DNA of 34,680 nucleotides. Source: Candidatus Woesearchaeota archaeon. Lineage in GTDB: Archaea; Nanobdellota; Nanobdellia; SCGC-AAA011-G17; GW2011-AR17. The stretch spans positions 1-34,680 of the forward strand of contig CAYYMN010000006.1 of assembly GCA_964473075.1 (NCBI GenBank). The letters run 5' to 3'. The position numbers and the translations under genes were made by a program. The notes beneath the pieces were generated by a model, which saw nothing but the letters and a program-made list of their open reading frames with translations, ran no database searches and was not told the origin of the DNA. Positions within the stretch are counted from its first letter, which is position 1. Every line of letters begins with the position of its first letter. Of the stretch, positions 1 through 34,680 are shown piece after piece.

Positions 1-183
1 ATTCTTTATTTTTAGCTTTCAGGGTCTAAGAATACAAAACTGTTCTACAGAGCCAAATCCTAGAAAGATATATAAAGAAGAAATAATAAAAAAGATATAA
101 CAATTCTTGAATTGTGAGTATGAGCCCCGGTGATCTGAAGGTTGCCGGATGTTAATTTTACTTAAACTTTATGGGGGTGCTTT

Positions 184-762
184 ATGGAAGATACTTTAAT
201 ATTTGTAGATGATGGTTTCTTTGGATTAGTAAAAAGACATTTTTCAAGAGAATCTAAGAAAGCACAAAAATATTTACAAACTTTCAGAAATATATGTCAA
301 AAAGAGAAGTTAAATTTGAAACATCTTTACATTTATACAGCTCCACCTTTTCAAAGTTCAAAACCAACAAAAAAAGAAGATTTCTTAATGAGTAAATATC
401 AAAATATGACACAAATGTTAAGAACTAAAAAATGGGTTACATTAAGAGAAGGAAGATGTCAAAAATATATTAATATTGAAGGAAAAGAAGATTTTTGCCA
501 AAAGGGAGTTGATGCCTTAATAATCATGGATTTATATGATATTTCTGAAAACTATCCATATGTAAAAAAGATAATACTTATTGCATCAGATTCTGATTTT
601 GTTCCTGTAATTGAAAGAATGAAAAAGAAAGGTTTTGAAATTATTTTATACACTTATTTTGATAGAGAAAGGAGATCACGATTTTCAACATCCAATCATT
701 TATTAAAAATGGCATCTAAATGGATCAAGCTAACAAAAGAAGATTTTCAAGAAAAGGTTTAA
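184..762 (+). CDS. NYN / LabA-like (PIN-fold) domain protein
   Basis: 192 aa ORF. It has an N-terminal IFVDDGF acidic motif and a LIASDSDFVPVIERMKKKG motif typical of LabA/NYN nuclease-like domains. Confidence 0.55.
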   Translation: MEDTLIFVDDGFFGLVKRHFSRESKKAQKYLQTFRNICQKEKLNLKHLYIYTAPPFQSSKPTKKEDFLMSKYQNMTQMLRTKKWVTLREGRCQKYINIEGKEDFCQKGVDALIIMDLYDISENYPYVKKIILIASDSDFVPVIERMKKKGFEIILYTYFDRERRSRFSTSNHLLKMASKWIKLTKEDFQEKV

Positions 763-787
763 ATAGAAGAATAAACTAAAAAGAATT

Positions 788-898
788 ATGACTTTATGTG
801 AAAGATGCGGGGAAGACTTTGACAACTATTATTTGGGGTATCATTGGTGTCCTAATTGTGGAAAAGTATCATTGCCAGAGCTAAAGAAAGGCTTATAA
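788..898 (+). CDS. small zinc-ribbon protein (36 aa)
   Basis: ATG at 788 and TAA at 896-898, hand translated as MTLCERCGEDFDNYYLGYHWCPNCGKVSLPELKKGL. It contains two CxxC pairs. It is too short for the ORF track. Confidence 0.3.
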   Translation: MTLCERCGEDFDNYYLGYHWCPNCGKVSLPELKKGL

Positions 899-956
899 AT
901 ATCAAGTAAATCACATAAGTCACCCGATAGCACTACGCTAGTAGGAGGGAGTATTT

Positions 957-1622
957 ATGGATAAGAAGGAAATATTAGAAGCAATAAAAGAACTGAGAAA
1001 GGAAGAGCATAAAAAGAAGTTCACTCAGAGTTTTGATTTTCAAGTAAGAATACAGAGTTTAGATTTAAAGAAACAAGAGAATAAAGTTGATGTTTTTGTA
1101 GACCTACCGCATGGCAGAGGAAAGAAAGTTTCTGTGTGCGCATTAGTTGGCGGGACCTTGTATAATGATGCGAAGGCTAATTGTGACAGGACGATTGTGC
1201 AAGATGAGTTCAAAGCAATGGCTGGAAACACCAAAGAGCTGAAAAAATTAGCCAGAAGTTATGATTTCTTTGTTGCACAGGCAGATATCATGGGATTAGT
1301 TGCAGGGACCTTTGGAAGATTCTTAGGACCAAAAGGAAGGATGCCGAACCCAAAGGCAGGATGTGTTATTCCACCAAAAGGAAATGTTAAATCAATTGTT
1401 GAGAAACTGCAAAAGACGATTAGATTAATTGTGAAAAACAATGAGCCTGCAGTAAAATGTGCCGTGGGAACTGAGAAGATGTCCGATGAGCAAATTGCTG
1501 AGAATACTTTAGCTGCATACAATGCTTTACTACAAACATTACCACAGCATGAGCAGAATATCAAGAATGTTTATTTAAAATTGACAATGAGCAAGCCATT
1601 AAGCATAGGAGGGAAAAAATGA
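957..1622 (+). CDS. rpl1: 50S ribosomal protein L1 (uL1)
   Basis: 221 aa with typical uL1 sequence. GGAGGGAG lies upstream of the ATG. It is the first gene of the conserved archaeal L1-P0-P1 operon and its stop overlaps the next start (ATGA at 1619-1622). Confidence 0.9.
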   Translation: MDKKEILEAIKELRKEEHKKKFTQSFDFQVRIQSLDLKKQENKVDVFVDLPHGRGKKVSVCALVGGTLYNDAKANCDRTIVQDEFKAMAGNTKELKKLARSYDFFVAQADIMGLVAGTFGRFLGPKGRMPNPKAGCVIPPKGNVKSIVEKLQKTIRLIVKNNEPAVKCAVGTEKMSDEQIAENTLAAYNALLQTLPQHEQNIKNVYLKLTMSKPLSIGGKK

Positions 1623-2473
1623 GTAAACCCCAAGCCTATGTAAGTGAGAAAAAGAAAACCATTGTTCAACAATTATCCGCAGATCTTGAAAAATTTAATA
1701 TCATTGGATTAGTGAATATGGAAAATTTGCCGGCACCACAGCTGCAAAAAATGAAGCAGAACTTAAGAGGGAAAATTGAGATCCGGATGACTAAAAAGAA
1801 TTTGATTAAGTATGCATTGAAGAATTCCAAAAAAGATTTGAGTAAGCTTATTGAAGCAATTCAAGGGATGCCAGCATTGCTTTTGACTAATGATAATCCA
1901 TTCAAATTGTATAAGATAATTTCAGCGAACAAAAGTTCTGCACCTGCAAAACCGGGACAGAAATCACCAAGAGATATTATTATTCCTGCGGGAAAGACGC
2001 CTTTTGCACCAGGACCAATTATTGGAGAACTTGGACAGTTGGGAATTAAGACTGGGATTGAGGATGGGAAAGTTGCGATCAAACAAGAAAAGTTGGTTGT
2101 GAAAGAAGGGGAAACTTTTACACCAAAAATATGCGGGTTGTTGACCAGATTGAACATACAGCCGATGGAAATTGGATTGAATATTGTTGCAGTATATGAA
2201 AATGGGGTTGTGTTTGATAGGAAAGTATTGGAAGTTGATGAGAAAGTTTATTTACAGAACCTCAAACAATTACACAACGAAGCCATGAACTTAGCTGTGA
2301 AGATTGGTTACACAACAAAAGATACAATAAATGTATTAATACATAAAGCTCACAGAGATGCATCAGCAATTGCAGATTCAAAAAATATTATGACCAGTGA
2401 GAACATTGGAAAAATATTGGCGAAAGCAGAAGCGCAGGCTGAAGCGGTGAAGGATGAAGCTCATATTGAGTAA
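1619..2473 (+). CDS. rplP0: 50S ribosomal stalk protein P0 (uL10)
   Basis: 284 aa with an archaeal P0-type N-terminal domain. It sits between L1 and P1 and has the ATGA overlap with rpl1. Confidence 0.9.
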
Positions 2474-2487
2474 GGAGGATAATAAAA

Positions 2488-2781
2488 ATGGAATATATCT
2501 ATGGGGCTCTATTGCTCTACAAAGCAGGAAAAGAAATAAATGAAGCTAATGTTAAGAAAGTGCTTGAAGCTGCAGGTATCAAAGCAGATGAAGGCAGAAT
2601 CAAAGCGTTAGTCGTGGCATTAGATGGGGTTAATATCGAACAAGCTATCAAAGAAGCAGCAGTTGCTACAGTTGCAGCGGCACCAAGTGCTGGACCTGCA
2701 CATACAGTGGCTAAAAAAGAAGAAAAGAAGGAAGAGAAAAAAGAAGATGCTGCTGTTGGTTTAGGAGCATTGTTCGGATAA
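2488..2781 (+). CDS. rpl12: 50S ribosomal stalk protein P1 (archaeal L12)
   Basis: 97 aa. It starts [10 protein letters not shown], has an Ala-rich hinge and the [20 protein letters not shown] stalk tail. AAGGAGG lies upstream. Confidence 0.9.
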
Positions 2782-2784
2782 GAA

Positions 2785-2815
2785 AGTAATTTTTTTATTA
2801 TTTTATTTTGTTTGT
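2785..2815 (+). terminator. oligo-T tract downstream of the L1-P0-P1 operon
   Basis: A T7 run and further T-rich runs follow immediately after the rpl12 stop. Archaeal transcription terminates at oligo-T. Confidence 0.35.
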
Positions 2816-2879
2816 ATTTACTATGAAGTAATTAATGAACTAATAGTTTTATAAATAAGTTATGTTTATTCAATATAAA

Positions 2880-3239
2880 ATGGTAAATGTTATTGTTGCT
2901 GATGATATAGATAGTTGGAGAGAAATGTATATTGATATATTACAAGAAGCTTTTCCGAATGTGTCTGTTGATGCAGTTAGTAATGGGAGTGACTTGGTTG
3001 CTCGTGTTTTATTAGGAAATTATTCTGTAGTGATTAGCGATAATGATATGGAAAAACCAAATGCTGGATTAGAAGCTTTGAGAACACTTCGAACATCTGG
3101 AAATAATGTTCCATTTTACTTATTAAGTGGAAAGAGTATTAGAGAAAAAGTTCTATAGGCTGGAGCAAATGAATTTTATAACAAAGAAAATTTTGATGCT
3201 GATAAAATAATGAAAGACATTGCAAGATACATAGAATAA
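2880..3239 (+). pseudogene. CheY-like response regulator receiver domain interrupted by one in-frame TAG (3156-3158)
   Basis: The translation is MVNVIVADDID...VVISDNDM...YLLSGKSIREKVL, then TAG, then AGANEFYNKENFDADKIMKDIARYIE and a TAA at 3237-3239. The acidic pair, the phospho-acceptor Asp and the Ser/Thr lie before the TAG. The conserved GA..F/Y..K lysine motif lies after it, in the same frame. Confidence 0.6.
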
Positions 3240-3317
3240 ATTTTAGGAAAATCAGTTGCCAAAAGCTTTTTAAAGAAGGAGATTTTCAGAGAATAAATTA
3301 ATTAGGTGTTGGTTCTC

Positions 3318-4175
3318 ATGGGTGAGGAAGAAAAGAATAATGAAATAATGGATGTTAATGCTTTGAAATCAAAGTTAGATTTACTTAATTCTGAAAAAGA
3401 GAAATGGTTCGCGAGGAAAGAAGAACTTAAACAAAAGATTGCGGACCTGATCAAAGAAGTCAGAGCTGTAAAAGCAAAGAATGAGGAGTTTGGTTCTAAT
3501 ATTAGAGAATTAAAAGAAAAAAGGGATGCGCAGAATTCTGAAGTCCGGAAGTTAATTGACCAGATCAAAGATGTTAATCAAAAGAAAGGGAAGCAGTTAG
3601 ACATCAAGGATCCCGAGGCATTAAAGAATAGAATTGGACAGTTAGAGACAAAAATAGAAACAAGTGCAATAAGCTTTGATGAAGAAAAAAAGATTATGAA
3701 GCAGATTAAAGAAACTAAGAAATTATTAGAAAAGGCCAAAGTTGATGCTGAAGTGCACAGAGAGGCTTCTGAGATTTCTAAAAAAATTAATGTAGAAAGG
3801 AGAAAAGCAGAGGAATTTCATTCAAAAATTAATGATACCGCCAAAGAAAACAAGGATTCTTTCAAGGAGTTCACTAGAATCTCCAAAGAAATCAACAGGG
3901 TTAAAAAAGAACAAGAAGAAGCCTTTGAAAATTTTATCAAATTCAAACAAGAGTTTTCTGAAATAAATAAGAAATTAAAAGAGGAAATGAAAAAAGAAGG
4001 AAATGTTAAAAGAGAAGTCAAGAGAAAGAGAGAAAGAAATGCAAGAGTAAAAAAAGAAATGAATATCAAAAAATTAGAAGAGAAAAAAGAGAAAGTTGAA
4101 GAAAAACTAAAGAGTAAAAAAGTTCTGACCACCGAAGATTTGATTGCATTTCAGGGTGAAAACAATTTAGATTAG
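3318..4175 (+). CDS. K/E-rich coiled-coil protein (archaeal COG1340-like)
   Basis: A ~285 aa continuous heptad-like K/E-rich sequence. Its size and composition resemble the conserved archaeal coiled-coil family. The ATG at 3318 is preferred over the GTG at 3306. Confidence 0.45.
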   Translation: MGEEEKNNEIMDVNALKSKLDLLNSEKEKWFARKEELKQKIADLIKEVRAVKAKNEEFGSNIRELKEKRDAQNSEVRKLIDQIKDVNQKKGKQLDIKDPEALKNRIGQLETKIETSAISFDEEKKIMKQIKETKKLLEKAKVDAEVHREASEISKKINVERRKAEEFHSKINDTAKENKDSFKEFTRISKEINRVKKEQEEAFENFIKFKQEFSEINKKLKEEMKKEGNVKREVKRKRERNARVKKEMNIKKLEEKKEKVEEKLKSKKVLTTEDLIAFQGENNLD

Positions 4176-4697
4176 TGATTTTATGTCGCTATAGATTGGA
4201 ATAGATTTAATTTTATATGCTTCTACAAGGAAGATCCAAACAAAGACAATGAATATTGTTGAGATTATGTGCCAGAAAATCAAATGCACAGCAGCAAAGT
4301 AGTTCCTTCCAAAGTTTAGATAAATAAAAATTAGAATCAGGATTCTCAATAAATTCATAATAAAGATCATTACAGAACCTAGAAAGAAAAGTTTTAAGGA
4401 TTGGATTAAAGAAATATTTCTGGTCAAAAGGATTAATTCTAATAGAAGGATATAAGCCAAAAGGGCTGTGCATGCGGGAATGATCGTGAATGAAATATTG
4501 TTTATTGATATTGTTGTGTTGTTTAATACTGGTTCGAGGAATATATCTAGGATAAAATAAGTGAAGGATAAAGTTAATGGAAGAAGCAGGAATGATAAAT
4601 ATGAAGAGAAGATTGCTATTAAGAACGCGAGTGGATAACGCAGGAGTATTGATTTCATAGGCGAAAAGAAGTTTATCCAAATTATAAAGATTGACAC
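4167..4697 (-). CDS. mini exosortase/archaeosortase-like polytopic membrane protein
   Basis: 176 aa with about 5-6 hydrophobic helices. Cys76 (IIPACTAL), Arg118 in an N-x-x-R context (MNLLRI, 42 residues after the Cys) and His138/143 (AAVHLIFWH) match the order of the exosortase-family Cys/Arg/His motifs and the Cys-to-Arg spacing. It directly abuts the giant surface protein gene. Confidence 0.45.
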   Translation of the reverse strand: MSIFIIWINFFSPMKSILLRYPLAFLIAIFSSYLSFLLLPLTLSFTYFILDIFLEPVLNNTTISINNISFTIIPACTALLAYILLLELILLTRNISLIQSLKLFFLGSVMIFIMNLLRILILIFIYLNFGRNYFAAVHLIFWHIISTIFIVFVWIFLVEAYKIKSIPIYSDIKSLI

Positions 4698-7600
4698 TTA
4701 AGCAGTTATTGCTTCATAAACAATGGTTATTGATTTTGCACCGGCTGTGGAATCCTTAGGGAAATATAATTCTATAAAAGTTCTGACTTGATCAGTTGAA
4801 TCCGAGGAGCTTAGGCTATTGCAAACTGCTCTTGTTGAGTTGCTATTATGAGTTGCAAGTATTCCATAATCATCCAATCCAGTACAAGAACCTGTTTCAT
4901 TGTTTTGGGAAATTATTGCAATCCTTGCCAAAGCTGTCAAAGTGCAACCCTGTGAAGAGCCACAAAAAGTTTCCTCGGCATCTGTTACTAATGCATAAGC
5001 AGTTACATTAACATTGACTGTGCCATTGTTTGTGATCAAGTGAACATCATTGTTTGGGAAAGCGGTAGTATTGATCCAACAATTGTTGCTAATGTTTGAA
5101 TTCATTAATGCATAATTATCTGTGCAGCTAGCATTATAGTATCCAGAGCCAAATGCAATCGTGTTATCATCCAAAGTTATACCAACTACTGAAGGAGTAC
5201 TAACTATACTTGAATTCTGAATAGAAACTTCTTGATTATCGACTATATTTATTACAAATGAAGCTAATTTTCCTGCTGCATCCGTCAGTCGATTACTATC
5301 CAAAACAAGATTATTATAAACATCATAAGAACTTGAGACAGCTAGACCAGTAGCATTAATTGTTCCTTGAAGCAAATTATTATTCGTCTGGTCAGTCCAG
5401 TTTACTGAATTCTGAGTAAAAGAGACATTGACAGTTTTATTTACATTTATACTTGCATTCAAACTATAATCTGTGTTTAAAATAATAGCACCATTAGTCA
5501 CAACAACTGACAGATTTCCCAAGCCTGCACAATTAGTCCCAGAAGGAGATTGACAGATGAATAAGCTACCTATGCTTCCAGACTTACTACTTCCTCCAGG
5601 AGAAGCACCACCAGAAACATTTATACTTCCAGTGAAAGTTGAAGTTTGGTAGTACAAAGCAATCCTTCCTCCGCCACCAGCAGCATTAGAAGTAACTGAA
5701 CCCCCTTCAGCTTCAATAACTCCATTCCCAGTTAATGTATTGACAATCAAATAAACACTGCCACCAGAACCGCCACTATTAGATCCAATTAAAGTAGCAT
5801 TTGAAGCTATTATTCCATTGTTAGTTAATGTTCCAGAAACATTCAAAAAGATTGCACCGCCACCATCAGTTTTTGCAACACCGCCACCAGAACCAATTTC
5901 TAAAGGTCTAGTCAGGCTATCATAAACGCCATTAGCCATTGCAGAAGTTGTGTTACCACCAAGACCACCATGCGAAGCACCTTTAGCTGTTGAGGTACCT
6001 GGAGCTGGACCGGAAAGAGTTCTATAACCTTTTTTAGTTGTATCAATTTTTGCACCACTATTAATTGTAAAGGTTGATGCAGAGAGATTTATAATATTTA
6101 ATTGGACAATGTTATTTTGATCATGAGTTAAATCACCACCAGAATTCAAAGTCCAGTTTGCAGTGGGATTAAAAGTATAATCATTACTTAAAATTAAATT
6201 GCCATCTATTGTAACAGTCTGCAAATTAGGGAATTGTAAACTTGCATTTTGGAGCCAGATAGAAGGGGTGTTTAAATCAATAATTGTTGAGCTCACATTA
6301 AAAGGAACTTCTTGAATAAAATAAGCACCATTCTCAATAGTTAAATTATCCAAGTTTGTCAAAGAAATAAAAGTGCTGTTTACATGAGTTGTTGCCATAT
6401 TAGAAAAATTACCATTTTTAATAAGCAATTGACCATTTAAGTCAGAATTAACTTTTAAGAAAATAGTACCAGCACCACCGGATTCATCAGTGGCATATCC
6501 GCCAGAGGCATTTATTGAGCCAGTATAAAGATAATTTGGAGAGTAAACTGCGATCCTGCCACCAGCACCAGCATCATTAGTAGATGCCAAGCCTCCATGT
6601 GCATCAATCTCTCCATTACCAGAAAAATTACCCGCAACTAGATAGATACTACCGCCAGAACCAGTACCATAACCGCCAGTAACATGAAGACTACTAGAAG
6701 TAATAATTCCATTATTAATCAAAGTATCAGTTATATTCAAAAATATTGCACCACCGCCATCAGTTTTTCCAATGCCACCACCAGAACCAAGGTCCAACGG
6801 GGCAGTTATTGAGCCATATTCTAAACCACCAGCAGTACTACTAGTTCCACCCATACCTCCATACCCTGCACCATGAGTACTAGGCGCAGCAGCTAAAGAC
6901 CGACCAGGACCATTTAAAAAAGCATAACCTTTATTAGTTGCATTAATCATTGCGCCACTATTGATTGTGAAATTCTTTGCAGTAATGTTCAAAAAGTATA
7001 ATTGTGTAGCAGAGTTGTTCCTGTGGGATAAATTTCCAGCAGAGTTCAAAGTCCAGACTGCAGATTTATTAAAAGTATAATTTGACATTAATTCCATTGT
7101 ACCAGCTAGAGTCACAATAGATAGGTTACTAGCATTAAAGTTTCCTTGCTGGAAAAAGCCACAACCGGAGTTTAATTCAAAAATATTATTACTAATATCC
7201 AATGAAGTTGTTAAATAAACATTTGCATTATTAGTGATATTAAGTTCATCAAGAGTTGTTAATACTAAGAATGTTGAATTCAATTCACTCCTAGCAGAAG
7301 AAGTCCTATTGGCATTATCAAAGATTAAAGAACCATTAGACTTTGCAGAAGATTTCAAGAAAATTGTTCCAGGGCCGCCAGCAGCAGTAGTTCCCTGACC
7401 ACCAGAGGCGTTAATTATTCCTGTGAATGTGTTTGTAGTAGAATAAATTGCAACCCTTCCGCCAGAGCCACCGCCTACGGCTGCAGAAGCTGTACCACCA
7501 ATGGATTCAATTGTTCCAGAACCTGAAAAAGTACTCGCAATAATATAAATTGAACCGCCAGAACCGCCACTAGTAGCTGCTGTGTATGTAGCATTTGAAG

Positions 7601-8420
7601 AAATAACTCCGTTATTAGTTAGAGTTCCAGAGGCATTCAAAAACATTGCACCACCACCAGCAACCCCAGTTCTAGCTGTAGATGAACCGCCACTGCCCAA
7701 AGTCAATGGATACTCGATGCTTCCATAAGGAGATTTAGAAGCGCCTGCACCAAAGGAAGCATAGGAAGCGCCAATAGCAGTACTAGTTGTAAGACCTGGA
7801 CCTTGCTTTGAAAGGAAGCCAAAACCTGAAGAAGAGATTATTCCACCAGAATTGATTGTGATTGTATCTGCTGTAACATTAATACTTGTATTGCCTGCAG
7901 CAGTAGAGTTTAATTTCAATATACCACCACTATTAATTGTAATATTTGAGCACACCATAGTTGAATTACCCCAGACTAAACTACTGCTTAATGTGAAGAT
8001 TCCATCTGTAGAGGGACAGGAAGGATAATCTAAAATTGTTGCAGAATCATCCAATGTTCCTATGGAATCAACAGATGTATATCCTGTATAGGCACTAAAG
8101 GTAATTAATGAAATTGAAAATAAAAGAATTAATAAGGTTAATATTGTATTCTTAGGAATTGAAGGTTGTAAATTTTTTAATTCATTTTGATAATATTTTA
8201 TGCAATCATCATAATATGTAGTCCATTGCTTCAAAGTGCGTTGCTGTAAAACTTTATTCTTTGTTGCAAGATATTCTTTGTCTGATAGTTGATTTGATTT
8301 GTAAAGTTTATCTAAGTTTTTATTATATTCAATTAATGCAGATTTAAGTTTATTAGTATATTCTATAGCCTCGGCTAATTGTTTTTTCTTAAGTTCAGTT
8401 TTTGATATGTTTGATTTCAT
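4698..8420 (-). CDS. giant N-terminally anchored beta-helix-like repeat surface (glyco)protein
   Basis: A very long ORF (1247 aa from the TTG at 8441). The ATG at 8420 forms an ATGA overlap with the upstream gene stop. A ~95 aa K/E/Q-rich N-terminus is followed by one TM segment (ILTLLILLFSISLITFSAY). Three Gly-rich modules carry GGGAIFLN, GSGGSIYL, GGRIAVY, INASGG and GTIFLK motifs. I counted about 49 N-x-S/T sequons by hand. There is no C-terminal TM or sorting signal. Confidence 0.8.
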   Translation of the reverse strand: MKSNISKTELKKKQLAEAIEYTNKLKSALIEYNKNLDKLYKSNQLSDKEYLATKNKVLQQRTLKQWTTYYDDCIKYYQNELKNLQPSIPKNTILTLLILLFSISLITFSAYTGYTSVDSIGTLDDSATILDYPSCPSTDGIFTLSSSLVWGNSTMVCSNITINSGGILKLNSTAAGNTSINVTADTITINSGGIISSSGFGFLSKQGPGLTTSTAIGASYASFGAGASKSPYGSIEYPLTLGSGGSSTARTGVAGGGAMFLNASGTLTNNGVISSNATYTAATSGGSGGSIYIIASTFSGSGTIESIGGTASAAVGGGSGGRVAIYSTTNTFTGIINASGGQGTTAAGGPGTIFLKSSAKSNGSLIFDNANRTSSARSELNSTFLVLTTLDELNITNNANVYLTTSLDISNNIFELNSGCGFFQQGNFNASNLSIVTLAGTMELMSNYTFNKSAVWTLNSAGNLSHRNNSATQLYFLNITAKNFTINSGAMINATNKGYAFLNGPGRSLAAAPSTHGAGYGGMGGTSSTAGGLEYGSITAPLDLGSGGGIGKTDGGGAIFLNITDTLINNGIITSSSLHVTGGYGTGSGGSIYLVAGNFSGNGEIDAHGGLASTNDAGAGGRIAVYSPNYLYTGSINASGGYATDESGGAGTIFLKVNSDLNGQLLIKNGNFSNMATTHVNSTFISLTNLDNLTIENGAYFIQEVPFNVSSTIIDLNTPSIWLQNASLQFPNLQTVTIDGNLILSNDYTFNPTANWTLNSGGDLTHDQNNIVQLNIINLSASTFTINSGAKIDTTKKGYRTLSGPAPGTSTAKGASHGGLGGNTTSAMANGVYDSLTRPLEIGSGGGVAKTDGGGAIFLNVSGTLTNNGIIASNATLIGSNSGGSGGSVYLIVNTLTGNGVIEAEGGSVTSNAAGGGGRIALYYQTSTFTGSINVSGGASPGGSSKSGSIGSLFICQSPSGTNCAGLGNLSVVVTNGAIILNTDYSLNASINVNKTVNVSFTQNSVNWTDQTNNNLLQGTINATGLAVSSSYDVYNNLVLDSNRLTDAAGKLASFVINIVDNQEVSIQNSSIVSTPSVVGITLDDNTIAFGSGYYNASCTDNYALMNSNISNNCWINTTAFPNNDVHLITNNGTVNVNVTAYALVTDAEETFCGSSQGCTLTALARIAIISQNNETGSCTGLDDYGILATHNSNSTRAVCNSLSSSDSTDQVRTFIELYFPKDSTAGAKSITIVYEAITA
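5556..7862 (-). repeat. intragenic tandem repeats with a period of ~890-900 nt (~297-300 aa), 2.6 copies
   Basis: The motif (I/F)TINSG(G/A) recurs at aa 194, 491 and 791. The Gly-rich modules at aa 194-362, 491-662 and 791-962 align motif by motif. The N/T/L-rich spacers at 363-490 and 663-790 also align. Confidence 0.75.
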
Positions 8421-8881
8421 TTTCTGTTGTATGAAGTCCAAATGGTTCGTTCATTTTTTTTCAGTAATACACCAATATCATGATATGAAAGTGATTTGCT
8501 CTCGTGGAGATATTTGACAATAGTTTTCATAGGAGGGATTTTATCAGAAAAGATGTCTAGAGGGATTTGAAGTTCTGATTTTAGGGATTTTAATTTTGAA
8601 GGATATTTCTTTTTTGTATTAGTATAAGTGTGCCAGAGATTTTTTTCGTTGCGTTTTAGAATAAGAGAAATTTCATGCAGGGTCAGATCTTTTTCTTCTT
8701 TAAGATATTTTACGATTGATTCCAATGGTGTGAGTTTATTATTAAAAATTGAAATGGGAATAAAGGGTTTGTTTAAATCATCTAATAGTTGCTGCAGGTA
8801 TTGTTTGATTTGGGTTTCATTAAGGTTTAGGCGAGTCTGCAAAGTAGTAAGAATCTCATTAGAATAATTCACCCCTGGCAT
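8417..8881 (-). CDS. tandem helix-turn-helix protein (two sigma-70 region 4 / LuxR-like HTH repeats)
   Basis: 154 aa with an internal duplication: IPISIFNNKLTPLESIVKYLKEEKDLTLHEISLILKRNEKNLWHTY versus IPLDIFSDKIPPMKTIVKYLHESKSLSYHDIGVLLKKNERTIWTSY. Its stop overlaps the start of the giant protein gene (ATGA at 8417-8420). Confidence 0.5.
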   Translation of the reverse strand: MPGVNYSNEILTTLQTRLNLNETQIKQYLQQLLDDLNKPFIPISIFNNKLTPLESIVKYLKEEKDLTLHEISLILKRNEKNLWHTYTNTKKKYPSKLKSLKSELQIPLDIFSDKIPPMKTIVKYLHESKSLSYHDIGVLLKKNERTIWTSYNRK

Positions 8882-8985
8882 TATACGCTTAATGTAAGGT
8901 TTATTTATAAATATTTGTATTTTTTACTTATATTGAATGTATTAACTACACTTTTTGTAAGGTTTTTATACTTACTCTTAATGTA

Positions 8986-9456
8986 TTACTCAAAAGATTC
9001 TTCATCATTATTAGTTATAGAATGTAGTCTTCTTTCCTTAGGAACCATATTTCTTAGAACATTATTCCTTAAATTTCCACAGCCTAGAATGTCTTTATCT
9101 TGCTGGACAATAACATAACCTGAATCACCATCAAGTTGAATATCTTCACCCTTCATCCAGCTTTCTGCTTGAGATTTAGTTAATAAGATTATATTCTTTT
9201 TTGCTTGAATTAACTGAGAACCTTCAATAGAAAGTCTAAAACCATCATGTTCTCTCTTTCCGAAGTACATTCCTTGGTTGTTAACTCTTAAGCCAGTTAA
9301 ATCAATGTTAGCATAATCTTTACTCAAAAGAAAAATTTTGTTATCAGAAGCTTCAAAGAACAAAAAATCTAAATCTGCCTGAAAATCAAATTGTTCCTTC
9401 AACTGCAAAAATAATTCTTTCCTCTCGCGAGTGTTTAAAAATTTAACTTTGGACAT
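8986..9456 (-). CDS. NIP7-like pre-PUA/PUA RNA-binding protein
   Basis: I take the start at the internal ATG at 9456 (MSKVKFLNTRERKELF...). The track ORF extends into the divergent promoter. The GMYFGK...FRLSIEGS...GYVIV...ILGCG...NMVPKERR pattern resembles archaeal Nip7/PUA proteins. Confidence 0.5.
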   Translation of the reverse strand: MSKVKFLNTRERKELFLQLKEQFDFQADLDFLFFEASDNKIFLLSKDYANIDLTGLRVNNQGMYFGKREHDGFRLSIEGSQLIQAKKNIILLTKSQAESWMKGEDIQLDGDSGYVIVQQDKDILGCGNLRNNVLRNMVPKERRLHSITNNDEESFE

Positions 9457-9474
9457 GAATTGGAAATATGCACA

Positions 9475-9490
9475 GATATATTTATATATT
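9475..9490. promoter_or_regulatory. shared near-palindromic TATA element for the divergent NIP7-like and gltX genes
   Basis: GATATATTTATATATT is centred about 27-28 bp from both ATGs (9456 on the minus strand, 9511 on the plus strand). Neither gene has a GGAGG upstream. Confidence 0.4.
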
Positions 9491-9510
9491 CCTATTCTAA
9501 ATTTAAGAGT

Positions 9511-11148
9511 ATGGAGCAAGAGATTAGAAAGTATGCTTTGCACAATGCTTTGAAGTATAATGGAAAGGCTAATTCTGGGGCTGTAGTCGGGCAAATATTT
9601 TCTACTCATCCAGATTTGAAAAAGAAGGCTGGGGAGATTATCAAACTTGTGAATGAGATTGTTTTGAAAGTGAATAAACTCAATGTTGAAGAGCAAAAAA
9701 AAGAATTAAATAAAATTGCACCAGAATTATTAGAAGAAAAAAAAGAAAGAAAGAAAAAAGAATTGCCAGAATTAAAAAATGTCAAAGGAAAGGTTATTAC
9801 AAGGCTGCCACCAGAACCATCAAAGTATATTCATTTAGGGCACGCAGTTTCGTTCATAATTAATTATCTTTATGCGAAGAAGTATAATGGAAAATGTGTT
9901 CTGAGGTTTGATGATACGAATCCAGAAAAAGCTAAGAAAGAATATTATGATGCTGTTGAAAAAGATTTGAAGTGGTTGAAAATAGATTATGATTCAAAAA
10001 TTATTGCTTCTGAGCACATGGAAGAATTCTATAAATATGCAGAGCAGATGATTAAAAATGATGAGGCTTATGTATGCTTTTGTGAGAAGGAAACAATGAG
10101 AAACTTTAGAGAGAAGAGTAAAATCTGTGATCATAGGCAACATAAAGAAAAAGAGAACTTGGAATTTTGGAAAGGGATGCTGAAGGGGAAGTTTAAGGAG
10201 GGAAAAGCTACATTAAGGCTCAAAGGGGATATGAGTAATGGAAATGCGGTCATGAGAGATCCAGTTTTATTCAGGATTGTAGAGAAAGCGCATGCATTAA
10301 CAGGGAAGAAATACAAGGTTTGGCCAATGTATGATTTTGAGACAGCTGTCGGGGAGGAAATTGCTGGGGTCACGCATATTTTCAGAAGCAATGAATTCGG
10401 AGAGATGAGAATAGAGCTACAAGATTATATCAAAGATTTATTGAAGTTCAAGAAGCAAGAAGTGTTGCAGTATGGGAGAGTTTCTGTGAATGGGTATGAG
10501 ATGCAAGGAAGGGTGATGAAAGAAAAAATTGAGAGGAAAGAAGTTGAAGGATGGGATGATCCGAGGTTGATGACGATTATGGCGCTGAGAAGGAGAGGAA
10601 TAGTACCGGAAACCTTTCATGAACTTGCATTAGAAGCTGGATTGTCTGCTACGCCGACGAATTTAGACTGGAGTGTGGTTGCGGCGATTAATAGGAAGAT
10701 TATTGATCCAATTGCAAAAAGGTATTTCTTTGTGAGGGATGCAAAAAAAATTAAAATTGAAAATTCTGTGAATAGTGTGAAGGTGTCTGTGCATCCAGAG
10801 AATAAAGAGTTAGGAATGAAGACAATTAAAATTGGAAAAGAGTTTTATGTGCAGGATGAGATCAAGAAAGGGATTGTATACAGATTCATGCATTTGTTTA
10901 ATTTTAAAGATGCAAAGTTTGTTTCTCAGGAGTATGAACAGAAGTTAGGGGCGAAAATTATTCATGCTGTGCCTGTTGAGGATTCAATTGATGTCCAAGT
11001 ATTAATGGATAATGGAAAAATAATCAAAGGAAAAGGAGAAGGGGCACTTAGAGATTTGAAAGAAGGAGAAATTGTGCAGTTTGAGAGGATGTTCTTTGCG
11101 CGATTGGATGATAAGAAGAAAATGTTGTTTGTGTATGCGCATGATTAA
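9511..11148 (+). CDS. gltX: glutamyl-tRNA synthetase, archaeal/eukaryal type
   Basis: It has the class I HIGH motif (HLGHAV) and an archaeal GluRS-like N-terminus (IRKYALHNALKYNGKANSGAVVG). The ATG at 9511 is preferred over the track start at 9460. Confidence 0.85.
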   Translation: MEQEIRKYALHNALKYNGKANSGAVVGQIFSTHPDLKKKAGEIIKLVNEIVLKVNKLNVEEQKKELNKIAPELLEEKKERKKKELPELKNVKGKVITRLPPEPSKYIHLGHAVSFIINYLYAKKYNGKCVLRFDDTNPEKAKKEYYDAVEKDLKWLKIDYDSKIIASEHMEEFYKYAEQMIKNDEAYVCFCEKETMRNFREKSKICDHRQHKEKENLEFWKGMLKGKFKEGKATLRLKGDMSNGNAVMRDPVLFRIVEKAHALTGKKYKVWPMYDFETAVGEEIAGVTHIFRSNEFGEMRIELQDYIKDLLKFKKQEVLQYGRVSVNGYEMQGRVMKEKIERKEVEGWDDPRLMTIMALRRRGIVPETFHELALEAGLSATPTNLDWSVVAAINRKIIDPIAKRYFFVRDAKKIKIENSVNSVKVSVHPENKELGMKTIKIGKEFYVQDEIKKGIVYRFMHLFNFKDAKFVSQEYEQKLGAKIIHAVPVEDSIDVQVLMDNGKIIKGKGEGALRDLKEGEIVQFERMFFARLDDKKKMLFVYAHD

Positions 11149-11810
11149 ATGATTTCTATTATTTCACCAATTTTTTTTGTACATTTGTATAAGCGAGCAG
11201 GTCTATGTGAAACACCTTCTGTAAATTCATTAGTTGGTTCAACCAATTCTAGACCAAAAATCTTTTTTCTAAAGTTTCTTTTGTCAAAAGGATGATTAAA
11301 TATTATTTCATATAGTCCCTGAAGCTGTGTTAGTGTGAACTTTTTTGATAGTAATTGGAATGCAATAGTAGTATATTCTAACTTCCATCTTAATCTTAAC
11401 AAAGCATAATCAAGGATCTTCTTATGATCAAATGCCAATTGAGGAAGACTATAAGCTGAGAACCATTTCGCTTCTGAGACATCAGTACTTCCTTTGATAG
11501 TTTGATTTTCAGAATTGATTAAAGCAAAATAAGCTACTGTAATTATTTGGCCTCTAGGATCTCTTTTAGGTTCACCAAAAGTATATAACTGTTCCAAGTA
11601 AATATCTTTTACACCAGTTTCTTCAACTAATTCTCTCTTTGCAGCTTCATCTAAGGATTCTTGTTCCTTAAGAAAACCACCTGGAAGAGCCCACATTCCT
11701 TTGAAAGGTTCAATTGCCCTTTTAATCAGTAAAACTTTTAGATCTTCATTTTGCACAGAAAAAATAATTATATCAACTGTTACAGATGGTTTGAAATAAT
11801 CTTTGGACAT
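11145..11810 (-). CDS. nrtR: NrtR-like Nudix hydrolase fused to a C-terminal winged-helix domain (putative NAD-regulon regulator)
   Basis: 221 aa. It has an intact Nudix box (GGFLKEQESLDEAAKRELVEETGV) followed by a ~90 aa C-terminal domain (LEYTTIAFQLL...FTLTQLQGLYEII...KRNFRKK) characteristic of NrtR. It sits beside the NAD genes. Confidence 0.7.
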   Translation of the reverse strand: MSKDYFKPSVTVDIIIFSVQNEDLKVLLIKRAIEPFKGMWALPGGFLKEQESLDEAAKRELVEETGVKDIYLEQLYTFGEPKRDPRGQIITVAYFALINSENQTIKGSTDVSEAKWFSAYSLPQLAFDHKKILDYALLRLRWKLEYTTIAFQLLSKKFTLTQLQGLYEIIFNHPFDKRNFRKKIFGLELVEPTNEFTEGVSHRPARLYKCTKKIGEIIEII

Positions 11811-11861
11811 AATGTTATTAAAACAATAAGCTATTTAAATGTTATTATAATTGTAAAAAAT

Positions 11862-13349
11862 ATGGTTACAATTTTATTCCCTGGTAGGCATCACATGCTT
11901 ACAAAGTTTCAATATAGTTATCTGAGAAGCATTATTGATCAAGGAATTAAAGGAAAAAAAGTGGATAGAATTATCTTTGCAATCACTTCAGCAGATCATG
12001 CAAATACAAGAAGAAATCCTATTCCATTATATCTAAGAGTATTAGCCATAGATAAATTTTCAAGAGACTTACCATGTGAAATTAAAATTTATGCCATTCC
12101 AGATGTCAAAAATACGAATAAATTTGCAGAATATTTATTACACCAAGTTGAATTCCAAGGAGAAGAAAAATTAACTCCAAAGAATACAATTTTAGCTTGT
12201 TCAACACCAGAGGTCATAAGATTATTTAAGAAATTGAAGTTTGAGAATCTTCCAGTAGAATTAATTAATGAAAAAAAAGAGAAGTATTCAACATTAAGAC
12301 CATTCGAAGTCATAAATCTTTTAGTAAAGGAAGGAAATAAATGGAGAACAGAAATAGAATGGAAAGAATATGCTTCTCAATCCTCACAGGATGTATATTT
12401 AGAATATAATTTGGGAACATGTATTATTGAATTGTTTAAAGATTCGGTAATCAGCGAGGATGCAAATATTACTGAGACCAGAGATTATAATAGTTATGCT
12501 CGAGGAATGGATCAAAATATTATTTTTAAATTTAATGATATAAAACCTTTTGTTGTAGAAGGAAAAATTGTGGATTCAGGATGTGGAACTGGTTCTTTAG
12601 TTTGGCATTTATCCCAGGAGTTCAAGGAATCAGATATAATTGGAATAGAGGCTACAAGAAATTTTTATGAGTACTGCAAATTGCAACAATATCCGAACCC
12701 GTTTGTTTTCTTCTACAGAAAAAATATTTTAGATCAAAATTTTAAGGAAAATACAATTAATACATTTATTTATTCTTCAGTCTTGCATGAAATCTATTCT
12801 TACATAGGTGTTGATGCTCTTAGAAAATTGTTAAAAAGAACTCATATACAATTAGCACACAAAGGAAGAATAGTAATAAGAGATGTTGTTGGACCCGAGA
12901 ATGGAAATAAAAAAGTATTGATGGAATTAAATGAAAAAGATGGGAAAAAAACAGGGGATATAAAGGTTCTTTCTACTTATGCAAAATTCTATAAATTTGT
13001 TAAGGATTTTATTCCAAGAAAAATTAAATTAAAAGAAATAAAAATTGAAAATAAGAAATTTATTGAACTCACATTAAAAGATGCTTATGAATATATGAGC
13101 AAGATGAATTATATTGACAACTGGCATAGTGAGATGCATGAAGAGTTTGGATTTTGGAGTTTTAGTGATTGGAAAAAGGAATTAAAAAAGGCTGGATTTG
13201 AAATAGTTTATGGCTCACACCCTTTCAAAAGTGATTATATTATTGAAAAAATGTATAAAGGAAAAGTTTCGTTATTTGAAAAAAGAGGTAAAAACTTAGT
13301 CCCATTTGATTATCCTCCAACAAATATGATACTCGCAGGAGAAAAATAA
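11862..13349 (+). CDS. fusion protein: NMNAT-like nucleotidyltransferase-fold N-domain plus class I SAM-dependent methyltransferase
   Basis: I take the start at the ATG at 11862 (MVTILFPGRHHMLTKFQ). The N-domain has a degenerate GRFxPxHxGH-like motif and a CSTPEVIR (SxTxxR-like) motif. The C-domain has SAM motif I (VDSGCGTGSL). Confidence 0.5.
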   Translation: MVTILFPGRHHMLTKFQYSYLRSIIDQGIKGKKVDRIIFAITSADHANTRRNPIPLYLRVLAIDKFSRDLPCEIKIYAIPDVKNTNKFAEYLLHQVEFQGEEKLTPKNTILACSTPEVIRLFKKLKFENLPVELINEKKEKYSTLRPFEVINLLVKEGNKWRTEIEWKEYASQSSQDVYLEYNLGTCIIELFKDSVISEDANITETRDYNSYARGMDQNIIFKFNDIKPFVVEGKIVDSGCGTGSLVWHLSQEFKESDIIGIEATRNFYEYCKLQQYPNPFVFFYRKNILDQNFKENTINTFIYSSVLHEIYSYIGVDALRKLLKRTHIQLAHKGRIVIRDVVGPENGNKKVLMELNEKDGKKTGDIKVLSTYAKFYKFVKDFIPRKIKLKEIKIENKKFIELTLKDAYEYMSKMNYIDNWHSEMHEEFGFWSFSDWKKELKKAGFEIVYGSHPFKSDYIIEKMYKGKVSLFEKRGKNLVPFDYPPTNMILAGEK

Positions 13350-13350
13350 A

Positions 13351-13797
13351 TTATTCATTAATCCAATTTTTAATTTGATTTGCAAGATCTTGTAAAGAGT
13401 AAACAATCTTTACTTCAGGTCTAATAAGACTAGTTTGAATTTCAACATCTTTTCTTCTTTTATAATTCGGATGTACACCTATGAATAAAATTTTACTATT
13501 TGCACTTTGTTTGCCAAGTTCATAAAGGGTTATTGGGCAAAGTGTTTCCTCAGTAAACCAAAAAGAAACTGCAGAAGCCTTATTCAAATGTTCATATTCC
13601 CATTTAATTTGCTCTTGTTCAAGATTAGTATTATTTTCTGAATAAAATCTTCTTCTGGGATTAAGTAGTGTTAAGTTCAAATCCTTTAGTAAAAAAACAA
13701 ACTCTTGTTGCCAATTACTACATCCACTAATTCCACCAGCTAAAAATAAAGACTTTTCTTTTCCGGAGAAAATTTCAGGACATTCGATATATTTCAT
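13351..13797 (-). CDS. nucleoside 2-deoxyribosyltransferase-like protein
   Basis: 148 aa with LFLAGGISG...W near the N-terminus and a LYELGK motif carrying a candidate catalytic Glu. Its start forms an ATGA overlap with the nadK stop (13794-13797). Confidence 0.45.
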   Translation of the reverse strand: MKYIECPEIFSGKEKSLFLAGGISGCSNWQQEFVFLLKDLNLTLLNPRRRFYSENNTNLEQEQIKWEYEHLNKASAVSFWFTEETLCPITLYELGKQSANSKILFIGVHPNYKRRKDVEIQTSLIRPEVKIVYSLQDLANQIKNWINE

Positions 13798-14564
13798 ACT
13801 ACCACCACCTTTAAAGGTTTATCAGAAAGTTTTATTTCAACTTGATCCCCAGTATTAAAATCATATATGGAATCATTAATTGCAACTATACTACCAGAAT
13901 CACGAGTGGATTCAATGGAGAGCTTTTCGTCAACAAGTATTTCACCATTTAATATTGAAGGAATAAAAATTCTTTCACCAAAATAAGGTTCTCTTATTAT
14001 AAAACTAAGCTTTTTTTCGGAATAATGAAATGGTTTTCCACCAGCTGAAAGAAACCAAGCTTTAGAACCAGAGCCTGTAGAAACGAGAACTCCAGAACTT
14101 CTTTGTTCTTCAATTTTATCTTTATAATTGATCTTATATCTAGAGGTATGAAATTGAGAGGCTGCTCCAATATAAACTTCGTTGATTGCTTTCTCAGGAA
14201 GAATTTTATTATTTAATTTAATTTCTGCTCTTTGTCTTTCAATAATATTAAAATTATTTTGTAATAGTTTTTGGAGTTTATCAATTTCTTCTATTCTAAT
14301 TGAAGTTAATGCACCTTCACTAGTTTCGGGATTGGAATTTATACCAAAAATTAATGAATCTTCAATTAAATGAGCAGCTTTTACAAAGGTACCATCACCA
14401 CCAATAGTAATAACTAAATCAATTTCTAGTAAATCTTCTTTTTTTAGATTATTAAAAGCAATTATTTTTATTTTACTTCCTGGGAAAAAAAGATTTATTT
14501 TTTCAATTACCTCAGACCCTAAATGGAGATTATTTTTTAATAAAATTGCGATTTGTTCAAACAT
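13794..14564 (-). CDS. nadK: NAD kinase
   Basis: It has the GGDGT motif (VITIGGDGTFVKAAH) and an NEVYIG motif. The ATG at 14564 is preceded by GGAGGG. The track start at 14576 is a TTG. Confidence 0.8.
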   Translation of the reverse strand: MFEQIAILLKNNLHLGSEVIEKINLFFPGSKIKIIAFNNLKKEDLLEIDLVITIGGDGTFVKAAHLIEDSLIFGINSNPETSEGALTSIRIEEIDKLQKLLQNNFNIIERQRAEIKLNNKILPEKAINEVYIGAASQFHTSRYKINYKDKIEEQRSSGVLVSTGSGSKAWFLSAGGKPFHYSEKKLSFIIREPYFGERIFIPSILNGEILVDEKLSIESTRDSGSIVAINDSIYDFNTGDQVEIKLSDKPLKVVVV

Positions 14565-15495
14565 TTTTCCCTCCAATTTTTGTAAATTGCCTTTGATTTT
14601 TATAACTATCTACTATGGAATCTAACAGATTTAAACTTGAAATAACTGATTCTTTGGCCATACAAACATCATCCCCAAGCATAAAAGTTCTATAGCCCAT
14701 TAACAAAGAACCATAAACATCAGTTATATCCGTGCATGAAGGTTCTAAACTTGTAGCCAAAGAATTAAATATTCTAGATGCAAGAATAGCATTAGGATCT
14801 TTGCTTAAAATTTCATGCATTGCAGCAACAATCAAATGAGGTCTTGAAACTTCAACAAATAAATCTCCTCTTGCAGTTAATAGTCTTACATTCTCTGACC
14901 ATTCATTTCTAACATAAGACAAACCTTTAGGGGATTCTATCTTTGCAACAAGATTCGAATCAGGAACAATTTTTTTAAAATTAGTAATATCAATTGAAGA
15001 TTCTACAAAAGAAAGCATATAATTTTTTAGGCCTAATTTTTCTGCAGCTTCGATATATCTTTTATCAGTATCAGTCAGAAAACCATTTATCAACAATGAA
15101 GGATCTGGAATATTCAATGATTCCCCTGGACCAATTACTCTTCTAGGACCTTCTAAGAAAATTAATTTATTTTCATTTACAGCAACTAATGTAGCACATT
15201 CTTGACCATCATGAAAATATGCAGTAGTAGGAACATTGACTTGAATTGGATGGCTGACTTCAACTTCTGTGAAAGGTGGAACCCAATAACCTTTGACTCT
15301 AAGCTGACGAGCTTTAAGATCTATCCAAAGTTCTTTTGGGGAACAAATTTCTTTTAATCTACTCAATAAATCTTCTAAAGAATCTTTTATAGGCATAACT
15401 GTATTTAATCTAACTCCAGAGACTAATGGATGTGATACAACCTCTTTAATGAAAGGTGCATAAGGGGGGATTGTTACAATTGCATTTGGTTTCAT
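14557..15495 (-). CDS. truncated, divergent pyruvate-kinase-like TIM-barrel protein (A plus short B domain, no C-terminal domain)
   Basis: 312 aa that aligns by eye to PK motifs: AIVTIPP/SGVRLNT (GMNVARLNFSHG region), WIDLKARQLR (DTKGPEIR), LTDTDKRYI (TEKD), VAKIESPKGL (KIEN), TARGDLFVEV (ARGDLGVEI) and PSCTDITDV...FMLGDD (PTRAE..DV..MLSGE). Confidence 0.55.
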   Translation of the reverse strand: MKPNAIVTIPPYAPFIKEVVSHPLVSGVRLNTVMPIKDSLEDLLSRLKEICSPKELWIDLKARQLRVKGYWVPPFTEVEVSHPIQVNVPTTAYFHDGQECATLVAVNENKLIFLEGPRRVIGPGESLNIPDPSLLINGFLTDTDKRYIEAAEKLGLKNYMLSFVESSIDITNFKKIVPDSNLVAKIESPKGLSYVRNEWSENVRLLTARGDLFVEVSRPHLIVAAMHEILSKDPNAILASRIFNSLATSLEPSCTDITDVYGSLLMGYRTFMLGDDVCMAKESVISSLNLLDSIVDSYKNQRQFTKIGGKNV

Positions 15496-15522
15496 TTTTT
15501 TACCTCCAAAAAATAAAAAAAA

Positions 15523-16476
15523 TTATGGTGTAAGCAGCTTACTTTTCCTCGAAGCTTGAACACCAATTACTTGCGACTTTGTTGAGCCTGCATTAGGGAC
15601 ATAACGAATGGATTGCAAAACAGCATTCATATCTGCAGGATCTTGCCTTGCAGAAAGGTTTTTAGTATAATCACCAAATTGACCAAAATGTTTTGCAATA
15701 ATTCCCATTGCAACATCTACAGCTCTTTCCGCAGAAGGAAGTTCGATAATTTTCTCTACACCAAAAACTGATTCCCATTGTTCACGGATAATACTTTCCT
15801 CTTGATCCCGAGAATAAGGTTTTCTAAGCATATAGATATTGAATTTTCTATTAAGCTCATGCCACATAGTTCTTGCGTCTAAATCAGATTCTTGGATGTC
15901 TCCGATTAATGTACTTACTTGATCAGAACTTACTTTTTCATAGAAGCCTTCATCACCAAACATAATCAAGAAAGGTGATCTAGCATTAGGCATTCTTACA
16001 TGGGTGTTCATAAAATGGCCAAACAATTCATAAGTCTCTCTGCCTTGACCTCCTCCACCACCTTCTGCTGCAAGAGCTCTAATATGGTCATCTAAAACTG
16101 GACCCTTTCCAAAACTATTTATTTGTAATGGATAGCTATCACAGTTTGCATCACCAATTGCACAGAAAGAAATTTCTAAATCTGGTTTATACTGACTCAA
16201 TGTTTGATAAAGCAATGGAAGCCTATCAAATATTTCTGCTGGCCAGTGTGCCATTGAACCGGTTACATCAATTCCAACAACAATTGGATTTTCACTTGCA
16301 GTCTCAAGAATTTTATTCAATGGACTAACTAAAGACCAGTCCGGATCTGTTCTTCTGCTGTAGGTTCTAGGTTTTGCAGTTGATGCATTTTTGTCTAAGT
16401 AAGCTCGTCTTGCAGGATCATAATTATATGCCTGCGGTTTTTTCCAAGTCGATGTGTCATTTCCCCAACTATACAT
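15523..16476 (-). CDS. von Willebrand factor A (vWA) domain protein
   Basis: It has a MIDAS-like motif, VVGIDVTGSM (a DxTxS variant of DxSxS), in a Rossmann-like context. The ATG at 16476 is preceded by GGAGG. The track start at 16500 is a GTG. Confidence 0.6.
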   Translation of the reverse strand: MYSWGNDTSTWKKPQAYNYDPARRAYLDKNASTAKPRTYSRRTDPDWSLVSPLNKILETASENPIVVGIDVTGSMAHWPAEIFDRLPLLYQTLSQYKPDLEISFCAIGDANCDSYPLQINSFGKGPVLDDHIRALAAEGGGGGQGRETYELFGHFMNTHVRMPNARSPFLIMFGDEGFYEKVSSDQVSTLIGDIQESDLDARTMWHELNRKFNIYMLRKPYSRDQEESIIREQWESVFGVEKIIELPSAERAVDVAMGIIAKHFGQFGDYTKNLSARQDPADMNAVLQSIRYVPNAGSTKSQVIGVQASRKSKLLTP

Positions 16477-16530
16477 TTTATTCCTCCTGATACAGCTCAC
16501 GCTATATCGATCTTCATTATTTTTTTCTGT

Positions 16531-17295
16531 TTAGGCAGAATGACGTCTTCCAAACACATTCTGTCTTATGTCTGACAAGCGCCCAACCAAATCAGTTTTT
16601 TCCCAATTAGGGCGCAAGATGGGATCATTTTGAACTAATTCTTCACAAAAGTCAATAATAGGTTTTGGAACATGTTGAGGGAAAGTTCTACCAATTGCAT
16701 CCCCACCCAAAGCATAAATCATTACAATTCCTGCACCATACAAATCAGATTCAGGAATTGGAGGAGAACCAGCTTTTAATTCTGGAGCTGCAAAAGCATC
16801 TGTATAACCAATTGCTTTAGTAGAATCAATGGGTTTGTTTGCAGAGAGACCAAAGTCAATTAATACAGCATTATGAATTTTTGGTTGTAAAATAATATTT
16901 TGTGGCTTAACATCAGAATGAATTATACCATTTGCATGCAAGTAATGGAGAACTCCAAATAAACGTTGCATTATCCAACAAACATCTTCGGGATGAATGG
17001 CTTTATGTTTCTCAATTACTTTATCTAAAGTTTTTCCCTCAATAAAACTCATAGCAATGGCATAACTACCATCACCAACAGCAAAATAATCTTTCATTGA
17101 AGGAAGAGAATAATGACCCAGATTCCAAAGTAGTCTTGCTTCTCTACGAAGTAATTCAGCATCGACAGGAGTAATATTAATATTTTGTTTTAGGCAAACT
17201 CTTTCTTCAAGTAAAATATGTTTAGCCTCATAAGTTCTTGCAAAACCACCTTCACCAATTTGTCTTAAAATTGTATAGTTTCCAATAGTTGTCAT
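16531..17295 (-). CDS. Hanks-type serine/threonine protein kinase, catalytic domain only
   Basis: It has the G-loop GEGGFARTY, VCLK, the catalytic loop HSDVKPQNIIL, DFGLS and an APE-like FAAPE. Its start forms an ATGA overlap with the stop of the NMNAT-like gene (17292-17295). Confidence 0.85.
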   Translation of the reverse strand: MTTIGNYTILRQIGEGGFARTYEAKHILLEERVCLKQNINITPVDAELLRREARLLWNLGHYSLPSMKDYFAVGDGSYAIAMSFIEGKTLDKVIEKHKAIHPEDVCWIMQRLFGVLHYLHANGIIHSDVKPQNIILQPKIHNAVLIDFGLSANKPIDSTKAIGYTDAFAAPELKAGSPPIPESDLYGAGIVMIYALGGDAIGRTFPQHVPKPIIDFCEELVQNDPILRPNWEKTDLVGRLSDIRQNVFGRRHSA

Positions 17296-17909
17296 TTTTT
17301 GCCTCCTATTGCTTGCATTTCTTCAGAAGTATTTTTTGGGCTAGAATAATCTGAAACTAGAAGAGATAATGTGTATAAACCAAACTCATTTTGAAATCTT
17401 TCAACAAGATGATTTGATTTTAAGTAATCAAAAACTTCCTTAGGAACTAAACCATTCCAATCAATATTCATAGCCATTGCAATTCGAACATCTGTACCCG
17501 AAAGAGGAACCCTTTTTTCTAAAGGAATAAATTCTAATGGATGCCTGCAATCATATTGTTCAGATAAAAGTTCTCGAACATAATCATTCCCAGAAACAAA
17601 TAGATCTAAATTTCCAAATTGAGAAATAATTTCTTGTTTCCATCTTTGTCCATCATTATATTTAGGGATATGACCAAAATCTGGAATAAACCTAAAAGAA
17701 TAATTTGAGAATCTTGAAGATAGGAAAGAATCAATCATAGATTTAACTTCTTCTGCAGTAAATGGATTTCTCTCGTCATATCTGTTGATACTACCAATTC
17801 CAATAATCAAATGGTCAGAAATTTCACAGAGAGATTCTAACATAGCTGCTGAACTATTGTGCAAAGGTCTAAACCTTCCAATTACTCCAATCCTAGAGTA
17901 TAGTTTCAT
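17292..17909 (-). CDS. nicotinamide/nicotinate mononucleotide adenylyltransferase-like protein (archaeal NadM type, variant motif)
   Basis: 205 aa. IGVIGRFRPLHNSS occupies the position of GRFQPFHxGH, and SGTDVRIAM occupies the position of the SGTxIR motif. Its start forms an ATGA overlap with the Nudix gene stop (17906-17909). Confidence 0.55.
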   Translation of the reverse strand: MKLYSRIGVIGRFRPLHNSSAAMLESLCEISDHLIIGIGSINRYDERNPFTAEEVKSMIDSFLSSRFSNYSFRFIPDFGHIPKYNDGQRWKQEIISQFGNLDLFVSGNDYVRELLSEQYDCRHPLEFIPLEKRVPLSGTDVRIAMAMNIDWNGLVPKEVFDYLKSNHLVERFQNEFGLYTLSLLVSDYSSPKNTSEEMQAIGGKK

Positions 17910-18334
17910 TTTCCCTCCTTGTATTTTAAATATTCATCAATGATTCTACAATGATCAAAAACTAGAGAATTTTTTAGAGCTCTAACTTCATCAAGTGAGT
18001 AAAGCTTTGCTTCCTTTGCATCATCACCAGCCTTTAGAATTCCAGAACCAGTTGCAATAAAAGTCACTGAAACCATATGATATCTTGGATCTCTTGTTGG
18101 AGAAGAAAATACACACAAAGGATGTTCAGGAGTTTGAATTTTTACTTCCAATCCAGTTTCTTCAAGTGATTCTTTAATTGCATTTTCTTCCAAAGTTAAA
18201 CCATACTCTGCATGTCCCCCTGGAAGAGCCAAACCTAATGGATGATATTTTCTTTCAATTAAAATAATTCCATCTTTAGTTCCATCATTGTATTCAATTA
18301 TTATGTCTGTAGATAAAAATGGAAGTCTATGCAT
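17906..18334 (-). CDS. Nudix hydrolase
   Basis: It has the Nudix box GGHAEYGLTLEENAIKESLEETGLEV. The ATG at 18334 is preceded by GGAGGT. The longer track ORF overlaps the 3' end of nadE. Confidence 0.75.
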   Translation of the reverse strand: MHRLPFLSTDIIIEYNDGTKDGIILIERKYHPLGLALPGGHAEYGLTLEENAIKESLEETGLEVKIQTPEHPLCVFSSPTRDPRYHMVSVTFIATGSGILKAGDDAKEAKLYSLDEVRALKNSLVFDHCRIIDEYLKYKEGK

Positions 18335-19238
18335 TTTGAGACCTCCTATATAACAAAGAAACAGGTGCAATAGGCGGATGTATAATTCTTGCTTTTGCAT
18401 TAGCAATATCATGGCGTCTTAAAACATCATCAACCATTGCTTCTACAGAAGAAAATTTTGCAGTTTTGAACAATGAAGAATATCTCTGAGAATCAGTTCC
18501 ACCTAGGATTTGAACTTGAGGATTGACAATTAATTTTTCTCTAGAGAAGTTTTGATAAACTCCTTCTAAGACTAACTCTACAAAATCATAACTATATCCG
18601 AGATCTCCAAAGTCAGTTTGATTAAGTTCTAAACCTGCAGTTGGTTCTCTTCTTGCAATATTCTCAAATCCTAAATATGAAGCAATAGCTTTTACATGGC
18701 GCTTAGGAAGATTTCCAATTGGACTAATGTGAACAGCACCATCACCAAATAAAGTATAGTAACCAATCCCAAAGTCTTCGTCTCTATTTCCTGTTCCTGA
18801 TAGAACTTTATTTTCAGTTGCGGCTTTTGTAGAGAGTACATTTGCTCTTATTCTAGAAATCATATTACCCTTGTCATAAGAATTTTGAAAGGATTCTGGA
18901 TTTGTGAATCTATGAGCTTCAACCAAAGGTTCCAGATTCTGAACTTCGTATCTTATTCCTAATTTTTCTGCAATTTCAATCCCATCTTTCGTATCATTTT
19001 CATTGTTAACTTTGGAGGGAAGGATGTAACCCACTAATTCTAAACTTGTACTATGAGAAACATTGTATAAATCAAAAGCTCTCTTAATAATCGCCACAGT
19101 AGTTGTTGAATCAACACCACCAGAGAGACCAATAACACAACCTGTACTATTTCTTTGAATACATGTATTGACAACGAAATCTCCAATTTCTTGAATAACT
19201 TGTTCAAGATTTATTTCGGATAAAATTATTTTTGACAT
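18327..19238 (-). CDS. nadE: NH3-dependent NAD+ synthetase
   Basis: It has the PP-loop SGGVDS (VIGLSGGVDSTTT). At 303 aa it has no glutaminase domain. Confidence 0.85.
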   Translation of the reverse strand: MSKIILSEINLEQVIQEIGDFVVNTCIQRNSTGCVIGLSGGVDSTTTVAIIKRAFDLYNVSHSTSLELVGYILPSKVNNENDTKDGIEIAEKLGIRYEVQNLEPLVEAHRFTNPESFQNSYDKGNMISRIRANVLSTKAATENKVLSGTGNRDEDFGIGYYTLFGDGAVHISPIGNLPKRHVKAIASYLGFENIARREPTAGLELNQTDFGDLGYSYDFVELVLEGVYQNFSREKLIVNPQVQILGGTDSQRYSSLFKTAKFSSVEAMVDDVLRRHDIANAKARIIHPPIAPVSLLYRRSQNA

Positions 19239-19239
19239 T

Positions 19240-19953
19240 TTAGAACCTCCTCAATTTTGTTTCTAAACCTGCGATTACATCATCAGTAGAAACTAATTTT
19301 GCACCAGCTTGAACCATTTCTTCCAAAGCTTTTTTAGTGCTTTCAGGAAAAACTCCTTTGATTGCATCGCTCACAACATAAGTTTGAATTCCTAAATTTT
19401 GCATTCCTAAAACTGCTGCTTTCACACAATAATCTGTTGCAACTCCATAAACAATAGCCGATGAAACTTTTGCTCTTTCTAAAAAAGGTTTAACATTTGG
19501 ATTTGAGAATACATCATAATTCTGCTTTTCAAAATAGATTCCTCTTTGAGGGAGTTCATTCAATTTTTTTAAGCCTTCATTAATTAATTCATCATCAATC
19601 TCAGATCCTGAAAAATTGGGGATATAAAACGCAGTAGAGTAACCATCTAATGAACCAATACTTGGAGCTCTTGATAAAATAGTTTGATAAATCCTCCATT
19701 GACCTGTAGTTCCATCCATACAGTGATCTGGAAAAGGACCACCATTGCGACTTAATTCACTTTCAACATCACTAAATTCTTTTGTACCAAAATGTCTATC
19801 AACAGAACCTAAAACAAAAATATTATTCTGTCTTGCATAATCAGTAAGTCTCAATAGATTTGGTTTTATCGATTCTGCATCAGATACATATAATGCCCCA
19901 TTTGCATCCATAAAATCTCTTTGTGTGTCTTCATCCCAGAAGATTGTTTTCAT
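19240..19953 (-). CDS. pncA: nicotinamidase (isochorismatase superfamily)
   Basis: It has the FPDHCMDGTTG metal/substrate motif typical of PncA and the catalytic Cys context GVATDYCV. The ATG at 19953 is preceded by GGAGGT. Confidence 0.8.
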   Translation of the reverse strand: MKTIFWDEDTQRDFMDANGALYVSDAESIKPNLLRLTDYARQNNIFVLGSVDRHFGTKEFSDVESELSRNGGPFPDHCMDGTTGQWRIYQTILSRAPSIGSLDGYSTAFYIPNFSGSEIDDELINEGLKKLNELPQRGIYFEKQNYDVFSNPNVKPFLERAKVSSAIVYGVATDYCVKAAVLGMQNLGIQTYVVSDAIKGVFPESTKKALEEMVQAGAKLVSTDDVIAGLETKLRRF

Positions 19954-19954
19954 T

Positions 19955-21289
19955 TTATTGACCTCCATACTGTTTTGATAATGATTCAGTAAGTGTGATC
20001 AAACCTTCAGAAGGAATTGCTTCGTATTTGCTTTGAAAACCAATTCTTTTTTTATCCTCTGGCAACATACTAACTTGATGCTGAGTATATTCTCTAATTT
20101 TTAGAAGAGATCTTCTTTGAGAAACTCTTATTCCATTTTCTACAACTTTTTCTAATAGTGGAGTCCCATTAGGAATTACTTCGGATTCCAAAGCAATAAT
20201 ATCCCTAATAAAAATTCCATCCTCATCCGAAATTCTATAGACTTGTTTTTTTCCAGGATATGTTTTTTTGCATGCGGATAATTTTATTTTTCCACCATCT
20301 TCATCTTCAACAAGTTTGTAAACTCCTGAAATTGCTGCAACAGGTTTTCCAGTAATATTTTCTGTACCAACACCATAACCAGAAACTGAATGACCTTGAA
20401 GTGCTTCTATTTTGTATTCATTTAAATCATTAGTCGCAAATATTCCAACATAAGAAAGACCTTGTTCATCTAAAATTTTTCTTACTAAATCTGATTTTTC
20501 AGCTAATGGATCTGAATCTATTCTTACTGATTTTAATCTAAACCCTTTTTCTTCTAATTCTTTTCCAACAATTGCAGCATTTCTAGCACCTTTTTCTACA
20601 TCATAAGTATCTATCAACAAAGTTGAGTTTAAAGGAAAAGTTTTTGCGTAGGCTCTAAATGCTTCAAGTTCATCTTTAAAACTCATAACAAAACTATGTG
20701 CATGAGTCCCAGCAATTGGAATATTATATTCAATTCCAGCTTTGACATTGCTAGTTCCTGAAAAGCCAGCAATATATGAAGCTCTTGCACCTAACATTGC
20801 AGCATCTTCGCCTTGAGCTCTTCTTAATCCAAATTCAACAACAGGTGCACCTCTTGCTGCATTAACAATTCTATTTGCCTTTGAAGCAACCATTGTCTGA
20901 AAGTTAATTATATTAAGAAGTGTGGATTCCAAGAACTGAGCTTGTGGAAGTGTTGAAGTTACACGAAGTAAAGGCATATTTTCTGTTATTAATGTACCTT
21001 CTTTTACAGCATAAATTTCTCCTTCAAATTTAAAATCTTTCAAAGTTTGTAAAAATTCTTCTGGTAAAGGAGTTCTTGTTCTAAGTTCTTCAATATCTTC
21101 TTCTGAAAAGCTTAAACTAGTAGCATAATTGATTGCATCTTCAATTCCACAGGCAATAAAATAATTCCAATCATCCGGTAATTTTCGGATAAATAAATCA
21201 AAAGTAGCTTTGCCACACTTAGCATTATCTTCATAAGCAGCATTCATTGTTAATTGATATAAATCAGTAAGCATAGTTTTGTTCTTCAT
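19955..21289 (-). CDS. pncB: nicotinate phosphoribosyltransferase
   Basis: 444 aa with the N-terminus MLTDLYQLTMNAAY typical of NAPRTase. GGAGG lies upstream. Confidence 0.85.
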   Translation of the reverse strand: MKNKTMLTDLYQLTMNAAYEDNAKCGKATFDLFIRKLPDDWNYFIACGIEDAINYATSLSFSEEDIEELRTRTPLPEEFLQTLKDFKFEGEIYAVKEGTLITENMPLLRVTSTLPQAQFLESTLLNIINFQTMVASKANRIVNAARGAPVVEFGLRRAQGEDAAMLGARASYIAGFSGTSNVKAGIEYNIPIAGTHAHSFVMSFKDELEAFRAYAKTFPLNSTLLIDTYDVEKGARNAAIVGKELEEKGFRLKSVRIDSDPLAEKSDLVRKILDEQGLSYVGIFATNDLNEYKIEALQGHSVSGYGVGTENITGKPVAAISGVYKLVEDEDGGKIKLSACKKTYPGKKQVYRISDEDGIFIRDIIALESEVIPNGTPLLEKVVENGIRVSQRRSLLKIREYTQHQVSMLPEDKKRIGFQSKYEAIPSEGLITLTESLSKQYGGQ

Positions 21290-21307
21290 TGTGTATCCTC
21301 CAAATTG

Positions 21308-21324
21308 AGTGTCTTTCTTACACT
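21308..21324. promoter_or_regulatory. candidate NrtR box 1 (AGTGT-N7-ACACT)
   Basis: AGTGTCTTTCTTACACT has perfect 5+5 inverted arms. It lies 19-35 nt upstream of the pncB ATG. Confidence 0.5.
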
Positions 21325-21390
21325 ATCTTGCCCCAAAAAAAATCCTTGGGTGATTTTGAAGTTTTGTTTTTTATATTTCATTTTTCTTTT

Positions 21391-21407
21391 AGTGTTTTTC
21401 TTACACC
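21391..21407. promoter_or_regulatory. candidate NrtR box 2 (AGTGT-N7-ACACC)
   Basis: AGTGTTTTTCTTACACC matches box 1 at 15 of 17 positions. It lies just upstream (in the pncB direction) of an AAATATAAAAAA TATA-like tract. Confidence 0.45.
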
Positions 21408-21412
21408 TTCTT

Positions 21413-21429
21413 AGTGTTAATACTACACT
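21413..21429. promoter_or_regulatory. candidate NrtR box 3 (AGTGT-N7-ACACT)
   Basis: AGTGTTAATACTACACT has perfect arms. It abuts the TTATATATAAAG TATA-like tract that faces the M50 protease gene, and its centre is 22 bp from box 2. Confidence 0.5.
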
Positions 21430-21493
21430 TATATATAAAGCTTTCGAAAGGAAAGGAATAAAGTTTAAAAAGGAAAAAACTAAAAGCTGTTTT

Positions 21494-22081
21494 ATGAGAA
21501 TAAAATTTTCAAAGACCGAGATACAAGATCTGGGAAAAGCATGGTTGTTTATCTCAATAGCCTTTGGAATAGTACTCTCAGGAGGGATTTTAGGAATTTC
21601 GTTATTGAAAAGTTTTATTCTCGCTGCGTTAACAGTAGGAACAGGATTCTTGTTGCATGAATTAGGGCATAAAATTGTTGCACAAAGGTATGGGTGCTTT
21701 GCAGAGTTCAGGGCGGATAATTTTATGTTGTTCCTGGCAGTTTTAACTTCATTCCTAGGGATTGTGTTTGCAGCGCCTGGAGCAGTAATGATTGCAGGGC
21801 ATATTAGTCGCGAGAGGAATGGGAAGATTTCGGTTGCTGGTCCTTTAGTGAATATTATTTTAGGGTTGATATTTTTAGCTCTAAGTTATATTGTAACTCA
21901 AGGATTCGTTAATGAGTTATTCATGTTTGGATTCATGGTAAATTCATGGTTAGCATTGTTTAATATGATACCTTTATGGATTTTAGATGGAAAGAAAGTT
22001 TTGGATTGGAATAAAGGGGTTTATTTTGTAATATTGTTGGTTGCAATAGGGTTGTTTGTAAAAGGGATTGTTTTGTTTTAA
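21494..22081 (+). CDS. site-2 protease family (M50) membrane metalloprotease
   Basis: It has HELGHK (HExxH) and a NMIPLWILDG (NxxPxxxLDG) motif in a polytopic membrane protein. The ATG at 21494 is preferred over the track start at 21305. Confidence 0.75.
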   Translation: MRIKFSKTEIQDLGKAWLFISIAFGIVLSGGILGISLLKSFILAALTVGTGFLLHELGHKIVAQRYGCFAEFRADNFMLFLAVLTSFLGIVFAAPGAVMIAGHISRERNGKISVAGPLVNIILGLIFLALSYIVTQGFVNELFMFGFMVNSWLALFNMIPLWILDGKKVLDWNKGVYFVILLVAIGLFVKGIVLF

Positions 22082-22140
22082 AAATCATCTGAAGATGCCT
22101 AGATTTTATTAAATCTTTTTTCCATTTTATTTGTAAGAAT

Positions 22141-22662
22141 TTATTTTAACTCATTGAAAAGATCATATCGCATACTAATATGATTATCTTTCTTCGTGTA
22201 TCTTTCATCTAAATTTCTAACAAACCCAAATTGTTCATACCATTCTGATTTAGTTGGATAAGCATCAACAGTAACAAATCTAACTGCAATCATATCTGAA
22301 CATTCTAGAATATGTCCTATAGCACACTTTAGAATAATAGAACCTATTTTATTGCCTTTATATTTTCTATCTCTTCCAATTCTTGCAATCTTAATCGCAG
22401 GAAATTCTTGAATGGGTTTTTCTTGAATTATATGTGTATGTTTTTCTTCTAATTTAAGTTTAATAGAATCAGTTGCAGCAGAAAAAAATCCAATTACCTC
22501 TTCATTGAAAGTAAACAAAGTTGTAGTCGCAATTTTCTTATCTTGATAGATCAAAGCATCTTTTTTGAGAAATTCATTAATATCATTATCTCCACAATCA
22601 AATTTTGAAAGATCATATAATTTAGAAAGTCTTACAGCTTGTAATTGTGAAAGCTCAATCAT
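22141..22662 (-). CDS. GNAT acetyltransferase, toxin-type (TacT/KacT/AtaT-like architecture)
   Basis: It has the N-terminal KFDCGDNDINEFLKKDALIYQ motif typical of TA-associated GNATs and an acetyl-CoA-type motif (RKYKGNKIGSIIL). The ATG at 22662 is preferred over the GTG at 22674. Confidence 0.65.
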   Translation of the reverse strand: MIELSQLQAVRLSKLYDLSKFDCGDNDINEFLKKDALIYQDKKIATTTLFTFNEEVIGFFSAATDSIKLKLEEKHTHIIQEKPIQEFPAIKIARIGRDRKYKGNKIGSIILKCAIGHILECSDMIAVRFVTVDAYPTKSEWYEQFGFVRNLDERYTKKDNHISMRYDLFNELK

Positions 22663-22670
22663 AAAAATGC

Positions 22671-22817
22671 TCACTTCTTTGTTATTTTAAAAATACTTTT
22701 ACATTCATCTAAGAAAGCTTGTTTTCTAGGATTATAACTCACATTATTTATTTCTTTAAGAAATCTTTCTGCATCTTTTCCTTCTAAAATAGGAGTTGGT
22801 TCTATTGGTCTTGCCAT
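22671..22817 (-). CDS. small putative antitoxin (48 aa) upstream of the GNAT gene
   Basis: Hand translated as MARPIEPTPILEGKDAERFLKEINNVSYNPRKQAFLDECKSIFKITKK. Its stop lies 8 nt before the GNAT ATG. It is too short for the ORF track. Confidence 0.4.
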   Translation of the reverse strand: MARPIEPTPILEGKDAERFLKEINNVSYNPRKQAFLDECKSIFKITKK

Positions 22818-22919
22818 AAAAGTTTAAAAAGTCTAAAAGTATATAAATATTTGCTAAGTTGCAATTTGGTCATTTTTTGAACAAAAACTTTTTTAAACTA
22901 AAGAGGATTAAAATAGTGG

Positions 22920-24590
22920 ATGGGGTTTATCAGTGCGTTCAAAAGATTTTCTAGATTGAGGGTGATAGTTGAACTATTGATAAAAGAAGGATTTGAAGAT
23001 GTTAGTTCAAGGTTGCATTTCAATACGCCAATTCATTTTGGGGAAAAATTAAATATCAAAGCAAAAAAGAATTTACAAGGAAATACTGCAGAGAGATTAA
23101 GGATAGTTTTAGAAGAAGCAGGCGGGGCGTTTGTAAAGTTGGGGCAGATGCTTTCATTGCGTTCGGATTTGATTCCACAAGAATATTGTGATGAATTCTC
23201 AAAATTGCAGGATGCTGTGAAACCTTTCCCTATGCATCAGGTTAGAAAAATAATCCAGGAAGAATTTGGGAAGCCAATAAATAGAATATTTGAGGAGTTT
23301 GATCCTGTGCCTATTGCAGCAGCGTCTGTTGGGCAGGTGCATAAAGCAAAATTGAAAAATGGAGAGATTGTTGCAGTTAAAGTTCAGAGGCCAGACATAC
23401 AAAAAGTGTTTGAAGCAGATATTGATTTGATGTATTACATTGCTGAAGAGGCAGGAAAGCATTGGCCAGACTTTAAAGCTTTCAAGCCAAAAGAGTTAGT
23501 GAAACAATTTGAAGAGTATACCAAGAAAGAAATGGATTATCTAACCGAAGGGAAAAATATTGAGGTTTTCTATAATCATTACAAATATCATTCACACATA
23601 AAAATCCCGAAAGTGTATTGGGAGTATACTACAAAAAGAGTGCTAACTATGGAATATATTGATGGAAGAAAGATTTCGGTCATTGATGATTTAGGAATTG
23701 AGCAGAAAAAAAAGATTGCAATGTTAGTTTACAAAAGCATGCTCACGCAGGTTCTGGAAATGAGAGTGTTCCATGCAGATCCGCACCCAGGGAATATATT
23801 CTGGACAAAAAATGCGAAAGTTGCATTCTTAGACTTTGGGATTGTTGGTAGGCTTTCTCCGGACATGGCAGAAAATGTTGAGCTTATGCTTGTTGGATTG
23901 GTTAAAGGGGATCTAGATTCTTTGGCACAAGGATTCATTGAAATGGGAGTAGTGGACGATATTGATGAAAATAAGTTCAAAGAAGATTTGTTTGAAGCCT
24001 GGGCAGAGTTCAAAGGAAGTTCATTGAAGCAAATGAATATGAAGAGATTCTTTGAGAATACTTTTAATCTTGCAAGAAAATATGAATTGAATTTGCCAAG
24101 CAATTTTGTTTTATTATCAAAAGCAGTTATTACAGCTGAAGCATTCGGGAAGCAATTGTATCCAAACTCGAACTTTGTTGAAGTGTGCCAAGATGAAGTT
24201 GATAAACTATTGAAGAAAGAAAGAGATCCGAAGATTGTTTATGGATCTTTGAAGAAAAAGTTCTTTGATATAGGAATTAATTTGAAAAGGTTCCCGGGAG
24301 ACCTGAGGAATATGATGAGAGTCTTGAGGAAAGGGACCAAAGTCAAACTCGAAATAGATCATAAAGAGTTAGGAGAATTGAATGAAGAACTAGATAAATC
24401 GAGCAAAAGGGTTACTCTAGGATTGATATTAGGAGGATTGTTAATTGCCACTGGATTGTTTACGGCAACCGGATTAGAACCAAAGTATTATAATATACCA
24501 TTGTTTGCTATAATTAGTGGGGGCATTACGATTGTGATGCTATTGATATTCATTATTTCAATGATGAAAAAAGGAGGGATGAAAGAATGA
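22920..24590 (+). CDS. ubiB: ABC1/UbiB-family atypical kinase with C-terminal TM helices
   Basis: It has the PIAAASVGQVHKAKLKNGEIVAVKVQRP motif, FHADPHPGNIF and DFG. Confidence 0.85.
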   Translation: MGFISAFKRFSRLRVIVELLIKEGFEDVSSRLHFNTPIHFGEKLNIKAKKNLQGNTAERLRIVLEEAGGAFVKLGQMLSLRSDLIPQEYCDEFSKLQDAVKPFPMHQVRKIIQEEFGKPINRIFEEFDPVPIAAASVGQVHKAKLKNGEIVAVKVQRPDIQKVFEADIDLMYYIAEEAGKHWPDFKAFKPKELVKQFEEYTKKEMDYLTEGKNIEVFYNHYKYHSHIKIPKVYWEYTTKRVLTMEYIDGRKISVIDDLGIEQKKKIAMLVYKSMLTQVLEMRVFHADPHPGNIFWTKNAKVAFLDFGIVGRLSPDMAENVELMLVGLVKGDLDSLAQGFIEMGVVDDIDENKFKEDLFEAWAEFKGSSLKQMNMKRFFENTFNLARKYELNLPSNFVLLSKAVITAEAFGKQLYPNSNFVEVCQDEVDKLLKKERDPKIVYGSLKKKFFDIGINLKRFPGDLRNMMRVLRKGTKVKLEIDHKELGELNEELDKSSKRVTLGLILGGLLIATGLFTATGLEPKYYNIPLFAIISGGITIVMLLIFIISMMKKGGMKE

Positions 24591-24877
24591 AAAAATTAAG
24601 AGAAATTGGACTTGTAGGGATTGGAGCTGTAGCAGCTGTCAAAGAAAAAATGAAAAGTGTAGGAAAGAGATTAATTAAGAAAGGGGAAGAGAACGAAAAA
24701 AATTTCATGAAGAAAAAAGGAAAAATTATTGGCAGTGCAAAAATGGCGAGCAAAGAAGCTTTGGCGATTTCCAAGAAAAGTTTGATGATGCTCGAGAAAG
24801 AGTTGAAGAAGCTTGAAGCAGAAGCGAAAAAAGCTGAAAAGTCCTTGAAAGTTAAAATCAAGAAGAAAAGAAGATAG
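24587..24877 (+). CDS. small lysine-rich phasin-like (COG3937-like) protein
   Basis: 96 aa. GLVGIGAVAAVKEKMKSVGKRLIKKGE resembles phasin-like regulators. It has an ATGA overlap with the ubiB stop (24587-24590) and ends in TAG. Confidence 0.4.
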   Translation: MKKLREIGLVGIGAVAAVKEKMKSVGKRLIKKGEENEKNFMKKKGKIIGSAKMASKEALAISKKSLMMLEKELKKLEAEAKKAEKSLKVKIKKKRR

Positions 24878-24893
24878 TTTTTTACTTTTTTCA
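24878..24893 (+). terminator. oligo-T tract
   Basis: GTTTTTTACTTTTTT follows directly after the stop at 24877. Confidence 0.3.
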
Positions 24894-24936
24894 AATTTTG
24901 CTTAGAAAACTATATAAGGAGGCACTTTTTTAAAGT

Positions 24937-24967
24937 TTTGAAACCGATGATATGTTGGAGGTTCAAA
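24937..24967 (+). promoter_or_regulatory. K-turn-shaped hairpin in the L7Ae leader that sequesters the SD (putative L7Ae autoregulatory site)
   Basis: The C-stem is C44-G61, C45-G60, A43-U62 and A42-U63, extended by G40-C64, U39-A65, U38-A66 and U37-A67 with A41 bulged. The 3-nt bulge is G46 A47 U48. The tandem G49.A59 / A50.G58 follow, then U51.G57, A52-U56 and a UGU loop. G57-G61 is the GGAGG SD, and A67 is the A of the ATG. Confidence 0.5.
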
Positions 24968-25314
24968 TGGAAGAAAAACAATTGATTGAAAAAGCTTATG
25001 AGGCTATTGAGTTAGCCAAGACTTCTGGTAAAGTCAAAAAAGGGACTAATGAGACTACAAAAGCCATTGAAAAAGGTATTGCAAAATTGGTTGTTGTAGC
25101 AAAGGATACTGCACCTGCAGAGATTATCATGCATCTTGGGCCATTGTGCAAGGAAAAGAAAGTGCCAATGGTTACTGTACCAAGCAAAATAGAATTAGGA
25201 ACAGCAGCAGGAATGGCATTAGCAACAAGTTCCGTGGCAATAATACAAGAAGGCGAAGCAAAAAATATAATCAAACAAATAACAGACAGCTTGAGTGAAA
25301 ATGGTAGTAGCTAA
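24967..25314 (+). CDS. rpl7ae: 50S ribosomal protein L7Ae (eL8 family)
   Basis: It has [55 protein letters not shown], which is canonical L7Ae sequence. GGAGG lies 5 nt upstream of the ATG at 24967. Confidence 0.9.
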
Positions 25315-25612
25315 AAAAGAGATAAAAAAGGAAGAGAAGCAGCCTGAACAAAAGACTGCAGCACCAGTTGTTGAACAAAAAGCAGCAAAGGGTGGACTTT
25401 TTACTGAGGCAGTACCAGCCAGAGTCGAAGAAATTATTGGAAGGACTGGAACAAGAGGGGAAGTCATTCAGGTCAGATGCAAAATCCTAGAAGGAAGAGA
25501 TGCAAATAAAGTCCTTGCAAGAAATGTTAAGGGGCCAATCAGATTGAAAGATATTTTGATGCTGAGAGAAACTGAAATAGAAGCAAGGAAATTGAATAAG
25601 GGTAAGAGCTAA
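25301..25612 (+). CDS. rps28e: 30S ribosomal protein S28e with a ~35 aa K/E/A-rich N-terminal extension
   Basis: The C-terminal 65 aa ([59 protein letters not shown]) are canonical eS28. The start is either the ATG at 25301 or the GTG at 25295, and it overlaps the rpl7ae 3' end. Confidence 0.85.
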
Positions 25613-25613
25613 A

Positions 25614-25781
25614 ATGGTAAAATGTACTTTTTGTGGAAGTGATATAATGCCAGGAACAGGAGAAATATTTGTTTACAAGACTGGAAAGATTGCAAACTTT
25701 TGTTCAAGGAAATGTGAAAAGCATACATTGAAGCTTGGAAGAAAACCTCAAAATATGAAGTGGGTTACTAGTAAAAAATAG
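25614..25781 (+). CDS. rpl24e: 50S ribosomal protein L24e
   Basis: Hand translated as MVKCTFCGSDIMPGTGEIFVYKTGKIANFCSRKCEKHTLKLGRKPQNMKWVTSKK. It shows the C-x2-C...C-x3-C eL24 pattern and sits in the conserved position after S28e. It is not in the ORF track. Confidence 0.85.
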   Translation: MVKCTFCGSDIMPGTGEIFVYKTGKIANFCSRKCEKHTLKLGRKPQNMKWVTSKK

Positions 25782-25848
25782 GTTTGTTTTTTTAATTGAT
25801 TAAATTTAAATATTCTTGAATAAATCTTTTGTTAAGGAGGATATGAAA

Positions 25849-26328
25849 ATGATAGAAAGGACTTTTGTAATGATAAAACCCGATGGAGTAAAAAGAACAT
25901 TAGTGGGAGAGATCATAAAGAGATTTGAGAATGTTGGATTGAAGTTAGTGGGAATGAAAATGACTTGGATTGACAGGGATTTTTCAAAGAAGCATTATTC
26001 TGCCCATGTGCAAAAACCATTTTATCCTGGAGTGGAAGAATTCATTATTTCAGGGCCTGTAATAGCAATGGTATTTGAAGGGGTTCATGCAATTGAAGTT
26101 GTCAGAAAAATTGTTGGGGGAACAGAGCCTAAATCAGCTATACCTGGGACAATACGAGGAGATTATACACATGTATCCTATTCTCATGCTGATGACAAAA
26201 AAATGGCACTTCGGAATGTAATCCATGCTTCTGGGGACAAGAATGATGCGGAAAAAGAAATTGCATTGTGGTTCTCAGGGGAAGAATTATTCAAGTATAA
26301 AAATGTGCATGAAGAACATGTATTTTAA
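25849..26328 (+). CDS. ndk: nucleoside diphosphate kinase
   Basis: It has ERTFVMIKPDGV and an NVIHAS active-site His context. GGAGG lies 8 nt upstream of the ATG at 25849. Confidence 0.9.
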   Translation: MIERTFVMIKPDGVKRTLVGEIIKRFENVGLKLVGMKMTWIDRDFSKKHYSAHVQKPFYPGVEEFIISGPVIAMVFEGVHAIEVVRKIVGGTEPKSAIPGTIRGDYTHVSYSHADDKKMALRNVIHASGDKNDAEKEIALWFSGEELFKYKNVHEEHVF

Positions 26329-26720
26329 TTTTTTAATTTTTTATCTATTTGCTTTGCTTCTGATTCTATCTCTTCAAAGGTTGAAAGAATATCATCCTTA
26401 ATGCGCTTCAAAGAAAGCTCTAAGTTTCTTTCTCTCAAAGCATATTTATTATCATCAATTATGACTAGGCCTGTAGAAATTAATTTGTTCAAATGATGAA
26501 TAACAGTTGCGCGACTAAGGTTTAATTTGTAAGCAATCTCATCTGAGGATAAAGAACGCTTAGATTGAAGCAGAGCTATAAATAATCTGAAACAGGATTT
26601 GTCCTTGTCCCTCTGAGAAAATAAGCCAAGAGATTCGGAAATCCATTGAACTTCAGAGTTTAAACTATCATCTGGGGAACGAACTTTGACAATAGTTAAG
26701 CGCTTGAATCTTGTAATCAT
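26325..26720 (-). CDS. ArsR/winged-helix family transcriptional regulator
   Basis: 131 aa with LSSDEIAYKLNLSRATVIHHLNKLISTGLVI as the HTH plus wing. Confidence 0.55.
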   Translation of the reverse strand: MITRFKRLTIVKVRSPDDSLNSEVQWISESLGLFSQRDKDKSCFRLFIALLQSKRSLSSDEIAYKLNLSRATVIHHLNKLISTGLVIIDDNKYALRERNLELSLKRIKDDILSTFEEIESEAKQIDKKLKN

Positions 26721-26752
26721 ACATATTACTATTGAATCGAAATATAAAAAAC

Positions 26753-27640
26753 TTATGGCTTAGTAGTAATGATGATTTTATCCTTGTCAACATAAATAAC
26801 ATCCTCAAACTGTGCAATCTTAGAGTTAGGAAGTTCTAATAACAGAGGATATTCTACTACATTGCCAGATTTCTTTAGACTGAAGAAGTCAATCTTTGAA
26901 ATTTTAAGATGTTCTAGAATGTATCTCTCACTAAAAGGGAAACATTTTCTTTTTTCATGAATTTTTTTGTAAAGGTTTCGAATCTTTAAGTCTCTTATTG
27001 GAGAAGGATACTTTGATAATGCGTAAATGTAAGCTGTTTGAGAGGATTTTATCATGCCCAAACCATCTGTAACAAATATCTCTACTGCATAAGCTTCACC
27101 AGGTTCAAATATATTCTCCGAAGAATTTCCATGGACAATTACTGATTTCTTAGAGTGCAGTTCCCATTGATCAAGCTGATGACCCATAAGATTTTTTATT
27201 AGTTTGTATTTGGAATTTTTTAAAAGTTCGTCTAGACGGAAGCCTATTTCAGAAATTTTCATGCCTGGCTTGAGATCATTAATCGCTTCTTTTAATGCAT
27301 TTTCTGTGAAGGCAACCATTTCATCATAGTCTTTGTTGAAAGAGATTGTGAAAGCGCCATCTGCAATGTAACCATCAATATGAATACCAATATCTACTTT
27401 AACCAAATCTCCTTTAGAAATCATTCTTTTATCCTCTATCAAAGCAGTATAATGGACTTCATTATTCAATTGGATATTTACTGGGAATGCCAAAGAAACT
27501 TCAGGGTAATCTTGAATGAAGGATTCTATCTTTTTGGTTAGTTCCAAGATCAATATTCCTGGCTGGATTAAAGGCTTTGTTTTATTACAAATTTCTGAAT
27601 GGATTTTTCCAACCTTAATATAAATTTCTTTTGGAGTCAT
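26753..27640 (-). CDS. map: methionine aminopeptidase, type 2 (archaeal)
   Basis: 295 aa with a pita-bread fold pattern: AFPVNIQLNNEVHYT, VKVDIGIHIDGYIADGA, GHQL and AVEIF. Confidence 0.8.
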   Translation of the reverse strand: MTPKEIYIKVGKIHSEICNKTKPLIQPGILILELTKKIESFIQDYPEVSLAFPVNIQLNNEVHYTALIEDKRMISKGDLVKVDIGIHIDGYIADGAFTISFNKDYDEMVAFTENALKEAINDLKPGMKISEIGFRLDELLKNSKYKLIKNLMGHQLDQWELHSKKSVIVHGNSSENIFEPGEAYAVEIFVTDGLGMIKSSQTAYIYALSKYPSPIRDLKIRNLYKKIHEKRKCFPFSERYILEHLKISKIDFFSLKKSGNVVEYPLLLELPNSKIAQFEDVIYVDKDKIIITTKP

Positions 27641-27716
27641 AACTTTGAAAAACTAATTTTAGGATATAAAGGTTTCTAAGCAAAATAATATAAGTCTGGA
27701 ATGTGTATCAAAAAGC

Positions 27717-28448
27717 ATGCGATTAATATCATGGAATGTTAGTGGTCTTAGGGCTGTGCTCAACAAAGGTTTCATCAATTTTGTAAAAAAAGATAATCCA
27801 GATATCATTTGTTTACAGGAGACTAAAGTAGACGATAAATTTCAGGTAAATCTTCCAGGATATTATGGTTATTTCAATAATGGAGAGAAGAAAGGATATG
27901 CAGGAACGGCAATATTTACAAAAATCAAACCATTAAAATATTCTTTTGGAAAGGATAATGAAGGAAGAGTAATTACAATGGAGTTCCAAAAATTCTTTCT
28001 TGTGAATGTGTATACTCCAAACAGCCAAAGAGGACTTACAAGGTTAGATTATAGAGTAAAGTGGGATAAGGAATTTTTGGATTGCTTAAAAAAATTAGAC
28101 AAGCCAGTAATTGTCTGTGGTGATTTTAATGTTGCGCATAAGGAAATAGATCTTGCAAATCCAAAAGCAAACAAAAGGAATGCAGGGTTTACCGAGGAAG
28201 AAAGAGAGAACTTTACTAGGTTGTTAGAGAGTGGATTTACTGATACTTTCAGAGAATTTAATGATCAACCAGGACAATATTCTTATTGGGTTTACTATGC
28301 AAATGCAAGAGAAAGAAATGTTGGATGGAGATTAGATTATTATTTAGTTACTAAGAGTTTGAAACAAAAATTAAAAGACTCATTCATACTGACAAAAGTC
28401 TTAGGATCTGATCATTGTCCTGTAGGTGTTGAAATTGATCTCAAGTAA
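27717..28448 (+). CDS. xth: exodeoxyribonuclease III (AP endonuclease)
   Basis: It has MRLISWNVSGLRA, LQETK, GDFNVAH and SDHCPV motifs. Confidence 0.85.
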   Translation: MRLISWNVSGLRAVLNKGFINFVKKDNPDIICLQETKVDDKFQVNLPGYYGYFNNGEKKGYAGTAIFTKIKPLKYSFGKDNEGRVITMEFQKFFLVNVYTPNSQRGLTRLDYRVKWDKEFLDCLKKLDKPVIVCGDFNVAHKEIDLANPKANKRNAGFTEEERENFTRLLESGFTDTFREFNDQPGQYSYWVYYANARERNVGWRLDYYLVTKSLKQKLKDSFILTKVLGSDHCPVGVEIDLK

Positions 28449-28785
28449 AGTATATGAAGCTTGCAAAAGAATTCCTCGAGGGAAAGTAGTTAGTTACAAG
28501 CAGATTGGAGAATTTATTGGAAGCAGAGCTTACAGAGCGATTGGAACTGCATTGAGCAAGAATGAGTCCAAAGAAGTTCCATGCCATAGGGTTGTTGGAA
28601 GCGATGGAAGTCTGGTTGGATTCAAAGGTCAAAGAGAAATTACTGAAAAGGAAAAGATTCTGAGGGAAGAAGGGGTTGAAATTGTCAATGGAAAAGTTTT
28701 GAAAGAATATTTTGTTGGAAACTTCTCGACGAGAAAAGTGGAATTGGGGTTTAATAAAAAACAAAAAAGAAAAGTATTTAAATAA
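28426..28785 (+). CDS. ogt: O6-alkylguanine-DNA alkyltransferase, C-terminal (DNA-binding/active-site) domain only
   Basis: It has IPRGKVVSYKQIGEFIG and the PCHRVV active-site motif. The start is a GTG or TTG that overlaps the xth 3' end. Confidence 0.7.
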   Translation: MLKLISSKVYEACKRIPRGKVVSYKQIGEFIGSRAYRAIGTALSKNESKEVPCHRVVGSDGSLVGFKGQREITEKEKILREEGVEIVNGKVLKEYFVGNFSTRKVELGFNKKQKRKVFK

Positions 28786-28831
28786 GTTTGATTTAGAAAA
28801 AAAATAATTTTGGAGAAAAAAAATTAAAGAA

Positions 28832-29557
28832 ATGAGTCCAGTGGATGTTGGTTCTAAAAGTTTAGGATATAAATCTAATTTTAGAGGATTATCGTCTAGA
28901 GTTCAAGAAAATTTAATGATTCAAAAAAGAGCAAATCAATTGGAATTATATTCTAGTAGCATACAAAGTATTAGGATGTATCCTTGGGCTGAACCTCCAG
29001 AGAGAAGTGGAACAATTATTGGGCATTCTATTGCGGCACACCATGTTAGAATGATTGATTTAGCGAGAGAAATTGAAGTGCCGAGGGGATTTAGTAAGAA
29101 ATTATTAGTAGAATATTCATTGGTAGACGGAGATTGTCCATTCCTTGAATTAAATAAAAATGTTCTTAAACAAAGATTTTCTGAACTGAGATTGGGAGAA
29201 AAACCTTATCCATATATGTTAGATTCTTCTCCTAGTATGGAATATGCCATTGTGAAATGCATGAGTATTGTAGATTTGTTGAAGATGGCAGAACAAAATA
29301 ATAGTTTGAGAGAATTTGATGAAGAAAGAATTAGAACAGTTTGGTTAAAATATAGAATGAAAGTGAATAATGGTCTTTTAAAAGAAATAAATGGAAGAAT
29401 AGGAAGTCTACCAGAAGAGTTTGATGTTAATGGAATAATATGTTCAGAGCTAGCAGATCTTTGGGGAAGCAAATTAGAAGAATGGGATAGATCAAGCCTT
29501 CCAGAGAGAGTCGCCAAGATAATGGATAGTTTTTATTGCTCTTCCAGAAGTAAGTAA
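28832..29557 (+). CDS. hypothetical protein (weak, degenerate HD-domain-like resemblance)
   Basis: 241 aa ORF that I could not assign to a family. GHSIAAHHVRMIDLA and LLVEYSLVDGD vaguely recall YfbR-type HD motifs, but the HD dyad is absent. Its 3' end overlaps the convergent PUA gene by 66 nt. Confidence 0.3.
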   Translation: MSPVDVGSKSLGYKSNFRGLSSRVQENLMIQKRANQLELYSSSIQSIRMYPWAEPPERSGTIIGHSIAAHHVRMIDLAREIEVPRGFSKKLLVEYSLVDGDCPFLELNKNVLKQRFSELRLGEKPYPYMLDSSPSMEYAIVKCMSIVDLLKMAEQNNSLREFDEERIRTVWLKYRMKVNNGLLKEINGRIGSLPEEFDVNGIICSELADLWGSKLEEWDRSSLPERVAKIMDSFYCSSRSK

Positions 29558-29932
29558 AGCTAATTCTTCTGAAGAGTAAAGAGAAATTCCAACTGCCAAT
29601 GGTTTTTTATGGAGAGAATCCTTAATGACTATGGGCTCATCCTTTTTTATGCCAGAATCAAAGCCAGTTATGCCCGGGCGCATGACATCTGCACCTTTAA
29701 TGATGAATTTTATCGCACCTGAATCTATATACACATTCTTGAGTAGATCTTTTTCTATGAGGAGTTTTAAGGTTGGAACAAGTTTGTTTTCATAATAGAA
29801 GAACGAGGGAATCTTGTTTATGAGAATTATTTTATCATCCATAAGCTGGACTATGTCTTTCTTTGAAACTTCAAAATTGTAACTAATTAATTCTTTGGCA
29901 AGATCCTTAGATTTCAAGGAAGTTAGTTTCAT
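29492..29932 (-). CDS. PUA-domain RNA-binding protein (archaeal MCT-1/Tma20-like)
   Basis: 146 aa. IDSGAIKFIIKGADVMRPGI...DEPIVIKD...KKPLAVGISL is typical of small archaeal PUA proteins. Confidence 0.55.
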   Translation of the reverse strand: MKLTSLKSKDLAKELISYNFEVSKKDIVQLMDDKIILINKIPSFFYYENKLVPTLKLLIEKDLLKNVYIDSGAIKFIIKGADVMRPGITGFDSGIKKDEPIVIKDSLHKKPLAVGISLYSSEELALLTSGRAIKTIHYLGDSLWKA

Positions 29933-29984
29933 TATTTAAAAAGAATAGAAAAAGATTTATTAGTGTTTGGGATATAGGCTAATT

Positions 29985-30248
29985 ATGAAAAGGTTGATAC
30001 TTTTAGGAATTCTATTATTTTTAGGAGCTTGTGCAGTGGAGAATAAAGTTATTAATGAAGATTTCTGCGGGACTGAGACGCTAAGCGAGTGCAGTAGTGA
30101 TAGTGAATGTGTGACTGATGGGTGTTCTGGAGAGATTTGTAGAGCAGTAAATGATGAAAGTTATATTACTACATGTGAATGGAAAGAATGTTATGAAAAA
30201 AGAGGATTAGAGTGCAAGTGCATCGAGGGCAAGTGCGCCTGGGGATAA
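29985..30248 (+). CDS. secreted Cys-rich lipoprotein (eight-cysteine-cluster-like domain)
   Basis: It has a signal peptide with a lipobox-like LFLGAC, followed by 10 further Cys in 60 aa (CGTETLSECSSDSECVTDGCSGEIC...CEWKEC...LECKCIEGKC). Confidence 0.5.
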   Translation: MKRLILLGILLFLGACAVENKVINEDFCGTETLSECSSDSECVTDGCSGEICRAVNDESYITTCEWKECYEKRGLECKCIEGKCAWG

Positions 30249-30263
30249 TCGAATTTATTGATA

Positions 30264-30920
30264 TTATCTAAATTTTTTAATTCCAATTTTCTTACAATAA
30301 TCTTTGATAATACATCTTGAACATTTAGGAGAAACAGGAACGCAAGTATTTTGACCAAAAGCTACTAAGATATAATTCAATTTATTCCAATATTGCTGAG
30401 GAAGATTTTTTCTGATTAAGAATTCAGTTTCATCAGGAGATTTTGTTTTTAAGAAGCCCAAGCGATTCAAGATTCTATAATTGTGGATGTCAATGCAAAC
30501 ACCAGGTTTATTGAAACCTTCGATCAAAACCAAATTCGCAGTCTTTCTTCCAACACCTGGAAATTCTAAGAGTGCAGCTAGTTCATCAGGGACTTTAGAA
30601 TCATATTTTTCTATGAGAATGTTTGATATTTGTTTGATAGATTTAGATTTATTTCTGTAGAAGCCAACTGGATAGATTAATTTTGAGATTTGTTCTTCTG
30701 TCAATGAAAGCATTTCTTTAGCATTAGAAGCTTTTGCAAACAATCTTTGAGAGGCTTGGGCCGTAGTTTCGTCCTTGGTTCTTAGAGAGAGTATTGTGCC
30801 TACAAGAATTTGATAGGGATCTTTATTTCTTTGAGACATCAGAGTTATGATTGGAACTTTATAGTTAACAACTTCTTTTTCCAAGAGAGTTATTATTTTA
30901 ATCAAAGTTTGAGTGTTCAT
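30264..30920 (-). CDS. nth: endonuclease III (HhH-GPD DNA glycosylase with 4Fe-4S cluster loop)
   Basis: It has the HhH motif FPGVGRKTANLVL and the C-terminal Cys cluster CVPVSPKCSRCIIKDYC. The start is the ATG at 30920. Confidence 0.85.
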   Translation of the reverse strand: MNTQTLIKIITLLEKEVVNYKVPIITLMSQRNKDPYQILVGTILSLRTKDETTAQASQRLFAKASNAKEMLSLTEEQISKLIYPVGFYRNKSKSIKQISNILIEKYDSKVPDELAALLEFPGVGRKTANLVLIEGFNKPGVCIDIHNYRILNRLGFLKTKSPDETEFLIRKNLPQQYWNKLNYILVAFGQNTCVPVSPKCSRCIIKDYCKKIGIKKFR

Positions 30921-30978
30921 AAAGAAAAGCAAGATTATAAGACATATTAAACTTTATGATTAGATTTTTAACTTTGCT

Positions 30979-31410
30979 TTGATTATTAAGAGAGTGGAAG
31001 AAAGAAGAAGGCAAGTAGATGAGATTATGAAAAAGGTATGGGGAGATGAACCTTATGGGTTTGTTTCAACGCAAAGCTTAGCTGAAATTGGAACTTATTC
31101 AGTGTTTTCTTTGTGGAGGGTAATTGGAGAGGAAGCACCAGAGGCTGTTGATAAAATTACAGAAAGAATGATTGCAGGGTTATTGGCATGTGTAATCTTG
31201 AGGCCATGGAATTTAGGATATGCAGTCAATGGAACAAAACAGGTTTTAGAGTATGCATTAGATGAAAGAACCAATGAGAATTATGCTAGAATTATTGAAG
31301 ACAAGTTGAGAGGTTATGGAAATATGGCATTAGAGGAAAGTTTATCCTTCATTCAGAAGAACAACAAAAAAGGTTTTAAATGGAGCAATATTTCAGACAT
31401 AGATGCGTAA
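30979..31410 (+). CDS. hypothetical protein
   Basis: 143 aa ORF starting at a TTG (alternative ATG at 31027) with no recognisable motif. Its stop overlaps the VKOR start by 8 nt. Confidence 0.3.
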   Translation: MIIKRVEERRRQVDEIMKKVWGDEPYGFVSTQSLAEIGTYSVFSLWRVIGEEAPEAVDKITERMIAGLLACVILRPWNLGYAVNGTKQVLEYALDERTNENYARIIEDKLRGYGNMALEESLSFIQKNNKKGFKWSNISDIDA

Positions 31411-31834
31411 AAAAAAATTGATTTTGTTGATTTTGTTATTCTCAATTATAGGATTCATAACTTCATTATATTTAGCTTTTGATCATTATAGGATAGAAAA
31501 TGGAGTATTGTGCAATATAAGTGAACTCTCTTGTGATATTACAAAAAATAGCAAATATGCAGAAATATTCAATATTCCTACAGGCATATATGGAATGGTT
31601 TGGTTTTTGGTGGTGGCGTTTTTAGCTTTGATTGAAAGAAAGCATGAAATAGCTAACTTGATTTTAATATGGAGCATGCTGGGATTATTGTTCGTAGGAT
31701 ATTTTGTGCATGGAGAGTATGTGTTAAAAGCTTTGTGCCCTTACTGCACCATAGCCCATATCTGCACAATATTAATCTTTGCTGCTACTTTTGATCTATA
31801 CAAACAAAAAGGGAGGGTACAAAATGGCTGCTAA
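31403..31834 (+). CDS. vitamin K epoxide reductase (VKOR) family membrane oxidoreductase
   Basis: It has the loop Cys pair C-x6-C (CNISELSC), SKYAEIFNIPTGIYG, and a CPYC redox motif in a late TM helix. It has about 4 TM helices. Confidence 0.7.
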   Translation: MRKKKLILLILLFSIIGFITSLYLAFDHYRIENGVLCNISELSCDITKNSKYAEIFNIPTGIYGMVWFLVVAFLALIERKHEIANLILIWSMLGLLFVGYFVHGEYVLKALCPYCTIAHICTILIFAATFDLYKQKGRVQNGC

Positions 31835-31895
31835 AAAAACTAAGAAGAAAAAAACCAAGAAAAGTCCATGTGGATGTTGTTGTGGTTGCGATTAA
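31824..31895 (+). CDS. micro-ORF (23 aa), polybasic with a Cys-rich tail
   Basis: Hand translated as MAAKKTKKKKTKKSPCGCCCGCD. GGGAGGG lies 6 nt upstream of the ATG. It overlaps the last 11 nt of the VKOR gene. Confidence 0.3.
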   Translation: MAAKKTKKKKTKKSPCGCCCGCD

Positions 31896-31904
31896 AAATT
31901 TTTT

Positions 31905-32413
31905 TTATTTTAATTTGAATATGCTTAAATCTTCATAAGGAACTAGGTGAGTATTATTAAAATAGAAAATAGAATCCTGTTCTAAACCTAGCTCACTTGA
32001 AATAGGATTTTTATTTTCATCAAGACAATGCATCTCTGTAAATTCATCAACTGCTTTATACAAATATGCACAATCGTTATTTTCCCATCCTTGCATTAAA
32101 TCAAAACTTGTTTCTACACTATATCCTAAATTTATAGCTGTCTTTACAGTTGCTCTAACACATGCACTCTGATTAAATCCCATTAAAATAAGATTGGTTA
32201 TTCCTTCTTCTCTTAACTTTTGATCCAAATCCGTTCCTTGAAATGCATCAGCAAATGGTTTGTAGATTTCTGTCCAATTTGCATCTTCATATTGAGCTAA
32301 CTCTGGAGCAGTTTCTGGTGGTTTAGATCCTTCTCTAAAATCAAAATGAACTTTAAAGATTGGAATATTCTTTTGGTTTGCTGTTCTTAAAACTTCTTCC
32401 ATCATAGGTAGTT
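31905..32413 (-). pseudogene. isochorismatase-family (cysteine hydrolase) gene, 3' fragment separated by the IS insertion
   Basis: It encodes ...LPMMEEVLRTANQKNIPIF...LMGFNQSACVRATVKTAINLGYSV with the catalytic Cys context, but it lacks the N-terminal beta-strand and Asp. The fragment ends exactly at the target-site duplication. Confidence 0.65.
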
Positions 32414-32441
32414 TGTACAAGCTCGTAATTAGTTTACACTT
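32414..32441 (+). repeat. left terminal inverted repeat of the IS
   Basis: TGTACAAGCTCGTAATTAGTTTACACTT. Confidence 0.7.
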
Positions 32442-32477
32442 TTAACTTTTTGATATTTTTTCTTTTTCGTGATTTTT

Positions 32478-33341
32478 ATGGAAAAATTGAACGAAAAGAA
32501 AAGAAAATGGATTATTAGCCAATTTAGAATTGGCAGAAGTGCTACCTCGATAGCAAAGATACAAAAAATTTGTCGACAAATGGTTTACAAACTTGTTGCA
32601 AAATATAAAAAAGAAGGCAAAGAAGCATATAAGACAAAAAAAGTTGGACGACATTCCAGAACATTAAATCCTCTTTTTGTTGAAAAAGTTATTTTTTTAA
32701 GAAAGAGAGATGATTATGGAAGTGAAAAGCTCCATTTTACTCTGAAAAAAGAAGGTTTTAGTGTTTCTCGAAGACAAATACAGAAAATCCCTGACTCACA
32801 AGGATTAACAGATTCTTGTGAAAAACGAAGAGGACAGAAAAAATATGTTAGATATCAATGGCCTATTAGTAATTATATGTGGCATGTCGATTGGTCAGAA
32901 TATAAAGGAAAACAATATTGCATTTTTATTGATGATCGAAGCAGAAAAATAATGGCTTCTGGAGAGTTTGATAATGCAACTACAGACAATGCAAAGTTTG
33001 TGTTATATCAAGCTATACTGGAAAACGAAGTTTGTCCAGTAATAATTCTTAGTGATAAAGGCCCACAATTCTATGCAAATAAATATGACAAAACAGGAAA
33101 GAAAGGAATATCTGAATTTGAACTTGAACTCGAAATGCTTGGTATCGAGTTCTGGACATCGAGAAGAAATCATCCCCAAACAAATGGTAAGATGGAAAAA
33201 TGGTTTGACACAATGAAAAAGCGTTTCAAAAAACATCCCAAAGAAAATTTACAAGATTTTGTAAAGTGGTACAATAAAGTTAGAATACATCATGCTTTAG
33301 ACTACAAAACACCAGAAGAAATATATCAAGAAAAACTGTAA
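32478..33341 (+). CDS. DDE (rve/integrase core) transposase, IS481-like
   Basis: It has an N-terminal HTH region, then WHVDWSEY, CIFIDDRSRKI, LSDKGPQF, HPQTNGKMEKWFDTMK and YNKVRIHHALDYKTPEE. The ATG at 32478 is preferred over the GTG at 32469. Confidence 0.8.
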   Translation: MEKLNEKKRKWIISQFRIGRSATSIAKIQKICRQMVYKLVAKYKKEGKEAYKTKKVGRHSRTLNPLFVEKVIFLRKRDDYGSEKLHFTLKKEGFSVSRRQIQKIPDSQGLTDSCEKRRGQKKYVRYQWPISNYMWHVDWSEYKGKQYCIFIDDRSRKIMASGEFDNATTDNAKFVLYQAILENEVCPVIILSDKGPQFYANKYDKTGKKGISEFELELEMLGIEFWTSRRNHPQTNGKMEKWFDTMKKRFKKHPKENLQDFVKWYNKVRIHHALDYKTPEEIYQEKL

Positions 33342-33363
33342 ACTAATTTCGAGCTTGTAAACG
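33338..33363 (+). repeat. internal extra copy of the IS end (better match to the left IR than the true right end)
   Basis: TGTAAACTAATTTCGAGCTTGTAAAC is the reverse complement of the left IR, with 1 mismatch over the first 23 nt. It overlaps the transposase stop codon. Confidence 0.6.
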
Positions 33364-33489
33364 AATTTCGGGATTATACGCTTTATCGCCTAAGAAATTA
33401 GATGATAAGCCCATAATTAGTTGACAAAATCAAATTTGAACTTAAGGAGGTTCCTTTTATAAACTTTAAAAAGCAATTATATACTCTAG

Positions 33490-33517
33490 AAGTGACAACT
33501 AGTTTCGGACTTATTCA
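33490..33517 (+). repeat. right terminal inverted repeat of the IS
   Basis: Its reverse complement TGAATAAGTCCGAAACTAGTTGTCACTT matches the left IR at 20 of 28 positions. It directly abuts the right copy of the target duplication. Confidence 0.6.
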
Positions 33518-33680
33518 CCATCATAGGTAGTTCTTCTTCTAATCTAAAAACGGGTCTTCTATTATTATATTTTGGATCAACTAAAATCACTGCAGTTTTC
33601 TCTGGTTGTGAAGCATTGGTATCTTGACAGAAATTCGCCAAAATTACAGGGAAGAGTATATTTTCTAATTTCATTTTCAT
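33518..33680 (-). pseudogene. isochorismatase-family gene, 5' fragment
   Basis: It encodes MKMKLENILFPVILANFCQDTNASQPEKTAVILVDPKYNNRRPVFRLEEELPMM, then runs into IS sequence (VNKSETSCHF, stop). TAVILVDP is the expected first strand plus Asp. LPMM is encoded by the duplicated target sequence. Confidence 0.6.
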
Positions 33681-33830
33681 TACTTTATAGAGGCAATTAG
33701 TATTTAAAGTTTTTGGAATTTAGCAATAGACCCTTATATGTTACAATACAAGCTTACCGGCTGTGCACATAAATATCGTCTTGCACATAAAATAGAAGAA
33801 AATAAAATTGTAATTCAAGAAAAGTAAAAA

Positions 33831-33977
33831 TTAATGTTTGGCTAATTCTTTCAAAAGATGTTTATCTTCTCTTAAAACAACTTCACTTGCAATCTTAACT
33901 AATTCTAATATTTTCTTATCATTTGCAGATATTTCATATACCATTTTTTTAGTTTTTTTTATTTGTTCCATTCTCAT
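33831..33977 (-). CDS. small helical protein (48 aa) translationally coupled downstream of the Doc-like gene
   Basis: Hand translated as MRMEQIKKTKKMVYEISANDKKILELVKIASEVVLREDKHLLKELAKH. Its ATG forms an ATGA overlap with the Doc-like stop (33974-33977). Confidence 0.35.
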   Translation of the reverse strand: MRMEQIKKTKKMVYEISANDKKILELVKIASEVVLREDKHLLKELAKH

Positions 33978-34567
33978 TCTCTCTCTTTCTCTCTTAATAT
34001 ATGCGTAACGACAACTTTATTTAAATAATTTTCTATGTCTTTCTCATCAATATTTAGACAATTTTCTCGTATCCACTTTTGAATATCATCTAAAGTAATT
34101 TTACTTTCATATTCTGCAACTTTTAATATAAAGCCAACAGCATCATTATATTCTGGGTTTAAATGACATTTATTGATTAACATAAATATTTTAGCAAGGA
34201 CATAAGCTGTTCTTTTATTCCCATCAACAAAATGATGTCTTCTTGCAAATTCATGTAAAATAAATGCCCCAATAGGTATAGGATTATTTTGATGTCTTGC
34301 TTGGTTATTAATTAATTTAGAGGTTGAATTATATAATCCTCCCTCATCTCTTATCCCTTTTTCTCCTCCACTTAATTTAATTATTGCATTATGAATACCA
34401 ATAATTGTTTCTTGAAGTTTTAAGACAAATTGTTTTGAGGTTTTTCTTCGGGGTTTATTCCAATATGGACTATTACATTTAGGGCAATTTTTTGGTTTTT
34501 CTTCCTTTCTCCTATTCCATGTATGATAACATCGAAAGCAAAAAGATTTTTTTAGTTCTTGTATCAT
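33974..34567 (-). CDS. Fic/Doc-family protein (Doc-type motif) with an N-terminal zinc ribbon
   Basis: HHFVDGNKRTAYV matches the Doc variant HxFxDGNKR of the Fic motif. The N-terminus has CFRC...CPKC (a zinc ribbon) followed by a basic linker. Confidence 0.7.
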   Translation of the reverse strand: MIQELKKSFCFRCYHTWNRRKEEKPKNCPKCNSPYWNKPRRKTSKQFVLKLQETIIGIHNAIIKLSGGEKGIRDEGGLYNSTSKLINNQARHQNNPIPIGAFILHEFARRHHFVDGNKRTAYVLAKIFMLINKCHLNPEYNDAVGFILKVAEYESKITLDDIQKWIRENCLNIDEKDIENYLNKVVVTHILREKERE

Positions 34568-34680
34568 TATATCTACCTATATAGTCATTATTACCGATAT
34601 ACAACTATATAAACTTACCTATTTTATGGTATTGTTACTTTAACGTATGATTTATATACTAGTTTGTCTTCAAAGTTAAT

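Follow-up and report, generated by a model that had tools for sequence, protein, structure and literature searches.

A pacearchaeosortase and an HTH/giant surface-protein cassette side by side in a woesearchaeotal genome: probably two separate units

Three neighbouring genes on the minus strand of a 34,680-nt stretch of Candidatus Woesearchaeota DNA (hereafter, the window) encode an HTH protein, a giant surface protein and a small enzyme of the archaeosortase type (Table 1). Do they act together as one surface module, in which the sortase matures the giant protein encoded next to it, or do two independent units lie side by side? The preliminary description of this locus called the giant protein the obvious cargo of the sortase.

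Table 1. Coordinates of the features discussed, numbered on the window.
Feature	Position	Strand	Details
rpL1	957-1622		
rpL10	1619-2473		
rpP1	2488-2781		
DUF7121 coiled-coil protein	3306-4175	+	Pfam DUF7121 match
Pacearchaeosortase gene	4167-4658	-	163 aa; NF033505 and TIGR04178 matches
Catalytic-type His125	4284-4286	-	
Catalytic-type Arg105	4344-4346	-	
Catalytic-type Asn102	4353-4355	-	
Catalytic-type Cys63	4470-4472	-	
Spacer, giant-gene stop to sortase ATG	4659-4697	-	39 nt; TATA-like box TTTATAAT
Giant surface-protein gene	8420-4698	-	1240 aa from ATG; ORF list
Giant, Cys-containing conserved C-terminal domain	4701-5225	-	aa 1066-1240; ends ...IVYEAITA
Giant, Gly/Ser/Thr/Asn-rich repeats	5391-8033	-	aa 130-420, 421-720, 721-1010
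Giant, TM anchor and juxtamembrane motif YTGY	8079-8144	-	TM aa 93-111; YTGY aa 111-114, extracellular
Giant, N-module (cytoplasmic three-helix domain)	8145-8420	-	aa 1-92; AF2 model
ATGA overlap, HTH-gene stop/giant-gene start	8417-8420	-	read from sequence
Tandem sigma-4-like HTH gene	8417-8881	-	154 aa; ORF list; N-terminal ~40-aa region, then HTH1 and HTH2
HTH2	8420-8569	-	aa 105-154
HTH1	8606-8761	-	aa 41-92
Site-2-protease-type M50 peptidase	21305-22081		encoded in the same window

Judged by homology, the third gene encodes an unexceptional pacearchaeosortase, of a family that is already catalogued. An NCBIfam HMM search gives 115.5 bits with NF033505 (pacearchaeosortase; cutoff 80, E=2.5e-33), the match running end to end from residues 16 to 175 of the 176-aa open reading frame (profile positions 3-162 of 167), and the TIGR04178 signature region scores 41.3 bits (cutoff 23) over residues 70-157. 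Cys63, Asn102, Arg105 and His125 in the 163-aa numbering (Cys76, N-L-L-Arg118 and His138 in the 176-aa numbering) are invariant across 28 homologues of 138-217 aa. The homologues form 56 clusters at 90% identity, several of which carry the NCBI name pacearchaeosortase, and no experimental work on the family was found in the literature. The AF2 model (pLDDT 89.5) is polytopic and helical, with roughly five helices; a Foldseek search with it returned no PDB match at E<=0.001, and no solved exosortase/archaeosortase was found. These matches bear out the earlier exosortase/archaeosortase-type assignment, the suggested name 'pacearchaeosortase' and the motif order Cys / N-x-x-R / His.

A point of comparison is Haloferax volcanii ArtA, in which the critical residues are Cys173, Arg214 and, as the third, Arg253 rather than a His (PMC9263693), and which acts on PGF-CTERM substrates (S-layer glycoprotein, HVO_0405) whose motif-TM-basic signal is cleaved before the protein is re-anchored (PMC9263693, PMC6098224). 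The window enzyme shares the TIGR04178 superfamily signature and presumably the same chemistry; its Cys-to-Arg spacing is 42 residues against 41 in ArtA, as noted in the preliminary description, whose ArtA positions agree with the published ones (PMC9263693). In contrast, it is about half the size of ArtA, its substrate motif is not PGF, and its third residue, invariant within the family, is His125.

The true start of the sortase gene is almost certainly ATG 4658. GTG 4697 was rejected because the database version of the protein (P0001) has 163 aa, all homologues align from Met14 of the 176-aa open reading frame and the NF033505 alignment begins at residue 16. The small size given in the preliminary description therefore stands but not the length, 176 aa, and the abutment of stop and start at 4697/4698, which needs the GTG, is lost. 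Similarly, the three genes had been described as packed without gaps; the reading frames and the ATGA overlap are as stated, yet the sortase gene is not gap-free against the giant gene, since a 39-nt spacer with a TATA-like box (TTTATAAT, 4681-4688), 30 nt upstream of the sortase ATG, separates them. TATA-like hexamers begin at -31 to -26 in 20 of 28 sortase loci, the window's spacer included, and 29 of the 51 hexamer matches upstream of sortases fall in the -30 to -26 bin, the other bins holding 0-5 each. Going by sequence position, in a genome that is AT-rich, the sortase would have a TATA box of its own, and its transcript is probably leaderless.

Across genomes the sortase lies in a conserved backbone that reads GluRS-PUA-(variable slot)-sortase-DUF7121-rpP1-rpL10-rpL1, and its DUF7121-rpP1-rpL10-rpL1 part is the truly conserved neighbourhood of the sortase. 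The DUF7121 gene, convergent with the sortase gene and overlapping its 3' end by 9 nt in the window, is present at 13 of 25 sortase genome loci (tblastn), and the neighbourhood recurs in loci fetched later. NCBIfam already catalogues a partner family for the enzyme, NF033506 ('PACE-CTERM-PROT, putative S-layer protein'). A PACE-CTERM-type gene adjoins the sortase, 59-1914 nt away, at 17 of 26 assessable loci; the 17 neighbours are all homologous to one another, begin with a signal peptide and end in a TM helix plus basic tail, and five of the six tested match NF033506 at 142-396 bits (cutoff 110). The place that the preliminary description gave to the giant protein is thus taken by a catalogued partner with a canonical C-terminal signal, and of the alternatives given there, processing of another substrate by the sortase is the option that the evidence favours.

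Compared with the NF033505/NF033506 pairs, the window has an enzyme of the same size with the same invariant Cys/Asn-x-x-Arg/His residues and the same DUF7121-rpP1-rpL10-rpL1 neighbourhood, but another surface-protein cassette fills the upstream slot and the PACE-CTERM gene is missing there. An NF033506-type protein was absent from the 34.7-kb window, both in a family HMM search of the six-frame translation and in a C-terminal TM scan. The window's sortase clade comprises ten loci (the window, L001, L002, L026, L027, L033, L034, L068, L071 and L072), and a PACE-CTERM gene was found within +/-10 kb of the sortase at none of them. The enzyme (4658-4167) would be a Cys/Arg transpeptidase, by homology, that removes the C-terminal TM helix and basic tail of a PACE-CTERM-type putative S-layer protein and then re-anchors the protein; the chemistry and the substrate in this organism are presumed from relatives, and the substrate gene would lie outside the window, presumably elsewhere in the genome.

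The giant protein is built quite differently from such a substrate. Behind its N-terminal cytoplasmic region and TM anchor come three repeats of about 290 aa with mutual identities of 37-44% (E 1e-51 to 1e-69, segment BLAST), and the ectodomain carries 49 N-x-S/T sequons where shuffles give 28 +/- 4.4; the earlier picture of a repeat-rich, glycoprotein-like surface protein with an N-terminal TM anchor holds. The repeats probably form a beta-helix: homologues bear the name 'beta strand repeat-containing protein', and there are Beta_helix/NosD Pfam matches in one, P0113. The N-module is modelled by AF2 (pLDDT 80) with helices at residues 2-41, 47-58 and 63-84, and has no Pfam or NCBIfam match in any of the 11 members searched. 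Immediately outside the membrane, T-G-Y is invariant in six giant orthologues, within a family-wide juxtamembrane consensus P-x-(I/L)-T-G-(F/L). Neither a hydrophobic segment or TM helix nor a basic tail is present at the C-terminus (...AKSITIVYEAITA), as judged by a C-terminal TM scan and by the orthologue C-termini, and every orthologue closes with a conserved soluble domain. The preliminary description was accurate here, in reporting that the C-terminal sorting signal is lacking and that the anchor is a TM helix after some 95 aa of cytoplasmic region. Between close relatives the ectodomain is swapped while the N-module and the C-terminal domain are retained: the latter shares 74% identity with the C-terminal end of the L068 protein, the middle part of which differs. 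The giant protein was also considered as an archaeosortase substrate with a tripartite signal, a candidate that was rejected, the C-terminal signal being absent and the sole TM helix being N-terminal with the opposite topology; a search against NCBIfam returned no family at E<=1, hence no NF033506 match.

The other gene of the giant's own unit encodes the HTH protein, whose earlier reading as a tandem HTH proves correct: it contains a true internal repeat (41% identity over 58 aa, E=7e-18) of an HTH of the sigma-70 region-4 type. Pfam Sigma70_r4_2 is matched by 13 of 14 family members (best E=4e-9), the window's own protein reaching only E=0.008, and in the L026 protein both repeats match sigma-4-type models (residues 63-113 and 130-174). 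ECF sigma models are matched below their cutoffs by 12 of the 14 members, in the sigma-4 region only (18-27 bits against cutoffs of 43-323; for example, profile positions 117-161 of 165). An identity as an ECF sigma-70 factor (TIGR02937 and subfamilies) was rejected, there being no sigma-2 domain and the scores lying far under every cutoff.

Together, the HTH and giant genes make up a two-gene cassette of their own, widespread among tiny DPANN archaea and not yet named. In an exhaustive profile search, the N-module heads at least 363 representative protein clusters (50% identity) at E<=1e-3 and 82 at E<=1e-10; among the 150 matches listed, nearly all are N-terminal, in proteins of about 50-3200 aa. 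A sigma-4-like HTH accompanies the N-module at all 24 assessable loci: at 20 its gene lies immediately upstream, overlapping or abutting the N-module gene, and at four (L056, L059, L062, L063) it is fused, the tandem HTH standing at the C-terminus, preceded by a second TM helix and poly-Lys. In the window, the ATGA stop/start overlap suggests translational coupling of the two genes. Neither a sortase nor a PACE-CTERM gene was found at 32 further N-module loci. In a second subgroup, pilin-like LamG genes adjoin the N-module genes.

It appears likely, then, that the window holds two independent units, an HTH+giant signalling or tethering cassette and a housekeeping pacearchaeosortase, made neighbours by gene loss in one small lineage. 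That all three genes instead form one surface module, in which the sortase would mature the adjacent giant via a non-canonical signal (candidate YTGY / P-x-ITGF), we regard as highly improbable, even though it can draw on several observations. In the window, L001 and L027 the three genes follow one another on the same strand, and in L026 and L068 the cassette is likewise close to the sortase, so that it occupies the slot beside the sortase at 5 of the 10 loci of the clade (four of nine relatives plus the window). This frequency exceeds what a single accident would lead one to expect and counts against independent units. The clade lacks a nearby PACE-CTERM gene, the outer membrane edge of the giant's TM helix coincides with an invariant motif, and ArtA accepts a tripartite signal away from the C-terminus (PMC9263693).

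However, a motif-TM-basic signal in the orientation needed is lacking in the giant protein: with its sole TM helix directed from inside to outside, a transpeptidase at that site, if it worked as ArtA does, would retain the cytoplasmic stub and free the ectodomain, and the C-terminus of every orthologue is a conserved soluble domain. The preliminary description had also pointed to loss of the adjacency in relatives as speaking against a trio, and beyond a very small clade it is lost. L030-L032 carry the cassette without a sortase, and GCA_030697685.1 has its sortase on another contig (L033). In L068, the closest relative (sortase 77% identical to the window's), as in L026, a homologous gene of about 330-360 aa on the opposite strand, absent from the window, L001 and L027, intervenes between the giant-type gene and the sortase. 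The sortase is missing from the 32 further N-module loci, it has a conserved TATA-like box of its own, and the N-module is spread over 363 clusters at 50% identity against only 56 at 90% for the sortase. The giant protein is therefore probably not the cargo of the adjacent sortase, and a three-gene module with a non-canonical cargo is not supported.

Within the two-unit reading, the best working model likens the cassette (8881-4698) to an ECF sigma/anti-sigma pair or to a membrane-tethered transcription factor. The HTH protein, coupled through the ATGA overlap to a type-II membrane protein, would be held at the membrane by the N-module, and what happens at the ectodomain, such as proteolysis or contact with a host or surface, would make it more or less available to bind DNA. 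Like ECF sigma/anti-sigma pairs, the cassette consists of a sigma-4-type HTH gene followed, with a stop/start overlap, by the gene for a single-pass type-II protein, whose N-terminus, a helical domain of about 90 aa in the cytoplasm, precedes a large extracytoplasmic domain. The cassette departs from them in that its HTH protein lacks sigma-2 and carries two domains of the sigma-4-like kind, in that its ectodomains are giant arrays resembling adhesins, and in that it occurs in an archaeon, whose transcription is of the TBP/TFB type; archaea are not known to use sigma factors. The N-module resembles anti-sigma factors only in architecture and gene order: no similarity to anti-sigma domains was detectable with Pfam and NCBIfam (11 members) or with Foldseek, which against the PDB returned only generic helical hairpins (best E=0.74).

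This absence of anti-sigma similarity would also fit a cassette that does not signal, in which the N-module and TM helix would be a long export signal, cleavable or anchoring, for giant adhesins, and the HTH protein a cytoplasmic chaperone/adaptor or an ordinary autoregulator of its adhesin gene that makes no physical contact with the N-module. Directly following the TM helix, the family-wide P-x-I-T-G|F agrees with the -3/-1 rule of signal peptidase I; relatives freely swap their ectodomains, which resemble adhesins; and the pilin-like LamG neighbours of the second subgroup suggest a surface-structure locus. We nevertheless consider such a cassette unlikely. The Y-T-G|Y of the window subfamily is a poor signal-peptidase site, and the 24/24 association with its stop/start overlap is tighter than a generic regulator predicts. 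The fusion of the HTH behind a second TM helix and poly-Lys in N-module giants implies, moreover, that HTH and N-module share a cytoplasmic neighbourhood, a classic indicator of direct functional interaction.

A broader proposal, which is possible but doubtful, is that HTH proteins and N-module/TM giants are an archaeal counterpart of sigma/anti-sigma or tethered-factor signalling, widespread in DPANN and coupling contact of giant, quickly swapped adhesin-like ectodomains to gene expression. Sigma-70-like genes have been reported in Woesearchaeota without any anti-sigma factor (PMC8204110); if the proposal is true, the N-module could be their 'missing' partner. A far less likely addition to it is recruitment of the pacearchaeosortase to act on the giants, in the sortase clade without a nearby PACE-CTERM gene. 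In the four fused proteins, the HTH would be cytoplasmic, after the ectodomain and a TM helix, as in membrane-tethered factors of the ToxR/CadC type or those under regulated proteolysis, although it lies C-terminal to the TM helix, whereas that of ToxR is N-terminal, and in the window it is a separate soluble protein. As for factors released by proteolysis, the window itself encodes a site-2-protease-type M50 peptidase.

The enzyme encoded last in the three-gene array is a new member of an already known family. The preliminary description had placed it among exosortases/archaeosortases, and it scores 115.5 bits against the model NF033505, 'pacearchaeosortase' (curated cutoff 80), and 41.3 bits against the superfamily signature TIGR04178 (cutoff 23), while several of its homologues already carry the NCBI name pacearchaeosortase. 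The Cys, Asn-x-x-Arg and His that had been pointed out are indeed present, and they are invariant in 28 homologues. The AF2 model is confident and polytopic (pLDDT 89.5, pTM 0.82), and a Foldseek search with it gave no match in the PDB at E<=0.001, which left no solved relative for a superposition. No literature was found on 'pacearchaeosortase' or 'PACE-CTERM', terms met in NCBIfam models only. In ArtA, for which Cys173, Arg214 and Arg253 are critical, cleavage of a motif-TM-basic signal is followed by lipid anchoring of the new C-terminus (PMC9263693). By analogy, the pacearchaeosortase would cleave a signal of the same build, and the new C-terminus of its substrate would become lipid-anchored.

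The three minus-strand ORFs lie as previously described, and the stop codon of the helix-turn-helix (HTH) gene overlaps the ATG of the gene for the giant surface protein. The abutment proposed for the second junction holds in part: the TAA of the giant gene ends at 4698 and a GTG is found at 4697, but this GTG is almost certainly not the sortase start. The database copy of the protein (P0001) has 163 aa, the residue equivalent to Met14 is the first residue in all 27 aligned homologues, and the NF033505 alignment opens at residue 16 of the window ORF; the true gene therefore starts at 4658, leaving a 39-nt spacer after the giant gene. Upstream of the sortase ATG, a TATA-like hexamer has its first base at -31 to -26 in 20 of 28 loci, and 29 of the 51 hexamer matches fall in the single 5-nt bin from -30 to -26. 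This position suggests a conserved, dedicated sortase promoter and a leaderless mRNA, and in the window the sortase is inferred to be transcribed from a promoter of its own, as a leaderless or near-leaderless mRNA. A similar box is seen ahead of the HTH gene. Three further ORFs in this interval are shadow ORFs of low-GC sequence; greedy ORF calling chose an antisense ORF over the HTH gene in several related loci. Neither Rfam nor tRNA scanning gave a match in the window.

Coordinates of the features in the window
Feature	Position	Strand	Remarks
HTH gene	8881-8417	-	154 aa
Giant surface protein gene	8420-4698	-	1240 aa
ATGA overlap	8420-8417	-	HTH stop/giant ATG
Pacearchaeosortase gene	4658-4167	-	163 aa
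TATA-like box TTTATAAT	4681-4688		inside spacer upstream of sortase
Similar box TTTATAAA	upstream of 8881		~30 nt 5' of HTH gene ATG
Shadow ORF	8628-8867	+	antisense to HTH gene
Shadow ORF	4213-4680	-	same strand as sortase gene, other reading frame
Shadow ORF	3818-4132	-	antisense to DUF7121 gene
Backbone parts	957-4175; 8986-11148		
DUF7121/sortase 3' overlap	4167-4175		9 nt
Ribosomal protein P1 gene	2488-2781		
CheY-like receiver gene	2862-3158	+	98 aa
M50 site-2-protease-type peptidase gene	21305-22081	+	C-terminal TM helices
ABC1/UbiB kinase gene	22920-24590	+	C-terminal TM helices

The sortase family was followed through 25 genome loci, and further loci were reached through neighbouring proteins. 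The gene lies in a conserved housekeeping backbone of the order UbiB-M50-...-GluRS-PUA-(slot)-sortase-DUF7121-rpP1-rpL10-rpL1, in which the contents of the slot vary from genome to genome. Of the 26 loci whose upstream DNA is long enough to judge, 17 encode a protein of 446-675 aa at a distance of 59-1914 nt from the sortase, either in the same direction or divergently. These 17 proteins form a single homologous family, each starting with a signal peptide and closing with a hydrophobic helix and a basic tail (e.g., ...NTTLYIIVGILAVLILIILTVIVKASRRKVKPEF). All six that were scanned against NCBIfam match NF033506, 'PACE-CTERM-PROT, putative S-layer protein', five of them over its 110-bit cutoff (142-396 bits); the cognate cargo class, with its canonical tripartite signal, is thus already catalogued. 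The giant protein, previously put forward as a non-canonical cargo, is outside that class, and 0 NCBIfam families were found in it. Since the sortase family and its substrate class are both catalogued, no new anchoring logic is needed.

A PACE-CTERM-class protein was not found anywhere in the window, and the presumed substrate would be one encoded outside it. Within the window, a C-terminal TM helix plus basic tail occurs in a single protein, the ABC1/UbiB kinase, which was rejected as a sortase target. Two other candidates were rejected as cytoplasmic-looking, namely the product of a 334-aa gene directly 5' of the sortase in locus L034 and that of a ~340-aa opposite-strand gene in L026, L068, L072 and L033. 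At another locus (L006:5439-7289), a 616-aa signal-peptide protein encoded 2.7 kb upstream of the pacearchaeosortase has a C-terminal TM helix that is followed by a basic, Lys/Gly-rich segment and ~20 more residues; it was not detected by the PACE-CTERM family HMM and could be a divergent sortase substrate.

PACE-CTERM adjacency is found in two of the three sortase clades. The clade of the window sortase, delimited on a rough NJ tree (window, L001, L027, L026, L033, L034, L002 and L014) and extended by L068, L071 and L072, which were fetched later, has no PACE-CTERM gene within +/-10 kb at any locus, and in five of its loci the HTH and giant genes fill the slot beside the sortase. Window-type sortases could conceivably have undergone a clade-specific change of substrate, an option that the topology of the giant protein makes less likely. 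Its N-terminal anchoring and the lack of a C-terminal sorting signal had both been noticed and are borne out by a helical N-terminus with a TM helix at aa 93-111 and by the absence of any C-terminal TM helix; the membrane topology is shown by the positive-inside charge distribution and the distribution of sequons.

The survey of relatives also separates the HTH and giant genes from the sortase, contrary to the proposal of a three-gene module. In tblastn searches of the 25 genome loci, the pair adjoins the sortase in L001 only, while the convergent DUF7121 gene and rpL10/rpL1 beyond the sortase recur in 12-13 loci. Orthologous pairs (43-45% identity, with the same N-terminal module and C-terminal domain) occur at L030-L032 in a wholly different neighbourhood, where a THUMP-domain gene comes next and the sortase is absent; in GCA_030697685.1 the sortase is on a separate contig, in the usual DUF7121-rpP1-rpL10-rpL1 setting. 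At L026 and at L068, the closest relative, whose sortase is 77% identical to that of the window, an opposite-strand gene of ~330-360 aa stands between the giant-type gene and the sortase. This gene is homologous across L026, L068, L072 and L033 and so is part of the ancestral backbone, from which the window, L001 and L027 have lost it; the close packing of giant and sortase genes in the window is a secondary consequence of this deletion. The HTH and giant genes are a cassette independent of the sortase, and these genomic comparisons do not support the trio as a functional module or a cargo pair but speak against it. The original observation was largely correct, as was the identification of the enzyme, although its family was already known.

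Other details of the backbone, whose parts are shared with loci L001-L035, L068, L071 and L072, are as follows. The sortase gene and the DUF7121 coiled-coil gene are convergent, and their 3' ends overlap by a few nucleotides. Between the ribosomal protein P1 and DUF7121 genes the window encodes an orphan CheY-like receiver (Pfam Response_reg, E=4e-9); this position is empty in L001, L027 and L068, the closest relatives. The M50 and UbiB genes adjoin the GluRS-PUA-sortase backbone in L034, L035, L071 and L072; in the window the distance is larger by about 12 kb, showing that its lineage has been rearranged.

The unannotated cassette of the HTH gene and the N-terminal module is the more interesting content of the interval. 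The giant protein contains three ~290-aa repeats (37-44% identity), whose unit occurs widely, under the name 'beta strand repeat-containing protein', in bacteria and DPANN archaea, and its ectodomain carries 49 N-x-S/T sequons versus 28 +/- 4.4 in shuffled sequence. Its first 120 residues, kept in all orthologues, consist of three cytoplasmic helices (the N-module, ~90 aa), a TM helix and, immediately on its outer side, an invariant T-G-Y. The ectodomains of N-module proteins are highly diverse. The relative encoded at L068:5686-8937 shares 61% identity with it in the N-module and 74% over the last 175 aa, with LamG domains in place of the three beta-helix-type repeats; the middle of the ectodomain is, on this comparison, an exchangeable cassette, swapped by recombination. 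No Pfam or NCBIfam model covers the N-module, and Foldseek of its AF2 model (pLDDT 80) against the PDB returned generic helical hairpins only, none informative. A word-index search with its profile found one fragment only. An exhaustive search shows it to be a widespread N-terminal module: with the cutoff at E<=1e-3 it matches 363 representative clusters, and at E<=1e-10 it still matches 82; the match lies at residue ~1-120 in nearly all of the 150 listed matches, the proteins concerned being anything from short fragments to ~3200 aa long. The consensus reads ...LE.RK.EL...I....K.KI....L..Y..G.IS..EY...L...L..RT.EQWIKYYD..I.YY..., then the TM helix, followed by P-x-(I/L)-T-G-(F/L).

The tandem architecture claimed for the HTH protein is visible as an internal repeat (41% identity over 58 aa). 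Pfam Sigma70_r4_2 is matched by 13 of 14 family members (best E=4e-9) and ECF sigma models by 12 of 14, in the sigma-4 part only and far below cutoffs; a search of PDB sequences with the family profile gave nothing significant. The protein is no sigma factor but a tandem sigma-4-like HTH protein. Among 39 N-module loci (32 from a metagenome scan plus the window, L001, L026, L027, L030, L032 and L068), the tandem HTH gene is immediately upstream of the N-module gene, usually overlapping it, in 20, and the tandem HTH is fused to the C-terminus of the giant in four, where a second TM helix and then a poly-Lys run precede it (...DPNYPWVIGFAVLISINSKKKKKK-IPLSIF...). The other 15 comprise 14 loci in which the contig stops short of the C-terminus, and L046, a 112-aa fragment; no HTH-less locus was seen among the assessable ones. 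Neither a pacearchaeosortase nor a PACE-CTERM protein was found in the 32 metagenome loci.

The two genes are thus coupled, and in some loci fused. The HTH domains and the N-module would meet in the cytoplasm, where the pair might act like a sigma/anti-sigma pair or a membrane-tethered transcription factor and could link the state of the giant adhesin-like ectodomain to transcription. Sigma-70-like genes have been reported as prevalent in Woesearchaeota, with no anti-sigma factor (Castelle et al. 2021; PMC8204110). No literature was found joining DPANN, sigma factor and surface protein.

As first written, the finding changes little. The survey supplies genomic rules for the pacearchaeosortase family, namely the rpL1-rpL10-rpP1 backbone, the TATA box at ~-30 and PACE-CTERM adjacency, and it reveals the cassette as a large family without Pfam or NCBIfam coverage, whose N-module heads many giant surface proteins of DPANN archaea. 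These archaea are thought to live attached to hosts, and the strict sigma-4-like HTH association, fusions included, makes the cassette a testable candidate for a surface-to-transcription link in such cells.

The fused proteins (L056, L059, L062 and L063), of about 950 to over 2090 aa, have two TM helices and end in PW(V/T)I..-TM-poly-Lys and then the tandem sigma-4-like HTH. A partial ORF at L051:213-1529 has a fused HTH with the next N-module gene directly after it. This arrangement hints that such genes form tandem arrays and that the stand-alone HTH gene arose by fission. Several N-module giants without an upstream HTH gene (L047-L049, L055, L057, L058, L060, L064, L066 and L067) are immediately preceded by a gene for a protein of 290-330 aa that begins like a type IV pilin (..KKGQA, then hydrophobic residues) and is LamG-like in its C-terminal part.

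What the first reader, a model, noticed from the sequence alone, without database searches (positions are those of the whole stretch)
14557..17295. Ser/Thr kinase, vWA protein and a C-terminally truncated pyruvate-kinase-like protein embedded inside the NAD operon
None of these three consecutive genes belongs to any textbook NAD pathway. Yet they sit in the middle of the operon and are translationally linked to it: the kinase start overlaps the NMNAT-like stop as ATGA, and the nadK start overlaps the PK-like stop. The kinase plus vWA pairing recalls the TerY-type vWA / kinase / PP2C phosphatase signalling triads described in bacteria, but no phosphatase is present here. The PK-like protein keeps the residues aligned with the PK Lys/Glu/Asp catalytic positions (KIES, ARGD) and the RLN phosphoenolpyruvate-site motif. 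It has a shortened lid and no regulatory C-domain, and several signature positions have changed (GDLF for GDLG, SRIFNSL for TQMLESM, LGDD for LSGE). Two readings are possible. The trio may be a phospho-signalling or energy-supplying submodule that controls NAD synthesis. Alternatively, the whole island may be a so far undescribed NAD-homeostasis or defence-related system.
Basis: partly seen in the sequence, partly recalled or inferred. Interest (0 to 1): 0.7.

Follow-up and report, generated by a model that had tools for sequence, protein, structure and literature searches.

The report
Kinase, vWA adaptor and mini pyruvate kinase cassette
Three genes sitting inside an archaeal NAD-salvage operon (a protein kinase, a metal-binding vWA adaptor and a pyruvate kinase lacking its regulatory domain) are a conserved, undescribed cassette that also occurs in bacteria, in huge phages and elsewhere on archaeal chromosomes, and it probably links phosphoenolpyruvate-driven phosphotransfer to NAD synthesis.

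Summary
On the minus strand lie a Hanks-type Ser/Thr kinase (16531-17295), a vWA-fold protein with an intact MIDAS motif (15523-16476) and a pyruvate kinase (PK) A+B-domain protein with no C domain (14557-15495). They sit between a NadM-like NMNAT and NadK, with overlapping stop and start codons.

The trio is a real cassette, not a local oddity. In Woesearchaeota-type loci, vWA sits next to PK-like in 50/50, the kinase in 40/41 and the NMNAT-like gene in 40/40. Bacteria keep NMNAT-like, vWA, PK-like and often NadE, but drop the kinase. Twenty-one large viral contigs carry kinase-vWA-PK-like with no NAD genes nearby. A second copy, whose kinase has a J domain, lies among housekeeping genes in the same archaeal genome assembly. 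About 200 mycobacteriophages carry the kinase-vWA pair only.

Where the kinase is present, the vWA protein ends in a disordered Lys/Ser/Thr tail. Where it is absent, in 10 of the roughly 18 bacterial tails examined, a zinc ribbon takes its place.

The PK-like protein keeps the PEP, Mg2+ and phosphate-binding residues.

Best guess (about 0.4): a vWA-adapted, kinase-regulated minimal pyruvate kinase that couples PEP-derived phosphoryl or ATP supply to NAD(P) synthesis. It is not a TerY-P triad and matches no known defence system. The function is untested and I found no description of it.

The parts
16531..17295 (-). Hanks-type Ser/Thr protein kinase, 254 aa, kinase domain only (non-RD: HSD). It is the member of the cassette-specific kinase family.
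   Evidence: Pfam Pkinase E=7.6e-33. The catalytic motifs are read from the translation. It is 47% identical over its full length to the kinase domain of the J-domain kinase of the stand-alone cassette in L108. A kinase lies upstream of vWA in 40/41 archaeal and 21/21 viral loci.
15523..16476 (-). vWA-fold protein, 317 aa, the hub of the cassette. It has a conserved N-terminal arm (MYSW...RTY), a vWA core and a helical C-terminal region.
   Evidence: AlphaFold2 pLDDT 88 and Foldseek hits to integrin beta-I/vWA domains. It has no Pfam family and matches only phrog_2971, E=3e-23. The family has 1720 representatives at the 50% cluster level.
16255..16269 (-). MIDAS-type metal-site motif D70-V-T-G-S74 of the vWA protein.
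   Evidence: Invariant across archaeal, bacterial, huge-phage and mycobacteriophage homologues. G108-D109...D113, E138-GGGG and G174-D175 are invariant with it.
15526..15585 (-). Disordered Lys/Ser/Thr-rich C-terminal tail of the vWA protein (...SRKSKLLTP), the inferred kinase target or docking site.
   Evidence: pLDDT is below 50 from residue 298. A tail motif [ST]K.L[L] is found in kinase-containing archaeal and viral loci and is replaced by a CxxC...CxxC zinc ribbon in 10 kinase-less bacterial loci.
14557..15495 (-). Pyruvate-kinase-like protein, 312 aa: TIM-barrel A domain plus a shortened B lid, with no C domain.
   Evidence: PF00224 43.6 bits. A PDB profile search hits pyruvate kinases at E=1.5e-16. 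AlphaFold2 pLDDT 94 with TM-score (query-normalised) 0.72-0.80 to PKs. Invariant residues include T8, P11, R29, N31, D59, K61, R66, K185, E187, D211 and S240.
17292..17909 (-). NadM-like (archaeal-type) NMNAT, 205 aa. It is the constant upstream partner of the cassette in cellular NAD loci. It has HNSS in place of HxGH.
   Evidence: NCBIfam PRK01153 78.8 bits, below the cut-off of 127, and Pfam CTP_transf_like 22.4 bits. It is adjacent in 40/40 archaeal and 12/14 bacterial loci. Bacteria keep HLGH, while the four archaeal sequences inspected have lost the second His.
13794..14564 (-). Divergent NAD kinase whose start overlaps the PK-like stop.
   Evidence: Pfam NAD_kinase and NAD_kinase_C, weak hits. 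NCBIfam NAD kinase models score below their cut-offs. The junction is shown.
17906..21289 (-). Upstream NAD-salvage genes of the same operon: NAPRT (19955-21289), PncA nicotinamidase (19240-19968), NH3-type NadE (18327-19238) and Nudix hydrolase (17906-18412).
   Evidence: The same order is seen in L001, L003 and many other loci.
13351..13797 (-). Nucleoside 2-deoxyribosyltransferase-like protein, the last gene of the operon.
   Evidence: PF15891 E=1.5e-17.
11145..11810 (-). NrtR (Nudix domain plus winged-helix domain), the likely ADP-ribose-responsive regulator of the locus.
   Evidence: PF21906 NrtR_WHD E=4e-24 plus NUDIX. NrtR is present in 25/40 archaeal loci.

Best explanation
The three genes form a mobile, co-evolving cassette built around the vWA protein.

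Inferred mechanism:
1. The PK-like protein is a catalytically competent pyruvate kinase that lacks the C domain. It takes the phosphoryl group of phosphoenolpyruvate and most probably passes it to a nucleoside diphosphate, making ATP or another NTP.
2. Having lost the allosteric and tetramerisation domain, it works with the vWA protein. That protein's MIDAS face and conserved N-terminal arm act as adaptor or regulatory subunit. They tether the mini-PK to an ATP-consuming client enzyme.
3. The Ser/Thr kinase sets the state of the complex by phosphorylating the disordered Lys/Ser/Thr tail of the vWA protein.

In this window the cassette copy has been inserted next to a NadM-like NMNAT. In that position PEP availability and PEP-derived ATP are coupled to the ATP-requiring steps of the operon: NAPRT, NMNAT, NadE and NadK.

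Shown here: gene identities, folds, retained catalytic residues, recurrence and co-transfer of the genes, and covariation between the kinase and the vWA tail.

Inferred only: the enzymatic acceptor, physical complex formation, the kinase substrate, and the physiological coupling to NAD synthesis.
For: Cassette is real.
- vWA-like lies next to PK-like in 50/50 archaeal, 16/19 bacterial and 21/21 viral loci.
- The kinase is present in 40/41 archaeal and 21/21 viral loci.
- In viral loci these three are the only genes conserved across contigs.
- One archaeal genome assembly carries two copies: L020 in the NAD operon and L108 among LeuRS, enolase, eIF2alpha, ribosomal proteins, FtsZ and TIM.
- All three components behave as paralogues that move together. 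PK-like is 37% identical between the two copies in that assembly. The window's own kinase is 47% identical to the kinase of the L108 copy.

PK-like is probably active.
- The fold matches PK domains A and B.
- Residues invariant across archaea, bacteria and phage align with the PK positions I know as PEP, Mg and phosphate ligands. These are RLN, D59-x-K61...R66 (aligned with DTKGPEIR), K185-I-E187, R209-G-D211 and S240 (aligned with the catalytic Thr), plus T8 and P11 of the CTIGP motif.
- The family is about 60% identical within Woesearchaeota and 50-55% identical between archaea and bacteria, which points to strong purifying selection.

vWA as adaptor.
- The MIDAS motif and neighbouring acidic and Gly loops are invariant.
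- Family members from microbial eukaryote transcriptomes or short contigs are fused to U-box or Nudix domains. This behaviour is typical of a recognition module.

Kinase acts on the vWA tail.
- The tail motif tracks kinase presence, and a zinc ribbon replaces it in kinase-less bacteria.
- Precedent: the C terminus of the archaeal vWA protein ArnB is the site phosphorylated by the kinases ArnC and ArnD (PMC6509490).

Link to NAD.
- The NadM-like NMNAT is adjacent in 40/40 archaeal and 12/14 bacterial loci, and NadE is present in 37/40 and 9/14.
- The genes are translationally coupled.

Link to glycolysis and the missing PK.
- Among 123 complete Woesearchaeales genomes, enolase is present in 122 but canonical pyruvate kinase in only 39 (bioRxiv 10.64898/2026.05.13.725050).
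- Two of the four stand-alone cellular copies examined lie near glycolytic genes. L108 is near enolase and TIM, and L113 is near GAPDH.
Against: - No biochemical data exist for any member.
- Several PK signature positions differ: FSHG becomes TVMP, T113 becomes L, E117 becomes Q, and MLSGE becomes MLGDD. The acceptor may therefore not be ADP.
- The equivalent of the lid lysine is ambiguous, because the MAFFT and HMMER alignments disagree.
- An 'ATP supply' role is hard to justify in respiring bacteria such as Chondromyces or Anaerolineae, which still keep the vWA-PK-like pair with the NMNAT.
- At least one Woesearchaeota locus (L059) also has a canonical-length PK next door, so the protein is not simply the only PK.
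- Mycobacteriophages carry kinase plus vWA without PK-like. The vWA protein therefore has a role independent of PK-like.
- The J domain on the stand-alone kinases is not explained by this model.
Confidence: 0.4

Rival explanations
1. Missing metabolic step. The PK-like enzyme, with the vWA protein as a subunit, uses PEP to phosphorylate a pyridine-nucleotide precursor or ribose phosphate rather than ADP. Candidate reactions are nicotinate or nicotinamide riboside to NaMN or NMN, ribose-1,5-bisphosphate to PRPP, or an ADP-ribose derivative. The product feeds the adjacent NadM-like NMNAT and NadE. This would be a new entry into NAD synthesis.
For: - The linkage NMNAT-like, vWA, PK-like, Gln-dependent NadE persists across distant bacterial phyla, with nothing else conserved.
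- No PRPP synthetase is present in the archaeal operon.
- Nucleotide-side PK signature positions are altered (S76/H77 equivalents become V/M).
- One family member is a vWA-Nudix fusion.
- NrtR and Nudix point to an ADP-ribose theme.
Against: - The same vWA-PK-like pair occurs with a kinase but with no NAD genes in the sequenced flanks, in 21 viral contigs and in housekeeping regions of cellular contigs.
- The archaeal operon already contains a complete nicotinamide to NADP route.
- The residues that bind the phosphates of the nucleotide in PK (R66, and T8/P11 of CTIGP) are retained.
- As far as I know, no vWA protein acts as a small-molecule enzyme subunit.
Confidence: 0.2
2. Pure signalling switch, working like a TerY-P triad or ArnA/ArnB. 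The vWA protein is a phosphorylation-controlled adaptor that binds and regulates NMNAT or other targets. PK-like acts as a PEP sensor, or as a PEP-dependent protein phosphotransferase that acts on the vWA protein. It takes the place of the PP2C phosphatase or of a second kinase.
For: - Kinase-vWA adjacency also occurs without PK-like in about 200 mycobacteriophages.
- The tail covaries with the kinase.
- Precedents are ArnB and TerY-P.
- U-box fusions suggest the vWA domain recognises protein targets.
- The N terminus of the vWA protein is conserved from residue 1 (MYSW), as expected for a docking peptide.
Against: - PK-like keeps the full catalytic set under strong constraint, even in bacteria that lack both the kinase and the tail. 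A sensor alone need not do so.
- No phosphatase or FHA reader is present in the cassette.
- As far as I know, PEP-dependent protein phosphorylation by a PK fold is not established in prokaryotes.
Confidence: 0.2
3. Conflict system. The cassette is a defence or counter-defence module tied to NAD depletion. It would sense ADP-ribose or NAD loss and restore NAD or ATP, which would explain its presence in huge phages.
For: - It occurs in 21 large viral contigs and in the 485-kb phage LR745208.
- An ADP-ribosylglycohydrolase lies within 8 kb in 9 of 22 viral loci.
- It is patchy and horizontally spread in bacteria.
- The kinase resembles defence kinases in PADLOC.
Against: - PADLOC has no model matching the vWA or PK-like proteins, and its kinase hits are generic Pkinase similarity.
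- The cellular copies sit in conserved NAD-salvage operons or among ribosomal, translation and glycolysis genes, not in defence islands.
- The cassette is near-universal and syntenic in Woesearchaeota-type loci, which is unlike accessory defence genes.
Confidence: 0.1
4. The three genes are functionally unrelated neighbours kept together only by operon inertia. PK-like would be an ordinary glycolytic PK fragment and the vWA protein an unrelated protein.
For: Operons in small archaeal genomes can mix functions. PK-like is annotated simply as 'pyruvate kinase' by some sources.
Against: The same order recurs across archaea, bacteria and viruses at 30-60% identity, and the genes are duplicated and transferred together.
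Confidence: 0.03

Closest known systems
Canonical pyruvate kinase (PykF/PKM; Pfam PF00224 barrel plus PF02887 C-terminal domain)
   Same: It shares the A-domain TIM barrel with an inserted B lid (TM-score, query-normalised, 0.72-0.80). Residues aligning with the PEP, Mg2+ and phosphate ligands are retained: RLN, DxK...R, K-x-E, RGD, and Ser in place of the catalytic Thr.
   Different: It has no C (allosteric and tetramer) domain and its lid is about 35 residues shorter. Several signature motifs have changed. It scores 56.6 bits against the 306-bit cut-off of the TIGR01064 equivalog. It is always paired with a dedicated vWA protein.
TerY-P triad (TerY-like vWA, PP2C phosphatase and Ser/Thr kinase), as defined in PMC11090510 citing Anantharaman et al. 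2012
   Same: A three-gene cassette in which a Hanks-type kinase is coupled to a MIDAS-bearing vWA protein. It is mobile across genomes, and a phosphorylation-dependent switch is the proposed logic.
   Different: There is no PP2C; a PK-like enzyme occupies the third position. The vWA protein matches no Pfam VWA or TerY model. The kinase has no C-terminal zinc ribbon or OB fold. The context is NAD salvage or housekeeping, not restriction or tellurite loci.
ArnA/ArnB with kinases ArnC/ArnD of Sulfolobus acidocaldarius (PMC6509490)
   Same: An archaeal vWA protein with an intact MIDAS site whose C-terminal region is the target of Hanks-type kinases and controls partner binding.
   Different: ArnB has a beta-sandwich and a four-helix bundle, and is read by the FHA protein ArnA. 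Here the tail is short and disordered, no FHA protein is present, and the partners are a PK-like enzyme and an NMNAT. There is no detectable sequence relationship.
NrtR-controlled NAD salvage operons with NadM-Nudix (Rodionov et al. 2008, from my own knowledge; phage NadM/NadV systems in PMC9503650)
   Same: NAPRT, PncA, NadE, a NadM-type NMNAT, a Nudix hydrolase and an NrtR regulator are clustered. The NMNAT is 27-30% identical to phage NadM.
   Different: As far as I found, the known operons contain no kinase, vWA or PK-like genes. The Aravind-lab surveys of jumbo phages and viral NAD systems do not mention such a trio.
PrkA-YeaH(DUF444, vWA-like)-YcgB/SpoVR triad of bacteria (from my own knowledge, not tested here)
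   Same: A conserved three-gene set coupling a protein kinase to a vWA-like protein and a third protein of unclear role, linked to starvation physiology.
   Different: All three positions are filled by different families. PrkA is an AAA+-kinase fusion and the third gene is SpoVR-like, not PK-like. I did not test this comparison with the tools.

Membership tests
Pyruvate kinase family | PK barrel domain (PF00224) above the curated threshold | tested here: met
   43.6 bits against a cut-off of 30, covering profile positions 119-316 of 328. A family profile hits PDB pyruvate kinases at E=1.5e-16.
Pyruvate kinase family | Three-domain architecture with the C-terminal alpha/beta regulatory domain (PF02887) | tested here: not met
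   The protein ends at residue 312, right after the barrel. There is no C-domain hit. The model and the alignment with PykF show nothing beyond domain A.
Pyruvate kinase family | Equivalog-level similarity to functional PKs (NCBIfam TIGR01064 / PRK05826) | tested here: not met
   56.6 bits against a 306.4 cut-off, and 59.6 against 432.
Pyruvate kinase family | Catalytic Lys, Glu and Asp, the PEP-binding Arg and the proton-donor Thr | tested here: met
   K185, E187, D211 and S240 align with PykF K220, E222, D246 and T278. D59, K61 and R66 align with D66, K68 and R73. R29 and N31 match by motif. The functional roles of these residues come from my knowledge of PK structures.
Pyruvate kinase family | PEP + ADP -> pyruvate + ATP activity | not testable with these tools
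   This needs an enzyme assay.
von Willebrand factor A (vWA) domain | Rossmann-like vWA fold | tested here: met
   Foldseek probability 1.0 to integrin beta-I, CMG2, vWF-A3 and Ku80 vWA domains, with TM-score of only 0.35-0.48 normalised by the 317-residue query. The model has pLDDT 88.
von Willebrand factor A (vWA) domain | MIDAS motif DxSxS plus distal Thr and Asp | tested here: met
   D70-x-T72-G-S74 is invariant and G174-D175 is invariant. The distal Thr loop is replaced by E138-GGGGG. This is a variant MIDAS. Metal binding was not tested.
von Willebrand factor A (vWA) domain | Match to a curated vWA sequence model | tested here: not met
   There are no Pfam or NCBIfam hits. The best across 13 homologues is VWA_4, E=0.057, in a single member. 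Only phrog_2971, of unknown function, matches.
Hanks-type Ser/Thr protein kinase | Pkinase domain with Gly loop, VAIK Lys, HRD-type catalytic loop, DFG and APE | tested here: met
   PF00069 E=7.6e-33. The motifs GEGGFA, VCLK, HSDVKPQN, DFG and AAPE are in the translation.
TerY-P triad | PP2C phosphatase in the cassette | tested here: not met
   No PP2C is found in the operon or in the 30 window ORFs scanned. None is conserved in the related loci.
TerY-P triad | TerY-type vWA protein | tested here: not met
   No VWA or TerY model matches.
TerY-P triad | Ser/Thr kinase adjacent to the vWA gene | tested here: met
   Seen in 40/41 archaeal and 21/21 viral loci.
Known anti-phage defence systems (PADLOC-DB v2) | System-specific protein models for all components | tested here: not met
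   Only the kinase matches (PD-T4-6, mad6), through its generic kinase domain. The vWA, PK-like, NMNAT, NadK and NDT proteins have no hit.
NadM-type NMNAT (adjacent partner) | HxGH and SxTxxR nucleotidyltransferase motifs, and an equivalog-level score | tested here: inconclusive
   The window has HNSS in place of HxGH, and SGTDVR is present. The score is 78.8 bits against a cut-off of 127. Bacterial members keep HLGH.

The most novel reading that the evidence does not exclude
The vWA/PK-like pair is a previously unrecognised kind of PEP-dependent phosphotransferase system. A pyruvate-kinase fold without its C domain is handed by a MIDAS adaptor to specific clients, and it phosphorylates something other than bulk ADP. 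The acceptor would be either a pyridine-nucleotide or ribose-phosphate precursor, giving a new route into NAD in Woesearchaeota and several bacterial phyla, or the vWA protein or its client itself, giving PEP-driven protein phosphorylation. Huge phages would have captured the same device to reprogramme host energy or NAD metabolism.
Probability: 0.2. Interest if true: 0.9.

Novelty: new variant of a known kind. Interest (0 to 1): 0.74.

Why it matters
If the cassette is a vWA-adapted, kinase-regulated mini pyruvate kinase, several things follow.
- It would explain why about two thirds of complete Woesearchaeales genomes have enolase but no recognisable pyruvate kinase.
- It would change energy-budget inferences for DPANN archaea.
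- It would show a new way of regulating a central glycolytic enzyme in trans, through a vWA subunit and a protein kinase instead of an allosteric domain.

Its tight linkage to a NadM-like NMNAT in archaea and in bacteria suggests an unrecognised control point, or an unrecognised step, in NAD synthesis.

Its presence in huge phages and, as the kinase-vWA pair only, in about 200 mycobacteriophages would make it a candidate host-takeover module.

The vWA family has 1720 representatives at the 50% cluster level and includes U-box and Nudix fusions in eukaryote-derived sequences. It has no Pfam family and could be defined as one.

Tried and rejected
- Pfam and NCBIfam scans of the vWA protein and 12 homologues gave no family. 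A PDB sequence search with the family profile gave only a chance hit.
- PADLOC gave only generic kinase hits, so I rejected membership of a known defence system.
- Literature searches for the trio found no description. The searches covered PK-like with vWA and NAD, NrtR with NadM and PK, jumbo-phage surveys, viral NAD systems, and Woesearchaeota NAD salvage. A search for the PDB code 8IW2, a 321-aa 'pyruvate kinase' chain that matched the profile, found nothing relevant. A PDB search with the N-terminal 100 residues also gave nothing.
- I tried to decide whether the lid lysine of PK (PykF K156) is replaced. HMMER aligns it with G124 and MAFFT with R118, so I dropped the claim.
- The extra ~290-aa ORF between vWA and PK-like in about 19 archaeal loci has no Pfam or PDB match and no relation to the vWA profile. 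It is absent from the window, so I left it as a side note.
- I looked for further conserved neighbours in bacterial and viral loci by all-against-all clustering. None was found beyond NMNAT and NadE in bacteria. In viruses only sporadic ADP-ribosylglycohydrolase, Thg1 and EF-G appeared.
- Two bacterial loci (L079, L081) have PK-like without a vWA neighbour. In L081 a protein that looks HAD-like by eye lies upstream. I did not pursue this.
- I glanced at the promoter regions for a shared NrtR box and saw no convincing common palindrome by eye, so I did not pursue it.
- A tblastn search of phages with the NMNAT-like protein gave ordinary NadM hits. The huge phage that carries the trio was not among the 30 records shown.

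Full report
WHAT IS IN THE WINDOW

The window has about 32% G+C. It carries archaeal-type housekeeping genes: ribosomal L1 and L10, an archaeal/eukaryotic-type Glu/Gln-tRNA synthetase, NDK and an M50 protease. The closest relatives of its genes come from Woesearchaeota/Nanoarchaeia genome assemblies.

On the minus strand, from 21289 down to 13351, lies one tightly packed operon:
- NAPRT
- PncA
- NH3-type NadE
- Nudix
- NadM-like NMNAT
- Ser/Thr kinase
- a 317-aa protein with no family
- a 312-aa PK-like protein
- NadK
- a nucleoside-deoxyribosyltransferase-like protein

An NrtR regulator and a nucleotidyltransferase-like/methyltransferase fusion flank it.

The NMNAT and kinase genes overlap as ATGA at 17292-17295. 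The most plausible NadK start, an ATG at 14564 preceded by GGAGGG, overlaps the PK-like TGA. The vWA gene starts at the ATG at 16476, behind a GGAGG.

IDENTITY OF THE THREE PROTEINS

The kinase is a minimal Hanks-type kinase domain with all catalytic motifs.

The middle protein has no Pfam or NCBIfam match. A confident AlphaFold2 model (pLDDT 88) is recognised by Foldseek as a vWA or integrin beta-I-like domain. The probability is 1.0, although the TM-scores are modest. Its D-V-T-G-S MIDAS motif and three neighbouring acidic or glycine-rich loops are invariant from archaea to phages.

The third protein passes the Pfam threshold for the PK barrel. Its model has pLDDT 94 and superposes on domains A and B of many pyruvate kinases, with TM-score (query-normalised) 0.72-0.80. 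It lacks the C domain and has a shortened lid.

Residues invariant across archaeal, bacterial and phage members align with PykF K220, E222, D246 and T278 (here K185, E187, D211 and S240). They also align with the DTKGPEIR motif (here D59-L-K61-x-R-Q-L-R66), and the RLN and CTIGP-like motifs are kept. From my knowledge of PK structures, these are the PEP, Mg2+ and phosphate ligands. The protein therefore looks catalytically competent.

IS THE TRIO A UNIT?

Yes.

I fetched 80 genome loci through the PK-like protein and annotated them with the window's own proteins.

| Feature next to PK-like | Archaeal-type loci with enough flank |
|---|---|
| vWA gene | 50/50 |
| Kinase | 40/41 |
| NadM-like NMNAT | 40/40 |
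| NadE | 37/40 |

The gene order is the same as in the window.

The PK-like protein is also found at 50-55% identity in bacteria. Examples are Anaerolineae, Caldilineaceae, Chondromyces apiculatus DSM 436, Polyangia, Blastocatellia, Thermoanaerobaculaceae, Planctomycetota and Vulcanimicrobiota. In those loci the conserved set shrinks to NMNAT-like, vWA, PK-like and usually a glutamine-dependent NadE. The kinase is present in only 1 of 14 loci, and nothing else is conserved.

THE CASSETTE OUTSIDE NAD OPERONS

The vWA protein matches a phage family of unknown function, phrog_2971.

A tblastn search of phage genomes found the vWA and PK-like genes side by side in the 485-kb phage LR745208. They are preceded by a kinase fused to a J domain. 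Twenty IMG/VR contigs of 45-436 kb carry the same kinase-vWA-PK-like order. These three are the only genes shared by all of those contigs, and no NMNAT-like gene lies in the flanks.

About 200 cluster-C mycobacteriophages carry only the kinase-vWA pair.

Searching with the phage vWA protein then uncovered cellular copies of the J-domain cassette in four places:
- L108, in the same archaeal assembly that also has the NAD-operon copy (L020). It lies among LeuRS, enolase, eIF2alpha, ribosomal proteins, GINS, FtsZ and TIM.
- L112, an archaeal contig with RFC, Rpp14 and proteasome alpha.
- L113, 3 kb from GAPDH.
- L111, a contig with a bacterial-type infC-rpmI-rplT cluster.

The window's kinase is 47% identical over its whole length to the kinase domain of the L108 copy. 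The PK-like proteins of the two copies in that assembly (L020 and L108) are 37% identical.

The three genes therefore duplicate and move as a set. The copy in this window is a paralogue that lost the J domain and was inserted beside the NMNAT gene.

CLUES TO MECHANISM

First, the C-terminal end of the vWA protein covaries with the kinase.
- In kinase-containing archaeal and viral loci it is a low-confidence, Lys/Ser/Thr-rich tail that usually ends in [ST]K.L[L].
- In 10 kinase-less bacterial loci it is a CxxC...CxxC zinc ribbon.
- The one kinase-less archaeal locus lacks the motif.

This points to the tail as the kinase's target or docking site. In Sulfolobus, the C terminus of the vWA protein ArnB is likewise the part phosphorylated by ArnC and ArnD (PMC6509490).

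Second, the vWA family is large, with 1720 representatives at the 50% cluster level. It includes members fused to U-box domains and one fused to a Nudix domain. The Nudix fusion comes from a marine eukaryote transcriptome. Such fusions fit a recognition or adaptor domain better than an enzyme.

Third, the things that sit upstream of the vWA/PK-like pair in different settings are a protein kinase (often with a J domain) and an NMNAT. Both are ATP-using enzymes.

Fourth, a recent survey of 123 complete Woesearchaeales genomes reports enolase in 122 but canonical pyruvate kinase in only 39 (bioRxiv 10.64898/2026.05.13.725050). That leaves room for an unrecognised PK.

MOST LIKELY EXPLANATION (confidence about 0.4)

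PK-like is an active pyruvate kinase without a C domain. The vWA protein is its adaptor or regulatory partner. The kinase controls the pair through the vWA tail. The NAD-operon copy couples PEP-derived phosphoryl or ATP supply, or PEP status, to the NadM-like NMNAT and the other ATP-dependent steps.

Gene identities, folds, residue conservation, recurrence and covariation are shown. The acceptor substrate, the physical complex, the kinase target and the physiological coupling are inferred.

WEAK POINTS OF THIS MODEL

- Some nucleotide-side signature residues are changed.
- An ATP-supply role makes little obvious sense in respiring bacteria.
- At least one archaeal locus also has a canonical PK (L059).
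- The J domain is unexplained.
- Mycobacteriophages keep kinase and vWA without PK-like.

RIVALS

- A new PEP-dependent step feeding NaMN, NMN or PRPP into the pathway (0.2). This rival is favoured by the strict NMNAT-vWA-PK-like-NadE linkage in bacteria. It is disfavoured by the cassette copies that have no NAD genes nearby.
- A pure TerY-P/ArnB-like signalling switch, with PK-like as a PEP sensor or PEP-dependent protein phosphotransferase (0.2).
- A conflict or counter-defence module (0.1). The phage distribution and nearby ADP-ribosylglycohydrolases are suggestive. PADLOC has no match for vWA or PK-like, and the cellular contexts are housekeeping.
- Chance neighbourhood, which the census effectively excludes.

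COMPARISON WITH KNOWN SYSTEMS

The cassette works most like kinase-vWA switches (the TerY-P triad and ArnB) combined with a pyruvate kinase. It is not a member of TerY-P, because it has no PP2C and no TerY-type vWA. It is not a full member of the functional PK equivalogs, because it has no C domain and scores far below their cut-offs.

I found no description of the trio in the searchable literature. That includes two broad Aravind-lab surveys of jumbo phages and of viral NAD systems. This is absence of evidence in an open-access library, not proof of novelty.

VERDICT

It is a conserved, horizontally mobile kinase-vWA-mini-PK cassette spanning archaea, bacteria and large phages. One paralogue is wired into NAD salvage. 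I rate it a new variant of known kinds, with an untested function. Interest is about 0.74.

Noticed in passing
window 11751-13349 (+): A 532-aa protein has an N-terminal region that carries a nucleotidyltransferase-like motif (FPGRHHMLTKFQ), a central SAM methyltransferase domain and a C-terminal extension. It recurs next to the NAD operon in at least 12 related archaeal loci. It could be a pyridine or nucleotide methyltransferase of the same regulon.
   Followed up: partly
L001 7075-7965, L009 7305-8195 and about 17 other archaeal loci (alignment A4); absent from the window: A conserved ~290-aa ORF (about 65% identity, motifs GGRLVTTDW and HFISHLELQ) is inserted between the vWA and PK-like genes in roughly 40% of archaeal loci (19 of about 50). 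It has no Pfam or PDB match and may be a fourth, optional cassette component.
   Followed up: partly
L108 6870-9943 (GCA_043806035.1, contig JAZDHK010000023.1); also L111, L112, L113: A second, J-domain-kinase version of the cassette lies in cellular chromosomes among translation, replication and glycolysis genes (enolase, TIM, GAPDH nearby). In one case it is in the same assembly as the NAD-operon copy.
   Followed up: partly
Proteins P0270, P0368, P0317, P0349, P0283, P0332 (U-box) and P0352 (NUDIX, MMETSP transcript): Members of the vWA-like family are fused at the C terminus to U-box E3-ligase domains or to a Nudix domain. The Nudix fusion (P0352) comes from a marine eukaryote transcriptome (MMETSP). 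The U-box fusions are on short contigs of unrecorded origin.
   Followed up: partly
L086 (Mycobacterium phage Sebata gp260-gp261; about 200 Bixzunavirus genomes): A Ser/Thr kinase is followed by a homologue of the vWA-like protein, without PK-like. The pair lies near Pnk and a PurA-like '2-aminooxy adenylosuccinate synthetase'.
   Followed up: no
L085 14067-15251 and 8 other viral loci; L090 8924-11002; L085 11356-12249: In the large viral contigs the cassette often lies within 8 kb of an ADP-ribosylglycohydrolase (9 of 22 loci), a Thg1-like tRNA-His guanylyltransferase (5 loci) or an EF-G homologue directly downstream (4 loci).
   Followed up: no
L081 1680-2360: In a Polyangia assembly the PK-like gene has no vWA neighbour. 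Instead it follows an ORF that looks like a HAD-type (SerB-like) hydrolase, judged by eye from its motifs (DVDGT...SDSYSD) and not scanned against any family library. L079 also lacks a vWA neighbour.
   Followed up: no
window 17292-17909 compared with bacterial homologues: The four archaeal members of the NadM-like NMNAT family that I inspected (the window, L001, L003, L028) have lost the second His of the HxGH motif (HNSS, HIGG, HKGA, HMGA). The eight bacterial members inspected keep HLGH.
   Followed up: partly
window 4698-8441 (-): A 1247-aa ORF with no Pfam match at all.
   Followed up: no
window 22920-24590 (+), 33974-34567 (-), 32469-33341 (+): Elsewhere in the window are an ABC1/UbiB-type atypical kinase, a Fic/DOC-family protein and an IS-type integrase (rve). 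These are unrelated to the cassette, but they show further kinase or AMPylation genes and a mobile element nearby.
   Followed up: no
PDB chain 8iw2_A: A solved 321-aa chain named 'pyruvate kinase' aligns with the family profile over positions 28-278. It is therefore similar in length to the mini-PK. I could not establish its origin.
   Followed up: partly

Follow-up and report, generated by a model that had tools for sequence, protein, structure and literature searches.

Candidate NrtR operators at the promoter of a predicted NAD salvage operon in a Woesearchaeota archaeon

Upstream of pncB, the nicotinate phosphoribosyltransferase gene of a Candidatus Woesearchaeota archaeon, three palindromes of the form AGTGT-N7-ACAC resemble the operators of the bacterial NAD repressor NrtR. 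This raises the question of which protein reads them, and whether a repressor of bacterial type could act at an archaeal promoter. We analysed a stretch of 34,680 nucleotides, called the window here, together with the whole genome (977 kb, 33% G+C, 94.7% complete) and its relatives. Archaeal marks on the contig are an archaeal-type GluRS (NF003169), L7Ae and TATA promoters, and among named NrtR loci the nearest are those of Candidatus Woesearchaeota. We conclude from sequence comparison that the three boxes are most probably operators for an NrtR repressor encoded 9.5 kb away (11810-11145).

Palindromes between pncB and the M50 protease gene

The genes and boxes discussed in this section are the following.

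19955-21289, minus strand: pncB, nicotinate phosphoribosyltransferase (NF006696, 503 bits; PF17767, PF17956, PF04095)
13351-19968, minus strand, co-directional with pncB: rest of the NAD island (Pfam and NCBIfam matches)
21308-21324, minus strand: box 1, candidate proximal NrtR operator, AGTGTCTTTCTTACACT, exact match
21391-21407, minus strand: box 2, candidate second NrtR operator, AGTGTTTTTCTTACACC, one mismatch to AGTGT-N7-ACACT
21413-21429, minus strand: box 3, candidate distal NrtR operator, AGTGTTAATACTACACT, exact AGTGT-N7-ACACT
20949-20965, strand not assigned: fourth, weaker box, AGTGTTGAAGTTACACG, within the pncB coding region

In the NAD island, pncB is followed by pncA, nadE, a Nudix gene, an NMNAT-like gene, a Ser/Thr kinase gene, an unknown gene, a PK-barrel-like gene, nadK and an NDT-like gene. 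The tight gene spacing suggests that pncB and the rest of the island form a single operon. NadA was not found in the genome, so NAD seems to come from salvage only.

A preliminary description of this DNA had located the three boxes by eye. Its coordinates hold when re-read from the sequence, as do the identity of boxes 1 and 2 at 15 of 17 positions and the centre-to-centre spacing of 22 bp for boxes 2 and 3. For boxes 1 and 2 the corresponding spacing is 83 bp. NrtR operators are described as 21-bp palindromes with a conserved GT-N7-AC core (PMC2330246), the same core that the preliminary description had named. Palindromes with this core are present three times upstream of pncB, as AGTGT-N7-ACAC(T/C).

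The motif is rare in its strict form and clustered. With at most one mismatch, AGTGT-N7-ACACT has five matches in the window against 0.57 expected, and none of 100 window shuffles reached five. Genome-wide (977 kb) the same loose pattern gives 15 matches and a control pattern 14, which is chance level, so that the signal resides in the clustering. Four of the six copies of GTGT-N7-ACAC in the 977 kb genome fall inside a single interval of 480 bp at pncB (20949-21429), as do all four genomic copies of AGTGT-N7-ACAC.

The three boxes also lead the ranking by a symmetric weight matrix that was trained solely on sites from other archaeal genomes and is thus out-of-sample for the genome under study. 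In a scan of 974,077 positions, box 1 ranks first (18.6), box 3 second (17.3) and box 2 third (17.1), while the next score is 14.0. The fourth box had been overlooked in the by-eye search for further copies, which had correctly found two degenerate relatives elsewhere in the window. It scores 11.2 (rank 14), its position is not conserved among the relatives compared, and it may be an auxiliary site or a chance match. Together with matches at 19102-19118 (9.6) and 17270-17286 (10.6) it makes three weaker sites in the NAD operon; for its 8 kb, the density of such matches in the genome predicts about 0.3. The three may be low-affinity auxiliary sites or chance. Other top matches in the genome (C64:980, C60:978, C9:14521 and others) were rejected as regulon members and treated as background, since they lie within coding regions or at gene ends. 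The matrix matches in this genome thus added no other member to the regulon.

Promoter geometry at pncB and nrtR

The signals around the boxes and at the regulator gene are listed below.

21432-21446, minus strand: BRE and TATA box of the pncB promoter (cgaaagc-TTTATATA), fitting the genome's own BRE/TATA logo
21297-21301, minus strand: Shine-Dalgarno sequence GGAGG of pncB, 7 nt before the ATG at 21289, read from the sequence
21332-21350, minus strand: hairpin CCCAAGGA / UUU / UUUUUGGG in the pncB leader, between boxes 2 and 1
21464-21471, plus strand: TATA box TTTAAAAA of the divergent M50 protease gene, exactly 30 nt before its leaderless ATG at 21494
11145-11810, minus strand: nrtR, 221 aa (PF21906 and PF00293), the sole NrtR_WHD protein found in the genome
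11811-11827, minus strand: degenerate operator (ATTGTTTTAATAACATT in gene orientation), filling the space between the nrtR TATA box and the leaderless ATG at 11810
11832-11839, minus strand: nrtR TATA box TTTAAATA, 29 nt before the ATG and 4 bp from the box

Measured across the whole genome, the spacing between the first T of TTTAWAWA and the ATG that begins a long open reading frame shows a sharp peak at 30 nt, with 118 of 328 cases at 29-31 nt. Most transcripts thus appear to be leaderless, and start sites can be calibrated. The BRE in the aligned promoters of this genome has A at -4 and -3. From the leaderless TATA-to-ATG distance of 30, the pncB start is predicted near 21409. Box 3 begins 2 bp downstream of the TATA box and covers about -20 to -4, between TATA and the predicted start, and box 2 covers about +3 to +19, just past it. 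Box 1 is placed in the 5' leader at about +86 to +102 and ends 6 nt upstream of GGAGG, which stands at +109 and is followed by the ATG at +121. The earlier placement of box 1 between the likely start and the Shine-Dalgarno sequence fits these positions. With a 120-nt leader that contains GGAGG, pncB is an exception to the leaderless rule, and its orthologues are exceptions too.

Two TATA-like tracts had been named in this interval. The tract TATATATA does adjoin box 3, as described, but its assignment to the plus strand was wrong: read in that direction it misses the BRE/TATA consensus of the genome, and it is the minus-strand BRE/TATA of pncB. The minus-strand tract below box 2 (about 21370-21379) did not stand as the main pncB promoter, as it is off consensus, with no match to TTTAWAWA, and has no equivalent in relatives. 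For the M50 protease, the N-terminus aligns from residue 1 with the orthologues of two genomes of the same genus (G006 and G007), which carry TATA boxes of their own. The M50 protease gene has its own promoter and is outside the regulon. A scan of 21200-21560 for promoters and terminators of bacterial type gave nothing relevant, as expected for an archaeon.

Archaeal repressors usually block the recruitment of RNA polymerase from a site directly after the TATA box, and MDR1, LrpA, Phr and TrmB are examples. The predicted arrangement at pncB is alike in that the operators lie between TATA and the start or over the start, and in that a regulator of bacterial type meets a eukaryote-like basal machinery. 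The difference is in the protein families, which are others.

The pncB leader as a whole folds with z = -2.4. Stable hairpins are found at the equivalent place, between the distal and proximal boxes, in eight of ten pncB leaders examined, with z of -2.2 to -6.0 and unrelated stem sequences. Those of relatives are at 1399-1436 of locus L031, at 1531-1570 of locus L113 and in loci L112, L029, L123, L127 and L132, and in about five leaders the hairpin is followed by a terminator-like T-run. An Rfam search of the intergenic region and of the pncB loci of nine relatives gave no riboswitch or known RNA, with only a tRNA elsewhere. The leader hairpin may be an attenuator or an mRNA stabiliser.

One of the two degenerate relatives adjoins the start of nrtR, where it had been noticed before (11811-11827). 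The box is weak, scoring about 7.8 when calculated by hand with the out-of-sample matrix. Among 121 promoters of leaderless type in the genome, nrtR alone has TGT-N7-ACA between TATA and ATG, and an equally placed box is found at the nrtR promoters of seven relatives (G003, G006, G007, G011, G016, G022 and G024). This conserved placement supports the site as an autoregulatory operator, and nrtR is predicted to control its own expression through it. The palindromic sequence ATTTAAAT (window 11832-11864), which includes the nrtR TATA box, lies 28-30 nt from two divergent ATGs, that of nrtR at 11810 (minus) and that of an NMNAT-like/methyltransferase fusion gene at 11862 (plus); it may serve as a bidirectional TATA for both genes.

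The other relative, AATGTATTAACTACACT at 8936-8952, is present as described, but an operator role is unsupported. Its score of 10.6 is within the tail of the genome background. About 24 bp downstream of it comes the TATA box (about 8903-8912, minus) of a 154-aa gene starting at 8881, and a place upstream rather than downstream of TATA is unsuited to repression. We therefore rejected this site.

The NrtR-like protein and the distribution of its motif

Profile searches agree with the earlier view of the 221 aa protein as NrtR-like. It has a NUDIX domain (PF00293, 2.2e-22, residues 13-134) and an NrtR winged-helix domain (PF21906, 4.1e-24, residues 150-209), both above cut-offs, and the nrtR product is the one match of the PF21906 profile in the genome. 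The NCBIfam equivalog of ADPR-responsive repressors (NF050029) matches residues 3-210 with 186.7 bits (E = 4.6e-55), below its cut-off of 400 bits, so the protein is a family member by domain architecture and not that curated equivalog. In the PDB its best relative is the arabinose regulator BtAraR (5e-48), followed by Shewanella oneidensis NrtR (SoNrtR, 7e-37), both aligned over the full length.

The BtAraR structures (PDB 5BS6, 5DD4, 5DDG, 5DEQ; PMC4666351) offer a direct comparison for DNA reading. The crystal duplex contains AGTGT-TACTTTT-ACACC, an AGTGT-N7-ACACC arrangement, and Lys179, Arg180 (intercalating), Asn181 and Lys184 together with Lys204 and Arg205 of the wing are reported to 'define GTGT' (PMC4666351). 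BtAraR residues Asp178 to Lys184 are identical to the major-groove segment DKRNFRK of the archaeal protein. All 12 archaeal NrtRs compared have D176, K177, R178, N179, F180, R181 and K182 without change, and likewise the wing residue Arg203, which corresponds to BtAraR Arg205; BtAraR Lys204 is His202 here. The residues of the recognition helix are compatible with the GTGT motif. AraR is also alike in having tandem sites, 3 bp or about 42 nt apart, where the spacings here are 22 bp and 83 bp. AraR differs in that it senses L-arabinose, controls sugar genes and has lost the nucleotide cleft (Gly89, Leu67, Phe36); in the archaeal protein, whose gene lies among NAD genes, Arg86 is retained and the Nudix box is intact.

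SoNrtR (PDB 3GZ5, 3GZ6, 3GZ8) shares the two-domain fold and is an NAD salvage repressor released by ADP-ribose, a property that would be common to both proteins if the effector predicted here is correct. Its ADP-ribose-contacting residue Arg98 is kept as Arg86, which is Gly in the arabinose-sensing AraR. The two differ in the recognition helix, QGKSFRR in SoNrtR and DKRNFRK in the archaeal protein, and in the Nudix box, which is degenerate in SoNrtR (Lys76; Leu67 in AraR) and has Glu64 in the archaeal protein. There the signature GX5EX7REUXEEXGU is complete, as G45-x5-E51-x7-R59 E60 L V E63 E64 T G V. Arg86 and the intact Nudix box would fit a nucleotide ligand and possibly catalysis. The archaeal NrtR may still hydrolyse ADP-ribose, like the cyanobacterial NuhA (PMC2330246). 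The effector is a prediction, since the closest solved relative is the arabinose-responsive AraR and not an ADP-ribose-responsive NrtR.

Phylogenetic footprinting, which had been suggested for related genomes, shows that the promoters of pncB and nrtR carry the boxes in several archaeal genera, in step with the presence of NrtR. In the family, full-length NrtR is present in 12 of 24 genomes and pncB in six of 24. Upstream of five of the six pncB genes stands cgaaagg-TTTATATA, then 2-7 bp and an AGTGTA-N5-TACA(C/A)T box; in the sixth genome (G022) pncB is inside an operon. A second box, either 22-23 bp further on or adjoining the Shine-Dalgarno sequence, is found in four of the five (G011, G014, G015 and G016), while the pncB of G020 has the TATA-adjacent box only. 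In all, more than 12 genomes have cgaaagg-TTTATATA and a box after it at pncB. Those with a box right after the pncB TATA include G011, G014, G015, G016, G020, G217 and G220, and a box adjoining the Shine-Dalgarno sequence also occurs in G011, G015, G016, G217, G264 and G367. Five genomes of different families in the class (1.2-1.6 Mb each) have one or two exact AGTGT-N7-ACACT sites apiece, six in total. The distance to nrtR is 1.3-10 kb for each of the six. Five belong to promoters with the same TATA-box architecture, before pncB, pncA or a Nudix gene; the sixth (G373) is in unannotated sequence.

In a sample of the phylum, NrtR_WHD is present in 68 of 401 genomes and pncB in 32, with NrtR in 26 of the 32 pncB-positive genomes. 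As a presence/absence control we compared 20 further pncB upstream regions, namely those of 14 NrtR-positive genomes, five NrtR-negative genomes and G330. AGTGTA-N5-TACACT boxes precede pncB in 13 of the 14 NrtR-positive genomes, the fourteenth having pncB inside an operon, and in none of the five NrtR-negative, pncB-positive genomes, which are all of one genus and count as one lineage for that reason. At pncB, the presence of the motif thus tracks the presence of NrtR, with the negatives drawn from that single genus. The only apparent exceptions to this co-occurrence are G014 (C56, L027; 85% complete) and G330 (C51, L123; 92%), where pncB has two good boxes each and NrtR was not found in the assembly. 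In both, nrtR is probably unassembled.

For bacteria, we compared 80 NrtR loci, 73 of them bacterial and from many phyla. The motif has 71 copies in these loci, most of them 30-100 bp upstream of nrtR and often paired at 22-27 bp, and the control has nine. Taking archaea and bacteria together, tandem boxes at NrtR loci are repeatedly seen 21-27 bp apart. The spacing between boxes gives a nominal phasing signal of 10-10.5 bp, which comes from the tandem spacing of about 22 bp; for distances of at least 30 bp phasing is not significant (p about 0.1), and the genomes are related.

Alternative readings and a model of NAD-responsive control

The boxes lie in an intergenic region that pncB shares with the M50 gene, and in G006 and G007 they again adjoin M50. 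The NrtR operators could therefore control the M50 gene, or both promoters, rather than pncB alone. We consider this improbable. The M50 gene has a consensus TATA box of its own at exactly the calibrated distance from its ATG, this TATA lies 35 bp downstream of the closest edge of any box, and the orientation of the BRE (cgaaagc before TTTATATA) faces pncB. Beyond this genus the boxes accompany pncB and not M50, and the linkage of boxes and M50 within the genus follows from synteny. A function of the palindromes as RNA hairpins in the pncB leader, where they would affect stability or translation instead of being DNA operators, is very unlikely. Transcription is predicted to run through boxes 1 and 2, each of which forms a 5-bp stem, and the leader-wide z value is in line with such structure; against this, box 3 and all nrtR boxes lie upstream of the predicted start. 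What is conserved is the AGTGT/ACACT sequence itself, beyond pairing, with no compensatory variants seen in the relatives compared, and a protein of the NrtR family contacts the same motif base by base in the crystal (PMC4666351).

That a different transcription factor, co-occurring with NAD genes, uses the boxes as its operators would account for G014 and G330, which carry boxes with no NrtR detected. Both assemblies are incomplete, however. The genome under study has a single NrtR_WHD protein, the motif tracks NrtR, the recognition residues fit GTGT, and in bacteria of many phyla the sites adjoin nrtR itself, so we give very little weight to another factor. Chance palindromes or a functionless local duplication seem hardly credible. 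Boxes 1 and 2 share even the spacer (15/17), which suggests duplication, and the genome-wide counts with one mismatch equal the control; yet the boxes take ranks 1-3 with a matrix from other genomes, and their positions are conserved across families in which the flanking sequence has diverged.

With NrtR as the most probable reader of the boxes, we infer the following course of binding, repression and release around the predicted transcription start. NrtR dimers would use the recognition helix DKRNFRK and the wing to bind AGTGT-N7-ACAC. On box 3, just past TATA, and on box 2, over the predicted start, NrtR would allow TBP and TFB to bind and would block the recruitment of RNA polymerase or promoter opening. 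Box 1, beside the ribosome-binding site, could be an additional downstream roadblock or a cooperative anchor. When NAD is consumed, ADP-ribose formed in its breakdown, or a related NAD metabolite, would be bound by the Nudix domain, and NrtR would leave the DNA. This would switch on the nicotinamide/nicotinate salvage operon from pncB, pncA and nadE to nadK, which is apparently the only NAD route of the organism. NrtR would also damp its own leaderless promoter through the weaker box.

Bacterial NrtR regulons of NAD salvage include a site before pncB in Roseiflexus, a site before pncB-nrtR-pncA in Blastopirellula and a site between divergent nrtR and pncB in Vibrio (Rodionov et al. 2008, PMC2330246). 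The archaeal system has in common with them a regulator of Nudix and winged-helix domains, a 21-bp palindrome with a GT-N7-AC core, pncB, pncA and nadE as targets, the location of nrtR near its targets and, as predicted here, autoregulation. The differences are the DPANN host and operators that are set on TATA/BRE and on leaderless or leadered transcripts instead of sigma-70 -35/-10 elements. The archaeal unit also adds nadK, a kinase cassette and an NDT-like gene. No Nudix-related regulator in Archaea is described in the literature searched, where NrtR is described from bacteria only; one archaeal Nudix study that mentions NrtR did not find an HTH-bearing Nudix protein in Sulfolobus. The bacterial NrtR switch in an archaeal promoter geometry is a new case and no new mechanism.

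In the tree, the NrtR of this genome belongs to a clade of 14 Woesearchaeota members (SH-aLRT 96). At least two further archaeal NrtR groups are interleaved with bacterial clades, and the backbone of the tree is without resolution. The interleaved archaeal groups and the patchy distribution (17%) suggest that NrtR was transferred from bacteria to archaea, with the direction read from the distribution only. G006 and G007 are two species of the same genus in which a mere 700 bp or so separates nrtR from M50 (L008 2170-2860; L010 2170-2880), and this short interval keeps a TATA box and two to three NrtR boxes. The boxes precede an unknown 152-aa ORF in G006 and a truncated nadE fragment (profile positions 118-217 of 242) in G007. 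The 9.5 kb NAD island is thus absent or decayed in both genomes, with the regulator and operators retained.

A wider reading is possible but doubtful. NrtR and its operator may have crossed from Bacteria to DPANN archaea as a unit, present in about 17% of the sampled genomes of the phylum, and may act there on TBP, TFB and RNA polymerase as a bifunctional ADP-ribose pyrophosphatase and repressor that senses NAD turnover in host-dependent, salvage-only archaea. The hairpin between the operators, often with a T-run, would then be a second, attenuation-like layer. We know of no such layer in bacterial NrtR regulons.

Few regulator-operator pairs can be predicted with comparable support in DPANN archaea, which are mostly uncultured. 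The locus offers a concrete and testable regulon of NrtR, three boxes and one predicted operon. The pathway served is that of an essential cofactor, and the organism seemingly lives on salvaged niacin. The locus also comes with a calibrated promoter model for this genome, in which the distance from TATA to ATG is 30 nt and transcripts are mostly leaderless. A bacterial metabolite-sensing repressor would have kept the same DNA code after its move into an archaeal promoter architecture. If the transfer reading is true, NrtR would provide host-dependent, salvage-only archaea with a sensor of NAD turnover.
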